From assembly GCF_006345805.1 (NCBI RefSeq), contig NC_043026.1, forward strand, positions 13,309,579-13,373,578: a stretch of 64,000 bases of DNA, given 5' to 3'. The stretch is from Octopus sinensis. Its lineage: Eukaryota. A model generated the notes under the pieces. It worked only from the letters and a program-made list of their open reading frames with translations, was not told the DNA's origin and ran no database searches. Position 1 is the stretch's first letter, and each line of letters starts with the position of its first letter. A program made the translations under genes and the position numbers. Positions 1-64,000 of this stretch are shown piece by piece.

Positions 1-39
1 AATTTCAACTATAGATATATATACATACATACATACATA

Positions 40-215
40 CATAAATTGAAAAATCCACCAGAATGGACGAAAGTGCTAATATATGATATAAGTTATATGA
101 TGTATAAAAACATGTAATATACAAATAAATATCTGTAAATATAAAACCATCCGATTTTCTGAGTACCTCATTTCTTCTAATATAAAATACCTGTACATCA
201 TCTCCAAACTTTCTA
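40..215. mobile_element. AT-rich interspersed repeat fragment
   Basis: Matches the right arm of the fold-back at 11170-11307 (atctgtaaatataaa...ccatccgat...cctcatttcttctaatat) and the reverse complement of 10895-10925. Confidence 0.55.
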
Positions 216-229
216 ATAATAATAATAAT

Positions 230-555
230 AATAATAATATATATATATACATTATATATATATATATATACATACACACACATATATATATATATATACA
301 CATATATATGCCTGTACTTGATAATTCAGGGTGAATACATACACATATATACATACATATATATATATACATATATATGTATATATATATATACATATAT
401 ATATGTATATATATACATACATATATATGTATATATATATATACATACATATATATATATGTATATATACATACATATATATATGTATATATACATATAT
501 ATATATATACATGTATATGTATATATATACATACATACATATATATATACATGTA
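230..555. repeat. (TA)n/(TACA)n compound microsatellite
   Basis: Seen directly in the sequence. Confidence 0.95.
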
Positions 556-574
556 TATCGCCATGTTGATTCGC

Positions 575-775
575 TAGCCTCTGCACGCATTTTTTTTCTC
601 TCCTTGTTTCTTTCTGTGTTTCTTTTCTGTGTATCTTTCTGTCGAAGAGTGTAGGCTCGAAACGTAAAAGACTTGTTTTATTTATATTCCTGAGCGCCAT
701 ACTAATACAATTGTTTGTTTGTATTCCACCTGCCTTCGTCTTTTGTTTATTTTCATAAAGCTTCCCGTTATATAT
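575..775 (+). mobile_element. Penelope-like-element-derived short repeat carrying a hammerhead motif
   Basis: gaagag...ctcgaaacgt followed by cctgagcgcc..taatac; related copies at 19375-19735 (-) and ~50300-50470. Confidence 0.55.
634..671 (+). ncRNA. Minimal type I hammerhead ribozyme motif (A6>U variant)
   Basis: TCTTT-CTGTCGA-A-GAGT-GTAG-GCTC-GAAAC-GTA-AAAGA: 5-bp helix I, 4-bp helix II, palindromic ACGU helix III, GUA cleavage triplet. Confidence 0.6.
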
Positions 776-808
776 ACATACATACATACATACATATATA
801 TACATGTA

Positions 809-840
<32 letters not shown>

Positions 841-869
841 CATACATATACATGTATATATATATATAT

Positions 870-1455
870 ATCATCATCATCATCATCATTTAGCGTCCGT
901 TTTCCATGCTAGCATGGGTTGGACGGTTCTACTGGGGTCTGTGAAGCCAGAAGGCTTCATCAGGCCCAGTCAAATCTGGCAGTGTTTCTACGGCTGGATG
1001 CCCTTCCTAACGCCAACCACTCCGTGAGTGTAGTGGGTGCTTTTTACGTGCCACCCGCACTGGTGCCAGACAGAGCTGGCAAACGGCCACGAACGGATGG
1101 TGCTTTTTATGTGCCACCGGCACGAGGGCCAGGCGAGGCTGGCAACGGACACGAAACGGGGCGGTGCTGGCAACGGTCGCGAAACGGAAAGTTCTCTTAC
1201 ATGCCACCGGCACTGGTAACACATCTGCAATTTCCATTGATCGATTTCGATTCTGATCCTCACTTGCCTCAATGGGTCTTCACAAGCAGAGTTTCGACAT
1301 GCCACCGGCACTGGTAGCACATCCGCAATTTCCATTGATCGATTTCGATTCTGATCCTCACTTGCCTCAACACGTCTTCACAAGTAGAGTTTTGTGTCCC
1401 AAGAAGGGAAGGTATGCATACGTAGGCTGGCTCCATCCCATGTAGAAGGCCACGG
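870..1455 (-). mobile_element. Non-autonomous retroposon/SINE with RTE-type (ATG)n tail
   Basis: catcatcat...ttttccatgctagcatgggttggacgg...ggatgcccttcctaacgccaacc; same family at 24826, 40056, 47400, 49900 and 63720. Confidence 0.75.
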
Positions 1456-2244
1456 GTTGTGGACTCACTTATATATATATACACATACATACATACACAA
1501 AGAAGATATTCTCATACATATAATCAGAATACAACAGAGTCTCTAACTGTTTATTTCCAACATAATAACTGTACAGTGATCTTATCCTTCATTGTATTCA
1601 CGATGTCAATGAAACCAATAACATCTCTTCTCTCTTCAGAAAGTATCCAACATCATATACACATAAATATGTTGAAAAAATGATTTTATTAGAAATATTA
1701 CAGAAGTAAGTTATCTCACCAACATAGATACAGTTATAGAAAATATATTGGGAGATTAATATCATACACTGTTATATCGTTTTTCCACAATCAATACTTC
1801 AGAATGTCTGTCTCTTAACATTGATCTTCCATAGTGGTACGCGCTGGACAATTTGACAGGATCTGACAAGTCTAATGACTGCTTTAAGTGTCAATGTCTT
1901 CAGCTGGATGCTCTGTCCATGACATCAGCACTAGTAAAGTTACTGTGCATCTGGCATGAATAAGGTTCCTTAGAAGCAAAGGTAGTTTTATGTTGGGAGA
2001 TAAATTAAATATTAAAAGAAAGGGTTTTGTGGTTAGTAAAGACCCCACTTTAGTCGCAAATGACCATGGGATTGCACATAGAAAGTTCCACTTCGAGGCA
2101 CAAGTCCAGGCAAAGTTATTTGTGGAAAACCATCACCCATGCATACTAGTCTCCCCTTTCCATGCCACTGATGTTGTCAAAAAGAAAGGCAAAGGCTGGT
2201 AGAACTAGGCACCAGTGATGCCACAACCCATTGCTACAACTAAA

Positions 2245-2365
2245 TAAAACTGGAGCAACGTGAAATAAAATATCTTCCTTAATAACACAACACACAGTCT
2301 GTTCAGGAATCGAACTCACAACCTCATAATTGTAAGCTCAATGCTCTAACCACTGAGCCATGCTT
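2245..2365 (-). mobile_element. tRNA-derived SINE head
   Basis: Reverse complement gives ggctcagtggttagagc (A box) and gagttcgattcc (B box), then tttatttcacgttgctccagt as in 36630-36920. Confidence 0.65.
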
Positions 2366-2467
2366 ATTGTTATATATCATATTTATCTTTTAAGATGAAT
2401 TTTAATGAATTGCTGATTAAGATTAATATTTTTAACCTTGGTATAACTAGACATTTTGTAAGTACTA

Positions 2468-2885
2468 TATCTATTTCTTTATTACCCACAAGGGGCTAAA
2501 CACAGAGGGGACAAACAAGGACAGACATAGGTTTTAAGTCGATTACATCGACCCCAGTGCGTAACTGGTACTTAATTTATCGACCCCGAAAGGATGAAAG
2601 GCAAAGTTGACCTCAGCAGAATTTGAACTCACAACATAACGCAGACGAAATACCTATTTCTTTATTACCCACAAGGGGATAAACATAGAGGGGACAAACA
2701 AAGACAGACATAGGTTTTAAGTTGATTACATCGACCCCAGTGCGAAACTGGTACTTAATTTATCGACCCCGAAAGGATGAAAGGCAAAGTCGACCTCGGC
2801 AGAATTTGAACTCACAACGTAACGGCAGACGAAATACCACTAAGCATTTCGCCTGGCGTGCTAACGTTTCTGCCAGCTCGCCACC
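2468..2885 (-). mobile_element. SINE family B, partial dimer
   Basis: Reverse complement of ggcgagctggcagaaacgttagc...gagttcaaattc...gtaataaagaaatag with a duplicated 3' half. Confidence 0.8.
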
Positions 2886-3485
2886 TTTTTTGTAAGTACT
2901 ATATCGTCATCAATTTGATGCCCACTTTCCATGCTGGCAAGGGCTGGACTGTTTGACAGGATCAGGTGAGCCCCAGCACTATGCCAGGCTGCAGTGTCAA
3001 CTTTTGCAGGGATTTTCTGATTGGAGGATGATGATGATAATTATCATCCTTATTTAACATCTATTTAACATCTTATTTAACATCTATGATAATGATCATC
3101 ATCATCCTTATTTAACATCTATTTTCCATGCAAGCATGAGTTGGACGGTTTGACAGTCGACCAGCCGAAGGGCTGTTCAGACCCCATGTCTGTCTTGGCA
3201 TGGTTTCTACAGCTTGAAGCCCTTCCTAACACCAACCACTTCACAGAATATACTGGATGCTTTTCATGTGGCACCAATGCTCATGCTAATGTTAACCACT
3301 TTGCAGCAGCCATAGAAATCAAACTAACATAGACTATGGAGCCTGGTGCAGCCCCTGTTCTTGCCAGTTCCTTTTAAGCCGTCCAACCCATGCCAGCATG
3401 GAAAACAGATGTTAGATGACGATGATGATGGACATCAACAATGAGACAGTCACTGCTCTGTATTAGTACATGTATGTGTAATTAA

Positions 3486-4715
3486 CCCTTTCATTATGAA
3501 CCCGGCTGAAACCGGCATGGCTCTGAGTACAAGTGTTTTGTTTTCATAAATTCTGAATTAAAATCTTCCACCAAACCTTAGTCACAATATATGTTCCTAA
3601 CACTAGCTGAATGACTTTACTAAGTTATTTTACTAAATTCTTTGTTATATTTAAAGTAATTGAAAGAAACACAGAGCATCTCAAAATAAATATGGTACAA
3701 AAGGGTTGAAATATATAATAGAGAAACAATTCTTAACCCTTTTGATACCAGCCTGGTTGAAACCACTTCTGTCTTTGTAGTACAAATGTCTTGTTTTCAT
3801 AAGTTCTGAATTAAAATTTTCTACCAAAATTTAGTCACAGTTTATGTTCCTAACACTAGCTTAATGATAACTAAGTTATTTTACTAAATTCTTTGTTATA
3901 TTTGAAGTAATTGAAAGAAACACAGAGCATCTCAACAGAATATGGTAACAAAAGGGTTAAGAAGAGAAATAATCAGCAGAAGACCTGAGAAGGAGACCTC
4001 AATGTGGTCACTCTATATGCTAGAAATAATAGCCTAAATTTCCTTCAATCCACACCCTTTCAACTGCTTCTAATGTCCATCTACCCAAATGTAGAGGTGT
4101 TTTTAACCATTTCAATACCAACCCGGTTGAAACCAGCTCTGGCTCTGTAGTATAAATGTCTTGTTTTTGTAAATTCTGAATTAAAATCTTCCACCAAACC
4201 TTAGTCACAATTTATGTTCCTAACACTAGCTTAATGATAACTAAGTTGTTTTACTAAATTCTTTGTTATATTTAAAGTAATTAAAAGAAACACAGAGCAT
4301 CTCAACAGAAATACAGTAACGAAAGGGTTAAGCCAATATTACAAAGCCATCTTTAAATGGTGTTATCCAAATTGCACGACCTGCCCACTTTAACTTTTCC
4401 TGAATTGCATATATTTACCTTTTTTAATACTCTATCTTCATTCAAATATTCTTCTTAAGCATTACTTTACTTAAAACAAATTTCAACTCCTTAAACCTTT
4501 CAATACCAAACTGGCTGAAACCACCTCTGGCTCTGCAGTACAAATGTCTTGTTTTCAAAAGTTTTGAATTAAAATCTTCCACCAAACCTTAGTCACAATT
4601 TATGTTCTTAACACTAGTTGAATGATAACTAAGTTATTTTACTAAATTCTTTGTTATATTTAAAGTAATTGAAAGAAACACAGAGCATCTCAAAATAAAT
4701 ACAGTAACGAAAGGG
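3486..4715 (+). mobile_element. Four ~220-bp piggyBac-type MITEs (3486-3705, 3737-3956, 4107-4327, 4495-4715)
   Basis: TTAA|CCCTTT ... AAAGGG|TTAA termini and a shared internal sequence; TTAA target duplication is typical of piggyBac. Confidence 0.8.
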
Positions 4716-4753
4716 TTAAGAGGCCTTCTTTAGAGAAGCATTTACTACAGTTG

Positions 4754-5869
4754 TCAGTGATATGGTTTTTCTTCTGTATGCATACACTCGTGCATAGCGA
4801 ATTGAGCAGACTTGGAGAATGATTTACCACAGATATTACAGTTATATGGCTTCTCTCCTGTATGGAGACGTTTATGAATAGCAAATTGACCAGATGTTGA
4901 GGATGATTTACCACAGATATCACAGTGATACGGTCTCTCTCCAGAATGAATATATTTGTGAGTAGTTAGAGTATTTGAGTGAGAGAAAGATTTACCACAA
5001 ATATCACAGAGATATAGTTTCTCCCCTGTATGAATACGTTTGTGACTAGATAGTTCACTACTTCGGGAGAATGATTTACCACAGATATCACAGTGATATG
5101 GTTTCTCCCCTGTGTGAATGCGTTTATGAAGAGTTAAGGGACTACTTTCTGAGAATGATTTACCACAGATATCACATTGGTATGGCTTTTCTCCTGTGTG
5201 AATACGTCTGTGTTCAGTTAAGTGTGTATTTTGTGAGAAGGATTTACCACAGATATCACACTGATATGGTTTATCCCCTGTATGAAAGCGTTTATGAAGA
5301 GTCAAATCACTACTCCCAGAAAAAGACTTATCGCAGACATCGCAGCGGAATGGTTTCTCTCCTGTATGAATGCGTTTGTGTTTAGTTAAGCTGCTTCCGA
5401 CGGAGAAAGATTTACCACAGATATCACAGTGAAACGGCTTCTCCCCTGTATGAATACGTATGTGAACAATTAAGTTACTCCTTTGGGAGAATGATTTACC
5501 ACAGATATCGCAATGATGTGGTCTCTCTCCTGTGTGAATACGTTTGTGATTAGTGAGAGCCCCTTTATCAGAGAATGACTTACTACAGATATCACAGTGA
5601 TATGGTTTCTCTCCAGTATGAATACGTACATGGACGATCAAGTAACTACTTTGAGAGAATGATTTACCACAGATATCGCAGTGATATGGTTTCTCTCCTG
5701 TGTGAATACGTTTGTGATTAGTGAGAAGCCATTTGTCAGAGAATGATTTACCACAGATGTCACATTCATAAGGTGTTTTCTTTCTCTCTTTCTTTATATC
5801 ATCAGGAAAATTAATAGTTTTACATTTTGTTTTAAATCCATCTTTCTTCTCACATAATGTATTTTCCAT
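4754..5869 (-). CDS. C2H2 zinc-finger protein, 12 fingers, 371 aa
   Basis: Twelve CxxC-x12-HxxxH units with TGEKP linkers; short basic N-terminus; no KRAB, ZAD or BTB domain visible. Confidence 0.92.
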
Positions 5870-5964
5870 AATTTTTCTACTCTCATTAAAACATGGATCG
5901 TTAATTCTTTTTTTCTTTTCAGTTATATATCTATTCTTTTAACAAATGTTTCTACAACTATATT

Positions 5965-6520
5965 TCCATCAACTCTGATCTTTGTTGATATTTGAAGCAG
6001 CTAAAAACTTCTTTGCCAATGTGTCCAAGCTTAATGTTTCATCTAAACATTCCAAGAAAAATGTTGTTATTAACCTCTGTTCAAAAGAAATATTTTACTG
6101 TAATTCATCACAGGTTTATATAATCTGGATCAGATCACTTCTGTAAGACATTTTCATCAACTCTGATCTTTGTTGATATCTGAAGCAGCTAAAAACTTCT
6201 TTGCCAATGTTTTCCAACCTTAATGTTTCATCTAAACATTCCAAGAAAAATGTTGTTATTAACCTCTGTTCAAAAGAAATATTTTACTGTAATTCATCAC
6301 AGGTTTATATAATCTGGATCAGATCACTTCTGTAAGACATTTTCATCAACTCTGATCTTTGTTGATATCTGAAGCAGCTAAAAACTTCTTTGCCAATGTT
6401 TTCCAAGCTTAATGTTTCATCTAAACATTCCAAGAAAAATGTCGATATTAACCTCTGTTCAAAAGAAATATTTTACTGTAATTCATCACAGGTTTATATA
6501 ATCTGGATCATATCACCTCT
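5965..6520. repeat. Tandem repeat, ~3 copies of 188-189 bp
   Basis: aactctgatctttgttgatat starts at 5971, 6159 and 6348. Confidence 0.9.
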
Positions 6521-6741
6521 TGTAAACATTTTCTTTTAATCTTCAAAAGATGTTAAATACTGATGTTGTATCTCATGTAAACAATTCTTTCATCACAAAT
6601 GTCATTTGATAAGCTGAAATAAGAATGAAACAAAAGTATAAGACATGAAAAATATTTAAATAGTAGAGATGCAACGATATTACATTTTAGCGATATTATT
6701 TTTTAATGGAATTAATGAACTTATCCAACGTTGTCTCCGGT

Positions 6742-7505
6742 GGCGTAGGAGTGGCTGTTTCCGGGTTCAGTCCCACTGTGTGGCACCTTGGGCAAGTGTC
6801 TTCTACTATAGCCTCGGGCCGACCAAAGCCTTGTGAGTGGATTTGGTAGACGGAAACTGGTATGTGTGTGTGTCTGTGTTTGTCGCCGCTCCCAACAACG
6901 CTTGACAACCGATGCTGGTGTGTTTACGTCCCCGTAACTTAGTGGTTCGGCAAAAGACACCGATAGAATAAGTACTAGGCTTACAAAGAATAAGTCCTGG
7001 GGGTCGATTTGCTCGACTAAAGGCAGTGCTCCAGCATGGCCGCAGTCAAATGACTGAAACAAGTAAAAGTAAAAGAATCAGATAGGGATTTTAGAGATCT
7101 TGTGTAAATTAGTTTCAGGGTGGCTGTGTGGTAAGAAGCTTGCTTCCCAACCACATCGTTACGAGTTCAGTCCCACTGCATGGCACCTTGGGCAAGTATC
7201 TTCTATTATAGCCTGGGGCCTACCAAAATCTTCCGAGTGGATTTGGTAGACGGAAACCGAAAGAAGTCCGTCGTATATATATTTATATTACTATATGTAT
7301 GTGTATGTCTTTGTGTTAATGTTTGTCCCCCACCATCGCTGGGCAACCAGCGTTGGCGTGTTTACGTCCCCTCGGCAAAAATTACCGATAGAATAAGTAT
7401 CAGGCTTTATAAAATAAGTCCTGGGGGTCAATTTGTTCGACTAAACCTTTCAAGGCTGGGTCCTAGCATGGCCGCAGTGCAAAATGACTGAAACAAGTAA
7501 AAGAT
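6742..7505 (+). mobile_element. Two SINE family A copies (CORE-like; 6742-7075, 7117-7505)
   Basis: gtggctgtgtggtaag...ggttcagtccca...caccttgggcaagt...gactgaaacaagtaaaag. Confidence 0.85.
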
Positions 7506-7525
7506 CGAAAAGAAAAAGAAAAAAA

Positions 7526-7705
7526 CGCGTAACTTCGGTATAGGTACCGGGTACATTTCAAGAAAGTGTTTTTTTTATATATATATATATAGGGTTAGGG
7601 TTAGGGTTAGGGTTTGTGTTAGGGGTAGGGGTGGGAGAAAAGGGTTTCTGTTATCTTCAGAAATGTAAACAAAGCCACTTACGGTACTTATACCGAAGGA
7701 TCACC
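7526..7705 (+). mobile_element. Short TIR element containing (TTAGGG)n
   Basis: Imperfect TIR gcgtaacttcggtataggtaccg / cggtacttataccgaaggatcacc; related pieces at 8108-8200, 42915-43030, 60860-60950 and 61160-61195. Confidence 0.6.
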
Positions 7706-7719
7706 GAAAAAAAAAAAAA

Positions 7720-8105
7720 GGCGATCTTTCGTCTCTAGTAGACCTTTCCGTCGATTTCCGTTAAAAATTTTTTTTTTTTACATATGGGCTTGCGGGAACT
7801 TTTGAAGTAATGAGAGCAAAAGAGACTAAGAGAAAGCGATTGTATGACGAGGGAAGTTCTTTTGAAGTTACCGTCCAGGGGAAGCATTGATGTACATGTG
7901 TGTGTGTGTGTTTGATGGGGTGTGAGAGACAGAAAGTATGTTGTGTAAGTGAAGTGCTTCTGTTAGTGTGTGTGAAGAGACAGAGAGAGTAATGTGTCTC
8001 TTTCGCTCTCATTACTTCAAAAGTTCCCGCAAGCCCATATGTAAAAAAAATAAATTTTTTTTTACGGAAATCGAAGGAAAGGTCTACTAGAGACGAAAGA
8101 TCGCC
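7720..8105. mobile_element. Long-TIR MITE (GGCGATCTTTCGTCTCTAGTAGACC family)
   Basis: ~100-bp terminal inverted repeats; further copies at 18314-18731 and 21653-22074. Confidence 0.85.
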
Positions 8106-8495
8106 TGTTAGGGTTAGGGTTAGGGGTGGGAGAAAAGGGTTTCTGTTATCTTCAGAAATGTAAACAAAGCCACTTGCGGTACTTATACCGAAGGATCGCC
8201 GAAAAACAAAAAAATCACTGATTTCAGGAATTGATTAGAAAACAGAATCAATATCGATGAATAAGGGACAACATTAAAGAATGTGTTCCGTCGAGGCATT
8301 GGTGGTGGGGAGGAATCGGTTAATGCCGACGAAAACGTACAATATTAACGGGTATAAATAGTTTCATTATCGAATACTTACGGAGATGTTTTATAAAGGA
8401 GGAGAATGATGGATTCGACCGCATCAGGGATGTGGGAAATATCTGACGTAAGACAGGAATAACGAAGGAACGGAATCGGAGTGAGTTCTCTTGTG

Positions 8496-8504
8496 GCGCA
8501 TGCG
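8496..8504. promoter_or_regulatory. NRF1-like GCGCATGCG element, candidate promoter of the 4754-5869 ZNF gene
   Basis: Motif lies in a CpG-containing unique stretch, upstream of a minus-strand GTAAGT donor (8381) and a polypyrimidine-CAG acceptor (6614). Confidence 0.35.
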
Positions 8505-8529
8505 TAGAAGTGACATTTCTGTTATACGC

Positions 8530-8978
8530 CTGTATGTATGTGTGTGTGTATGTATGTGTGTGTGTGTATGTGTGTGTGTATGTATGTATGTATGTATGTA
8601 TGTGTGTGTGTGTATGTATGTATGTACGTATGTATGTACGTATGTATGTATGTGTGTGTGTGTATGTATGTATGTATGTATGTGTGTGTGTGTGTATGTA
8701 TGTATGTACGTATGTATGTACGTATGTATGTATGTGTGTATGTATGTATGTATGTGCGTGTGTGTGTGTATGTATGTATGTATGTATGTATGTGTTTGTG
8801 TATGTATGTATGTATGTATGTATGTATGTTTGTATGTATGTATGTATGTGTGTATGTATGTTATGTTTGTATGTGTGTATGTATGTATGTGTGTATGTGT
8901 GTATGCATGCATGTGTGTATGCATGCATGTGTGTGTGTATGTATGTATACGCAGGTATGTGTGTGTGTGTGTGTATAA
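8530..8978. repeat. (TGTA)n/(TG)n microsatellite
   Basis: Seen directly in the sequence. Confidence 0.95.
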
Positions 8979-9154
8979 TAGAACATTGCGATCCGAAAAG
9001 ATCTTGGTTCAGGCAGTTAGCATCATGCACGTATTCGGCTTGGATAGATGACACACAAAGCGGATGGTACTCGTTCAACAAAATTTATTAACCAACATGT
9101 TTCATATACTTCTTTCCCTATCGAATTTAATGGCAATTTCGATAAAACACACAC

Positions 9155-9415
9155 ACGAGGTGGCAGAAACGTTAGCACGTCGGATGAAATGCTTAGTGGT
9201 ATTTCGTCTGCCGCTACGTCCTGAGTTCAAATTCCGCCGAGGTCGACTTTGCCTTTCATCCTACCGGGGTCGATAAATTAAGTAGCAGTTACGCACTGGG
9301 GTCGATATAATCGACTTAATACCTATGTCTGTCCATGTTTGTCTCCTCTATGTTTAGCCCCTTGTGGGCAATAAAGAAATAGGTATTTCGTCTGCCGTTA
9401 CGTTCTGAGTTCAAC
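9155..9415 (+). mobile_element. SINE family B
   Basis: gtggcagaaacgttagcacg...gagttcaaattccgccgagg...aaagaaataggtatt. Confidence 0.8.
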
Positions 9416-9441
9416 ATATATACATGCATAATATATCTACC

Positions 9442-9475
<34 letters not shown>

Positions 9476-9549
9476 TACATAGGGGCAGGTGTGGCTGTGT
9501 GGTAACAAACTACGTTCGAAGATACTGTACTTGATATGGGTGTTAGTGT

Positions 9550-10809
9550 CTTGCCGGTCTATGGCCTACCTTCAACAAACCGGGAAGGCACAAACACTCT
9601 GTCTTCACATTTGCTGCGTGAGACGTTTTAATGTTGACGAGCTTGCCGAGTACATAGCCGAAAATGAGCCAAAGCTCCTTCCAGAACACAAGTTCGCTTA
9701 CAACTCCGTTGTTAATTCAGTCCGGACCAAAGCTATGGGGAATTTTTTTCCTGGACGCTCCTGGGGGCACTGGGAAAACTTTTGTCAACAAATTAATATT
9801 GGCTGAGATTAGGCGAACACAAGGCATTGCCCTAGCTGTTGCATCATCTGGAACTGCGGCTACTTTGTTGCCAGGCGGCAGGACAGCTCACTCCACTTGA
9901 CTTAGCGAAGACTGAGACACCAACTTGCAACATCAGTAACAGCTCCGATCAGGCAGAAGTCTTCAGACGATGCAAGCTTATCGTTTGGGATGAATGCACG
10001 ATGGCCCACAGAGGTACTCTTGAGGCACTAGATAGATCTCTCAGAGACATCAAACACTCTTCAGCTCCCATGGGAGGCATAACACTTCTTTCAGGGGACT
10101 TCCGACAAACACTTCCCGTTATTCCCAAAGGGACTAGAACTGATGCAGTAAGTGCGTGTCTTAAGTCATCCACGTTGTGGCCACTGGTGAAGACTCTCAA
10201 CTTCACACCAATATGCGTGCTCATATGCGACGTAATATCACATTAGCAGCATTTTCTCACACCCTCCTTGCACTTGGCGATGGCAAAATACCAGGGGATG
10301 AAAATGGTAATATTGCCATCGATTCCATTTGTACCATTGTTAAAACACCTTCTGATCTCAGAGATGCAGTGTTCTCAGATCTACAAGCTAATTATCAGAA
10401 TATGGATTGGATTGGCCAAAGGGCTATTCTGGCCGCGAGGAATAAAACTGTTCACCATATTAATGATGAAATGCTAAAACTCATTCCTGGGGATGTCTAT
10501 GTATATAAGTCTATCGATACAACTCCTGACCCAGAGGACGTCATCAACTATCCAATACAGGTACTCAATTCCTTTGAGCCCCCCGGACTACCACCACACA
10601 TTCTCAAACTTAAAGTTGGTGCCCCTATAATGCTCATAAGAAATTTGGTTCCCCCAAAACAATGCAATAGCACACGTTTGATCGTTAAGTCCTTATCTCC
10701 CACCGTAAACTTATATCAATATTTGCCTGAATAATCATCATAATTCAGTGTAATCATTAACAGTACTTTCAAGCAATTCAGCCCCGAGCATTGCCGGGCA
10801 ATTCTGCTA

Positions 10810-10810
<1 letters not shown>
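9550..10810 (+). mobile_element. Decayed Helitron: frameshifted PIF1-family helicase plus 3' terminus
   Basis: Motifs LDAPGGTGKTF, AVASSGTAATLL.GGRTAHS, IVWDECTM, LSGDFRQTLP and LPPH.LKLKVGAPIMLIRN spread over several frames; cccgagcattgccggg hairpin then CTAG|T at 10807-10811. Confidence 0.9.
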
Positions 10811-10897
<87 letters not shown>

Positions 10898-10923
10898 AGG
10901 TTTAGAGATGATGTACAGGTATT

Positions 10924-11307
10924 ATATATTAGAAGAAATGAGGTAATCAGAAGATCGGATGGTTTATATTTACAGATATTTATTTATATATCACATTTTT
11001 TACATATATATCATATCGTTTAGATCATTAGCGCTTTCTCCCATTCTAGTGGGGTTTTCAAATCAAAATAATTCCTTTGTGGGGAATTTTAATCATTTTA
11101 TAGAGTTTCGTAGTGTTCCTCCCCACCACTACGAAACTCTATAAAATGATTAAAATTCCCCACAAAGGAATTATTTTGATTTGAAAATGGGAGAAAGTGC
11201 TAATGATCTAAATGATATGATATATATATAAAAAATGTAATATATAAATAAATATCTGTAAATATAAACCATCCGATCTTCTGATTACCTCATTTCTTCT
11301 AATATAT
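10924..11307. repeat. Fold-back inverted repeat, ~185-bp arms, 11-nt spacer
   Basis: 10924-11115 is the reverse complement of 11127-11307 with few differences; flanked by (TA)n. Confidence 0.9.
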
Positions 11308-11309
11308 AT

Positions 11310-11375
<66 letters not shown>

Positions 11376-11656
11376 ATGGTAGAAGTTTATTAGTGTAATG
11401 GTTGAGTCAACAATTTGTAAACAATAGTATGGAACGTCAGAGTCATAATCAGTTTGTAAGGATTGGTTCGTTGATTGTCATTATGTAAAGATGAAAGAAC
11501 GGTGATTGAAGTTGTAAAAAAATATTTATTTTACCGTTAAAATACCTTGCCTCGAGAGGCAGGTGATGAAATCATAAAGCATGCAAAGTGAAGATAGATG
11601 TCGTAGGTTTTCCTTGTATAGTTTGTGTTCGTGCTCTCGTCATTGTGTTGTAGTAA

Positions 11657-11913
11657 TCTTTATATATGAAATTCAAGTTGTGTGTGTGAGACTCTGTCTC
11701 CTCCGATTTAGATTCCTAACTACTCCCACATTTTGCGGTGCAGTTTAACCAAAAGCGGGTATCTTATAGTCGTCATTCATATCGAGCCCTTCTGGGTATT
11801 AGCGCGCGTCTACGATGAATTTTGCTCGGGTTATATAAGGGAAGTAACTCTCTAAAAATACTTATATAGTTATTTCCCTTACAAACCCGAGCAACGCCGG
11901 TCGATACTGCTAG
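11657..11913 (+). mobile_element. Non-autonomous Helitron
   Basis: A|TC 5' end, 3' hairpin cccgagcaacgccgg, CTAG|T end; sister copy at 23755-24133. Confidence 0.85.
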
Positions 11914-11919
11914 TTACAG

Positions 11920-13200
11920 ATAGAAATTGGGTGATGTTGTAAGAGAAAATAAGGTGAGCCAGTGAGAGAGGGGGTAAAGAAACAAATGCTTCGTTGGTGA
12001 GTTACCATAGTTGTCCTTTTATGCCCTTGCTTGGTTCTTGGGGCAGTTCTTCTATATGTGGCCCGATTCCAGGCACAGGTGACACTTGGGGGGGAGGCTC
12101 CATCAAGAATCACCGGATACCTAGAACCGGCCATCTTTAAGAAATCTGGAAAAACCAGATCTTTGGCTGATTGGGTCCATAGTGTCAAAATTACTTTCGA
12201 CCCCACCCAATCAGCCACAGGAAACGTTTTAGCATTTAAGAGCCTGGTTCCGCTGCTACCCAGATCCCGGCGGATAGTATCCTCTATCCACTCGGGGTCT
12301 ATTCCGGGTGGCAACCCACACACCCAGGCTCTTGTCAATTTCCTCCCTCGATATGTGGGGAGAAACAAAATTTTTTACCCCCTTCCAGGGGCTGACTAGT
12401 GAAGATGCGAGCCTCCTCAGGGGTGTCAAACAGCACCCACACTGTTGCAAATTTGGCACCCCTTGCAATAAACTTGATAGTTGGCAGACATTATGCCAAC
12501 TCTTTCTCTATTTCAACCCGAGAGAACACAGTGATGGTGTCGAGGGACTTGGAATATGTCCTCAACACCGCCATTCTCTCATTACGGTCCTTTATCCACT
12601 GCCTAGGGGGCAAAATTTCCCACTCTAGTACAGTGTTTTTCTCTGTTGCCATCCTTGCAAACACAAAGAAAGTTTCCAACACAAAGTTCAAAAATGTTCA
12701 ATGTGGTGTGTGCGCGATTTGAATATAACGGCACCTACCAACTCTTCCTTGTGATGGAGACCCTTCTGTGGTAACTATTCCTTCGACACAGCCCCGACCT
12801 GAACACTAAAGACAGCAGCTGCTCACCCAAACCCTTAGCGACCGTCCTCACACGTCTTGTCACCCGGACGACCCACGCTGGAAAGGCCCAATTCACCGCT
12901 GCCTGCGCACGCCTGACAGCTGCCTCTTCCGGTTGCCCCAGCTTCCGGTCAATATAAAGGCACCTACCTTTTCTTCCTCGTGATGGAGACCCTTCTGTGG
13001 TAACTAATCCTTCGACACAGCCCCGACCTGAACACTAATGATAGCAGCTGCTCACCCAAACCCTTAGCGACCGTCCTCATACGTCTTGTCACCCGGACGA
13101 CCCACGCTGGAAAAGCCCAATTCACAGCTGCCTGCGCACGCCTGACAGCTCCCCTTCCGGTTGCCCCAGCTTCCGGTCGCCCCAGCTTCCGGTCAACGCA
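11920..13200 (-). mobile_element. Decayed L1/Tx1-type retrotransposon: 5' region and ORF1
   Basis: RRM-like ORF1 pieces (MATEKNTV..., TRAWVCGLPPGIDPEWI) and a CCHC knuckle CHLCLESGHI*KNC at 12041-12087 after a frameshift. Confidence 0.65.
12722..13192. repeat. Two tandem ~229-bp monomers
   Basis: aatataa.ggcacctacc...tcttcc..gtgatggagacccttctgtgg starts at ~12722 and ~12951. Confidence 0.85.
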
Positions 13201-13477
13201 CCCAGCTGCTGACGTCATCCCACATTCAATAAAAAATACATAAAAAGAACAGAAAGACAGAGCAGAGAGAAAGAACGAAGGGAGACAGTTCAATTCACGG
13301 CAACACAATTCCGCCACTCCGGTAATCCACTCCAGTTCCCCGTCGCAGCCAAAAAGTTAATCCTTGCTGTCCTCGTACTCCTTGCCTGTGGTACATCCAA
13401 TGGAACCTCTTGGTTTGAAGTAAACTTCTCACTTTAGCAACGAACCAACCAGTACGTGATCGTTCGATTTGCTAGAC

Positions 13478-14049
13478 CAGTGCTTTTCAAACTTTTTGTT
13501 GGAGCAGAACCCCAAGGAAACATTCCACTGGCTCACATACTCTTTTACTTGTTTCAGTCATTTGACTGCGGCCATGCTGGAGTACCGCCTTTAGTCGAGC
13601 AAATCGACCCCGGGACTTATTCTTTATAAGCCCAGTACTTATTCTATCGGTGTCTTTTGCCGAACCGCTAAGTGACGGGGACATAAACACACCAGCATCG
13701 GTTGTCAAGCAATGCTAGAGAGACAAACACAGACACAGACACACACACATACATATATATATATACATATATACGACGGGCTTCTTTCAGTTTCCGTCTA
13801 CCAAATCCACTCACAAGGCATTGGTCGGCCCGGGGCTATAGCAGAAGACACTTGCCCAAGATGCCACGCAGTGGGACTGAACCCGGAACCATGTGGTTGG
13901 TTAGCAAGCTACTTACCACACAGCCACTCCCGCGACATATCACTCATATCTGCACAGGAGAATTAAAAATTACTGCCGATTTTAGCAGTTTTGTAACTTA
14001 TTGCGGAAACCCTGGACTGTACTGGCGGAACCCTGGTTGAAAACCAGTG
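13478..14049 (-). mobile_element. hAT-type MITE with a nested SINE A (13537-13932)
   Basis: CAGTGCTTTTCAA...TTGAAAACCAGTG termini and an exact 8-bp TSD tgctagac (13470-13477, 14050-14057); same family as 34543-34952. Confidence 0.85.
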
Positions 14050-14119
14050 TGCTAGACGTAGCAACCAAACTGAAGCATTCGAAGTTGACGAAGACAATGT
14101 TAATTGCTTATATATGCAT

Positions 14120-14524
14120 TTGTTATTGGTCTATATACATGGTTTGAATATAATGCTCTAATCGAGGATTGAACGCTCTGGTCAGAGGTCAGTCAGTGTG
14201 ACCTGCTACCCAGCAGCCAGTCAACAGCCCACACTGCTGATAAGTGATTGGCCTTGACCCCTCTCTTGGTGACGTCACTTCTCTTAGACGTTTACTTTAT
14301 ATAATGATAAGAACCTATATTTACCATTCAACATACAATATCCATATAAACTTACAAATAATTGATTTAAAGATATTAAGAATACTTTAAACTAGAAAAT
14401 GTAAGGATTGAATATCTTTACAATATAGCAGGTAATTAAATGTGATTGGAATAAATAATTTACACATCAGTGGGTGTAACATTAACTTGTGTGAATATAG
14501 TCTGTGGTAAAAAGTCAAAAATTT
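14120..14524 (+). promoter_or_regulatory. Conserved U2 upstream region (contains PSE/DSE candidates)
   Basis: Near-identical to 17132-17549; palindromic GTGACGTCAC at about -255. Confidence 0.6.
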
Positions 14525-14715
14525 ATCGCTTCTCGGCCTTTTGGCTAAGATCAAAGTGTAGTATCTGTTCTTATCAGCTTAATATCTGATACGGTCCCTA
14601 TCTGGGACCATCGATATTAAACTGATTTTTGGAACGAGGCGAAGTGTTAGGGGCTTGCTCCGCCTTTGCCACGGGTTGGCCTGGTATTGCAGTGCTTCCA
14701 GGATTCAGCCCATCT
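14525..14715 (+). ncRNA. RNU2: U2 spliceosomal snRNA, copy 1
   Basis: ATCGCTTCTCGGCCTTTTGGCTAAGATCAAAGTGTAGTATCTG 5' end, branch-recognition GTAGTA, Sm site ATTTTTG, stem-loop IV TATTGCAGT. Confidence 0.97.
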
Positions 14716-15168
14716 CCCACCCGGGAGATACAAATAAATAATAATGTCAGATATGTTATTACACCCTCTCCCCTATATTTTTTTTTTCATCATCTCAGCG
14801 GGTTTTCCCGTTAGTTATCGTTGCTAAAAAGACCTTCCTCGCCGTCAGCGTTTGATCCCGCCTCAACCCCGTCGACTTCCATTTCCTTCCTCTTTACTTT
14901 CTCATTGCAAATCCCGTCATCGCTTTCGCACCACCACCTGCCAGCTTCTGTGCCTTTAGAGGAGACCCTTTTTACTTCTAAGCAATCGATTCGGGTCTCC
15001 ACTTTAAGTATACTGTTCTGTTTCTGTCTCTCTCCCTCACACCAGTCTCAGGTGCCCAGCACAGTTACGGTGAAACTGCATTTCCCCGTTACTACAACAA
15101 AGTGGAATAGCTGCAAACACAATGTGGGAGCACAAAACTAGTGACATTCCCTATCTATCAACCAAGTA

Positions 15169-16309
15169 GGGATCTTTTCTTTTTGATGGACGAATTTTCT
15201 AGTTATCTAAAAAATTTGAAACTTCGTATGCTGGTAGAATGTGTCAAAAGAAAACATTATTGTAAACAAAATTGTAATTCGTAACTTTAACGTAGTTTAA
15301 TTCTTCGAATTTTAACCAATGAAATCCCAGCATTGAGCTCAAACCATTTGCTGCGTTATCGATATTGATAAAGAAACATAGCAGACACATATTCAGATAC
15401 ATACACACGTACTCTTGCACACACACTCTCTGTCACTCTCTCTCTCTCAAACACATGCATATACATTTGCACAAGCACATAGTAATTAATATATAAGCGT
15501 ACACACACATACAAACGGAGATATACATACACACACATACGCACACAAGCATACATACACGTTCGTGTTTTGCCCCTTGCCGCAACAAATTTACACAAAA
15601 GGTAAATAAACCAGAAGGGGGGGGGGTCAATGTTTTATCGTTTCGGGGTCGATAAATTAAGTACCAATTATGCATTGGTGTCGAGGATTTTTTCCCCAGT
15701 TTATATCACAGCCTCCGACAAGCTGGGGCATCCTTTTATGAAAAAATATTTCGCAATTTTTTAGACCGCTTTAGGCGTATTATTCTTTTGTTTTTGTTGT
15801 TTCTGGCCCTTCAAAACCATGAGAGAAGCCTTTTCGGTAAAAAAAATAAAGAAAATATTCAAAATATATCGTTAATATTTTTATTGGGCGACGAAATTCA
15901 TCGATTTGAGAGATATAGCTGTTATTTCTAGCACATGTAGAAGACAGAAGAGAGAAAGGATGAATAAGACGTGTGTGTGTGTGAGTTTTTAGACGCAGCA
16001 AATGGTTTGAGCTCGAATGCTAGGATTTCATTGGTTAAAATTCGTAGAATTAAACTACGTTAAAGTTACGAATTACAATTTTGTTTACAATAATGTTTTC
16101 TTTTGACACATGCTACCAGTATGCGAAAAGATATTTCGTCTGAAAATCCGAGCATTTCGGCAATTAAACTACGTTAAACAAACAAATTACAATTTTCTCA
16201 AGAAAGCCAAGAGAAAAAAATGTTTTATTTTGACACATTCTACCAGTATACGAAGTTTTAAAGTGTTTAGTTAACTAGAAATTGTCTGCTGTTCAAAAGG
16301 AAAAGATCC
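15169..16309. mobile_element. Fold-back element with ~190-bp TIRs (GGATCTTTT family)
   Basis: 15169-15350 is the reverse complement of ~16000-16309 (with an internal duplication). Confidence 0.7.
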
Positions 16310-16671
16310 AAATAATCCCTTCCACTGAAGGCAAAAGGCCTTGAAATTTGTGGGGAGGGGACGAGTCGATTACATCGACCTCAGCGTTCCACTGGTACTA
16401 ACTATATTACTAGAAATAGCAGCTAACTCACCACCAACAAATGATTGCAACATTATTTGCACAATGAGAACTGAACTGTTAACTTCACCCCAGTCCAGTT
16501 TCACGCACGACGTTCACCCGACGCTATTGTAAATACTATTTTAAGAGTAATATGGTAAACAGTGATACGAAACCGAGTACCTGTTGGTTTGAAGCAAACT
16601 TGTTACTTTAACAAACGTACCAATCGCTACCTGGTCGCCCGATTTACAAGGTATAGCAATCAAAACAAGGC

Positions 16672-17100
16672 AGGGATCTTTTCCTTTTGAACGGCAGTTT
16701 TCAACACAATTTCTAGTTAACTAAAAAATTTTAAACTTCGTATACTGGTAGAATATGTTTATAAAACATCATTTTTTCTTGGCTTTATTGAGAAAATTCT
16801 ATATGTTGTAAGATATTTCGACTTTAATTTCGAGCACTTCGGCAATTTTAACCAATCGCTCACCTCCATTTGGGGTGAAAACATTCCGTGCTGTATGAAT
16901 ATGTCCCTCAGAAACAGATTGGGTTTATTTACATTTGCGAAGAAAAAAAAGATACCCTTCCCCACCCCTAACCCTAACCCTACCCCTAACCATAACCATA
17001 ACTCTAAACCTAACCCTAAAATAGATTGAAATGCAATAGATCGATACTAGGGTTATAATTATGGGTGACAATTTCATTTGACGCTGCTAGAAAAAAATCC
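16672..17100. mobile_element. GGATCTTTT-family TIR element fragment with a (CCCTAA)n-like tract
   Basis: Same terminus and body as 57425-57821; degenerate CCCTAA repeats at 16966-17020. Confidence 0.65.
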
Positions 17101-17131
17101 CATTTTCCGTAGCGGTGTCGCTGAAATAGGT

Positions 17132-17549
17132 ATTTGTTATTGGTCTATAAATATGATTTGAATGTAAGATGCACTAATTGAGGATTGATCGCTCTGGTCA
17201 GAGGTCAGTAAGGTTCATGCAGTGTGACCTGCTACCCGGCAGCCAGTCAGTAGCCAACACTGCTGATAAGTGATTCGCCTCGACCCCTCTCTTGGTGACG
17301 TCACTTCTCTTAGACGTTTACTTTATATAATGATAAGAACCTATATTTACCATTCAACATACAATATCTATATAAACTTACAAATAATTGATTTAAAGAT
17401 ATTAAAAATACTTTAAACTAGAAAATGTAAGGATTGAATATCTTGACAATATAACAGGTAATTTAATGTGATTGGAATAAATAATTTACACATCAGTGGG
17501 TGTAACATTAACTTGTGTGAATATAGTCTGTGGTAAAGAGGAAAAAATT
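17132..17549 (+). promoter_or_regulatory. Conserved U2 upstream region, copy 2
   Basis: Paralogue of 14120-14524; GTGACGTCAC at 17295-17304. Confidence 0.6.
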
Positions 17550-17740
17550 ATCGCTTCTCGGCCTTTTGGCTAAGATCAAAGTGTAGTATCTGTTCTTATC
17601 AGCTTAATATCTGATACGGTCCCTATTTGGGACCATCGATATTAAACTGATTTTTGGAACGAGGCGAAGTGTTAGGGGCTTGCTCCGCCTTTGCCACGGG
17701 TTGGCCTGGTATTGCAGTGCTTCCAGGATTCAGCCCATCT
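17550..17740 (+). ncRNA. RNU2: U2 spliceosomal snRNA, copy 2
   Basis: Identical to copy 1 except one C/T in the stem-loop IIb loop (ggtccctat[c/t]tgggacc). Confidence 0.97.
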
Positions 17741-18313
17741 CCCACCCGGGAGATACAAATAAATAATAATGTCAGATATATTATCACAGCCTCTTCCTTC
17801 TATTTTTTTTGTCATCTTGTCAGCGGGTTTTCCGGTAGTTGCTAGAAAGACCTTCCTCGCCGTCAGCAAGCAGTTCGCGTTCGATCTCGCTTCAACCCCG
17901 TCGACTTCCATTTCCTTCCTCTCTGCTTCCTCATTTCAAATCCCATCATCGCTTTCACACCACCACCTGCCAGCTTCGGTGCCTTTAGAGGGGACCCTTT
18001 TTTCTTCTAAGCAGAAGGGTTAGGGTTAGTGACAGGATGTTGTCTCAGTTTTAGACGCAGCAAATGATTTTAGCTCAATAGAGGCCATCGATCGGTTAAA
18101 GTTCGAAAAATTAAACTACGTTAAACTTACAAATTACAATTTTCTCAAGAAAGCCAAGAGAAAAAAATGTTTTATTTTGACACATTCTACTAGTATACGA
18201 AGTTTTAAAAGTGTTTAGTTAACTAGAAATTGTGTTGAAAACTGCCGTTCAAAAGGAAAAGATTATGGGATCTGGTAGCCACATTAATTAATTAAATTTT
18301 TAAATCAAAGTTC

Positions 18314-18731
18314 GGCAATCTTTCGTCTCTAGTAGACCTTTCCGTCGATTTCCGTAAAAATTTTTTTTTTTACATATGGGCTTGCGGGAACTTTTGAAGT
18401 AATGAGAGCGAAAGAGACTAAGAGAAAGCGATTTTATGACGAGGGAAGTTCTTTTGAAGTTACCGTGCATGGCAAGCATTGATGTACATGTGTGTGTGTG
18501 TGTTTGATGGGGTGTGGGAGGCAGACAGTATGTTGTGTAAGTGAAGTGCTTCTGTTAGTGTGTGTGAAGAGACAGAGTAATGTGTGAAAGAAAGAGATAA
18601 CTGAAATTTTTTACTCGGTGTATGTGTATATGTATGTATATTACTTCAAAAGTTCCCGCAAGCCCATATGTAAAAAAAAATATTTTTTTACGGAAATCGA
18701 CGGAAAGGTCTACTAGAGACGAAAGATCGCC
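18314..18731. mobile_element. Long-TIR MITE (GGCGATC family), copy 2
   Basis: TIRs and body match 7720-8105. Confidence 0.85.
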
Positions 18732-18949
18732 AATTAATTTTTTTTTTTTTTTATCTAAACACTTTGAAACTTCGGATACTGGTAGACTGTGACACATAGA
18801 GCAGGGTTTACTCTTAGCGTGGGATCTTTTTAATTAATGAATGTGGCTACCAAATTGAAAACATCCCAATTATGTCTGTACATACACGTGTTCTTGTGTT
18901 TTTATATATGTACGTGTCTATAATTATGCATATGTACTAAGATATGTCT

Positions 18950-18994
18950 GTGTGTGTGTGTGTGTATACATACGTATATGTATCAAAATATGTC

Positions 18995-19067
<73 letters not shown>

Positions 19068-19244
19068 GTATATATATATATATAACAATATGTATTAAAA
19101 CGTGTCTGTCTACGTGTGTATAAATATATATGTATATTTTTTAAATCATGTCTATGTGTATGTGTATATATATATATACACACATATATGTGTGTGTGTG
19201 TGTGTTTGTGTATGTATATATATGTATATATATATATATAATAC

Positions 19245-19278
<34 letters not shown>

Positions 19279-19330
19279 CATACGTATGTATGTATATATA
19301 TATATATATATACACATACACATAGACATG

Positions 19331-19363
<33 letters not shown>

Positions 19364-19372
19364 ATATATAAT
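18950..19372. repeat. (TA)n/(TG)n compound microsatellite
   Basis: Seen directly in the sequence. Confidence 0.9.
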
Positions 19373-19374
19373 TT

Positions 19375-19735
19375 TAATCCAAACGGGAAAACAAAAAAAC
19401 AACAACAATGGAACAATTACAGTATTATTATTAATAGGCGCTCAGGAAATGGAAGCAGGGAGGTATGACGTTTCGAGCGGAGCTCTTCGTCGGAAACATA
19501 AAGAAGGAAGAGAGAGGAAAGAAAGATCCCAAAGCGGGCAACAGGGATAGAGAAAAAAAACGACTGGTGTTTACGAGTTACACATGGTGAAAATAATTTA
19601 TTAAAACATTTTACCTTCGCCCATATAATAAAATAAATGTATGCATTTATGTACTTCACTAGCAGTATATTGGATTAATGATATCCCATAGTGGGTTACA
19701 CTCATAACCCCTATCTCACATTGTACTTATATATA
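19375..19735 (-). mobile_element. Penelope-like-element-derived repeat with a hammerhead-like core at 19465-19497
   Basis: Reverse complement ccgacga-a-gagc-tcc-gctc-gaaac-gtc followed by cctgagcgcc..taat as at 575-775. Confidence 0.5.
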
Positions 19736-19755
19736 TATATATGTATATATATATG

Positions 19756-19787
<32 letters not shown>

Positions 19788-19973
19788 CATATATATTATA
19801 TATATATATACATATATATATACATATATATATATATAAGTACAATGTGAGATAGGGGTTATGAGTGTAACCCACTATGGGATATCATTAATCCAATATA
19901 CTGCTAGTGAAGTACATAAATGCATACATTTATTTTATTATATGGGCGAAGGTAAAATGTTTTAATAAATTAT
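19593..19973. repeat. Perfect inverted repeat, ~140-bp arms around an (AT)n core
   Basis: 19593-19735 is the exact reverse complement of 19831-19973. Confidence 0.92.
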
Positions 19974-20224
19974 ATGAATTGGTATTATCTGGACGTAAAC
20001 ACACCAGCATCGGTTGTCAAGCAATGCTAGGGGGACAAACACAGACACACAAACATAAACGCACATACATATATACGACGGGCTTCTTTTTTAAGCTTCC
20101 ATCTACCAAATCCACTCACAAGGCTATAGTAGAAGACACTTGCCCAAGGTGCCACGCAGTGAGACTGAACCCGGAACCATGCGGTTGGTAAACAAGCTAC
20201 TTACCACACAGCCACTCCTGCGCC

Positions 20225-20312
<88 letters not shown>

Positions 20313-20326
20313 TTATATATATATAT

Positions 20327-20437
<111 letters not shown>

Positions 20438-20438
20438 T

Positions 20439-20728
20439 AAACAGAGAAACACAATTGAAAAAAGTTAAAGAGAAGAAAATCTGGAATGTTTTAATACAGG
20501 CGTAGGAGTGGATGTGTGGTAAAGTAGCTCGCTTACCAACCATATGTCTCTACTACTATAGACTTGGGCCGAATCCATTCGCAAGGCTTTGGTCGGCCCG
20601 AGTCTATAGTAGTAGAGACATATGGTTGGTAAGCGAGCTACTTTACCACACATCCACTCCTACGCCTGTATTTAAACATTCCAGATTTTCTTTCTCTTTA
20701 ACTCTTTATCAATTGTGTTCTCTGTTTT
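20439..20728. repeat. Fold-back inverted repeat of a SINE head plus its flank
   Basis: ~135-bp arms with a ~20-nt spacer, directly after a (TA)n tract. Confidence 0.9.
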
Positions 20729-20924
20729 GACCAAATTTCTAATTTAATTTTGTAAAACTAGATTGATAAAAACAAAAGGATTGTTGATCTGGGTGGAAAC
20801 GGGGTAGAATGATGGAAGACGGGTGGTGGCGACGTTGGAGATAATATAAACTGAACGTGAAAGAAGGAAAGTGGGGGCAGAGATATATTTATCCATATAT
20901 TATTTATAGGGTACAACTTAAGAA

Positions 20925-23110
20925 GAGTGGCCCAGGTGCGCGCACTAGTTAGTCGTGACTAGTCGATCCTTACTTTGTTTTTTGTGTTTTATTTACTTTG
21001 TTTGAAAAAAATTATTTACTTTGTATAAAAAAAATTTATTTATTTTGTGTTTTATTTACTTTGCTAGGGAGTCGTTTCTGGGATCGACTAGTCACGACTA
21101 GCTAACGCGGATGCGCGAGTCCGGGCACTGGGACCAATCTTATTAAATAGTACTTATTTATAGTCTGTATGAAATTGCTGACATGCGCATACATGCATAC
21201 ACTCCTCAACACACACACACACGCCCATTTCTTTAAATAAACACCACAGCGACTGTTGTCCGTCAGGTTTTCACGTTGTTTCAACGAACTCGGAGGAGGA
21301 CCCTGCTATCGAGAGTATTCGAACCCCGCAAGACATTCCTGAGACCAAAAAGACTTCAGGCTGAGATTGAACCCCAATTATTGGCTCAGGTAAATATTTC
21401 ATTGATGACTATTTTAATTAAAGGACAACTTTAGTAACCTATTTGCGTCGTTAACGACTCATTAGTACTTTTGAAACTTCACCGAGTCGTGTGAGGTGAT
21501 GTCTGTGAGGGCGCTTGGCTTTCCTAACGCCTTAGCTTCGCCATCAACCGCGGTAATTCTGCGAGCTTGGCTTGTCTCAGTAGATTCCATTCAACCTTGT
21601 AGTGTGTGACCTGTTGAAGTATTTGATGCTACAGTCGGTCTTTCACCATGGTGGCGATCTTTCGTCTCTAGTAGACCTTTCCGTCGATTTCCGTAAAAAC
21701 TTCTTTTTTTTTTACATATGGGCTTGCGGGAACTTTTGAAGTAATATACATACATATACACATACACCGAGTAAAAAATTTCAGTTATCTCTTTCTTTCA
21801 CAAATTACTCTGTCTCTTCACACACACTAACAGAAGCACTTCACTTACACAACCCCCTGTCTGTCTCCCACACCCCATCAAACACACACACACATGTACA
21901 TCAATGTTTCCCCTGGACGGTAACTTCAAAAGAACTTCCCTCGTCATACAATCGCTTTCTCTTAGTCTCTTTTGCTCTCATTACTTCAAAAGTTCCCGCA
22001 AGCCCATATGTTAAAAAAAAAAATTTTTTTGTACGGAAATCGACGGAAAGGTCTACTAGAGACGAAAGATTGCCCAAATGGTTTCAATACAGTTTTAGCG
22101 GAAAGATTTGGAAGAATTAGAAGAAAGTTCGGTACTACTTTAAATACAGAGGTACCGACGCATCTACCCAACTCTAACCCTAAAAAACATCGTGGTATTA
22201 CTAGCGAACAGTGGTCCCGGTGCGCGCACAAGCGTACTCGCGAATCCGCGCTAGCTAGTCATGACTAGTCGATCCTAAAACAACACCCTAGCAAAGTAAA
22301 TAAAACACTAAATAAATAATTTTTTTTTATACAAAGTAAATAACACAAAACACAAAGTAAGAAGGATCGACTACTCATGACTAGCTAGTGCGGATGCGCG
22401 AGTACGCGCACCGGGACCACTGTTCGCTAGTAGTACCAAACATCGTTACGTCGATGCATCGTAACCTCGATACTACTAGCGAACAGTGGTCCCGGTGCGC
22501 GCACTCGCGCTAGCTAGTCGTAAGTAGTCGATCCTACGACTTTTTAACCCTAACCCTAACCTTAGTTTATAAAAATAATTCATTTACTTAGTTTAAAAAA
22601 ATTATTTACTTTGTTCGAAAAATATTATTTAATTTTCTTTGATATGTATTCAGCCTTGAAATACAAACATACTCGCAAGTCGTTGTAGGATCGAGTGCGC
22701 GCACCGGGACCATTGTTCGCTAGTAGTACTCGGGACGTTAAACTTACAAATTACAATTTTGTTTTCAATTTTGTTTACAATAATGTTTTCTTTTGACACA
22801 TTCTACCAGTATACGAAGTTTCAAATTGTTTAGTTAACTAGAAAATTCCGTCCATCAAAAGGAAAAGATCCTAAATTTTTTTTCGTGTAAATAAAAGTCT
22901 ATGTTATCTTATGAATTCGCCAGCAAAATCTTAGGATCTAGTTTTTTCATTCGCAAAATCTTCAAGTACTTATTTAAGAGTGGTCCCGGTGCGCGCACCC
23001 GCGCTAGCTAGTCGATCCTTTGTGTTTTTGTGTTTTATTTACTTTGTTTTAAAAAAATTATTTATTTTGTGTTTTATTGACTTTGCTAGGTGGTCATTGT
23101 AGGATCGACT
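20925..23110. mobile_element. Cluster of CpG-rich TIR MITEs (GTGGTCCCGGTGCGCGCAC...GACTAGTCGATCCT): ~20927-21137, 22200-22435, 22470-22730, 22980-23110
   Basis: Each unit begins and ends with reverse-complementary blocks around an A/T-rich core. Confidence 0.7.
21653..22074. mobile_element. Long-TIR MITE (GGCGATC family), copy 3, inverted body
   Basis: TIRs match 7720-8105; internal sequence is in the opposite orientation. Confidence 0.85.
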
Positions 23111-23112
23111 AG

Positions 23113-23411
23113 TCTCTTTTGCCGAACCGCTAAGTTACGGGGACGTAAACACACCAGCATCGGTTGTCAAGCGATGTGGGGGGGGGGGTCAAACGCAGAT
23201 ACACAAACATATACACACACATACATATATATATACATACATACATATATACAACGGGCTTCTTTCAGTTTCCGCCTACCAAATCCACTCACAAGGCTTT
23301 GGTCGGCCCGAGGCTATAGCAGAAGACACTTGCCCAAGGTGCCACGCAGTGGGACTGAACCCGGAACCTTGAGGTTGGTAAACAAGCTACTTACCACACA
23401 GTCACTCCTAC
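23113..23411 (-). mobile_element. SINE family A, 3'-truncated
   Basis: Reverse complement of the family A consensus. Confidence 0.8.
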
Positions 23412-23754
23412 GTTCACTATCGTGTACTTAATCTCTTGAGGTGCGCACACTCGCCGTTCCATGCATTATCTTAGCTATTTTAGACCACGTTCAGATCATG
23501 AGACTAGCAATAGACAAATGACATGCGAATATTTTACATGCATAACACCAAGTTTTGAGTTGTACAATATGCAACCTATTATTTTTTTTAAGATTTATTG
23601 AGCAGAATAACTCGTGCATATCATATTAGGATAAATAGCTTCACCTTGTTCGTTTTCATAAACCGGTAGACGTAAATGTACGACGCTATGTTATTGTAAC
23701 GGTGAACGTAAATAGACGCGAGCTCGTTGGCACTTGTGTGTTTGTATGACCTCA

Positions 23755-24133
23755 TCTTTATATATAAAAGTAAGGTTGTGTGTCTGTCTACTCCGATTTA
23801 GATTCCTAACTACTCCCACATTTTGCGGTGCAGTTTAACCAAAACCGGGTATCTTATAGTCGTGATTCATATCGAGCCCTTCTGGGTATTAGCGCGCGTC
23901 TACGATGAGTCTACGATTTTAAAAATAATTTACCATAATTTTTTTCCATTTTAATGCATATTTTTTTAAAGTGAAGTAACTCTCTAAAAATGTCTACGAT
24001 GAGTCAACGATTTAAAAAAAAAAATTACCATCATATTTTTTCCATTTTTAATGCATTTTTTGCTATAACTCTCTAAAAATGCTTTATACTTATTTCCCTT
24101 ACAAACCCGAGTAACGCTGGGCGATACTGCTAG
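23755..24133 (+). mobile_element. Non-autonomous Helitron with an internal duplication
   Basis: A|TC start, cccgagtaacgctggg hairpin, CTAG|T end; body matches 11657-11913. Confidence 0.85.
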
Positions 24134-24235
24134 TTAGATAAAAAAAAAAAACCCGGAGCAGTGTCTCGAATGCTTCGGTAATACCGGCGTCAAGGGGTTA
24201 ATGAAGTTTGAATATTATTGTAGAGGTGTGTTTAA

Positions 24236-24804
24236 CCCTTTCGATACCAAACTGGCTGAAACTGGCTCTGGCTCTGTAGTACAAATGTCTTGTTTTCATA
24301 AGTTTTGAATTAAAATCTTCCTCAAAACCTTAGTCACAATTTATGTTCTTAACAATATTTTACTAAATTCTTTGTTATATTTAAAACTAATTGAAAGAAA
24401 CATCTCAACAGAAATATGGTAACAAAAGGGTTAAGAAGAAAAATAATCAGCAGAAGACATGAGAGAAAGAGACCTCAATGTGGTCACTCTATATGCTAGA
24501 AATGATAGCCTAAATTTCCTTCAATCCACACCCTCTCAACTGCTTCTAATGTCCATCTGCCCAAATGTAGAAGTGTTTTTAACCCTTTCAATACCAACCC
24601 GGTTGAAACCACCTCTGGCTCTGTAGTACAAATATCTTGTTTTCATAAGTTTTGAATTAAAAATCTTCCACCAAACCTTAGTCACAATTTATGTTCCTAA
24701 CTCTAGCTTAATGATAACTAAGTTATTTTACTAAATTCTTTGTTATATTTAAAGTAATTGGAAGAAACACAGAGCATCTCAAAATAAATACAGTAACGAA
24801 AGGG
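24236..24804 (+). mobile_element. piggyBac-type MITE pair (24236-24430, 24583-24804) with the same spacer as 3737-4327
   Basis: TTAA/CCCTTT termini; ~150-bp spacer matches 3961-4102. Confidence 0.8.
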
Positions 24805-24825
24805 TTAAATGTTAATTTGACAACC

Positions 24826-25140
24826 TGATGTGCCGGTGGCACGTAAAAAGCACCATCCGTTCGTGGCCGTTTGCCAGCCTCGCCTGGCCCCGTGCCGGTG
24901 GCACGTAAAAAGCACCATCCATCCGTTTGCTAGCGCCGTCTGGCACCTGTGCGGGTGGCACGTAAAAAGCACCCACTACACTCACGGAGTGGTTGGCGTT
25001 AGGAAGGGCATCCAGCTGTAGAAACATTGCCAGATCAGACTGGGCCTGATGCAGCCTTCTGGCTTCACAGACCCCAGTTGGACCGTCCAACCCATGCTAG
25101 CATGGAAAGCGGATGCTAAATGATGATGATGATGATGATG
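24826..25140 (+). mobile_element. RTE-tail SINE/retroposon
   Basis: gtgccggtggcacgtaaaaagcac...ggttggcgttaggaagggcatcc...tgatgatgatg tail. Confidence 0.8.
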
Positions 25141-25255
25141 CTGACAGAAATGCATGTATTTTGGTTGTGTGTTTAAAACAATGAAGTGAACATCTTTAAA
25201 ATTTAAAATTTTCACAGAGCTGTACGTTTTCTTTGTATTTCATTATAGATTCACT

Positions 25256-28200
25256 ATGGAAGGCAATACAGGAAATACTTCAAGAATACTTAAGCCTCAG
25301 AAAACAAGTTTTTGTGATGAAGGAGGAGTCTACAATCAAAAGTGCAGATATTGGAGAGATGATATTTTAGAGACGGAAACCTCACAGAACCAATCTTCGT
25401 ATCAGCCAACAACGAAACAAGACAGACATAAAGAAGACTGTGAAAAGTGTAAAACAATTGGAAGACGAGTTGTTTTGGACAAATGCATGCATTATACAAG
25501 ATTCAATGCGTATGAAGACAAAATTAACATGTTGGTGAATTCTCGGGAAAAAATCTGTGCCATTTTAAAAAGTGTAGGGTTGGATAAAAGCAATTTTCTA
25601 AAAGATTTTACACAGAGAATTGAAATTTTGCAGAAAAACGTTAAGAAATGTGATTACAGTCAAGATTTTATTATCTTTGGACAACTTGAATGTTTTCTGG
25701 AACAATATGTAAAGAAAAATGTTTTGCAACACAAACACAGAAGCATTGAGGCGCCAAAAATAACTGACAAATTCCGACCTCTTTGTCCAGTTGTGACCAG
25801 AGAAGCAATGTTCACTGAATCTGATGAAGGCTTCAGCAACATTATATCCAATATTGTCGTTATACAGGGTGGAGTTGTGACATATTCCCGTCATTATATG
25901 ACAGTGTGTTGTGTGAAAATGAACGGTAACAGAAATGAAGTCCACTGCCCATCTTCTGTCACCGATTTTACCAGAATCGGTAAAGACACTGTACTGGCCA
26001 CCCTTCCATTTAGGAAAATTATTCTAATTATCAGCCCCTCAAGTCTTAAAATTCAAACGCTTCAATTAGGCTTTTACAGGGTTTCGTACTTAGAACATTC
26101 TACAGTTATAGGTGTAGAAATGTTCGGTAAGACTGTAAATTTTATTGATTGGGAAGATAGTAAAATCACAAAGCAATTCCTCGTCAAAGAGGCACCATCA
26201 GCTATTGTTGTAGGTCCACAGAATAAGCTGTTGCTATCATTTTCAAATACCAACATAGTTGCTTGTTATAACCTAGATGGCCAGCAGATATTTGAAGTGT
26301 GTACCCATTCTCTGGAACTTCCAACCAACATAACTGCATACCAAAACCATTTTTATGTCCTCCAGGGACATATTATTTATAAGCTTTCAGGCACTGGTGG
26401 TATGTCAAAGAAAGAAATTGGCGTGAAAGGTCGGAATATCTCTGTTGACTCGAGTACAATTTTCTTGGTTGATTATTTTGGTATTCCTCATGCTGTAAGA
26501 ACTACTGAAGACTTTTGGCCCAGGTTGTCTTACTCCAACCAGCTACATACTCCCACTTTCTACAACCAGATTTATGTTGAGGATTATTATGATATTACAA
26601 ATATTCTACCTATGTCAACATCTTCTATGTTAATAATCTCCAGGAATAAGAAAGCCATATTATTCACTGACATTGGAGGAAAAATTCGCCAGAATTATTC
26701 ATCTTTTCCCTTCTTTCCTTCTGTCTTTTGTAGATTGAACTCAAAAACATTTTTGATTTTTTACTCTGAAATTAAAGCACTTCAGTATGTCACATGTCCT
26801 GAACTAACCAAAATCCCTTTAATTAAGGTCCACGCTGAATACATTAAAATATGTCATATTGTATCCAATAAGTGTTTAGCTGTGACCACCACTGAAAACA
26901 AAGTGGAAGTACATATCATGTTGATTAAGGAGGACCAAGTTGACATTATGGAAAGAATTTCTCTGGGTCATGAAAATGTCACCATTGCTGCAACTCCTAT
27001 TAATTTTGTGGTCGTAGATGGAAAGAAAAATAAACTGGTGTTTTATTCCACATGTGGTGAAGAACTTTTTGAAAAATCCCTTCCATGCTACGGCTACCCT
27101 CATCACATCTACTCTGACAATGTTTATTACTATGTTGTGTTCAAGAGAGAGTCTGTTGTAATATGTTACAATATATTTGGTGAAATTAAATGGCAGTGGA
27201 AACTACCCCTAACTGCCCCCTCTCACATTGCTGTCTCCCAAGGAACAGTTTATGCAGTGGACCTTGCACTCAATAGGGTCCTGCTTTTCAAATGTCATGA
27301 CGGGTCCAGCTGTAGTTTACGCATCAAAAATCCTTATATCAGAAATCTAAATATACAGCTCAAAGAAAAGGAAGAGAAACTTCTCATTGCCAAAATATGT
27401 CATCTCCCAAACGGACAGTTGGTGGTGTCCGACATAAATAATGATTGCTTGTTTTACATTTCTAAAGAAGGAGACATTGTGTCTAGATTATCTCTGCCAT
27501 CCGCAGCTACAGATATATGCCAATGGGACTGTAATCAAATAGGTATCACATTGCCCCTGGAGAGACAATTAAGGGTTATTGAAAACTTATCAAAGGCAGT
27601 TAGAACTGTATCATTTACCCACCCTTATGTACGAGTATGTAAGCTGGGTAACGGTCAAATGGTTTCTTATTGCGATAAACCATCTCATTTAGATATTTTA
27701 AACATTAAAAATTATAATCAAGTCGAAATCATTCATAGAATTAATATCCCTTTTGTAGTGAAATCATTATCAATAGACAAGGAAACACTAAAGCTATTGA
27801 TTGTTACTAGGAAAAAAGTATTTCAGTACAACGGTAGTGGTGGTAGTGGCAGTAACAGTAAGATGGTCCCTAGTGTTTTACTGTCGCATATGAAACCCTC
27901 CCTCGATATCTTTGGTGGATGTATTGATAAATTGTTTGTTTATCTAATTGACAACAGCCGTATGTTTGCTATGACTGATCATAACCTGGTGGTGAGAGAT
28001 CACATTACTAATAAACTGGTAAACATGTACGCCGACCTGGTTGATGTATTTTCCAGAAACATCTGTGTCGGTGAAATGTTGTCTTCGACTTTATATCTCG
28101 AGGATCTGACAGTTTCTGAAGAAGCTAGACATATTGATGTTGTCCCTCCAGGTCTTCGAAACAGGGAACCGATGAGAATTGACAATTCAATCATTACTGA

Positions 28201-30661
28201 AAATAACCTGATTGCAGTATATGACAGTAATAATAAAAACATTATGATATTCACATTTGACGGTCAACTTCTGGATTCTGTCAAACTGAATGTCAGCTAC
28301 TTAATCGATATGTGTCAATGGCAGTCAAACACATTGGCTATTATGACTGGTGGTTCTGATGACGATGTTGATGATGATGACAACGATGATGATAGTGGTG
28401 ACGATAATGACAATGATGATGATAGTGGTGAAGATGATGACAATGATGGTGAAGATGATGACAACGATGATGATGCTGTTGAACACCAACTGTTGACATT
28501 AAAAGTGGAATTTCCACTGTCATTTGTAAATTACCAGACAAGCAGTAAATACTGCTGCATTGCTTCTTTGTCAAACAACCAACTGGTGTGTAGTAAATGG
28601 CGAGACGAATGTAATTTGTATGTTGTCGATATTGACGAAATACATTTGACGGTCAATGAAAATAAACAAATAGACATACCTGAGATATTAACGAGATACA
28701 GTCATGGGGGTAGTAATTATATTAACGAGATCTATAATGTTGTAATTAATGCTAATGATGCCATCATTGTCCATAATAAAAGATTCATCATTTTCTTCAA
28801 CAGTGATGGTCAGTATTTACATTCAGTTAGAACCTACCGAGATTATTTTGGGTTTTATAACGTGACACTCGATGACGGTTTTTTGTTCATTCATGGTTGG
28901 TGGGAAAGATATTTTAGTGACTACAGTGAATATAAAAACATTGTGTGTTTGACCCAGAATGGGGAATACAACAGAATATTTTTGAATAAAAGAATTTATA
29001 AAGATAAGGTAGATTTCTCCTGTATAAACTGTAAAGGGCCGAGGTTTATTGGAAGCTACAGGTATAATGATAGTAACAAATTGTATGTTGAAGGTTTGTT
29101 TAAGGCTAATCGGGAAAGGTTCGACGTCTGTCGTTTACAGACAGACAATTGCCCTGTTCAAGTAAAAGATCTTGATATCTCCGATGATGGACAAATAGTT
29201 GTATGTGAAAAAGCCAATAATGGAAATGTTAAAATATTTGATAGAAATAGGCAATTGCTATGTCACAGAGATATTGGAAGTTTAGTGGGTGGTGTGTGTT
29301 TTACAGGAGAAAGAGACATAATTATCACAGTTCCTGACAGACAAGAAATATTTCAACTGAAGCAACAAGATTTGGTGAATCATAAAGTTTGGGAAAGTCA
29401 AGTACCTTATGGTGTAATATGGAGAAAAGTGGGGAATATTTACTGGTGTGTACATATTAACTTGAGTGAATGTCATTGGTTAAAGATCGATGGAGACCAA
29501 TTGGAGGTTCTAGAATCTATATCATTATCAAAGCTTGATTCTGGTCTTCGTTTCCCTTCTATTTCATCTCAGACGAACAACGAAATGTACAGTAGTGAAT
29601 TAATTAAATTGAAATACAGGGGAGAAGATGGAGAAGAAAGAGGTAGATCAGGTGAAATAGATGGTAAAGGTAGATTTATGGTTAGATGTGGTAATTACAT
29701 AGCGGAGAGTATGTCAGGGTTTGATGAAATATCTGTGAGGAAACTGCCATATAGAACAGCAATGGTCCCGCTTTCCATTCCTTCATTCGAGGAACCTGTT
29801 GATTATGATATTGAGGATGCCAAGGACTACAACAGTAAACTAATTAAGTTAGATGAGAAGGTGAGTGTGTTTATGTTTAGAAACACTGTCACGGTAATCA
29901 CCGCAACAGGTGATATACTGCAACATAAACAACTACCACAACCTCAACCACCACTAGACATATGTTGGTGGACAGATGAATGTTTCATAGTTGCCTTTGG
30001 TGAACAGCTGATGTTCTTTGAAAGGGATCTCTGTCGTTTAAAAACCATCAATACTAAGAAATACTACAACAGGATTTATAAACACAGCGACAATCAACTT
30101 GTGTGTGGTGGTCATGAGATTGGAGACAGAACTAAAGAGGGAAGATGCTGTTACAACTACTATGTAGATATAGTTGATATTGATGGTGGGACATGTAAAT
30201 ATAATTGTGGGGTGTGTTCTGGAGTGGATGTGCTGAAGAAAGAGCGAGGGGTATTGGTGTGTGATATAGCAGTGACGTCTGGTGGGGATATTGTTATTGT
30301 GAAATGGAAGGATTGGCAGAGGTGGAGTGGTGGTCACTATTTAATCTGTTGGTACCGGGATCAGTTGTTGGTCAGGAGTATAAAACTACAGCCAGGTTTT
30401 GATAGGGATTATATATACAGACCATGTCTAAACATACATGGCGAATATGTTTATATAACAGACATATATAACAATATTTACCAGATACCTGGAGATATTC
30501 CACACGAAACGGCTGAAAGTATAAAACAATATTTATTCCTTGATGGTCAAGATAATGAAGTCTTCACAGTTCTTGGGTTTGGTATTTCAGACAATTCCTT
30601 CTTCATTTTTGGAATTATTCCAGGACGTCAGTCCTTTGCTTTCTTCCATTATGACAAATAA
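25256..30661 (+). CDS. Intronless 1801-aa protein: Cys-containing/helical N-terminus plus six tandem NHL-like beta-propeller modules (TRIM-NHL-related)
   Basis: 5.4-kb uninterrupted ORF, strong Kozak context (cactATGG), acceptor tttcattatag at 25247-48. Blade motifs recur at aa ~194, 445, 709, 973, 1301 and 1527 (e.g. ICHLPNGQLVVSD, LDISDDGQIVVCE, DICQWDCNQIGITLP, DICWWTDECFIVAF). Confidence 0.85.
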   Translation: MEGNTGNTSRILKPQKTSFCDEGGVYNQKCRYWRDDILETETSQNQSSYQPTTKQDRHKEDCEKCKTIGRRVVLDKCMHYTRFNAYEDKINMLVNSREKICAILKSVGLDKSNFLKDFTQRIEILQKNVKKCDYSQDFIIFGQLECFLEQYVKKNVLQHKHRSIEAPKITDKFRPLCPVVTREAMFTESDEGFSNIISNIVVIQGGVVTYSRHYMTVCCVKMNGNRNEVHCPSSVTDFTRIGKDTVLATLPFRKIILIISPSSLKIQTLQLGFYRVSYLEHSTVIGVEMFGKTVNFIDWEDSKITKQFLVKEAPSAIVVGPQNKLLLSFSNTNIVACYNLDGQQIFEVCTHSLELPTNITAYQNHFYVLQGHIIYKLSGTGGMSKKEIGVKGRNISVDSSTIFLVDYFGIPHAVRTTEDFWPRLSYSNQLHTPTFYNQIYVEDYYDITNILPMSTSSMLIISRNKKAILFTDIGGKIRQNYSSFPFFPSVFCRLNSKTFLIFYSEIKALQYVTCPELTKIPLIKVHAEYIKICHIVSNKCLAVTTTENKVEVHIMLIKEDQVDIMERISLGHENVTIAATPINFVVVDGKKNKLVFYSTCGEELFEKSLPCYGYPHHIYSDNVYYYVVFKRESVVICYNIFGEIKWQWKLPLTAPSHIAVSQGTVYAVDLALNRVLLFKCHDGSSCSLRIKNPYIRNLNIQLKEKEEKLLIAKICHLPNGQLVVSDINNDCLFYISKEGDIVSRLSLPSAATDICQWDCNQIGITLPLERQLRVIENLSKAVRTVSFTHPYVRVCKLGNGQMVSYCDKPSHLDILNIKNYNQVEIIHRINIPFVVKSLSIDKETLKLLIVTRKKVFQYNGSGGSGSNSKMVPSVLLSHMKPSLDIFGGCIDKLFVYLIDNSRMFAMTDHNLVVRDHITNKLVNMYADLVDVFSRNICVGEMLSSTLYLEDLTVSEEARHIDVVPPGLRNREPMRIDNSIITENNLIAVYDSNNKNIMIFTFDGQLLDSVKLNVSYLIDMCQWQSNTLAIMTGGSDDDVDDDDNDDDSGDDNDNDDDSGEDDDNDGEDDDNDDDAVEHQLLTLKVEFPLSFVNYQTSSKYCCIASLSNNQLVCSKWRDECNLYVVDIDEIHLTVNENKQIDIPEILTRYSHGGSNYINEIYNVVINANDAIIVHNKRFIIFFNSDGQYLHSVRTYRDYFGFYNVTLDDGFLFIHGWWERYFSDYSEYKNIVCLTQNGEYNRIFLNKRIYKDKVDFSCINCKGPRFIGSYRYNDSNKLYVEGLFKANRERFDVCRLQTDNCPVQVKDLDISDDGQIVVCEKANNGNVKIFDRNRQLLCHRDIGSLVGGVCFTGERDIIITVPDRQEIFQLKQQDLVNHKVWESQVPYGVIWRKVGNIYWCVHINLSECHWLKIDGDQLEVLESISLSKLDSGLRFPSISSQTNNEMYSSELIKLKYRGEDGEERGRSGEIDGKGRFMVRCGNYIAESMSGFDEISVRKLPYRTAMVPLSIPSFEEPVDYDIEDAKDYNSKLIKLDEKVSVFMFRNTVTVITATGDILQHKQLPQPQPPLDICWWTDECFIVAFGEQLMFFERDLCRLKTINTKKYYNRIYKHSDNQLVCGGHEIGDRTKEGRCCYNYYVDIVDIDGGTCKYNCGVCSGVDVLKKERGVLVCDIAVTSGGDIVIVKWKDWQRWSGGHYLICWYRDQLLVRSIKLQPGFDRDYIYRPCLNIHGEYVYITDIYNNIYQIPGDIPHETAESIKQYLFLDGQDNEVFTVLGFGISDNSFFIFGIIPGRQSFAFFHYDK

Positions 30662-30734
30662 ATATGTTTCATAAATATTAACAGTTTGTTATTGTTATTA
30701 TTACTGTTACAAAATTTGGTTTACTCACAAAACA

Positions 30735-31320
30735 GTAGCGACCTGGCAGAAATGTTAGCACGCTGGGCGAAATGCTTAGCAGTATTTCGTCTGTCACTAT
30801 GTTCTGAGTTCAAATTCCGCCGAGGTCGACTTTGCTTTTCATCCATTCGGGGTCGATTAAATAAGTACCAGTTTTTGTTTGTCCCCTCTGTGTTTAGACC
30901 CTTGTGGGTAGTAAAGAAATAGGTATTTCGACTGCCGCTACATTCTGAGTTGAAATTCCGCCGAGGTCGACTTGGCTTTCCATCCTTTAGGGGTCGAGTA
31001 AATAAGTACCAGTTACGCACTGGGGTTGATACAATCGACTTAATCCATTTGTCTGTCCTTGTTTGTCCCCTCTGTGTTTAGCCCCTTGTGGGTAGTAAAG
31101 AAATAGGTATTTCGACTGCCGCTACGTTCTGAGTTCAAATTCCGCCGAGGTCAACTTTGCCTTTCATTCTTTCGAGGTCGATTAAATAAGTACCAATTAC
31201 GCACTGGGGTCGGTATAATTGACTTAATCCGTTTGTCTGTCCTTGTTTAGCCCGTTGTGGGTAGTAAAGAAATAGGTATTTCGTCTGCTGCTACGTTCTG
31301 AGGTCAACTTTGCCTATCAT
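30735..31320 (+). mobile_element. SINE family B, tandem trimer
   Basis: Three successive gagttcaaattccgccgaggtc...gtagtaaagaaataggtatttcg units. Confidence 0.85.
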
Positions 31321-31333
31321 CCCAACATAATTT

Positions 31334-31620
<287 letters not shown>

Positions 31621-31959
31621 GGAAAAAATGCAGATTATATGTTATTTGTCGTTTCGTTCTAATGGGTGATAGACAACTCAAATGAAGGCATTGTTATCGT
31701 TTTACGTGTTTATTTGCTTTACATGTTACACGAACTGTCCGACATTTAGCGTAGTAATACTTATATACTTTAGACACAGGTCGTACTGTTTACTAATAAA
31801 ATAGTGCCAAAAGTGGGGATGTATTCTACACACGTATACCTACATATACACATAGATATGAATGTGTAACATTATATTCAAGGATTTACGAAATACACAG
31901 TGTAGTGGACAATTTTACCCTTGCATAAATCACACCAGAGACATGAATTAAATGTCCCA

Positions 31960-32230
31960 AGATACATCCAGAAACATTTTTAATTATATCAAGATTTCAC
32001 AAAAGAATGGCTTTTTTCCTCTGTATGTTTTTTGCTGTGCCTTTTTAACAGGCAAAAGAAACCCCACACATTTGACAGTGGAAGGGTCTTTCTCCCATAT
32101 GAATCATTTTGTGATCAACAAGCCAAGAATTAACAGAGAATGATTTTCCACAGATTTCACATTGCCAGACAGCTTAGAAAATATTTTTCATTTTTAATCT
32201 CGTATATAGTACGCACTGGGGATTTTGACC
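31960..32230 (-). pseudogene. Second partial duplicate of the same ZNF 3' end, with internal deletions
   Basis: gatacatccagaaacatttttaattatatcaagatttcac...ggcaaaagaaacccccacacat repeated. Confidence 0.75.
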
Positions 32231-32380
32231 TTTAAATTTTGGGGTAAAAATGCAGATTATATTCGAGGATTTACGGTATATGAAATACACAGTGTAGTGG
32301 ACAATTTTACCCTTGCATAAATCACACCTGAGACATGAATTAAATGTCCCAAGAAACATCCAGAAACATTTTTAATTATA

Positions 32381-33715
32381 TCAAGATTTCACAGAATGGA
32401 TTTTTTCCCCTGTATGTTTTTTGCTGTGCCTTTTTAACTTAGCCTTACAGGCAAAAGAAACCCCACACATTTCACAGTGGAAGGGTCTTTCCCCAGTATG
32501 TTCTCTTTTATGAATGACCAGAATAGAATTATTACTGAATGATTTTCCACATATTTCACAGTGGCAGGGTTTCTCTCCTGTGTGAACCCTTTTATGTCTG
32601 GTTAAATCACTTTTATTCACAAACGACTTCTCACATATGTCACAATGATGAGCTTTCTCGTCAGCGTGTATTTTTTTGTGTGTCAATAACGCACTGTTAT
32701 TTGTAAAAGTTTTCCCACATATCTCGCAGTGGAACGGCCTTTCTCCTGTATGAATCGTTTTGTGATCAACAAGCCGAGAATTACAAAAGAATGATTTTCC
32801 GCAGGTTTCACATTGATAAGGCTTTTCTCCCGTGTGTACTCTTATGTGTTTCGTTAATTCGCTGTTAACTGCGAAATGCTTCCCACACGTTTCACAGCGG
32901 AAAGGTTTTTCCCCGGTGTGGGTCGTTTCGTGATACGCAAGACGCGAACGAACAGAGAAGAACTTACCACAGATTTCACAACGATAGGGTTTCTCCCCAG
33001 TGTGGACCCTGTTGTGACAGACAAGATGTGAAATCTGAACGAAGGATTTTCCGCAAATTCCACAGCGATACGGCTTTTCCGCAGTATGTGTCCGTTTGTG
33101 ATTTATAAGACTAGAATTAACCGAGAAGGATTTTCCACAAATTTCACAGTGGTAAGGTTTCTCCTGAGTGTGGATTTTTTGGTGCCTTGCCAAGATACCG
33201 TTAGTTGAAAAATATTTACCACAGGCGTTGCAATGGTAGGGTTTTTCCCCAGTGTGAGTACGTACGTGAGTAACCAGACTCGATTTCTGACTAAAATATT
33301 TTCCGCATATTTCACACTGAAACGGCTTTTCCCCAGAGTGTATTCTCTTGTGACTTGTTAAGTAACTATTATCGGAAAATGATTTTCCGCATATTTCACA
33401 GTGGTAAGGTTTATTTCCACTGTGGATACGCATATGTATAACAAGATGGCTATTCTGGCTGAATGATTTTCCACACTGTTCACAACGAAACGGTTTTTCT
33501 CCCGTGTGTACCCTTTTGTGTTGCGTTAAGTTACTGGATTTGCCAAATAATTTCCCACAAATTTCACAGCGAAATTTTGTGTCCAATGAATTTTGTTCAG
33601 TAGATACTTCACTGCCTAAAATCTTATCATTACTATAATTCTGCGTTACTTTATCCAAATTGGTCAAAACAGTCGAGTCGGGAATATCCAAGGGTTTAAC
33701 GTCTTCCATATTCAT
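32381..33715 (-). CDS. C2H2 zinc-finger protein, 14 fingers, MNMEDVKPL leader, 444 aa
   Basis: Fourteen C2H2 units with TGEKP-type linkers. Confidence 0.93.
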   Translation of the reverse strand: MNMEDVKPLDIPDSTVLTNLDKVTQNYSNDKILGSEVSTEQNSLDTKFRCEICGKLFGKSSNLTQHKRVHTGEKPFRCEQCGKSFSQNSHLVIHMRIHSGNKPYHCEICGKSFSDNSYLTSHKRIHSGEKPFQCEICGKYFSQKSSLVTHVRTHTGEKPYHCNACGKYFSTNGILARHQKIHTQEKPYHCEICGKSFSVNSSLINHKRTHTAEKPYRCGICGKSFVQISHLVCHNRVHTGEKPYRCEICGKFFSVRSRLAYHETTHTGEKPFRCETCGKHFAVNSELTKHIRVHTGEKPYQCETCGKSFFCNSRLVDHKTIHTGERPFHCEICGKTFTNNSALLTHKKIHADEKAHHCDICEKSFVNKSDLTRHKRVHTGEKPCHCEICGKSFSNNSILVIHKREHTGERPFHCEMCGVSFACKAKLKRHSKKHTGEKIHSVKS

Positions 33716-34169
33716 ATCAGATGTAATTTTCTTGCAACCCGTGCCAGCGCGGAAAGCGGACGTTAAACGATGATGATTGTGAATCTCTTGGGTAAACTAA
33801 GCAATATGTATATAGTTTCTAATTAATCCTATAATACTCGTAGCTGACTGCAACGGCTGTAGAAATGATTGTGGTTTTAGATTTGCAAGTCAGCTACAAA
33901 AGGATTACCATCAAAGATATTCACTCCTTATTTAGCCATTAGAATCCATATTCTTGTAACTAATTCAAGATGCAACGAAAGTTGGAAACAAAATGAAATA
34001 TTTAATCATCACGATGATGAAGCTGGCTCTTTGTTATCAGTAAACATTAATGTTTACCTTACAACGAGCCAATTACCAAGGGTTTAACGTCTTCCATATT
34101 CATACCAGATGTAATTTTCTAGGATATTGTGATGCCCTCGGGTAAACTAAGCAATATGTATATAATTTT

Positions 34170-34365
34170 ACGGCGAGCTGGCAGAAACGTTAGCCCGCCG
34201 GGCGAAATGCGTAGCCGTATTTCGTCTGCCGTTACGTTCTGAGTTCAAATTCCGCCGAGGTCGACTTTGCCTTTCATCCTTTCGGGGTCGATATAATCGA
34301 TTTAATCCGTTTGTCTGTCCTTGTTTGTCCCCTCTGTGTTTAGCCCCTTGTGGGTAGTAAAGAAA
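34170..34365 (+). mobile_element. SINE family B
   Basis: ggcgagctggcagaaacgttagc...gtagtaaagaaac. Confidence 0.8.
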
Positions 34366-34542
34366 CAAATTTGTATACAATTTTTACTTACCCCCACAAT
34401 ACACGTAGCTGAGTGTATCCTTGTAGCAGATATACAATAGTAGACAAAACTACTTTTTCTTTTTATATCTATGTTATGAAATATGGTTATGATCGAATAG
34501 GTACTGTACAGTTTTAAAAAAATATATCGAGTCCGTCTAGAC

Positions 34543-34952
34543 CAGTGGTTTTCAACCAGGGTTCCGCCAGTACAGTCCAGGGGTTCCGTAAGAAGTTATA
34601 AAAATGCTAAAATCGGCAGTAATTTTTAATTCTCCTGCGCAGATATGTGTGCATAAGACTATTAAATTATTGCACAGGGGTTCCTCGAGCCAGTGGAATG
34701 TTTCCTTGGGGTTCCGCTCCAGCAAAAAGTTAGAAAAGCACTGGTCTAACTCAGTGGTTTTCAACCAGGGTTCCGCCAGTACAGTCCAGGGGTCCCGCAA
34801 GAAGTTACAAAACTGCTAAAATCGGCAGTAATTTTTAATTCTCCTGTGCAGATATGTGTGCATAAGACAATTAAATTATTGCACAGGGGTTCCTCGAGCC
34901 AGTGAAATGTTTCCTTGGGGTTCCGCTCCAGCAAAAAGGTTGAAAAGCACTG
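34543..34952 (+). mobile_element. Two head-to-tail 201-bp hAT-type MITEs
   Basis: CAGTGGTTTTCAACC...GAAAAGCACTG termini; 8-bp flanks gtctagac / gtctaact / gtctaggg. Confidence 0.85.
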
Positions 34953-35734
34953 GTCTAGGGAATACGCAGGTCTGTGTGTGTGTGTGGTGCTATGAAATCA
35001 CAATTGATCACTATTGCAGTGGCACTAGAAATGATTGAGGTTTAAAATATGCAAGTCAACTACAAACGGAAGAAATATTATCAAAATTATTCAACCAGTA
35101 TTGTTGAGGTCGACTTTGCCTTTCATCCTTTCGGGGTCGATAAATTAAGTACCAGTTACGCACTGGGGTCGATGTAATCGACTTAATCCGTTTGTCTGTC
35201 CTTGTTTGTCCCCTCTGTGTTTAGCCCCTTGTGGGTAATAAAGAAACAGTTATTCAACCAGTATTTGGCCCCTGAAGTCCATATTCTTGTAAACGATTCA
35301 AGACGTAGCGATAGTTGGTAACAAAATCATATATTTAATCATCACAGCGACGAAGCACCGAGTCCGAACCATTTTAGCTGGTTCTATGTTATTGGTAAAA
35401 ATTAATGTTTACCTTACAACGAGATAATTACATTTGCTCAAGTAATTATAAATAGATGAAGTGCGCGGTGTAGTGGATAATATTACCCTTGCATAAATCA
35501 TACCGGAGGCATCAGTTTCATGTACATAATTCGTACAGAAACATTTTTAATATCAAATTTTAAGTTTTATCACGACTTCAAGTGTCGAAGTCAACAGTAT
35601 CATTGAAGCTGGTAGTTATATTTACATTGTGATTGCCAATTCTTCAAATAAATATACAAGTAAGAACAAAGTTCTTTCAGACTCGCCACACGAAGGGAAG
35701 TCACTCTGCACAAACTATTCAAACACTCGTTATA

Positions 35735-36600
35735 GTTCCATTGATGTATGGACCCGGACAGTGGAGAATTTTCCATGATATCGAGTATGGAATTCCTTCA
35801 GTTGCCAGATACAGCTGGCAAGATGGACGGATAGCGTGTGTGTAGGTGTGTGCATGCACGCGCACACAGACAATTTTTTTTTTTAGAAAAGCATAAATCC
35901 GGAGAAGAAGCACCACTCTAAGAGCAGTCGATATTAATTACTGGTTGAGGCCAGTTTATAGGGTTACCGTGGGTTTCTTGCCATAAATGGTACTTTTATG
36001 GTGTATCTTCAGACTCTAAGACCTGTTGGCCTATGGCCTCTTAAAAATATGGAGGGGGAAACGATACAGCTATAAACAGTGGGGACTATCTCCTTTTGGT
36101 GCTGGTCATCGGCTTCTGGCTGTGTTATCCTCCTTTAGTCACACCACCCGTCAGCTATGAGGGTAAAAGTTAGAGGGTTATCCCCTACTCTCACTAATAC
36201 TGCTGTTATGTGGTTCCCAAAACGCTAACAGGAATCTCCTGAAATACAAGCAAAGCCCGAAAATCTCCATTCTGGAGTTCAGTACGGTCCCTTGTACGTG
36301 CATTCGGTTATGCATAGCTTGCAGCGTTTTGTTCCATTTATGTATGGACCCGGATGGTGGAGGATTTTCCTTGATATCGAGTATGGAATTCCTTCAGTTG
36401 CCAGATACAGCTGGCCAGTCATGCTACATATCTCCTTTCTGGGACTCTAAAGGAGGATCTATGGTTGGAAAGACGTTTCTTAAAGGAAGTTCTCACACAT
36501 CAAATGTATTTCCTTTGATGCATGGAGCCGGTGTTGTACCTACTGCTGCTTTCTTCTTCTTCTTCCAATCAGGACTCATGATATTAGCCACAAAGAATAA
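35735..36600 (-). mobile_element. Penelope-like element 3' remnant: GIY-YIG endonuclease C-terminus (36215-36511, partial duplicate 35735-35822) and 3' repeat
   Basis: Minus-strand translation with stops and frameshifts: KYI*C..SFKKRLSNHRSSF..., LASCIWQLKE, KILHHPGPYINGTKRCKLCITE, LNSRMEIFG...FLL. Confidence 0.8.
35959..36018 (-). ncRNA. Type I hammerhead ribozyme motif in the Penelope 3' region
   Basis: TAGAGT-CTGAAGA-t..CCATAAA-agtacca-TTTATGG..-GAAACC-cac-GGTA-ACCCTA: intact core, 3-bp helix III, helix I 5/6 paired, imperfect base of helix II. Confidence 0.65.
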
Positions 36601-36629
36601 TCTCTAATTCGAGCCTACTCTAAGCTACT

Positions 36630-36920
36630 AAGGATGCGTGGCTTAGTGGTTAGGGCATTCGAGTGACGATTGTAAGGTCGTGAGTTCGATTCCCGGCGAT
36701 GCGTTATGTCCTTGAGCAAAACACTTTATTTCACGTTGCTCCAGTCCACTCAGCTGGCAAAAATGAGTAGTACCTGTATTTCAAAGGGCCGGCCTTGTCA
36801 CACTGAATCTTCCTGAGAACTACGTTAGGGGTACACGTGTCTGTGGATTGCTCAGTCACTTGCACGTTAATTCCACGAGCAGGCTGTTCTGTTGATCGTG
36901 TCAGCTGGGACCCCTCATCG
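36630..36920 (+). mobile_element. tRNA-derived CORE-type SINE
   Basis: gtggcttagtggttaggg A box, gagttcgattcc B box, gtccttgagcaa...ccagtccactcagctg core. Confidence 0.75.
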
Positions 36921-37164
36921 TCGTAACCGACGGAGTGCTCCTACCTAGTACAAGGATGCGTGCGGCAACTTGAAGATCCACCCACCACACGTGATAGACT
37001 GGCGGTTGCATGGGCATGAAAGCTACGTTGTTATCCTCATTCGTAAATGGTGGCTTTTAACGGGGGAAGAGCTGAACCATCCTGGGGTACAGAGGATTCG
37101 CAATCTAGAACAGGGTCTGAAAGTTTACCACACCATGGTTCCTCTGCATCTCATCTCGACTAAC

Positions 37165-37680
37165 TCACGTTCTAATTAGTTGGGCTATGACCCTCTTTGT
37201 AACTTTCATCACCTGATCCAACAATTTGATACCTCTGTAATTATTTCTGTTTAAGGCATCACCTTTACCTTTGTACCAGTTGACTGTGGTGCTGCTACAT
37301 CAGTCACTGGGTATGACTCCCTCATGTACAACCTGGTTAACTATATGGGTGATTAGGCCACAACCTGCACAACCAGATATCTTAAGCATCTCAGTAGTGA
37401 TTCCTGAGGGGGCCAGGGGCTTTCATGGTCCTCATGGCTTTATCTTTCATACTACTGTTTATTCAGATTGTTGGTCCCTCAGTTAGATCCACGGTAGGCA
37501 AACTCTCCTACTCCCATGTGCTCTCTACATTTAGTAGCCTTTCATAGTGGCATTTCCAAGCCTCCTTCTGTGCAGCCACTAACTGCAAGAGAACCATCAT
37601 CCATGCAAACACACTTCTCTCCAACAATGTCATAATTTTCCCAGGCACACTGTCTTGCAAGTGAAAACACTGGTCCTCAT
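37165..37680 (-). mobile_element. RTE-clade LINE fragment (pre-RT/RT N-terminus)
   Basis: EAWKCHYERLLNVE, KAPGPSGITTEMLK, YKGKGDALNRNNYRGIKLLDQVMK with stop codons. Confidence 0.85.
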
Positions 37681-37682
37681 GC

Positions 37683-38025
37683 TCTACTCTTTTACTTGTT
37701 TCAGTCATTTGACTGCGGCCATGCTGGAGCACCACCTTTAGTCAAGCAAATCGACTCCGGGACTTATTCTTTGTAAGCCCGGTACTTATTCTATTGGTCT
37801 CTTTTGCCGAACCGCTAAGTGACGGGGACATAAACACACCAGCATCGGTTGTCAAGCAATGCTAGGGGGACAAACACACGACGGGCTTCTTTCAGTTTCC
37901 ATCTGATAAATCTACTCACAAAGCTTTGGTCAGCCCGAGGCTATAGTAGAAGACACTTGCCCAGGTGCCACGCAGTGGGACTGAACCCGGAACCATGTGG
38001 TTGGTAAACAAGCTACTTACCACAC
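37683..38025 (-). mobile_element. SINE family A
   Basis: Reverse complement of the family A consensus. Confidence 0.8.
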
Positions 38026-38404
38026 TGGTTAATTATTGTTACCACTATTGGTGTTGGGTGCCATATATCGGTATTAATACAATCTTAATATAAATACAGG
38101 TAAATAAATTAGGTACATAAATAGGATAGGGGTAGTTAATTCATTACATGTAGTGACTAATTAATTAACTAAGCAATAAAACTAAGTACAGCATGGTCAT
38201 GTTTAATTTTGTGTTGCAACAAAATAGGTTAAACATTTCAATATAAATTTTACATTGGGAAAATGCTTCCAGTATTGAATTAATATACAAAAAAACAAAC
38301 AATTTCAACACTCCAGAAAATACCATATAACAAATATTGCAGACATTTAACTTTAATTTCCATTTTATAAAAGATTTATAAAATTAAATATTAATTTATA
38401 TTAA

Positions 38405-38720
38405 CAAGTTATTTGGTCATAAATTATGCAAATTTAATTTATATAATTTATATTAACCACAAGCTATTTGGTCATAAATTATGCAAATTTAATTTACATA
38501 ATTTATATTAACCACAAGCTATTTGGTCATAAATTATGCAAATTTAATTTACATAATTTATATTAACCACAAGTTATTTGGTCATAAATTATGCAAATTT
38601 AATTTACATAATTTATATTAACCACAAGCTATTTGGTCATAAATTATGCAAATTTAATTTACATAATTTATATTAACCACAGGTTATTTGGTCATAAATT
38701 ATGCAAATTTAATTTACATA
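38405..38720. repeat. 55-bp minisatellite, ~6 copies
   Basis: atttggtcataaattatgcaaatttaattt starts at 38411, 38466, 38521, 38576, 38631 and 38686. Confidence 0.95.
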
Positions 38721-39663
38721 ACGAGGAGTTATTTTGCCATAAATTCAAGTGATAAGATTTTTACATGAATTTCATATTAAAAAAATTTTTTTAAAGAATA
38801 TTTTCAACAAATCATCTCAAATGATATACTAATTTCCACAAATTTTTCTAGTCATAATTAACAAGAATATGTCTCTGTAATTAACTTTAATTACAAACAA
38901 ACCTATTTTCAAGAGATACTTATAGATTACAAGATGTATCTTGATCGTCATTGTTTGATGCCCATTTTTCCATGCTGGCATGGGTCAAATGGTTTGACAG
39001 GAACTAGTAAGGTCATAGGCCACACAAGGTTCCATTGTCTAATTTTGGATTGATTTCTACAGCTGGATGCCCTTCCTAATGCCAACCACTTCGCAAAGTG
39101 TACTGCAGACCTTTTCAATGGAACCAACACCAGTGCTTTTTATATAGCACCAGTACATGTTGTGTGGCACCAGTGCCTCTTACATGGCACCAGTGCCTCT
39201 TACATGGCACCAGTGCTTAATCATTTTTATCTTTTCTCTCCAGTTCAAATTCAGCTGCAGATTATGTGAAGTGGTTGATGTACTGGGCACTTTTTATGTG
39301 GCACCAGCACTAGTGCTTTTTACATGGCACCTACACTGGTGGTCCTTATGTGACCCCTGCACCAGTGCTTTTAATCTGGCACCCACATCAGTGCTTTTTA
39401 TGCAGCACTGCACCAGCGATTTTTACATAGCACCATTAGCTGTAGTTTTTACATGGCACCATCACCAGTGCATTTTATGTGGCACCAGTGTTTAATATTG
39501 TCTTCTTTTCCCTCCAACTTGTATTCAGCTACAGATTACAAATGTCAAATGGTTGGTGTTAGGAAGGGCATCCAACTGTATAACCCACATCAAACACAGG
39601 AGCACAATGCAGTCCTCAAACATGTCAGATCCTGCAAAACCATTTAACTCATGCCAGATTTAA

Positions 39664-39882
39664 CCCTTTCATTACCAATCCGGCTGAAACCGGCATGGCT
39701 CTGAGTACAAGTGTCTTGTTTTCATAAGTTTTGAATTAAAATCTTCCACCAAACCTTAGTCACAATTTATGTTCCTAACACTAGCTTAATGATAACTAAA
39801 TTATTTTACTAAATTCTTTGTTATATTTAAAGTAATTGAAAGAAACACAGAGCATCTCAAAATAAATACAGTAACGAAAGGG
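39664..39882 (+). mobile_element. piggyBac-type MITE
   Basis: TTAA|CCCTTT...AAAGGG|TTAA; same family as 3486-4715. Confidence 0.85.
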
Positions 39883-40534
39883 TTAAATATTGAATGGTTA
39901 TGTGGGTCCACCACAATAAAATAGCAATCAAAGTGGTTCATAGATAAGAAATAGTTGAGAACCCCTGCTTTAGATGTATGTATTGGTATGTATTGCAAGA
40001 AACAGCTGGGTTTCTTTCACTAATGTAATATGTAGTTCAACCTACAGAAGTTAATGTCATCATTATCGTTTAACGTCCGCTTTCCATGCTAGCATGGATT
40101 GGACGATTTTGACTGAGGACTGGCGAACCAGATGGCTGCACTAGGCTCCAATCTTGATCTGGCAGAGTTTCTACAGCTGGATGCCCTTCCTAACGCCGAC
40201 CACTCCGAGAGTGTAGTGGGTGTTAAAAACAAAATAGGAATTTTGAAAGGGGCTTCTATAAGACTAGTTTTTAAACATCAAATGGTTATTGGGATCCACC
40301 ATAATATAAAAAGCAATCAAAAGGGTTCATAGATAGGAAATGGTTAAGAACCCCTGCTTTAGATGTATGTATTGGTATGTATTGCAAGAAACAGCTAGGT
40401 TTCTTTCACTAACGTAATATGTAGTTCAACCTACAGAAGTTAATGTGTTAAAAAGAAAATAGGAATTTTGAAAGGAGTTTCTATAAAACTAGTTTTTAAG
40501 ACACATTGACACTAAATGAAGATCATCATCATCA

Positions 40535-41830
40535 TTATGATTTACTGTGGAGCGATTTTCCTCTGGTGTGTATTTTTCTGTGTCTAGCAAAATGACCACT
40601 ACTTCGGAAGGATTTCCCACAGATGTCACAGCTGTAAGGTTTCTCACCCGTATGAATCCGTTCATGCCTGGTTAAATCGCCTTTCGTTACAAAACACTTC
40701 CCGCACACTTCACAACGATACGGTCTCTCCCCCGTGTGTACCCTTACGTGACTGGCCAGATTAGTATTATTACTGAACGATTTACCACAAATTTCACAGT
40801 GATAGGGCTTTTCCCCCGTATGGGTCCTTTTATGATTAACAAGCCTGGATTTAAATAAGAACGATTTTCCACATAGCTCACAATGCACAGGTTTCTCTGC
40901 ATTGTGGATCTTTTTGTGTCTTGTTAAATCACCTTTATCCACAAAAGATTTTCCGCATATTTCACAGTGGAAATTTCGTTCTCCGATGTGTCTTGCTTTA
41001 TGGCGTAAAAGACTAGAACTTAAAGCGAACCATTTACCACAGATTTCACAATGATGTGTCTTTTCCTTTGTCGAATCACCTTTGTTATGGTGTGTTGTTT
41101 CATGATGTACAAGCCTGGATTTGAGAGAGAAAGATTTACCACAGATTTCGCAGTGGTATGGCGTTTCTCCAGTGTGAGTCCGTATGTGACCAACCAGGCT
41201 CGATTTCTGACTGAAACTTTTTTCACATACTTCACACTGAAATGGCTTTTCCCCCGTGTGAATTCTCCTGTGACTTTTTAAATAACTACTAAGAGCGAAT
41301 GATCTCCCGCATATTTCACAGTGGAATGGTTTACTTCCAGAGTGAATACGTTTATGAATAACAAGATGGTAATTGTAAGAGAACGATTTACCGCAAATTT
41401 CACACGGAAACGGTTTTTCCCCCGTGTGTACTCGCTTATGTTGTGTTAAATTACTGTTTTTTATAAAAGATTTCCCGCAAATTTCACAGCGGTAAGGTTT
41501 CTTTCCCGTGTGGATACGTTTATGAAGAGCAAGATGAGATGTCCGAGAGAACGATATTCCGCATAATTCACAAAGATACGGTTTTTCCCCAGTGTGCACT
41601 TTCTCGTGTTCTTTTAAATAACGGGCTTTGCCAAACGATTTCCCGCAGATTTCACAGCAAACATTTTTGTCCAATGATTTTTCTTCACCGTGCATTTCAA
41701 AACCGAAAATTCTCTCATTACTATCACAAGTCTCTGTTACTGTATGCAAATTAATAAAAACAGTGGAGTTGGGAATGGCCAAGGGTTTAACGTCCTCCAT
41801 ATTCATTCCAAGGGTACTGTTCAAATTCAT
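40535..41830 (-). CDS. C2H2 zinc-finger protein, 13 fingers; likely start MNMEDVK at 41806
   Basis: Thirteen C2H2 units; extended linker [11 protein letters not shown] between fingers 7 and 8. Confidence 0.92.
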
Positions 41831-41949
41831 TACAGTTCCATTATTTTCTCAGATATTGTCAGTCTTTTTCAACAAGTGGGTAAAATAAGTAATTTGTATA
41901 CTGTTTTTACTTACCCCTAGTATACTCACTGTCGACATGTGTCCATGTA

Positions 41950-42007
<58 letters not shown>

Positions 42008-42010
<3 letters not shown>

Positions 42011-42310
42011 CGAAACACGCACTGAGTCGAACCAGGGGCAGCCGATGAAGGGGAATATTCCTTGTATTGTTTGTCCTGTACTCTGTTTTTCCGTTGTCAA
42101 AAAATGTCCGTTTCCTTGTTTGATTTTATGTTTCGTTTCTCGTTGTGTTCTACGTTTATTTGTGGTGTCCTGTACTCATATATGCATGTATATATACATA
42201 TAGATGTAGGTATGTACATATATGTATGTATGTATGCATGTTTTATTTATTAAGTTGTTATTATATGACTGAACGCCACGCGTTGTTTTCTTCTTCTCCA
42301 AGTAAGTTTG
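42008..42310. mobile_element. Interspersed repeat, possibly Penelope-derived; inverted relative of 59095-59370
   Basis: Shared gaaggggaatattccttgtattgtttgtc...gtttatttgtggtgtcctgtactcat sequence. Confidence 0.45.
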
Positions 42311-43208
42311 CATATATTTATATCTCGCTCAGAGATTTATTATTGTATATATATATTATTGTAGACAAAATACCTTTTTTTTTTAAATCTACGTTATCAT
42401 AACCTTGTTAGGTTTTCGTATATGCTTTAGAGTCTAAAAAATATAGCGATCCCGTGTGGTAATATGAAATCACAATTGTTCACCATTACAGTGGCATTTG
42501 AAATGACTGAGGCTTCAGATTTGCTCGTCATCTACAAAGGGAAGAATTATCAAAGGTATTCACCCATTCTTTGGCCATTGAAGTCCATATTCTCGTAAAC
42601 AATTCAAGATGCAGCGAAAGTTGGCAACAGAATTAAATATCTAAGCATCACTAGACGAAGCCTACTAGTTTGAAACACCTGAGGTGGTTCGATGTTATCG
42701 GAAAATACTAATGTTTACCTTACAACGAGATAATTACATTCGCTCAAGTAATTATAAATAGACTAAGTGCGCGGTGTAGTGGACAATTTTTACCCTCGCA
42801 TAAATCATACCGGTGACATAAGTTAAAAGTCCCTAACGTAATATAATACATACAGAAACATTTTTAATATTTTATAGATAAGCTTTCAGCGTACATTAAC
42901 TATAGAAAATAATGGGCGATCCTTCGGTATAGTACCGTAAGTCGCTTTGTTTACATTTCTGAAGATAACAGAAACCCTTTTCTCCCACCCCATATATAAA
43001 TAAAAACACTTTCTTGAAATGTATCCTGAACTTCCAGCGGTCCTCTTGCATTCTGGTGGGTATCTGAGCGTTTGAGCGACATTAGACTGCAACAAACGCG
43101 CATAAATAAATTTGCTTTGACCGGCAGATTTTTTAAATAATTTCTTATTTTAAAAATCTGCCGGAAAGATCCAAATTGAAATTTTGGAAATACTGACCGA
43201 CCTACCCA

Positions 43209-43216
43209 CTCATCTG

Positions 43217-43292
<76 letters not shown>

Positions 43293-43453
43293 ACTGCCTA
43301 TCAATCTATATAACTGTCTATCTATCTGTCTGTCTATCTATCTATTTATCTAACTGTCCATCTATCTATCTATCTATCTATCTATTATTCTTTCTATCTA
43401 TCTAACTGTCCATCTATCTATCTGTCTAACCGTATGTTTATCTGTCTACCAGC

Positions 43454-43485
<32 letters not shown>

Positions 43486-46400
43486 ACATACACACACATA
43501 CGGCCTATTGACGTCCCATGTTTGAATAGTTTAGGTAGAGAAGCCTCCCTCATGAAACGAAATCGAAAGGGCTCCATTGTTTTAAATATTTAGTAATAGA
43601 CTATTTTACAATCTCAAAGTGATTGCACTAGAAGCTCTGAGGGTACCGTTCACCCCACCGTCTGGAAGTAACGACAAAACTAAAGATTCAAACAGCAAAA
43701 TCAAAAGAGGACCTTAAATAAAATATAAAACTAACAGTTGGTCATTGGTAAGGGCGTTAACTCCATGTTGGCATCATTTTGTATTGAAAACTGAAATATT
43801 TCAGATTTGTTAACGACAGCAGAGAGGCTCTCACATACATATTTTCTTGGATAATGTTTTCAGAATTAACAGTTGGTTGGAGGCGGCTGCAAGAGGAAAC
43901 TGATATTATTAAATATCAAATGTATTAAAGTTTGTTAGTGACTTTTCACTTAAGTTTACTTGGATGATATTTTTCGAGGGTCAAAATTATCCATTACACC
44001 GCATGCGATGTCAAAGGTAAACTAATTCTGATTCCTTCCAACCAACTTTAAATGTTCCAGACTCGGATCTTCCATCACCTCAAGGACTAAATATTTCCTT
44101 TTATTACCCACCTTCGCTGCGTCATGAATTCTTAACGAGAATATGGACTTCAATGGCTAAATACTGGTTGAATAACTTTGATATTATTTCTTCCCTTTGT
44201 AGTTTGACTTGCAAATCTAAAACCAAGATCGTCCCTTATTTCATAACGTAGACTTTAAAAAAAAGGGGGACCTTTATCAACAATAATATATGTGCTACAT
44301 TGACATAGTCAACAAGGGGTACACTGTGGGCAAGTGAAAAGAGACTCAAAATATCGCAGAGAAGGACATATAGAATGGATATGGAGGACGTTAAACTCTT
44401 GGTTATTCCCAACTCGACTGTTTTGACCAGTTTGGATTCAGTAGCAGAGACTTCTAATAGTGATGAGAAAACTTTAGGTGTGCAAGTATTTACTACTGAA
44501 GAAAAATCATTGGACAAAACTGTTCGATGTGAAATCTGCGGGAAATCATTCGGCAAAGTCCGTTATTTAAAAGAACATAAGAAAATACACTCTGGAAAGA
44601 AACCTTGCCGCGATGAAATATCTGCTAAATCACTCTCTCGAACATCTCTTGCTCTTCGTAAACCTATTCACACGGGAAATAAGTCTTACCACTGTGAAAT
44701 ATGCGGGAAATCATTCGTGAAAAACAGTAATTTAACACAACATAAGCGAGTACACACGGGAGAAAAACCGTTTACCTGTGAAATATGTGGGGAAGCTTTC
44801 TCTCATAATTATCGTCTGGCTATCCATAAGCATAGTCACACAGGGAGTAAACCTTTTCAGTGTGAAATATGTGGAAAATCTTTTGCCCTTAATAGTTATT
44901 TGAAAAGTCACAAACGAATTCATACGGGGGAGAAGCCATTTCAGTGTGAAATATGTGAGAAATATTTTGGTCAGAAATCTAGTCTGGTCACTCACATACG
45001 TATTCACACTGGGGAAAGACCCTACCATTGCGACGTTTGTGGCAAATCGTTCTCTTTCAATTCCAGTCTTTTACGTCATAAAGCAATGCACTCTGGAGAA
45101 AGGCCGTTTCATTGTGAAATGTGCGGAAAATCCTTTGTGGATAACGGTGATTTAACGAGACACAAAAAGATCCACAATGAGGAGAAACCCGAGCAGTGCG
45201 AAATCTGTGGAAAATCTTTCCCAATTAAATCCAGGCTTGTTAACCATAAACGGACACATACTGGGGAAAAGCCATATCACTGTGAAATTTGTGGGAAATT
45301 TTTCGTCCAGATTTCACATCTTGTCAATCACGTAAGACTACATACAGGCGAAAGACCGTATAATTGTGAAATATGCGAGAAGTCTTTTGTGACTAAAGGG
45401 GCTTTGATAAGGCACAGAAGGGTCCACACGGGGGAGAAGCCCTACAACTGTGATATTTGTGGGAAATCATTCACTAATAATTCTAATCTTGTTGATCACC
45501 TCAGAATACATACTGGGGAAAAGCCCTATCATTGTGATATATGTATGAAGTCCTTCAGGAGTAGTGGTCATTTTGCCAAACACAAAAAAATACACGCTGG
45601 AACAAAAATCGCTTCGCAGTGAATCATGATGATGATGATGATGTTCATTTAGTGTACTCTTACTCTTTTACTTGTTTCAGTCATTTGACTGCGGCCATGC
45701 TGGAGCACTGCCTTTAATCCGGCAACTCGACCCCGGGACTTATTTTTTTGTAAGCCCAGTACTTATTCTATCGGTCTCTTTTGCCGAACCGCTAAGTGAT
45801 GGGGACATAAACACACCAGCATCGGTTGTCAAGCGATGTTGGATGGGACAAACATACACACACGCACACATATATATATACACATATACGTCGGGCTTCT
45901 TTCAGTTTCCGTCTACGAAATCCACTCTTCAATCTGGCATGGGTAGGCTGGTTTGACAAGATCCAACATGTTTAAGGACTGCGTTGTGCTCCTGTGTCTG
46001 ATATGGGTTATACAGTTGGAAGCCCTTCCTAACTCCAACCACTTGACATTTGTAATCTGTAGCTGAATACAAGCTGGAGAGAAAAGAAGACAATATTAAA
46101 CACTAGTGCCACATAAAGTGCACTGGTGATGGTGCTATGTAATAGTCACCGGTGCAGTGCCGCATAAAAAGCACTGGTGTGGGTTCCAGATTAAAAGCAC
46201 TCGTGAAGTTGTCGCATAAGGACTACCAGTGTAGGTGCCATGTAAAAAGCACTAGTGCAGGTGCCACGTAAAAGGCACTGGTGATGGTACCACATAAAAA
46301 GTGCCCAATACACTCTGCAAAGTGGTTGGCATTAAGAAAGGCATCCAGCTGTAGAAAACAGACTATGAAACCTATTGTGACCCCCTGGCCTTGCCAGCTC

Positions 46401-46840
46401 TTGTCAAGCCGTCTAACCCATGGAAGAATGGACATCAAACAATGATTGTCTTGTAATCTTGTAATCTTTAAATATCTCTCAAAGACAGGTATGTTTGTAA
46501 TTAATATTAATTACAGAGACAAATGTCTCATTAATTATGACTGGGAAAATTTGTGGAAATTATTATATATCATTGAGATGATTTGTTGAAAATATTCATA
46601 AAAAATAAAATTTTTAAATGTTAAACTTTTCTAAAATCTTATTTGAATTTATGATGAAATCACTCTTAGTTATGTTAATTACATTTACATAATTTGTGAC
46701 CAAATAACATGTGGTTAATGTAAATTAACATTTCTAAATCCCTTATAAAATGTCTGTAATATATGTTATGTGGTATTTTCTGGACTGTTGGAATTGTTTT
46801 TTTAACCCTTTAACATTCAGTTTATTTTGTCAAATGTAAT
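43209..46840 (+). repeat. Left arm of an inverted segmental duplication
   Basis: (TCTA)n tract, unique 43500-44330 block, ZNF gene and 3' flank match the reverse complement of 52541-56900. Confidence 0.9.
44375..45622 (+). CDS. C2H2 zinc-finger protein, 12 intact fingers plus 1 degenerate, MDMEDVKLL leader, 415 aa
   Basis: C2H2 array; finger 2 has lost ligands ([22 protein letters not shown]). Confidence 0.92.
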
Positions 46841-47020
46841 GCTTATTTATTCGCATTGTTTTGAATTAATCATACATTATCTTGTTGCTTCAAAATTCTG
46901 ATGATTGCTTATTTTTAGAATGGCATTGTAGGGGAAGGGTGAGAGGCCAGATCTAGACAGTTTGAACATAAAATATGTAGAATATTTGGGTCGGATATTG
47001 CCGGTTTAAATACTAAAGAG
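46806..47020 (+). mobile_element. Second piggyBac-type MITE family
   Basis: TTAA|CCCTTTAAC...TAAAGAG|TTAA. Confidence 0.65.
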
Positions 47021-47907
47021 TTAAAATTAATTCAACACTGAAAATATCTGAAGACTATTGAAAAGGTTGCAAGATGCAACGAAAATTTTAGGAAAATAAA
47101 AATAAGATATAAGTGGAAATTTTACCAGTGAGTGTGTTAAATAATAAGGTACTAAAAGAAAATTACTCTCCCCAGACACAACAGAATACACGAACTCATA
47201 TAAAGAATCTTGCAAACCAAATCCCAAAACGAAATAAATGTAAAATTTATAATGAAATGTTTAGCAAAATTCTTTTAGCTGTATGATCTATAAGTTTTGT
47301 GTTTCCAGTCCAATCCTGTTGCATGGCTTCTTACACAAGTGTCATCTCCTGAAGCCCTGGTTAACAGTAATTTCGTAGATGAATACCTTTTCCTTCTTTG
47401 GTCACTAAACTCTGCTTGCGAAGACCTGTTGAGGCAAGTGAAATCAAAATCAATTCAGTGACTGGCATCTGTGCTAGCGGGGCGCAAAGAGCACCATATG
47501 AGTGTGATCGTTGACAGAGCGGCTATTTGAGTATGATCGTTACCAGCGTCGCCTCACTGGCACTTATACCTGTGCTAGTAGGGTGCCAAGAGCACCATCC
47601 GAGCGTGATCGTTGCCAGAGCAGCCAACTGGCTTCCATACAAGGGCACCATTCGAGCGTGACCATTACCAACGTTGGTTCACTGGCACATGTAAAAAGAT
47701 TTGAGCGAGGTCATTGCCAGTACTGCCTGACTGGCCCCCGTGCTGGTGGCACGTAAAAAGCACCCACTACACTCTCGGAGTGGTTGGCGTTAGGAAGGGC
47801 ATCCAGATCAAGATTGAAGCCTGGTGCAACCATCTGGTTCGCCAGCCCTCAGTCAAAATCGTCCAACCCATGCTAGCATGGAAAGTGGACATTAAACGAT
47901 GATGATA

Positions 47908-48700
47908 ATGAGGTGGTATCAAAAAGTTCCCAGAATAGTTATACTCTTACTTGTTTCAGTCATTTCACTGTGGCCATGCTGGAGCACCACCTTTAGTCGA
48001 GCAAATCGACCCTGGGACTTATTCTTTGTAAGCCCAGTACTTATTCTATCGGTCTCTTTTTGCCAAACCGCTAAGTGACGGGGACGTAAACACACCAGCA
48101 TCGGTTGTCAAGCAATGCTAGGGGGACAAACACAGACACACAAACACACACATACATATATATATATATAAATATACATATATACGACGGGCTTCTTTTC
48201 AGTTTCCGTCTACCAAATCCACTCACAAGGCATTGGTCGGCTCGGGGCTATAGCAGAAGACACTTGCCCAAGATGCCACGCAGTGGGACTGAACCCGGAA
48301 ACATGTGGTTGGTAAACAAGCTACTTACCACACAGGCCACTTAAGAAAAAATAAATTATTTACCTAAGTTTTAACATCATCTTTGAAATAGTTCCCATCC
48401 ACAACAATTCACGAGTCCCATCTTTCCTACCACTTTTGGAATCTGGCCTGGAAGTCGTTTTCTGTAAGGACGTTGAAGAACATTTGTGATTCACTCTTGA
48501 TCTTCACAACGGTGTTAAAATGGTGACCTCTGAGCTGCATTTTCTTCTTGGGGAAGAGATGGAAGTCTGCAGGTGCTAAATCTGGTGAATTGGCCAGGTG
48601 TAGAAGTGGTACTATGTTGCTTTTGGCAAGGAACTCATGTGTGAGGAGAGCTTGGTGACAGACTGCATTGTCGTCATGAAGAATCCGGAATTTAGGATTG
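47908..48700 (-). mobile_element. Mariner transposase C-terminal remnant with 3' TIR, interrupted by SINE A (47942-48340)
   Basis: LHDDNAVCH, NSPDLAPADFHLFPK, FQKW*ERW; TIR-like gaggtggtatcaaaaagttcc. Confidence 0.85.
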
Positions 48701-48845
48701 ACTGCACAGACCCAACAGGAGTGATACCGGAATGGATATGGCCAGTCTGTAGGAAGCAGCCCAGGATAGAACTGACTGGAGGACACTGATCCAACGAGTG
48801 ACCGAGAGTCGACTTCGACTGAGCGGATAGAGAGAGATGACAGAC
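48700..48845 (+). mobile_element. RTE/BovB-like LINE 3' tail fragment
   Basis: EAAQDRTDWRTLIQRVTESRLRLSG* resembles the RTE C-terminus. Confidence 0.45.
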
Positions 48846-48859
48846 CAACAACATCAGCA

Positions 48860-49530
48860 ATTTGAAAATTACTATTTTTAAATCTCACCACAACAGATAT
48901 TCAGCAACAGTACTTTGGATTAAAGATTGTTTGCCAACATAACATGGCAGTCCTGGTTTAGGACGAATGTTGCTGTAATTTAGCTCCAGGAGACAGCGTC
49001 TCCAGCAGGCTATATGACATGATCTGTGTCCTTATACTTTCAAACGAGAATCTAGCACCCCTCCATTCAGCTCAAAACAATATCTGTGTATTGCAATTTT
49101 GAGGTTATTTCCCTTCATCAGCACAGAATAATTGTTTGGCTAGAGGTGGCGCTGCCAAATTCCAGTTCAAAATATATAGTTTTCAAAGTGATAACTAGTC
49201 ACTGATCTATAAATTAGAAAATTGCTATTAGTAATAGTAATTTTTTTGAGCTGGGTGGGGTTGCTAGATTCCCTTGTTTGAAAATATAAGGACACAGATC
49301 GTATCGTATAGCCAACTGGAGACGATGTCTCCTGGGGCTAAATTACAGCAACATTCGTCCTAAACCAGGACTGCCATGTTCTGTTCTGTTGGCAAACAAG
49401 CTTTACTACAAAGTACTGTTGCTGAATATCTCACGTGATTTTAAAATAGTAATCTTCTAATTTATAGATCAGTGACTAGTTTTCACTTTGAAAACTACAT
49501 ATTTCAAACGGGAATTTGGCAGCGCCACCC
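48860..49530. mobile_element. Long-TIR fold-back element with nested inverted segments
   Basis: 48890-49070 is the reverse complement of 49255-49435; 49140-49230 is the reverse complement of 49445-49530. Confidence 0.75.
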
Positions 49531-50468
49531 CTAAGCGGTGCTCCAGCATGGCCACAGTCAAATGACTGAAACAAGTAAAAGAGTAGAGTAAAGAGAGAGA
49601 GAGTATGGTGACCGATAATAAAGTCACGATTTTGGGTAGGGAAAATAGTCACAATTGATTTATGGTGGCCGGTAATAAGGTCACAAGAAAAAAATGTCAC
49701 AATTAATTTATGGGATCTAGACACCAACCTCCCGGACAAACCCCTGTGACTTTTTTACCTGGATTCATTCAGATACCCAGCAATGCTGAGCACCAAATAT
49801 AAAAAGAACCTTTTTCAGTTGATCATACTTTGATATGAAAAAAATCCACAACCTTCTATCTCAACAAACCACTATTGTCTCTGAAAGTTGTTAAATCGAT
49901 CAACATCAATGGAAATAGTAGCTGTGATACCAGTGCCGGTGGCACGTAAGAAAACCATCCAAACGTGGCCGTTGCCAGTGCCACCTTGACTGGCCTCCGT
50001 ACCGGTGGCACATAAAAAGCACCATCCGATCGTGGCCGTTTGCCAGCCTAGTCTGGCACGTAAAAAGCACCCACTACACTCACGGAGTGGTTGGTGTTAC
50101 AAAGGGCATCCAGCTGTAGAAACACTGCCAGATCAGACTGGAGCCTGGTGCAGCCTTCTGGCTTCCCAGAACCCAGATGAACTGTTCAACCCATGCTAGC
50201 ATGGAAAACGTTAAACGATGATGATGATTGCTTGAAGCTAACTTTCTTCCTACACCTCAATCCTTGGATCTTATATATATATATATATATGTGTGTGTAT
50301 GTATTATATGTGATGCTGGTAATTTCTTTTCCTTCTTTGGACTTTTCCCTTTCTCCTTTCCAGTGAAGAGCTAAGCTGAAAATGTCAAAATCTCTTTTTA
50401 CTGAGCGTCCAACTAATACATTCCTTGTCTCTTAGTGTTAATTTTATTGTTCGTTTATTTGAATTGAC

Positions 50469-50516
<48 letters not shown>

Positions 50517-50521
50517 TATAC

Positions 50522-50910
50522 AGTCACAGGAGTGGCTGTGTGGTAAGTAGCCTGTTTATCAACCACATGGATCCGGGTTCAGTCCCACTGCGTGGCACCT
50601 TGGGCAAGTGTCTTCTACTATAGCCTCGGGCCAACCAAAGCCTTGTGTGTGGATTTGGTAGACGGAAACTGAAAGAAGCCTGTCGTATATATGTATGTGT
50701 GGGTATATGTTTGTGTGTCTGTGTTTGTCCCCCTAGCATTGCTTGACAACCGATGCTGGTGTGTTTATGTCCCCGTTACTTAGCGGTTCAGCAAAAGAGA
50801 CCGATAGAATAACTACTGGGCTTACAAAAGAATAAGTCTTGGGGTCGAGTTGCTCGATTAAAGGTGGTGCTCCAGGATGGCCACAGTCAAATGACTGGAA
50901 CAAGTAAATA
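50522..50910 (+). mobile_element. SINE family A, near full length
   Basis: aggagtggctgtgtggtaagtag ... gactggaacaagtaaa. Confidence 0.85.
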
Positions 50911-50989
50911 TATATATATATGTGTGTGTGTGTGTATGTATATATATAAAGAGAGAGAGAGAGGCCGTTAGTAAGGTTAGGATTGGCAA

Positions 50990-52537
50990 TGAGTATAATG
51001 AAGAATTCCAGGTGAAGAATTAATCAGGGATCTGGGTCTTACTGAGTCAGGAGCTGAACTTCTTTCATCAAGGTTGAAGGAATGGAATCTACTGGGGGAA
51101 GACTGCAAGACCAGAAATGCCATGAAAAATTTGAAATTTACTATGAAAATATTAATGATCAGTGTTATTGTAAAGATGTGATTGGTTTGTTTACTGCTAT
51201 TGGACTCAAGCATGATTCTGCAGAATGGCGACTGTTCATAGGTAGCTCAACACGAAGTCTCAAAGCAGTGTTGCTCCATAATGGAAATAAATATCCTTCT
51301 TTGCCTCTTGCACACTCCATACAGAAGAAAGAAAATTACGATAATGTCAAAGAACTTCTCGACAAAATAAATTATGCTGAGTTCAAGTGGGATGTTTATG
51401 GTGATTTCAAGATGCTTGGCTTGCAAGGGGGATACACAGAGTATTCATGTTTCCTTTGCTTATGGGACAGCAGAGCTGATGATGATCATTACAAGGGAGC
51501 ACATTGGCCCCCACGAGGGGAACTGCAGCCAGGAATGTTAAATGTTCTCAAACACCCTCTAGTAGATTCCAACAAAATCTTATTACCTCCACTTCATATC
51601 AAACTCAGATTAGTAAAACAGTTTGTGAAGGCCTCAGATTTTAGAGGAGAAGCTTTTCCAAGAAATTTGTCTTATGTTTCCAAAGCTATCTGAGGCTAAG
51701 ATCAAGGGTGGCATATTTGTTGGGCCCAAAGTGAATGCAATGCTAGTCGAAGAAACTGGAAAGAGCGATGGCAAAATTTGAAAAAGAAGCTTGGTGTGCA
51801 TTCCGTGATGTAGTTCGTGGATTCCTAGGAAGTCACAAGGATCCTAATTACAAACAGCTGGTAGCAAAGTTTTTTGAAAACTTCAAGAAACTAGGTTGTC
51901 GTATGTTAAATTAAGTTAATTTTTTGGCTCAAAAAGCAAGGCCATGTAGGGGGACATAGAGTTATGTACAGGGAGGGTGTTCATGCAAAGAGTTCAGGCC
52001 ATTTCTGGTCCTCTCACCTAGATTTTTTCCCCCAAAAAACTTGGGTGATGTCAGTGAGGAGAATGGTGAAAGATTTCATCAGGACATCGCAACTATGGAA
52101 AGAAGATACCAAGGACGATGGGATACTGCTATGATGGGAGATTATATATGGTCTCTAGTCAGAAGAGATGAAGTTATACACTCCAGAAAATCTTGATCGT
52201 CAAAGCACTTCTCATCTTAAGAAAAAAGTTATCAAGGCATTTACAGTGCAGAGTTTTATTGTTTCTTTTTGTTGTCACTAATATTATACTTCCTAAATAC
52301 TTTTCAATAAATGAAAAATTACTAAATGTTGTGTAATTATCCTTACAATACTAGAATAGATTGAACTAACAAAGTGCTGTAGAGAAAAGTTACGAATATA
52401 ACGAGCAAATATGAAATTAGGAATAAATAAATAACTATTGATGTCACGTCAAAACAAATGTGATTTTTTAATTTAGTGGCAAAAAATACATATATGAACA
52501 TTAACAAATACAAATAAACAAAATATGTTACATTGTG
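50990..52537 (+). mobile_element. Chapaev3-like DDE transposase pseudogene with 3' terminus
   Basis: LIRDLGLTESGAELLSSRLKEWNL, WRLFIGSSTRSLKAVLLHNGN, GDFK, CFLCLWDSR, LPPLHIK, EENGERFHQDIATMERRYQGRW; ends gttacattGTG|TAA, matching my recollection of Chapaev3 CAC..GTG termini and TWA targets. Confidence 0.7.
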
Positions 52538-53454
52538 TAATCATTACATTTGACAAAATAAACTGAATGTTAAAGGGTTAAAAAAACAATTCCAACAGTC
52601 CAGAAAATACCACATAACATATATTACAGACATTTTATAAGGGATTTATAAGTGTTAATTTACATTAACCACATGTTATTTGGTCACAAATTATGTAAAT
52701 GTGATTTACATAACAAAGAGTGATTTCAACATAAATTCAAATAAAATTTTAGAAAAGTTTAACATTTTTTAATTCTATTTTTATGAATATTTTCAACAAA
52801 TCATCTCAATGATATATAATAATTTCCACAAATTTTCCCAGTCAAAATTAACGAGACTATGTCTCTGTAATTAACATTAATTACAAACAGACCTGTTTTC
52901 AAGAGATATTACAAGATTACAAGACAGAATATATCTCCAACAAGACAATCATTGTTTGACGTCCATTCTTCCATGCTGGCATGGGTTGGACGGCTTGACA
53001 GGAGCTGGGAAGGCCAGGGGGTCACAACAGGTTCCATAGTCTGTTTTCGCTTGGTTTCTACAGCTGGATGCCTTTCTTAATGCTAACCACTTTGCAGATT
53101 GTACTGGGCACTTTTTATGTGGAACCATCACAACATGCCACCCACACCAGTGCTTTTTATGTGGCACTGCACTGGTGATTTTTACATAGCACCATTAGCT
53201 GTAGTTTTTACGAGACACCATCACCAGCGCTTTCCACATGGCACCATCACCAGTGCCTTTTATGTGGCCACAGCACCAGTGTTTAATATTTTCTTCTTTT
53301 CTCACCAGCTTGTATTCAGGTATAGATTACAAATGTCAAGTGGTTGGTGTTAGGAAGGCCATCCAACTGTATAACCCACATCAGACACAGGAGCACAACA
53401 CAGTCCTCAAACACATCGGATCCTGCAAAACCATTTAAATCATGCCAGATTTAA

Positions 53455-53600
53455 AACACATTGACACTAAATGAACATCATCATCATTATGATTTACTGT
53501 GGAGCAATTTTCCTCAGGTGTGTATTTTTCTGTGTCTAGCAAAATGACCACTACTTCGGAAGGATTTCCCCACAGATGTCACAGCTGTAAGGTTTCTCTC
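53455..53600 (-). pseudogene. Orphan last finger and stop codon of a 40535-type ZNF gene
   Basis: Nearly identical to 40500-40645. Confidence 0.8.
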
Positions 53601-53962
53601 CAGCTTGTATTCAGCCACAGATTACAAATGTCAAGTGGTTGGAGTTAGGAAGGGCATCCAACTGTATAACCCATATCAGACACAGGAGCACAACGCAGTC
53701 CTCAAACATGTTGGATCTTGTCAAACCAGCCTACCCATGCCAGATTGAAGAGTGGATTTGGTAGACGGAAACTAAAAGAAGCCCGTCGTATATGTGTATG
53801 TATATATATATATATATGTGTGTGTGTGCGTGCGTGTATGTTTGTGTGTCTGTGTTTGTCCCATCCAACATCGCTTGACAACCGATGCTGGTGTGTTTAT
53901 GTCCCCGTCACTTAGCAGTTCGGCAAAACACAGACACTAAATGAACATCATCATCATCATCA

Positions 53963-55105
53963 TCATTCACATTTTTCTCCAGCGTGTGTCTTTTTGTGTT
54001 TGGCAAAATAACTACTGCTTCTGAAAGACTTCTTACATATATCACAACGATAGGGCTTTTCCCCAGTATGTATCCTTAAGTGATAAACAAGACTAGAATT
54101 ACTAGTGAATAACTTCCCGCAGACTTCACAGTTGTAGGGCTTCTCTCCCGTGTGGATATTTCTGTGCCTTATCAAGGCCCCTTTAGTCGCAAAAGACTTC
54201 TCACACATTTCACAATCATATGGTTTCTCCCCCGTGTGGAGCCTTACGTGGTTGACAAGATGTGAAACCTGGACGAATAATTTCCCACAAATTTCACAGT
54301 GATGGGGTTTTTCACCAGTATGGGTCCGTTTATGGTTAACAAGCCTGGTTTTAGTCGGGAAAGATTTCCCGCAAATCTCACACCGCTCAGGTTTCTCCTC
54401 ATCGTGGATCTTCTTGTGTCTTGTTAAATCCCGATTATCCACAAAATATTTCCCGCATATTTCGCAGTGGAATGGTCTTTCTCCGGAGTGCATTGCTTTA
54501 TGACGTAAAAAACTAGAATTAACGGAGAACGTTCTGCTACAGACGTCACAGTGGTAAGGCCGTTCCCCAGTGTGAATACGCATGTGGGTAACCAAACTCG
54601 ATTTGTGACCAAAATATTTCTCACATATTTCACACTGAAATGGTCTTTCACCCGTGTGTGTTCTTTGGTGAATTTTTAAATAACTATCATCCGAAAATGA
54701 TTTTCCACATATTTCACAGTGTAAAGTGCCACGTTTACGGCGAGACGTTCGAGAGAGTGATTTCTCAAATATCTCATCACGGCAAGGGTTTTTTCCAGGG
54801 CGTATTTCCCTATATTCCCTTAAATATTGGACTTTACCGAATGACGTCCCATAAATTTCACATAGAACAGTTTTGCTCCCATAAATTTCACATCGAACAG
54901 TTTTGTCCAATGATTTTTCTTCAGTAGTAAATACTTGCACACCTAAAGTTTTCTCATCACTATTAGAAGTATCTGCTACTGAATCCAAATTGGTCAAAAC
55001 AGTCGAGTTGGGAATAACCAAGGGTTTAACGTCCTCCATTTCCATTCTATATGTCCTTCTCTGCGATATTTTGAGTCTCTTTTCACAACTGGGTAAAATA
55101 TGCAA
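53963..55105 (-). CDS. C2H2 zinc-finger protein, 9 intact fingers plus 2 degenerate; likely start MEMEDVK at 55045
   Basis: Inverted paralogue of 44375-45622 that lacks two fingers. Confidence 0.88.
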   Translation of the reverse strand: MHILPSCEKRLKISQRRTYRMEMEDVKPLVIPNSTVLTNLDSVADTSNSDEKTLGVQVFTTEEKSLDKTVRCEIYGSKTVLCEIYGTSFGKVQYLREYREIRPGKNPCRDEIFEKSLSRTSRRKRGTLHCEICGKSFSDDSYLKIHQRTHTGERPFQCEICEKYFGHKSSLVTHMRIHTGERPYHCDVCSRTFSVNSSFLRHKAMHSGERPFHCEICGKYFVDNRDLTRHKKIHDEEKPERCEICGKSFPTKTRLVNHKRTHTGEKPHHCEICGKLFVQVSHLVNHVRLHTGEKPYDCEMCEKSFATKGALIRHRNIHTGEKPYNCEVCGKLFTSNSSLVYHLRIHTGEKPYRCDICKKSFRSSSYFAKHKKTHAGEKCE

Positions 55106-55620
55106 CGTATTCTACTTGATTGTGTCTGGAAAATACGCATGTATGTGTGTGTCTGTATGTATTACGATGAATTCACATTTGCTCACCACTGTTGTTGCAA
55201 TAAAAACGATCTTGGTTTTAGATTTGCAAGTCAATTTCAAAGGGAAGAAATGATATCAAAGTTATTCAACCAGTATTTAGCCATTGAAGTCCATATCCAT
55301 TCTATATGTCCTTCTCTGCGATATTTTGAGTCTCTTTTCACAACTGGGTAAAATATGCAACGTGTTCTACTTGATTGTGTCTGGAAAATACGCATGTATG
55401 TGTGTGTCTGTATGTATTACGATGAATTCACATTTGCTCACCAATGTTGTTGCAATAAAAACGATCTTGGTTTTAGATTTGCAAGTCAATTTCAAAGGGA
55501 AGAAATGATATCAAAGTTATTCAACCAGTATTTAGCCATTGAAGTCCATATCCATTCTATATGTCCTTCTCTGCGATATTTTGAGTCCCTTTTCACAACT
55601 GGGCAAAATATGCAACGTGT
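55041..55620. repeat. ~255-bp tandem duplication of the ZNF start/leader region (leader block in 3 copies)
   Basis: ccattctatatgtccttctctgcgatattttgagt at ~55041, ~55297 and ~55552. Confidence 0.85.
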
Positions 55621-57424
55621 TCTACTTGCCCACAGTGTACCCCTTGTTGACTATATCCATGTAGCACATATATTATCGTAGATAAAAGTCCCCAGTTTTT
55701 TTTTATAGGTCTACGTTATGAAATATGGTTACGGCTTAACATTTGCTTTGTAGTCTAAAACGTCTGGAAAATACGCATGTATGTGTGTGTCTGTATGTTT
55801 TACGATGAATTCACATTTGCTCACCACTTTTTATATGTCCATGTAGCACATATATTATTCTAGATAAACGTCCCCTTTTTTTCAACGTCTACGTTCTGAA
55901 ATAAGGGGCGATCTTGGTTTTAGATTTGCAAGTCAAACTACAAAGGGAAGAAATAATATCAAAGTTATTCAACCAGTATTTAGCCATTGAAGTCCATATT
56001 CTCGTTAAGAATTCATGACGCAGCGAAGGTGGGTAATAAAAGGAAATATTTAGTCCTTGAGGTGATGGAAGATCCGAGTCTGGAACATTTAAAGTTGGTT
56101 GGAAGGAATCAGAATTAGTTTACCTTAGACATCGCATGCGGTGTAATGGATAATTTTGACCCTCGAAAAATATCATCCAAGTAAACTTAAGTGAAAAGTC
56201 TCTAACAAACTTTAATACATTTGATATTTAATAATATCAGTTTCCTCTTGCAGCCGCCTCCAACCAACTGTTAATTCTGAAAACATTATCCAAGAAAATA
56301 AGTATATGAGAGCCTCTCTGCTGTCGTTAACAAATCTGAAATATTTCAGTTTTCAATACAAAATGATGCCAACATGGAGTTAACGCCCTTACCAATGACC
56401 AACTGTTAGTTTTATATTTTATTTAAGGTCCTCTTTTGATTTTGCTGTTTGAATCTTTAGTTTTGTCGTTACTTCCAGACGGTGGGGTGAACGGTACCCT
56501 CAGAGCTTCTAGTGCAATCACTTTGAGATTGTAAAATAGTCTATTACTAAATATTTAAAACAATGGAGCCCTTTCGATTTCGTTTTATGAGGGAGGCTTC
56601 TCTACCTAAACTATTCAAACATGGGACGTCAATAGGCCGTATGTGTGAGAGAGACAGAGCAAGAGAGAGAGCTGGTAGACAGATAAACATACGGTTAGAT
56701 AGATAGATAGATAGATAGAAAGAATAGACAGATAGATAGATAGATGGACAGTTAGATAGATAGATAGATAGATAGACAGGAAGAGAGATAGATGGACAGA
56801 TAGATAGATAGATAGACAGTTATATAGATAGTTAGATTGATAGATAGACAGATGAATAGACAAATAGATAGAAAGATAAATAGATAGACAGATGAGATTG
56901 CCGATGCTCTTAACTCGACTTGTCACCTCCTCGTGTTTATGCTGGTCAAACCAGCTCAGAAAATGAGGAAGCCTTAATGTGGTCGCTCGAATTGCTAGAA
57001 ATAACAGCTGAAGCTCTGAAAAACATTTTTTTGCTAGGTTTCACTTTTTTAAACTTTTGATTTTGTTTCCGTTTTGGTATTTCAAGAAGTAAACCCTGAT
57101 GTTTTTACACGTCCCAAGTAATTTATTTACTTTATTTGTTTCACCACATTTAATGACTAAAAGTTTTCCATATAATGTAGGGATGACGATCCCCCGCACG
57201 CGTGCCCATCTTATTGCGCCCGCAGGCTGGTGTACAAAATATAGTAAATTATCAGTTATAAAATTTATACAATATTCGTATGCCTCTTTGCGACATAAGT
57301 GGCGTTTCCACTACGACTTGAAACGGTTAAACTAGAACAGAAAATCATCCAGTGGTTGCAATTCGAATGAAAATTTTGTTTCCACTATAAAACACTTATT
57401 GCTAGGTTTGTACCATCCTCTTTT

Positions 57425-57821
57425 GGATCTTTTCGGTTTGAACGGCAGTTTTTTCTAGTGGTGTCATATGAAATTGTCACCCATAATTATGACCCTAGTA
57501 TCGATCTATTGCATTTCAATCTATTTTAGGGGGAAGGGTATATTTTTTTCTTCACAAATGTAAATAAACCCAATCTGTTTCTTAAACGAGGGACATATTC
57601 ATACGGCACATAATGTTTTTTACCTCAATAGACGTCACTGATTGGTTGAAATTGCAGAAATTGAAGAAAAAACAACAAATATCTTACAAACTATAGAATT
57701 TTCTCAATAAAACCAAGAGAAAAAGGTGTTTTATAAATACATTCTACCAGTATACGAAGTTAAAAATTTTTTAGTTACCTAGAAATTATGTTAAAAACTG
57801 CCCTTCAAACCGAAAAGATCC
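57425..57821. mobile_element. GGATCTTTTC-TIR MITE, possibly Mutator-derived
   Basis: TIR ggatcttttcggtttgaacggcagtttt / aaaactgcccttcaaaccgaaaagatcc; flanks ccatcctctttt / ccatcccttttg resemble an ~11-bp TSD. Confidence 0.65.
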
Positions 57822-59094
57822 CCATCCCTTTTGACCCAACCACACTCCAGCTGAGAAATATAAATGCCTCATAAGTAATATAAACGTCTTAAATTCAGTG
57901 GCAGCGTTAAAGAAGATGTTTTGCTTTAATTTAATGTCTTAAACTTATCTTTATTAATGTATATCGAATTTTATATACATATATACAAGATTTAACACAG
58001 ATTTCAGGGTTAAAAATTGTGATCCGCCTGCGAACCCTTTTCTTTGGAATTTTTTGCCTGCTGCACTAAAAAGTTTCCCCCAGCCCTGATATAATGTGAT
58101 TGCACAATCAAATTTCGGGAAAGTGGCATCAAGAGGGCATGTCAAAGAATTAACTTGGATTCCTTGAATTATGGAAACAAATTATTGATAAATTATTCTT
58201 TGCAAAGTTAATGATAAAATATGATAGGACTTATTTGAAAATGGATTTTAAAAATGCGGTGAACAGCATCCTGTCTAAACCCTATTTTTTCTACACTATT
58301 AGAAATTTTATATTAGAATTTTGAGTGTTAAAAAGTAAGGGACAGGAACGTCGTGACACAATTGGATTCTTCGATGTTCAAAACAGAAAGCCGAGGGCAC
58401 TTTTGGAAGAAAGAAAAAAACCCAAAAGATCGAAAATAATTTAGATCAAGAAGAGCTATGGTTATTTATCTGAATGCATTTACTTATTCGTTTCAGCAAT
58501 CCAAGTTCGATTTTTACATTTCCCATTATTACTGGTCAATCTTAATAACCTCCAGTTTTTTCATTCAATTTTGCATCCAGTTGTTATTTCACTGGATAAT
58601 GCTTTTTAAAATTTATTAACTTACTGTCATTTGGGTACAGCTGATAGGGCAAGTTGATATAACAGAAAGTGTTTCTAGACTTATTAAGTTCTGTAAGGAG
58701 GCCCTTTAAATTATGAAACCAGTCCTTTTTATGTTAAGGTAAAAATTATTCTCTACACCGCCCACTTAGTATTATTGTACTTGAACATTAATGTTTGGAT
58801 AGCATAAAACCACTTAATTACTTCAAGGACTTTATTACCTCGTCTGCATCATTAAATATTCCATTTTATTACAAGCATACAAGCTTACACTACATCCTGA
58901 ATTCATTACAAGGAAATGGATATTGATAAACAACTGATGAATGAATATCTTTAATTAATCTTTCTTCACATTTGTCACACACACACCTTCTTCGTTTCTG
59001 CATTCTGTGATGAACAATTGTGATTCATATACAACAGGCACTTGCACTCCCTATATATAATATATATATACATGTATATATATATATAAACTTA

Positions 59095-59525
59095 CTTCGA
59101 GAAATAAGAAAGTGACGCGAGGCGTTCAATCATATAATAGCAATTTAACAATCAAAACATACGCATACATACATACATATATGTACATACCTACATCTAT
59201 ATGTATATATACATGCATATATGAGTACAGGACACCACAAATAAACGTAGAACACAACGAGAAACGAAAACATAAAATCAAACAAGGAAACGGACTTTTT
59301 TTAAACAACGAAAAAACAGGGTACAAGACAAACAATACAAGGAATATTCCCCTTCTTCAGCTGCCCCTGATATATATATATATATATGTTAAAAGAATAC
59401 AAACTGGGACAAGAACGCAAAACATTTAGAAGACGATACAAAAAACACGGACCTGACATTCGAAGCCTTCAATCTTCAGTCAAGAAACCCTATCATCCTC
59501 GCAATTTCGGCTGATTAATCTCGAG
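59095..59525. mobile_element. Interspersed repeat, possibly Penelope-derived
   Basis: Inverted match to 42008-42310; degenerate ctgaaga...cttcgaatgtc on the minus strand. Confidence 0.45.
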
Positions 59526-60097
59526 ATTATATATATACAGACACATTACAGATTAAATAAGTACCAGTTACCTCACTGGGGTCGATATAATCGACTTAAT
59601 CCGTTTGTCTGTCCATGTTTGTCCCCTCTGTTTTAGCCCCTTGTAGGTAGTAAAGAAACATATACATACAGACACATACACGCAATTATTTTCTTTCTCC
59701 GACATCGGTTTTGGATTAATATAATTTATTCCTTTTTACACATCTGTTGGGTTTACAATTAATTTAAGCCCGTCTTTGCGGAATGCCTATTTGATTACTT
59801 TGCTTTGCCACTTGTGTATTTATTGACCTCATTTTTTAAGCTTACATACCACCCATTAAACCATATCCATATTTCATAACATTGAAAAAGTAGCACATAG
59901 GTTTGTCTGCAAAAATATGTTTGCAACTTAAAGAGGATTCTGTTCGCGACAACTATCCTAGGGTAAGTTGAACATATATTTACTCTGATTATTCCGCCCC
60001 CACTTGCAAACAAAGTGCTGTACTATCCAAGACAAGGAACTGAACCACAATATATTACAGTCAGAGATATTCCTTAGATTTTGACAATTCATTAAGG

Positions 60098-60754
60098 ATG
60101 AATATGGAGGACGTTAAACTCTTGGATTCGTCCAACAACACAACTGTTTTCACCAATCTGGATCCCGTGACGCAGACATACACTGTTGTGAAACCTTTGG
60201 GCAGTGAGACATTTACTCTACAAAGACTTTATCACTGTGACATATGCGGTAAATCTTTCAGTTCTAACCTTAATCTAACGGAACACAGGAGATTTCACAC
60301 GGGGGAAAAACCTTACAAATGCGATATTTGTGGCGATTCTTTTTTTTCTAACGATGTGTTAGTCGGACACAAACGGATGCACGCTGGAGAAAAACCATTC
60401 CATTGCAAAACATGTGGTAAGTCTTATGCCAATAATAGCGATTTGATTCGACACAAACGAATACACACGGGAGAAAAACTATTCCGGTGTGAAACTTGTG
60501 GGAAGTCCTTCACCAAGAATTCGGGACTTGTTACCCACGTACGTATTCACACCGGAGAAAAGCCATATACTTGTGACATTTGCGGGAAATCATTCTCTCA
60601 GAATTCCGTTCTTGGGGTTCACAAAAGGGTACACACAGGAGAAAAACCATTCCTCTGTGAAATATGTGGAAAGTATTTTATAAACAACAGTGCCTTAACT
60701 ACACACCAAAAAACACACGCTGCAGATAACTCTAGCTCTGAGAAAGACGCTTAA
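60098..60754 (+). CDS. C2H2 zinc-finger protein, 6 fingers, MNMEDVKLL leader, 218 aa
   Basis: Six C2H2 units; aggATGaat start context. Confidence 0.9.
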   Translation: MNMEDVKLLDSSNNTTVFTNLDPVTQTYTVVKPLGSETFTLQRLYHCDICGKSFSSNLNLTEHRRFHTGEKPYKCDICGDSFFSNDVLVGHKRMHAGEKPFHCKTCGKSYANNSDLIRHKRIHTGEKLFRCETCGKSFTKNSGLVTHVRIHTGEKPYTCDICGKSFSQNSVLGVHKRVHTGEKPFLCEICGKYFINNSALTTHQKTHAADNSSSEKDA

Positions 60755-61424
60755 AAATTGTTTGTTAATAGTTGTCATCGGCGGGATTCTGGTTTAAACA
60801 CCCTATATAAACCATTCATAACTTTTTTATTTGTTGGTATTTAAAAAAAAAAAAATTGTGGGCGATCCTTCGGTATAGGTACCGTAAGTACTGGAAGTGG
60901 CTTTGTTTATATTTCTGAAGATAACAGAAACCCTTTTCTCCCCCCCCCCATATATATATATAAAAAAAAAAATGCAGCGAACAGCATCCTGTCTAAATCC
61001 TTCATTTTTTTGGTTCATAGGATTATGCTCAAGCTGGCTCCATCATTCACATGTGCTATCCTTGCTACATTCACCCATCTTTTTTTGAAACATACACTAG
61101 ACAAAATTTCCCTCTCTACTCTCACTTTCCAGAGAGGAAAGTGTTTGTTTCACTTTGTTGAAATGTTTCCGGTACCTATACCGAAGTTACGCCAAAGGGG
61201 CTTAAACCAGAATTCTACTTGAAAAAGAGTGAAACTTTTAGAATTTATTGGGGAGGGAGTTTAAAAAATTATAATTGTATGGAATCCCAAGTGTAGAACA
61301 CAAATTTGCAAACATTTTCCTGAAAATTACCAAAAATAAAAAAGTTATGAGATACGATACGGGGTGCTTAAACTTGAATTCTGCCCCCTCATTTTGTACA
61401 TCACAAAATGATACACTGAAGAAG

Positions 61425-61510
61425 AAGAAAAACCCTTATCATTGTGAAATACATGGGAATTTATTTTTTTCCAATCCTCATCTTGTCATCCACCAAATCC
61501 ACATTGGGGG
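61425..61510 (+). pseudogene. Single decayed C2H2 finger
   Basis: KNPYHCEIHGNLFFSNPHLVIHQIHIGG. Confidence 0.55.
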
Positions 61511-62391
61511 AACAGCCTGTCGTGAAAAATACACGGGGTAATATTTGAACTCTGACAGTTGATTAACATCAAATATAATATAACTAGCACTATGACACTT
61601 GTATATTTGTAATCCCTGACATCTAAAATGTAGGAATCTGAAAAAATTTTTTTCAAAACACTGCATTTTTCGAGGGAGAGGTGCAAAACTGATTTAGCCC
61701 CAAAACTGGAAAGGGCTGCCTTTATTTACAAATGTGTGTTTACGCAGCAAGTGGCACAAACAAACTGTAGCAACTGCTTGGTGTGGCGACCCAGGAAATT
61801 TAAAATTTTTCTAGCTGAAATTAGTGCCAGATTACTGATTTTCTTGGATTAGTGGCTGTCTACTGTGCCACACTGAAGGCAAACCCCTCTCCACTGAAGA
61901 GGAATGTGGAATACTTTGATATGAGTAGGGTAATTCATATTCCACATTTTGGTATTTTTGTCTCTGAACCAAATTAAAAATTTTTATTAATTCACCTGAA
62001 GAAGAAAAAAAATTTTTTTAATGATGTAATTGAATTAGTCATCAATAAAAAAAAACCGCACTTGAAACAGCTGTAGTGTACCTTTAACCCATTTGTGTTA
62101 TTTTGTTTATGTAAAAATAATTCTTGGGAACTTCCCCATGCTGGATCTGGAATTTAGATTGGATCATGAAACTGCATGCCCGTGTGCATTGGTATATATA
62201 TTTTCATGTATATTTGTATGTCTCTCTTTTACTCTTTTACTTTCTTTCAATCATCTGAGCGCGGCCATGCTGGAGCACTGCCTTTAATCGAGCAACTCGA
62301 CCCCGAGTTGTTGATGGTGAAATATGTTGGAAATAATACTTTTCAAATTCTCACACAAATATGTCATTGTTTTAAGAGAAACCTTCTATGA

Positions 62392-62945
62392 TATACTCTT
62401 TTACTTGTTTCAGTCATTTGACTGCGGCCATGCTGGAGCACCGCCTTTAATCGAGCAACTCGACCCCGGGATTTATTCTTTTGTAAGCCCAGTTCTTATT
62501 CTATTGGTCTCTTTTGCTGTAAACACACCAGCATCGGTTGTCAAGCGATGTTGGGGTGACAAACACAAACACACATATATATATATATATATATACATAT
62601 ATATGACGGGCTTCTTTCAGTTTCCGTCTACCAAATCCACTCACAAGGCTTTGGTCGGCCCGAGGCTATAGTAGAAGACACTTGCCCAAGGTGCCACGCA
62701 GTGGGACTGAACCCAGAACCATGTGGTTGGTAAACAAGCTACTTACCACACAGCCACTCCTGCGCCTATATATATATATATACGACAGGCTTCTTTCAGT
62801 TTCCATCAACCAAATCCACTCACAAGGCTTTGGTCGGCCCAAGGCTATAGTAGAAGACACTTGCCCAAGGTGCCACGCAGTGGGACTGAACCCGGAACCA
62901 TGTGGTTGGTAAACAAGCTTCTTACCACACAGCCACTCCTGCGCC
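62392..62945 (-). mobile_element. SINE family A with a duplicated 5' half
   Basis: Two ggcgcaggagtggctgtgtggtaag heads on the minus strand. Confidence 0.85.
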
Positions 62946-63121
62946 TCTCTTTCTCCTTGAGTATGAATTTTGTTTTGCTTTATTTCGTTTAAGTGCGAAA
63001 TAAATTGTTTCTAAGTTATAAATGTAACATTTTGCATACATGTGGCCGGCAGCAATGTGAAGTGGCTTGTCCTGTACAATTGAATTAATAAAATATTGCA
63101 TGGATTTAAGTATTTAAGGAG

Positions 63122-63420
63122 TGGTATCATCATTGTTCGACCGTGGTCGAGACAATGGAATTTACCATGCTACGCCAGACTTCACGGTCCATCATAGCAT
63201 TACGGAGGTCCTGTTGCTGGATGCCTGTATCCCTGGAGATTACATCAGGGTAGGAGAGTGTGCACCCTCTGGTATTGCGAGTAGATGGCTTCCAGAGGAG
63301 AGGTGTAGAAATTACCCCGTTTTCAGCCCTACAACAATGTCCAGCAAACTGGACTCTCCTACCTTTCACAAGAGATGACACAGGTGGTAGTTTCCCATAT
63401 ATTTGCATTTTGGTTGGATG
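63122..63420 (-). mobile_element. RTE/RTE-X LINE 3' end
   Basis: IYGKLPPVSSLVKGRRVQFAGHC...LLWKP...DTG...MMDREVWR then a tgatga tail. Confidence 0.75.
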
Positions 63421-63719
63421 ACGCTTCCACGAGAGATTTTGAGTGGAATGGACAACTTCCTCTAAGTCAGAACATTAAGCACCAAGGAAACAGTCGAACC
63501 AAATAATGTATATAACTTCCAAGGTAAGGGTGGAAGCAATCCCACCTGATATAGAAATGGCTTGGGGTCGCGGCAGCTGTCCTTGTTAGAAGTGAGGAGG
63601 AGGTGGCTGTCCTCCAAGCCATGGATAAGGAAATCACTGGATCTCATCCTGCAGGTGGAGGAGAAGCAGCTCAAGAGTCCTCCTAAGCCACGGTGGCCTC
63701 TACCTGGGACGTAGCCATA

Positions 63720-64000
63720 CCTTTCCTTCTTATGACACAAATCCTACTTGTGAAGACCTGTTGAGGCAAGTGAAAATCGAAATCGAAATCTTTCAACATC
63801 AATGGAAATTGTAGCTGAGATACCAGTGCCGGTGGCACGTAAGGGAACCATCCAAATGTGGCCGTTGCCAGCGCCGCCCCGACTGGCCTCGGTGCCGCTG
63901 GCACGCAAAAAGCACCACCCGATTGTGGCCGTTGCCAGCCTCGTCTGGCCCCCGTGCCAGTGGCACATAAAAAGCACCATCCGATCGTGGCTGTTTGCCA
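63720..64000 (+). mobile_element. RTE-tail SINE/retroposon, 5' part
   Basis: gaagacctgttgaggcaagtg...gataccagtgccggtggcacgtaa, as at 1200-1400 (-) and 47400-47900. Confidence 0.75.

What the first reader, a model, noticed from the sequence alone, without database searches (positions are those of the whole stretch)
25256..30661. Intronless giant protein made of six tandem NHL-like beta-propellers
Seen: a 1801-aa single-exon ORF with six ~225-330-aa modules starting near aa 194, 445, 709, 973, 1301 and 1527. A G-x(7-10)-(P/L)-x3-D-hydrophobic-C-x-W blade signature recurs across them (TDFTRIGKDTVLATLP, SVFCRLNSKTFLIF, TDICQWDCNQIGITLP, IDMCQWQSNTLAI, GGVCFTGERDIIITVP, LDICWWTDECFIVAF). The ~175-aa N-terminus has CxxC and a helical segment; no signal peptide or TM segment is visible. 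Known: TRIM-NHL proteins carry one six-bladed NHL propeller, and molluscs have expanded B-box/NHL-like families. Inference: a B-box-degenerate, propeller-multiplied cytosolic multivalent binder (RNA, peptide or pathogen sensor) with an architecture I do not recognise as described.
Basis: partly seen in the sequence, partly recalled or inferred. Interest (0 to 1): 0.8.

Follow-up and report, generated by a model that had tools for sequence, protein, structure and literature searches.

The report
Octopus giant protein of six NHL-like propellers
A real octopus gene under purifying selection encodes a 1,801-residue, apparently cytosolic protein built from six consecutive NHL-type beta-propellers; it belongs to an octopod-only, fast-duplicating family that is annotated only as 'uncharacterized', has no recognised domains, and has no described function.

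Summary
Window 25256-30661 (+) is an uninterrupted 1,801-codon ORF, annotated as a gene in Octopus sinensis (CM016888.1). AlphaFold2 and Foldseek show tandem beta-propellers: four modules are confident, M3 is moderate and M5 is unresolved. Profile-profile comparison links all six modules to each other, in register. It also links each module to the single C-terminal propeller of small molluscan RING/B-box proteins (M3: 98% probability, E 2e-14). That family in turn matches solved NHL domains (TRIM3 9e-9, Brat 1.5e-7). Direct NHL profile matches stay below threshold.

No RING, B-box, signal peptide or TM segment is present.

An exhaustive HMM search of 1.84 billion representatives found the six-module architecture only in octopods (three Octopus species and Argonauta). 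It falls into at least four deep lineages. Two are conserved 1:1:1 orthologue groups. One is a rapidly duplicating cluster interleaved with C2H2 zinc-finger genes. All eight loci examined keep intact ORFs, with omega 0.41-0.88.

A conserved splice acceptor 7 nt before the ATG suggests a 5' non-coding exon, so "intronless" is too strong.

Function is inferred only: a non-enzymatic multivalent binding scaffold. This is a new architectural variant of a known fold.

The parts
25144..25255 (+). Upstream segment conserved among paralogues. It contains a polypyrimidine tract (about 25227-25246) and an AG (25247-25248) 7 nt before the ATG, which is a putative 3' splice acceptor of the large coding exon.
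   Evidence: Paralogue DNA similarity begins at 25144. The motif tttcYttRtatttcWttaYAG|ATTCACT-ATG is conserved in 6 of 8 loci. The sequence was read. No RNA evidence.
25256..30661 (+). Single-exon CDS of 1,801 codons plus stop. It is an annotated gene in O. sinensis GCA_006345805.1, CM016888.1:13,334,834-13,340,239.
   Evidence: the gene call translates exactly to the ORF.
25256..25834 (+). N-terminal region, aa 1-193. aa 1-60 and 158-194 are predicted disordered. aa 61-157 form four helices. The region is basic (pI 8.7) and is the least conserved part of the family. It has no RING or B-box.
   Evidence: AF2; Pfam finds nothing; hhalign shows no match to propeller modules or to the B-box region; conservation 0.44 with no invariant residue; pI.
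25835..26587 (+). Module M1, aa 194-444: six-bladed-type beta-propeller.
   Evidence: AF2 gives 23 strands at pLDDT 75-85. hhalign M1-M2 81% (E 1.3e-5). M1 vs B-box-NHL family 80% (E 1.5e-5).
26588..27379 (+). Module M2, aa 445-708: six-bladed-type beta-propeller.
   Evidence: AF2 gives 23 strands at pLDDT 75-85. hhalign M2-M3 and M2-M4 94% (E about 1e-7).
27380..28171 (+). Module M3, aa 709-972: propeller with the most conserved blades 1-2 of the family (..NGQLVVSD..DCL.YIS..G.IVS.LSLPS.ATDIC.WD.N.IG.TLPL..QL..). It is followed by a conserved, possibly helical linker at aa 919-959.
   Evidence: AF2 pLDDT is only 55-60. M3 vs B-box-NHL family: 97.9-98.3% probability, E 4e-13 to 2e-14. It is the region matched by the only non-family hits of the exhaustive search.
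28172..29155 (+). Module M4, aa 973-1300: six-bladed-type propeller carrying the acidic loop.
   Evidence: AF2 gives about 24 strands at pLDDT 75-90. M4 vs B-box-NHL family 95.2%, E 2.8e-8 over 203 columns. TRIM71 NHL is the top PDB hit of the whole-protein profile at positions 996-1017, E 0.35.
28349..28474 (+). In-frame GAT/GAC-rich trinucleotide expansion encoding a 42-residue Asp/Asn/Gly/Ser tract (aa 1032-1073). It sits in a loop of M4 blade 2 and is specific to this copy.
   Evidence: searches (D7 repeat family; gap against the paralogue; disordered in the model), and the consensus.
29156..29833 (+). Module M5, aa 1301-1526: NHL-like blades 1-2 are clear, the remainder is unresolved. It is a probable divergent propeller with a Gly/Arg/Glu-rich loop near aa 1455-1472.
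   Evidence: AF2 pLDDT is below 50 for aa 1280-1499. M5 vs B-box-NHL family 95.7%, E 9e-9, confident for about 70 residues and colinear over 209 columns. Pfam NHL at aa 1305-1328 has E 3.4. 26 invariant positions.
29834..30658 (+). Module M6, aa 1527-1801: propeller with unusually long hairpin strands in blades 3-4.
   Evidence: AF2 pLDDT 70-90. hhalign M3-M6 94.8% (E 5e-8) and M4-M6 94.5% (E 7e-8). M6 vs B-box-NHL family 92.3%.

Best explanation
The ORF is a functional host gene of Octopus sinensis. It is one member of an octopod-restricted gene family whose proteins (about 1,660-1,925 aa) consist of a poorly conserved, basic, helical N-terminal region followed by six consecutive six-bladed-type beta-propellers of the NHL kind.

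Origin (inferred from homology): the propellers descend from the single C-terminal propeller of the expanded molluscan RING/B-box + NHL (TRIM-NHL-like) proteins. The E3 and B-box parts were lost, and the propeller was multiplied sixfold before Argonauta and Octopus diverged.

Mechanism (inferred, not shown): with no catalytic, RING, signal or membrane element, the protein most likely acts in the cytoplasm or nucleus as a non-enzymatic multivalent scaffold. Each propeller would offer one binding face, as in NHL domains that bind RNA or peptides. Six faces on one chain would give avidity or combinatorial recognition. The helical N-terminus would mediate self-association or partner recruitment.

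Family structure (shown): two slowly evolving 1:1:1 orthologue lineages, which suggest a core cellular role, and a rapidly duplicating, weakly constrained cluster interleaved with C2H2 zinc-finger genes, to which the window copy belongs. That pattern is typical of recognition modules tracking fast-changing targets such as pathogens, mobile elements or RNAs.
For: Real gene:
- 1,801-codon ORF, identical to the gene call in GCA_006345805.1.
- 8 of 8 family loci examined have intact open frames of 1,795-1,889 codons.
- omega is 0.40 against the nearest available paralogue and 0.27-0.55 in every module. The family range is 0.41-0.88.
- 170 positions are invariant over seven deep lineages and are spread over all six modules.

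Propellers:
- AF2 gives 23-24 strands per module at pLDDT 70-90 for M1, M2, M4 and M6.
- Foldseek top hits are exclusively multi-propeller proteins, E 1e-21 and 2e-13.

Six homologous modules: in-register hhalign hits M2-M3, M2-M4, M3-M6 and M4-M6 at about 94% (E about 1e-7), M1-M2 at 81%, M4-M5 at 58%.

NHL kind:
- The only non-family hits among 1.84e9 representatives are RING/B-box(+NHL) proteins, including one from the mussel Potamilus streckersoni.
- Modules vs that family reach up to 98.3%, E 1.8e-14.
- That family vs solved NHL domains: TRIM3 9e-9, Brat 1.5e-7, TRIM2 3e-7.
- Sub-threshold direct hits all point to NHL.

Cytosolic and non-enzymatic: no TM or signal peptide and no Pfam domain.

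Distribution and dynamics: Octopus species and Argonauta only. Zinc-finger genes are neighbours.
Against: - No direct evidence of transcription, protein, ligand or localisation.
- The window protein itself fails the Pfam NHL threshold (8.3 bits against 20). The M3 profile reaches only E 0.7 against TRIM2 NHL, so NHL assignment rests on a transitive link.
- Foldseek did not discriminate NHL from WD40 or YWTD propellers, because whole multi-domain models were searched.
- M5 is structurally unresolved and M3 is only moderately confident. Ring closure and blade number were read from strand counts, not from coordinates.
- Module net charges are mixed and not conserved, so there is no general signature of a basic RNA-binding face.
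- omega up to 0.88 among the youngest copies could mean relaxed constraint rather than adaptive diversification. Windows with omega above 1 rest on few substitutions.
- This copy has no orthologue above 64% identity in the annotated O. vulgaris set, although other members have 96-99.8% pairs.
Confidence: 0.6

Rival explanations
1. The propellers are of the WD40 or LDLR-class-B (YWTD) kind rather than NHL, and the protein is a relative of known multi-propeller scaffolds (IFT-A, Utp21, DDB1) or receptors (LRP4, LRP2).
For: Foldseek top hits are WD40 tandem propellers and LRP4/LRP2. Pfam ANAPC4_WD40 has E 0.004 at aa 702-759. One paralogue hits WDR90_beta-prop_4th at 4.5e-4.
Against: All these hits have 7-12% identity and are expected for any multi-propeller query. 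The WD40 Pfam hit is below its cut-off (17.7 bits against 22.9). Strand counts of 23-24 fit six blades, not seven. There are no EGF spacers and no signal peptide. Profile-level homology leads specifically to B-box-NHL proteins and through them to TRIM3, Brat and TRIM2 NHL, with LDLR about five orders of magnitude weaker.
Confidence: 0.1
2. The protein has fewer than six closed propellers: M5, and possibly M3, is a degenerate or partial blade array, or part of a larger composite domain with M6.
For: AF2 pLDDT is below 50 over aa 1280-1499 and 55-60 over M3. Only about 70 residues of M5 align confidently to an NHL propeller. M5 is the shortest module at 226 aa.
Against: M5 aligns colinearly over 209 columns with the outgroup propeller. 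It is as conserved as the other modules (0.63, 26 invariant positions). It has omega 0.55-0.70. The AF2 alignment was shallow, with 25 close paralogues, which alone can explain low confidence.
Confidence: 0.25
3. The ORF belongs to a mobile or selfish element (transposon, virus-derived or retrocopy family) rather than to a host gene family.
For: The family is multi-copy (about 40 clusters), each with a long single-exon CDS, lying in a repeat-rich region. One O. vulgaris model is fused to a DUF4371 transposase-like domain. omega is high among young copies.
Against: No terminal inverted or direct repeats flank the ORF. Paralogue similarity ends 112 nt upstream and 45 nt downstream of the CDS. 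A splice acceptor is conserved. No transposase, RT, integrase or capsid domain is present. Two lineages are stable 1:1:1 orthologues at 91-99.6% identity on large chromosomes in three species. The fusions look like chimeric gene models.
Confidence: 0.04
4. This particular copy is a decaying or non-functional duplicate, a young pseudogene that has not yet acquired a stop codon.
For: No annotated orthologue above 64% identity in the sister species O. vulgaris. A copy-specific 42-residue acidic microsatellite expansion lies inside M4. omega is about 0.4-0.5, higher than for typical conserved genes.
Against: dS to its nearest relatives is 0.45-0.53, so the lineage is old. An unconstrained 5.4-kb frame would not stay open over that distance. 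omega is below 0.56 in every module. The expansion is in frame and sits in a loop predicted to be disordered.
Confidence: 0.08

Closest known systems
Molluscan RING/B-box + NHL ('TRIM-NHL-like') single-propeller proteins, e.g. Potamilus streckersoni KAK3588083.1 (P0064) and the heavily expanded ENA-derived family of P0063 (over 120 clusters)
   Same: The propeller is homologous to each octopus module (hhalign up to 98.3%, E 1.8e-14). It shares the blade 1-2 signature (..NG.lv..D..N..i......G.......LP..P.DIc.......v.vTlP...ql..i). These proteins also have single-exon CDSs and belong to lineage-specific expansions.
   Different: They have one propeller, not six, and are 410-590 aa against about 1,800 aa. 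They carry RING and/or one or two B-boxes, which the octopus family lacks entirely.
Canonical TRIM-NHL proteins (TRIM2, TRIM3, TRIM71/LIN-41, Brat, Thin)
   Same: Six-bladed NHL propeller used as a ligand-binding (RNA or protein) platform. They are linked to the octopus modules transitively and by consistent sub-threshold direct hits. They are cytoplasmic.
   Different: [quoted passage not shown] The octopus protein has none of the tripartite motif and six propellers. It fails the Pfam NHL threshold.
LRP4, LRP5/6 and LRP2 tandem YWTD (LDLR class B) six-bladed propellers
   Same: Several six-bladed propellers strung along one chain, giving multivalent ligand binding. They are among the top Foldseek hits.
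   Different: They are extracellular receptors with a signal peptide, a TM segment and EGF spacers between propellers, and they carry the YWTD motif. None of these is present here. Sequence-profile affinity is far weaker than to NHL.
WD40 multi-propeller scaffolds (IFT-A subunits, Utp21, DDB1, WDR90)
   Same: Intracellular, non-enzymatic scaffolds built from two to four consecutive propellers. They give the best Foldseek E-values.
   Different: They have seven-bladed WD40 repeats and are ancient, universally conserved eukaryotic genes. The octopus family has about 24-strand (six-blade) NHL-type modules, six in a row, and is restricted to octopods.

Membership tests
NHL-repeat beta-propeller domain (Pfam PF01436 and relatives) | Six-bladed propeller of about 250-300 aa made of four-stranded blades | tested here: met
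   AF2 gives 23-24 strands per module for M1, M2, M4 and M6 at pLDDT 70-90. Foldseek shows a propeller fold. Caveats: M3 is moderate, M5 is unresolved, and ring closure was not inspected.
NHL-repeat beta-propeller domain (Pfam PF01436 and relatives) | Significant direct match to the NHL repeat profile or to solved NHL domains | tested here: not met
   Window protein vs Pfam NHL: 8.3 bits, E 3.4, cut-off 20. Best family member (P0045): 18.5 bits. M3 profile vs PDB: TRIM2 NHL only, E 0.7. Whole-protein profile: TRIM71, E 0.35.
NHL-repeat beta-propeller domain (Pfam PF01436 and relatives) | Homology to bona fide NHL domains through an intermediate family (profile-profile) | tested here: met
   Modules vs B-box-NHL family: M3 98.3% (E 1.8e-14), M5 95.7%, M4 95.2%, M6 92.3%, M1 79.8%, M2 53.8%. 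That family vs TRIM3, Brat and TRIM2 NHL: E 9e-9 to 3e-7. Pfam NHL is recorded on many of its members.
TRIM-NHL / RBCC-NHL E3 ligases | N-terminal RING finger | tested here: not met
   No RING in Pfam scans of the whole protein, of aa 1-193, or of 26 family members.
TRIM-NHL / RBCC-NHL E3 ligases | One or two B-box zinc fingers | tested here: not met
   No B-box hit. The CxxC at aa 62-65 is not conserved. The N-terminal profile vs the B-box region of relatives gives 0.1% probability.
TRIM-NHL / RBCC-NHL E3 ligases | Coiled coil between the B-box and the C-terminal domain | tested here: inconclusive
   Four helices at aa 61-157 with pLDDT 46-68. No coiled-coil-specific test was run and no homology was detected.
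TRIM-NHL / RBCC-NHL E3 ligases | A single C-terminal NHL propeller | tested here: not met
   Six consecutive modules.
LDLR class B (YWTD) tandem-propeller receptors | Signal peptide, TM segment, EGF modules between propellers and the YWTD motif | tested here: not met
   No hydrophobic segment or signal peptide. No EGF or Ldl_recept_b Pfam hit.
WD40 multi-propeller scaffolds | WD40 repeat profile matches and seven-bladed propellers | tested here: not met
   Only ANAPC4_WD40 at 17.7 bits, below its cut-off of 22.9. Strand counts fit six blades.
Transposable-element or viral protein | Terminal repeats or target-site duplications, and a transposase, RT, integrase or capsid domain | tested here: not met
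   No flanking repeats. Similarity is limited to the CDS plus 112 nt upstream and 45 nt downstream. No such domain. Stable orthologues exist in three species.

The most novel reading that the evidence does not exclude
Octopods evolved a new class of intracellular pattern-recognition or restriction factors. These would be RING-less proteins carrying six NHL propellers on one chain. The rapidly duplicating copies, co-amplified with C2H2 zinc-finger arrays, would diversify their propeller faces to track viruses, transposable-element products or edited RNAs. They would be functionally analogous to TRIM5/PRY-SPRY or NLR expansions, but built on a previously undescribed architecture. The two conserved lineages would retain the ancestral housekeeping role, possibly in RNA regulation.
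Probability: 0.15. Interest if true: 0.8.

Novelty: new variant of a known kind. Interest (0 to 1): 0.55.

Why it matters
NHL propellers are known as single C-terminal ligand-binding modules of TRIM E3 ligases, where they bind RNA (Brat, LIN-41) or proteins. A protein that is essentially six such propellers in a row, with no ligase part, is not described in the papers searched. Current domain databases do not see it either: every member is listed as 'uncharacterized' with no Pfam domain.

The family is confined to octopods. It has both strictly conserved and explosively duplicating branches, and it sits inside the C2H2 zinc-finger arrays that are a hallmark of cephalopod genome evolution. It therefore offers three things:
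- a tractable example of how a lineage-specific giant protein arises by domain loss plus internal multiplication;
- a candidate for octopus-specific RNA regulation or innate immunity, a field with very few molecular handles;
- a family that should be added to domain and orthology resources so that cephalopod gene-expansion surveys stop overlooking it.

Tried and rejected
1. Self-blastp for internal repeats found nothing even at E=10. The repeats are visible only to profiles.

2. Direct Pfam and PDB sequence searches with the single protein or the close-paralogue profile gave nothing significant.

3. The first hhalign run used alignment A1, which contained chimeric and fragmentary O. vulgaris models. 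It gave spurious strong hits (M1-M6 E 1.8e-26, N-M3, N-M4). These vanished with clean full-length sequences and were discarded. The final values come from a 17-sequence alignment spanning all deep lineages.

4. Foldseek on the two half-protein models could not assign a propeller clan, because multi-propeller targets dominate.

5. The B-box remnant idea was rejected.

6. The transposon idea was rejected.

7. Per-module charge was examined as a proxy for an RNA-binding face. There is no consistent basic module; only the N-terminus is consistently basic.

8. Sliding-window omega among young O. vulgaris copies showed a few windows above 1 (near aa 47-86, 558-598, 755-815, 1329-1369, 1464-1503). 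They rest on few substitutions and no likelihood test was possible, so they are not claimed as positive selection.

9. A literature search for tandem NHL propellers and for the LOC identifiers of family members found nothing. General octopus gene-family searches gave no mention.

10. The source species of the closest B-box-NHL relatives from ENA could not be named from the records.
Full report
**1. The observation**

Window 25256-30661 (+) is an uninterrupted ORF of 1,801 codons starting with ATG. The next longest ORF in the 64-kb window is 444 aa. At about 37% GC, a chance ORF of this length has a probability near 1e-55 (my arithmetic).

The exact sequence is a called gene in the Octopus sinensis assembly GCA_006345805.1, chromosome CM016888.1, at 13,334,834-13,340,239, and the gene call translates exactly to the ORF.

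The window is typical octopus DNA. It holds six C2H2 zinc-finger ORFs, PIF1/Helitron fragments, SINE-like repeats, microsatellites and two U2 snRNA genes.

**2. First searches**

Searches with the single sequence were uninformative.
- Pfam gave only sub-threshold hits: ANAPC4_WD40 at 17.7 bits and NHL at E 3.4.
- The PDB sequence search gave nothing.
- Self-blastp found no internal repeat even at E=10.

**3. Family**

A word-indexed search found 36-37 clusters, all from O. sinensis, O. vulgaris or O. bimaculoides. All were annotated 'uncharacterized' or 'hypothetical', and none had a precomputed Pfam domain apart from obviously chimeric models fused to zinc fingers or to DUF4371.

An exhaustive hmmsearch used a profile of aa 1-1190 against 1.84 billion representative proteins. 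It returned only 32 hits at E below 1e-3. These added three things:
- Two deep lineages, each a single 90% cluster holding all three Octopus species. In the first, P0039 is 99.5% identical to P0066 and 91.3% to P0067. In the second, P0045 is 99.6% identical to P0069 and 93.9% to P0070. The two lineages are 29.5% identical to each other.
- A further lineage, P0028/P0038, at 84.9%.
- Two proteins from Argonauta hians (1,913 and 1,925 aa, 38% identical to the window protein).

All of these align colinearly over about 1,600-1,700 positions. The full architecture therefore predates the split between Argonautidae and Octopus within Incirrata.

**4. Fold**

AlphaFold2 was run on aa 1-960 and aa 941-1801, each with 25-sequence paralogue alignments.

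| Region | Residues | Result |
|---|---|---|
| N-terminus | 1-60 and 158-194 | disordered |
| N-terminus | 61-157 | four helices, pLDDT 46-68 |
| M1 | 195-420 | all-beta, 23 strands, pLDDT 75-85 |
| M2 | 438-680 | all-beta, 23 strands, pLDDT 75-85 |
| M3 | 711-915 | pLDDT 55-60 |
| M4 | 975-1280 | about 24 strands, pLDDT 75-90, disordered acidic loop |
| M5 | 1280-1499 | pLDDT below 50 |
| M6 | 1500-1801 | pLDDT 70-90 |

Foldseek against the PDB returned only multi-propeller proteins at the top: IFT-A WD40 tandems, LRP4 and LRP2 YWTD tandems, Utp21 and DDB1. The best E-values were 1e-21 for the N-terminal half and 2e-13 for the C-terminal half, at 7-12% identity.

The tandem-propeller fold is therefore confirmed for at least four modules, and is probable for M3. 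The propeller clan is not resolved by this test, and M5 is not resolved at all.

**5. Are the six modules homologous?**

A first hhalign run on an alignment containing chimeric models produced artefactual strong hits and was discarded. With ten clean sequences the hits were weak but consistently in register.

With 17 sequences spanning all deep lineages they became clear:

| Pair | Probability | E-value |
|---|---|---|
| M2-M3 | 94.0% | 1.5e-7 |
| M2-M4 | 94.1% | 1.3e-7 (178 columns) |
| M3-M6 | 94.8% | 5e-8 |
| M4-M6 | 94.5% | 7e-8 (188 columns) |
| M3-M4 | 88.9% | 2.4e-6 |
| M2-M6 | 88.1% | 3e-6 |
| M1-M2 | 80.8% | 1.3e-5 |
| M4-M5 | 58.5% | 1e-4 |

All of these alignments start at the same offset in both modules. 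The N-terminal region matches no module.

**6. What kind of propeller?**

The only non-family hits of the exhaustive search (E 6e-5 to 8e-4) all fall on M3 blades 1-3. They are small proteins:
- P0064, from the freshwater mussel Potamilus streckersoni, with a RING and a B-box.
- P0063, with two B-boxes and Pfam NHL at 22.2 bits.
- P0065, preceded in its contig by a RING-encoding ORF.
- P0061, a fragment with an NHL hit at E 0.006.

Each octopus module aligns to the C-terminal ~250 aa of this group:

| Module | Probability | E-value |
|---|---|---|
| M3 | 97.9-98.3% | 4e-13 to 2e-14 (two independent runs) |
| M5 | 95.7% | 9e-9 |
| M4 | 95.2% | 2.8e-8 (203 columns) |
| M6 | 92.3% | 5.5e-7 |
| M1 | 79.8% | 1.5e-5 |
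| M2 | 53.8% | 1.3e-4 |

The group itself is a large expansion of more than 120 clusters, with B-box and NHL Pfam domains recorded on many members. Its profile significantly matches solved NHL domains: TRIM3 9e-9, Brat 1.5e-7, Thin 2.8e-7, TRIM2 3e-7, and more weakly TRIM71. The LDL receptor YWTD domain appears only at 7e-4.

A direct search with the M3 profile against the PDB returns only TRIM2 NHL chains, at E 0.7. I therefore call the modules NHL-type on transitive evidence, and I record that the direct membership test is not met.

**7. What is not there**

- No RING and no B-box are present. The CxxC at aa 62-65 is specific to this copy. Pfam finds nothing in aa 1-193. The N-terminal profile does not match the B-box part of the relatives.
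- No hydrophobic segment reaches TM level and the N-terminus is hydrophilic.
- The 42-residue acidic tract (aa 1032-1073; nt 28349-28474) is an in-frame GAT/GAC expansion. It is absent from every paralogue and lies in a loop predicted to be disordered.

**8. Gene structure and mobility**

DNA similarity to a paralogue on the same chromosome (L001) runs only from window 25144 to 30706. Everything else shared between the two loci is dispersed repeat. No inverted or direct repeats bracket the ORF.

The 112 nt upstream contain a polypyrimidine tract and an AG 7 nt before the ATG. This motif is conserved in 6 of 8 loci. One O. vulgaris model (P0003) takes its first two codons from an exon about 17.5 kb upstream.

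The CDS is single-exon, but the gene very probably has a 5' exon. This is inferred; there is no RNA evidence. Some annotated 'introns' inside paralogue ORFs are unnecessary, since the P0007 locus is open for 1,804 codons.

**9. Selection and dynamics**

All eight loci examined have open frames of 1,795-1,889 codons.

Nei-Gojobori estimates:
- Window copy against the P0007 locus: omega 0.40 overall, 0.27-0.55 per module, dS 0.52.
- All pairs: omega 0.41-0.88, highest among the youngest O. vulgaris duplicates, where dS is 0.09-0.19.
- Among those young copies: M1 is the most constrained (0.35), while the N-terminus and M4-M6 are the least (0.70-0.79).
- A few 40-codon windows exceed 1, but on few substitutions.

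Across seven deep lineages, 170 positions are invariant. They occur in all six modules and none occurs in the N-terminus.

The expanded branch lies mainly on one O. vulgaris chromosome (OX597841.1) and on O. sinensis CM016888.1. It is interleaved with C2H2 zinc-finger genes. This fits published statements that cephalopod C2H2 genes co-localise on a few chromosomes (PMC12513265).

Other family members have sinensis-vulgaris orthologue pairs at 96-99.8% identity. The window copy's nearest relative is only 63.5% identical. It is therefore an old, solitary lineage whose O. vulgaris counterpart is either lost or unannotated.

**10. Mechanism**

Shown:
- The protein is a multi-propeller protein of NHL ancestry.
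- It has no enzymatic, ligase, secretion or membrane element.
- It is maintained by purifying selection.

Inferred from what NHL propellers do in TRIM2, TRIM3, TRIM71 and Brat (my own knowledge: the top face binds RNA or peptides):
- The protein is a multivalent intracellular binding scaffold.
- The helical, basic N-terminus is a candidate oligomerisation or recruitment element.
- The split between two slowly evolving lineages and one birth-and-death cluster suggests a conserved core role plus a diversifying recognition role.

Module charges give no general support for RNA binding.

My probability estimates:

| Claim | Probability |
|---|---|
| Real, functional octopod gene family of tandem propellers | about 0.9 |
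| NHL type | about 0.8 |
| Exactly six closed propellers | about 0.7 |
| Multivalent binder | about 0.6 |
| Immune or transposable-element surveillance role | about 0.15 |

**11. Novelty**

The genes are already in public annotation as uncharacterized proteins, so the sequences themselves are not new.

I found no paper containing the phrases 'tandem NHL' or 'NHL beta-propellers', and none naming the LOC identifiers of family members. Bivalve B-box expansions are reported (PMC8382680).

The fold and its ancestry are known. The architecture (six NHL-type propellers with no RBCC part), its restriction to octopods and its expansion pattern are not described. I rate this as a new variant of a known kind, of moderate interest.

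Noticed in passing
window 14525-14718 (+) and 17550-17743 (+): Two full-length U2 spliceosomal snRNA genes (Rfam RF00004, about 187 bits each, model positions 1-192 of 192), about 3 kb apart. This looks like a tandem U2 unit upstream of the giant gene.
   Followed up: no
window 4754-5869 (-), 32381-33715 (-), 40535-41830 (-), 44375-45622 (+), 53963-55105 (-), 60098-60754 (+): Six single-exon C2H2 zinc-finger ORFs. Most share an N-terminal leader 'M(N)MEDVKPL.IPNSTV.TNLD'. The one at 53963-55105 looks degenerate, with a TTG start and disrupted first fingers. The giant gene sits inside this ZNF array, as does its paralogue in L001.
   Followed up: partly
window 28349-28474 (+): An in-frame GAT/GAC-rich trinucleotide expansion encodes a 42-residue Asp/Asn/Gly/Ser tract inside propeller M4. 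It is present only in this copy of the family.
   Followed up: yes
window 9839-10734 (+): Frame-shifted fragments of a PIF1-like helicase (Pfam PIF1 E 2.6e-30; Pif1_2B E 2.7e-12). This is probably a decayed Helitron-type element.
   Followed up: partly
window 24829-25138; L001 21985-23756: A SINE-like element with three copies of 'GTGCCGGTGGCACGTAAAAAGCACC' lies immediately upstream of the giant ORF. In the paralogue locus the same unit forms a long tandem array with a period of about 63 nt.
   Followed up: no
L011 1-18460 (-), i.e. window about 15256-33715: The O. sinensis annotation has a 1,956-aa multi-exon gene model on the minus strand that spans the giant ORF. The giant ORF would lie in one of its introns. 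This is probably a model chaining neighbouring ZNF exons.
   Followed up: no
P0002 (2,526 aa), P0008 (ZNF fusion), P0016 (DUF4371 fusion), P0007 (two internal 'introns'): Several public gene models of this family look wrong. Some are chimeras with neighbouring genes. Others have introns spliced out of a frame that is in fact open (L001 10001-15412 is open for 1,804 codons). These models contaminated my first alignment and produced spurious repeat signals.
   Followed up: yes
P0009, P0011, P0013 vs P0001, P0003-P0007 (aa 1-160): The family has two divergent versions of the N-terminal helical region. The upstream DNA also differs: P0009 and P0013 lack the conserved acceptor motif. This could reflect alternative first coding exons or an exon swap.
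   Followed up: partly
L008/L009 8001-9326; proteins P0074-P0145: The closest single-propeller relatives (two B-boxes plus NHL, about 410-440 aa, single-exon) form an expansion of about 70 listed clusters at 77-91% identity to P0063. They come from an unnamed eukaryote assembled in ENA (ERZ25073280, ERZ25073293), and more distant members of about 570-590 aa raise the total above 120 clusters. The species was not identified.
   Followed up: partly
window 48427-48891 (-) and 51082-51693 (+): Two further ORFs without Pfam hits. By eye the first resembles the C-terminus of a mariner-type transposase. The second (203 aa) is unexplained.
   Followed up: no
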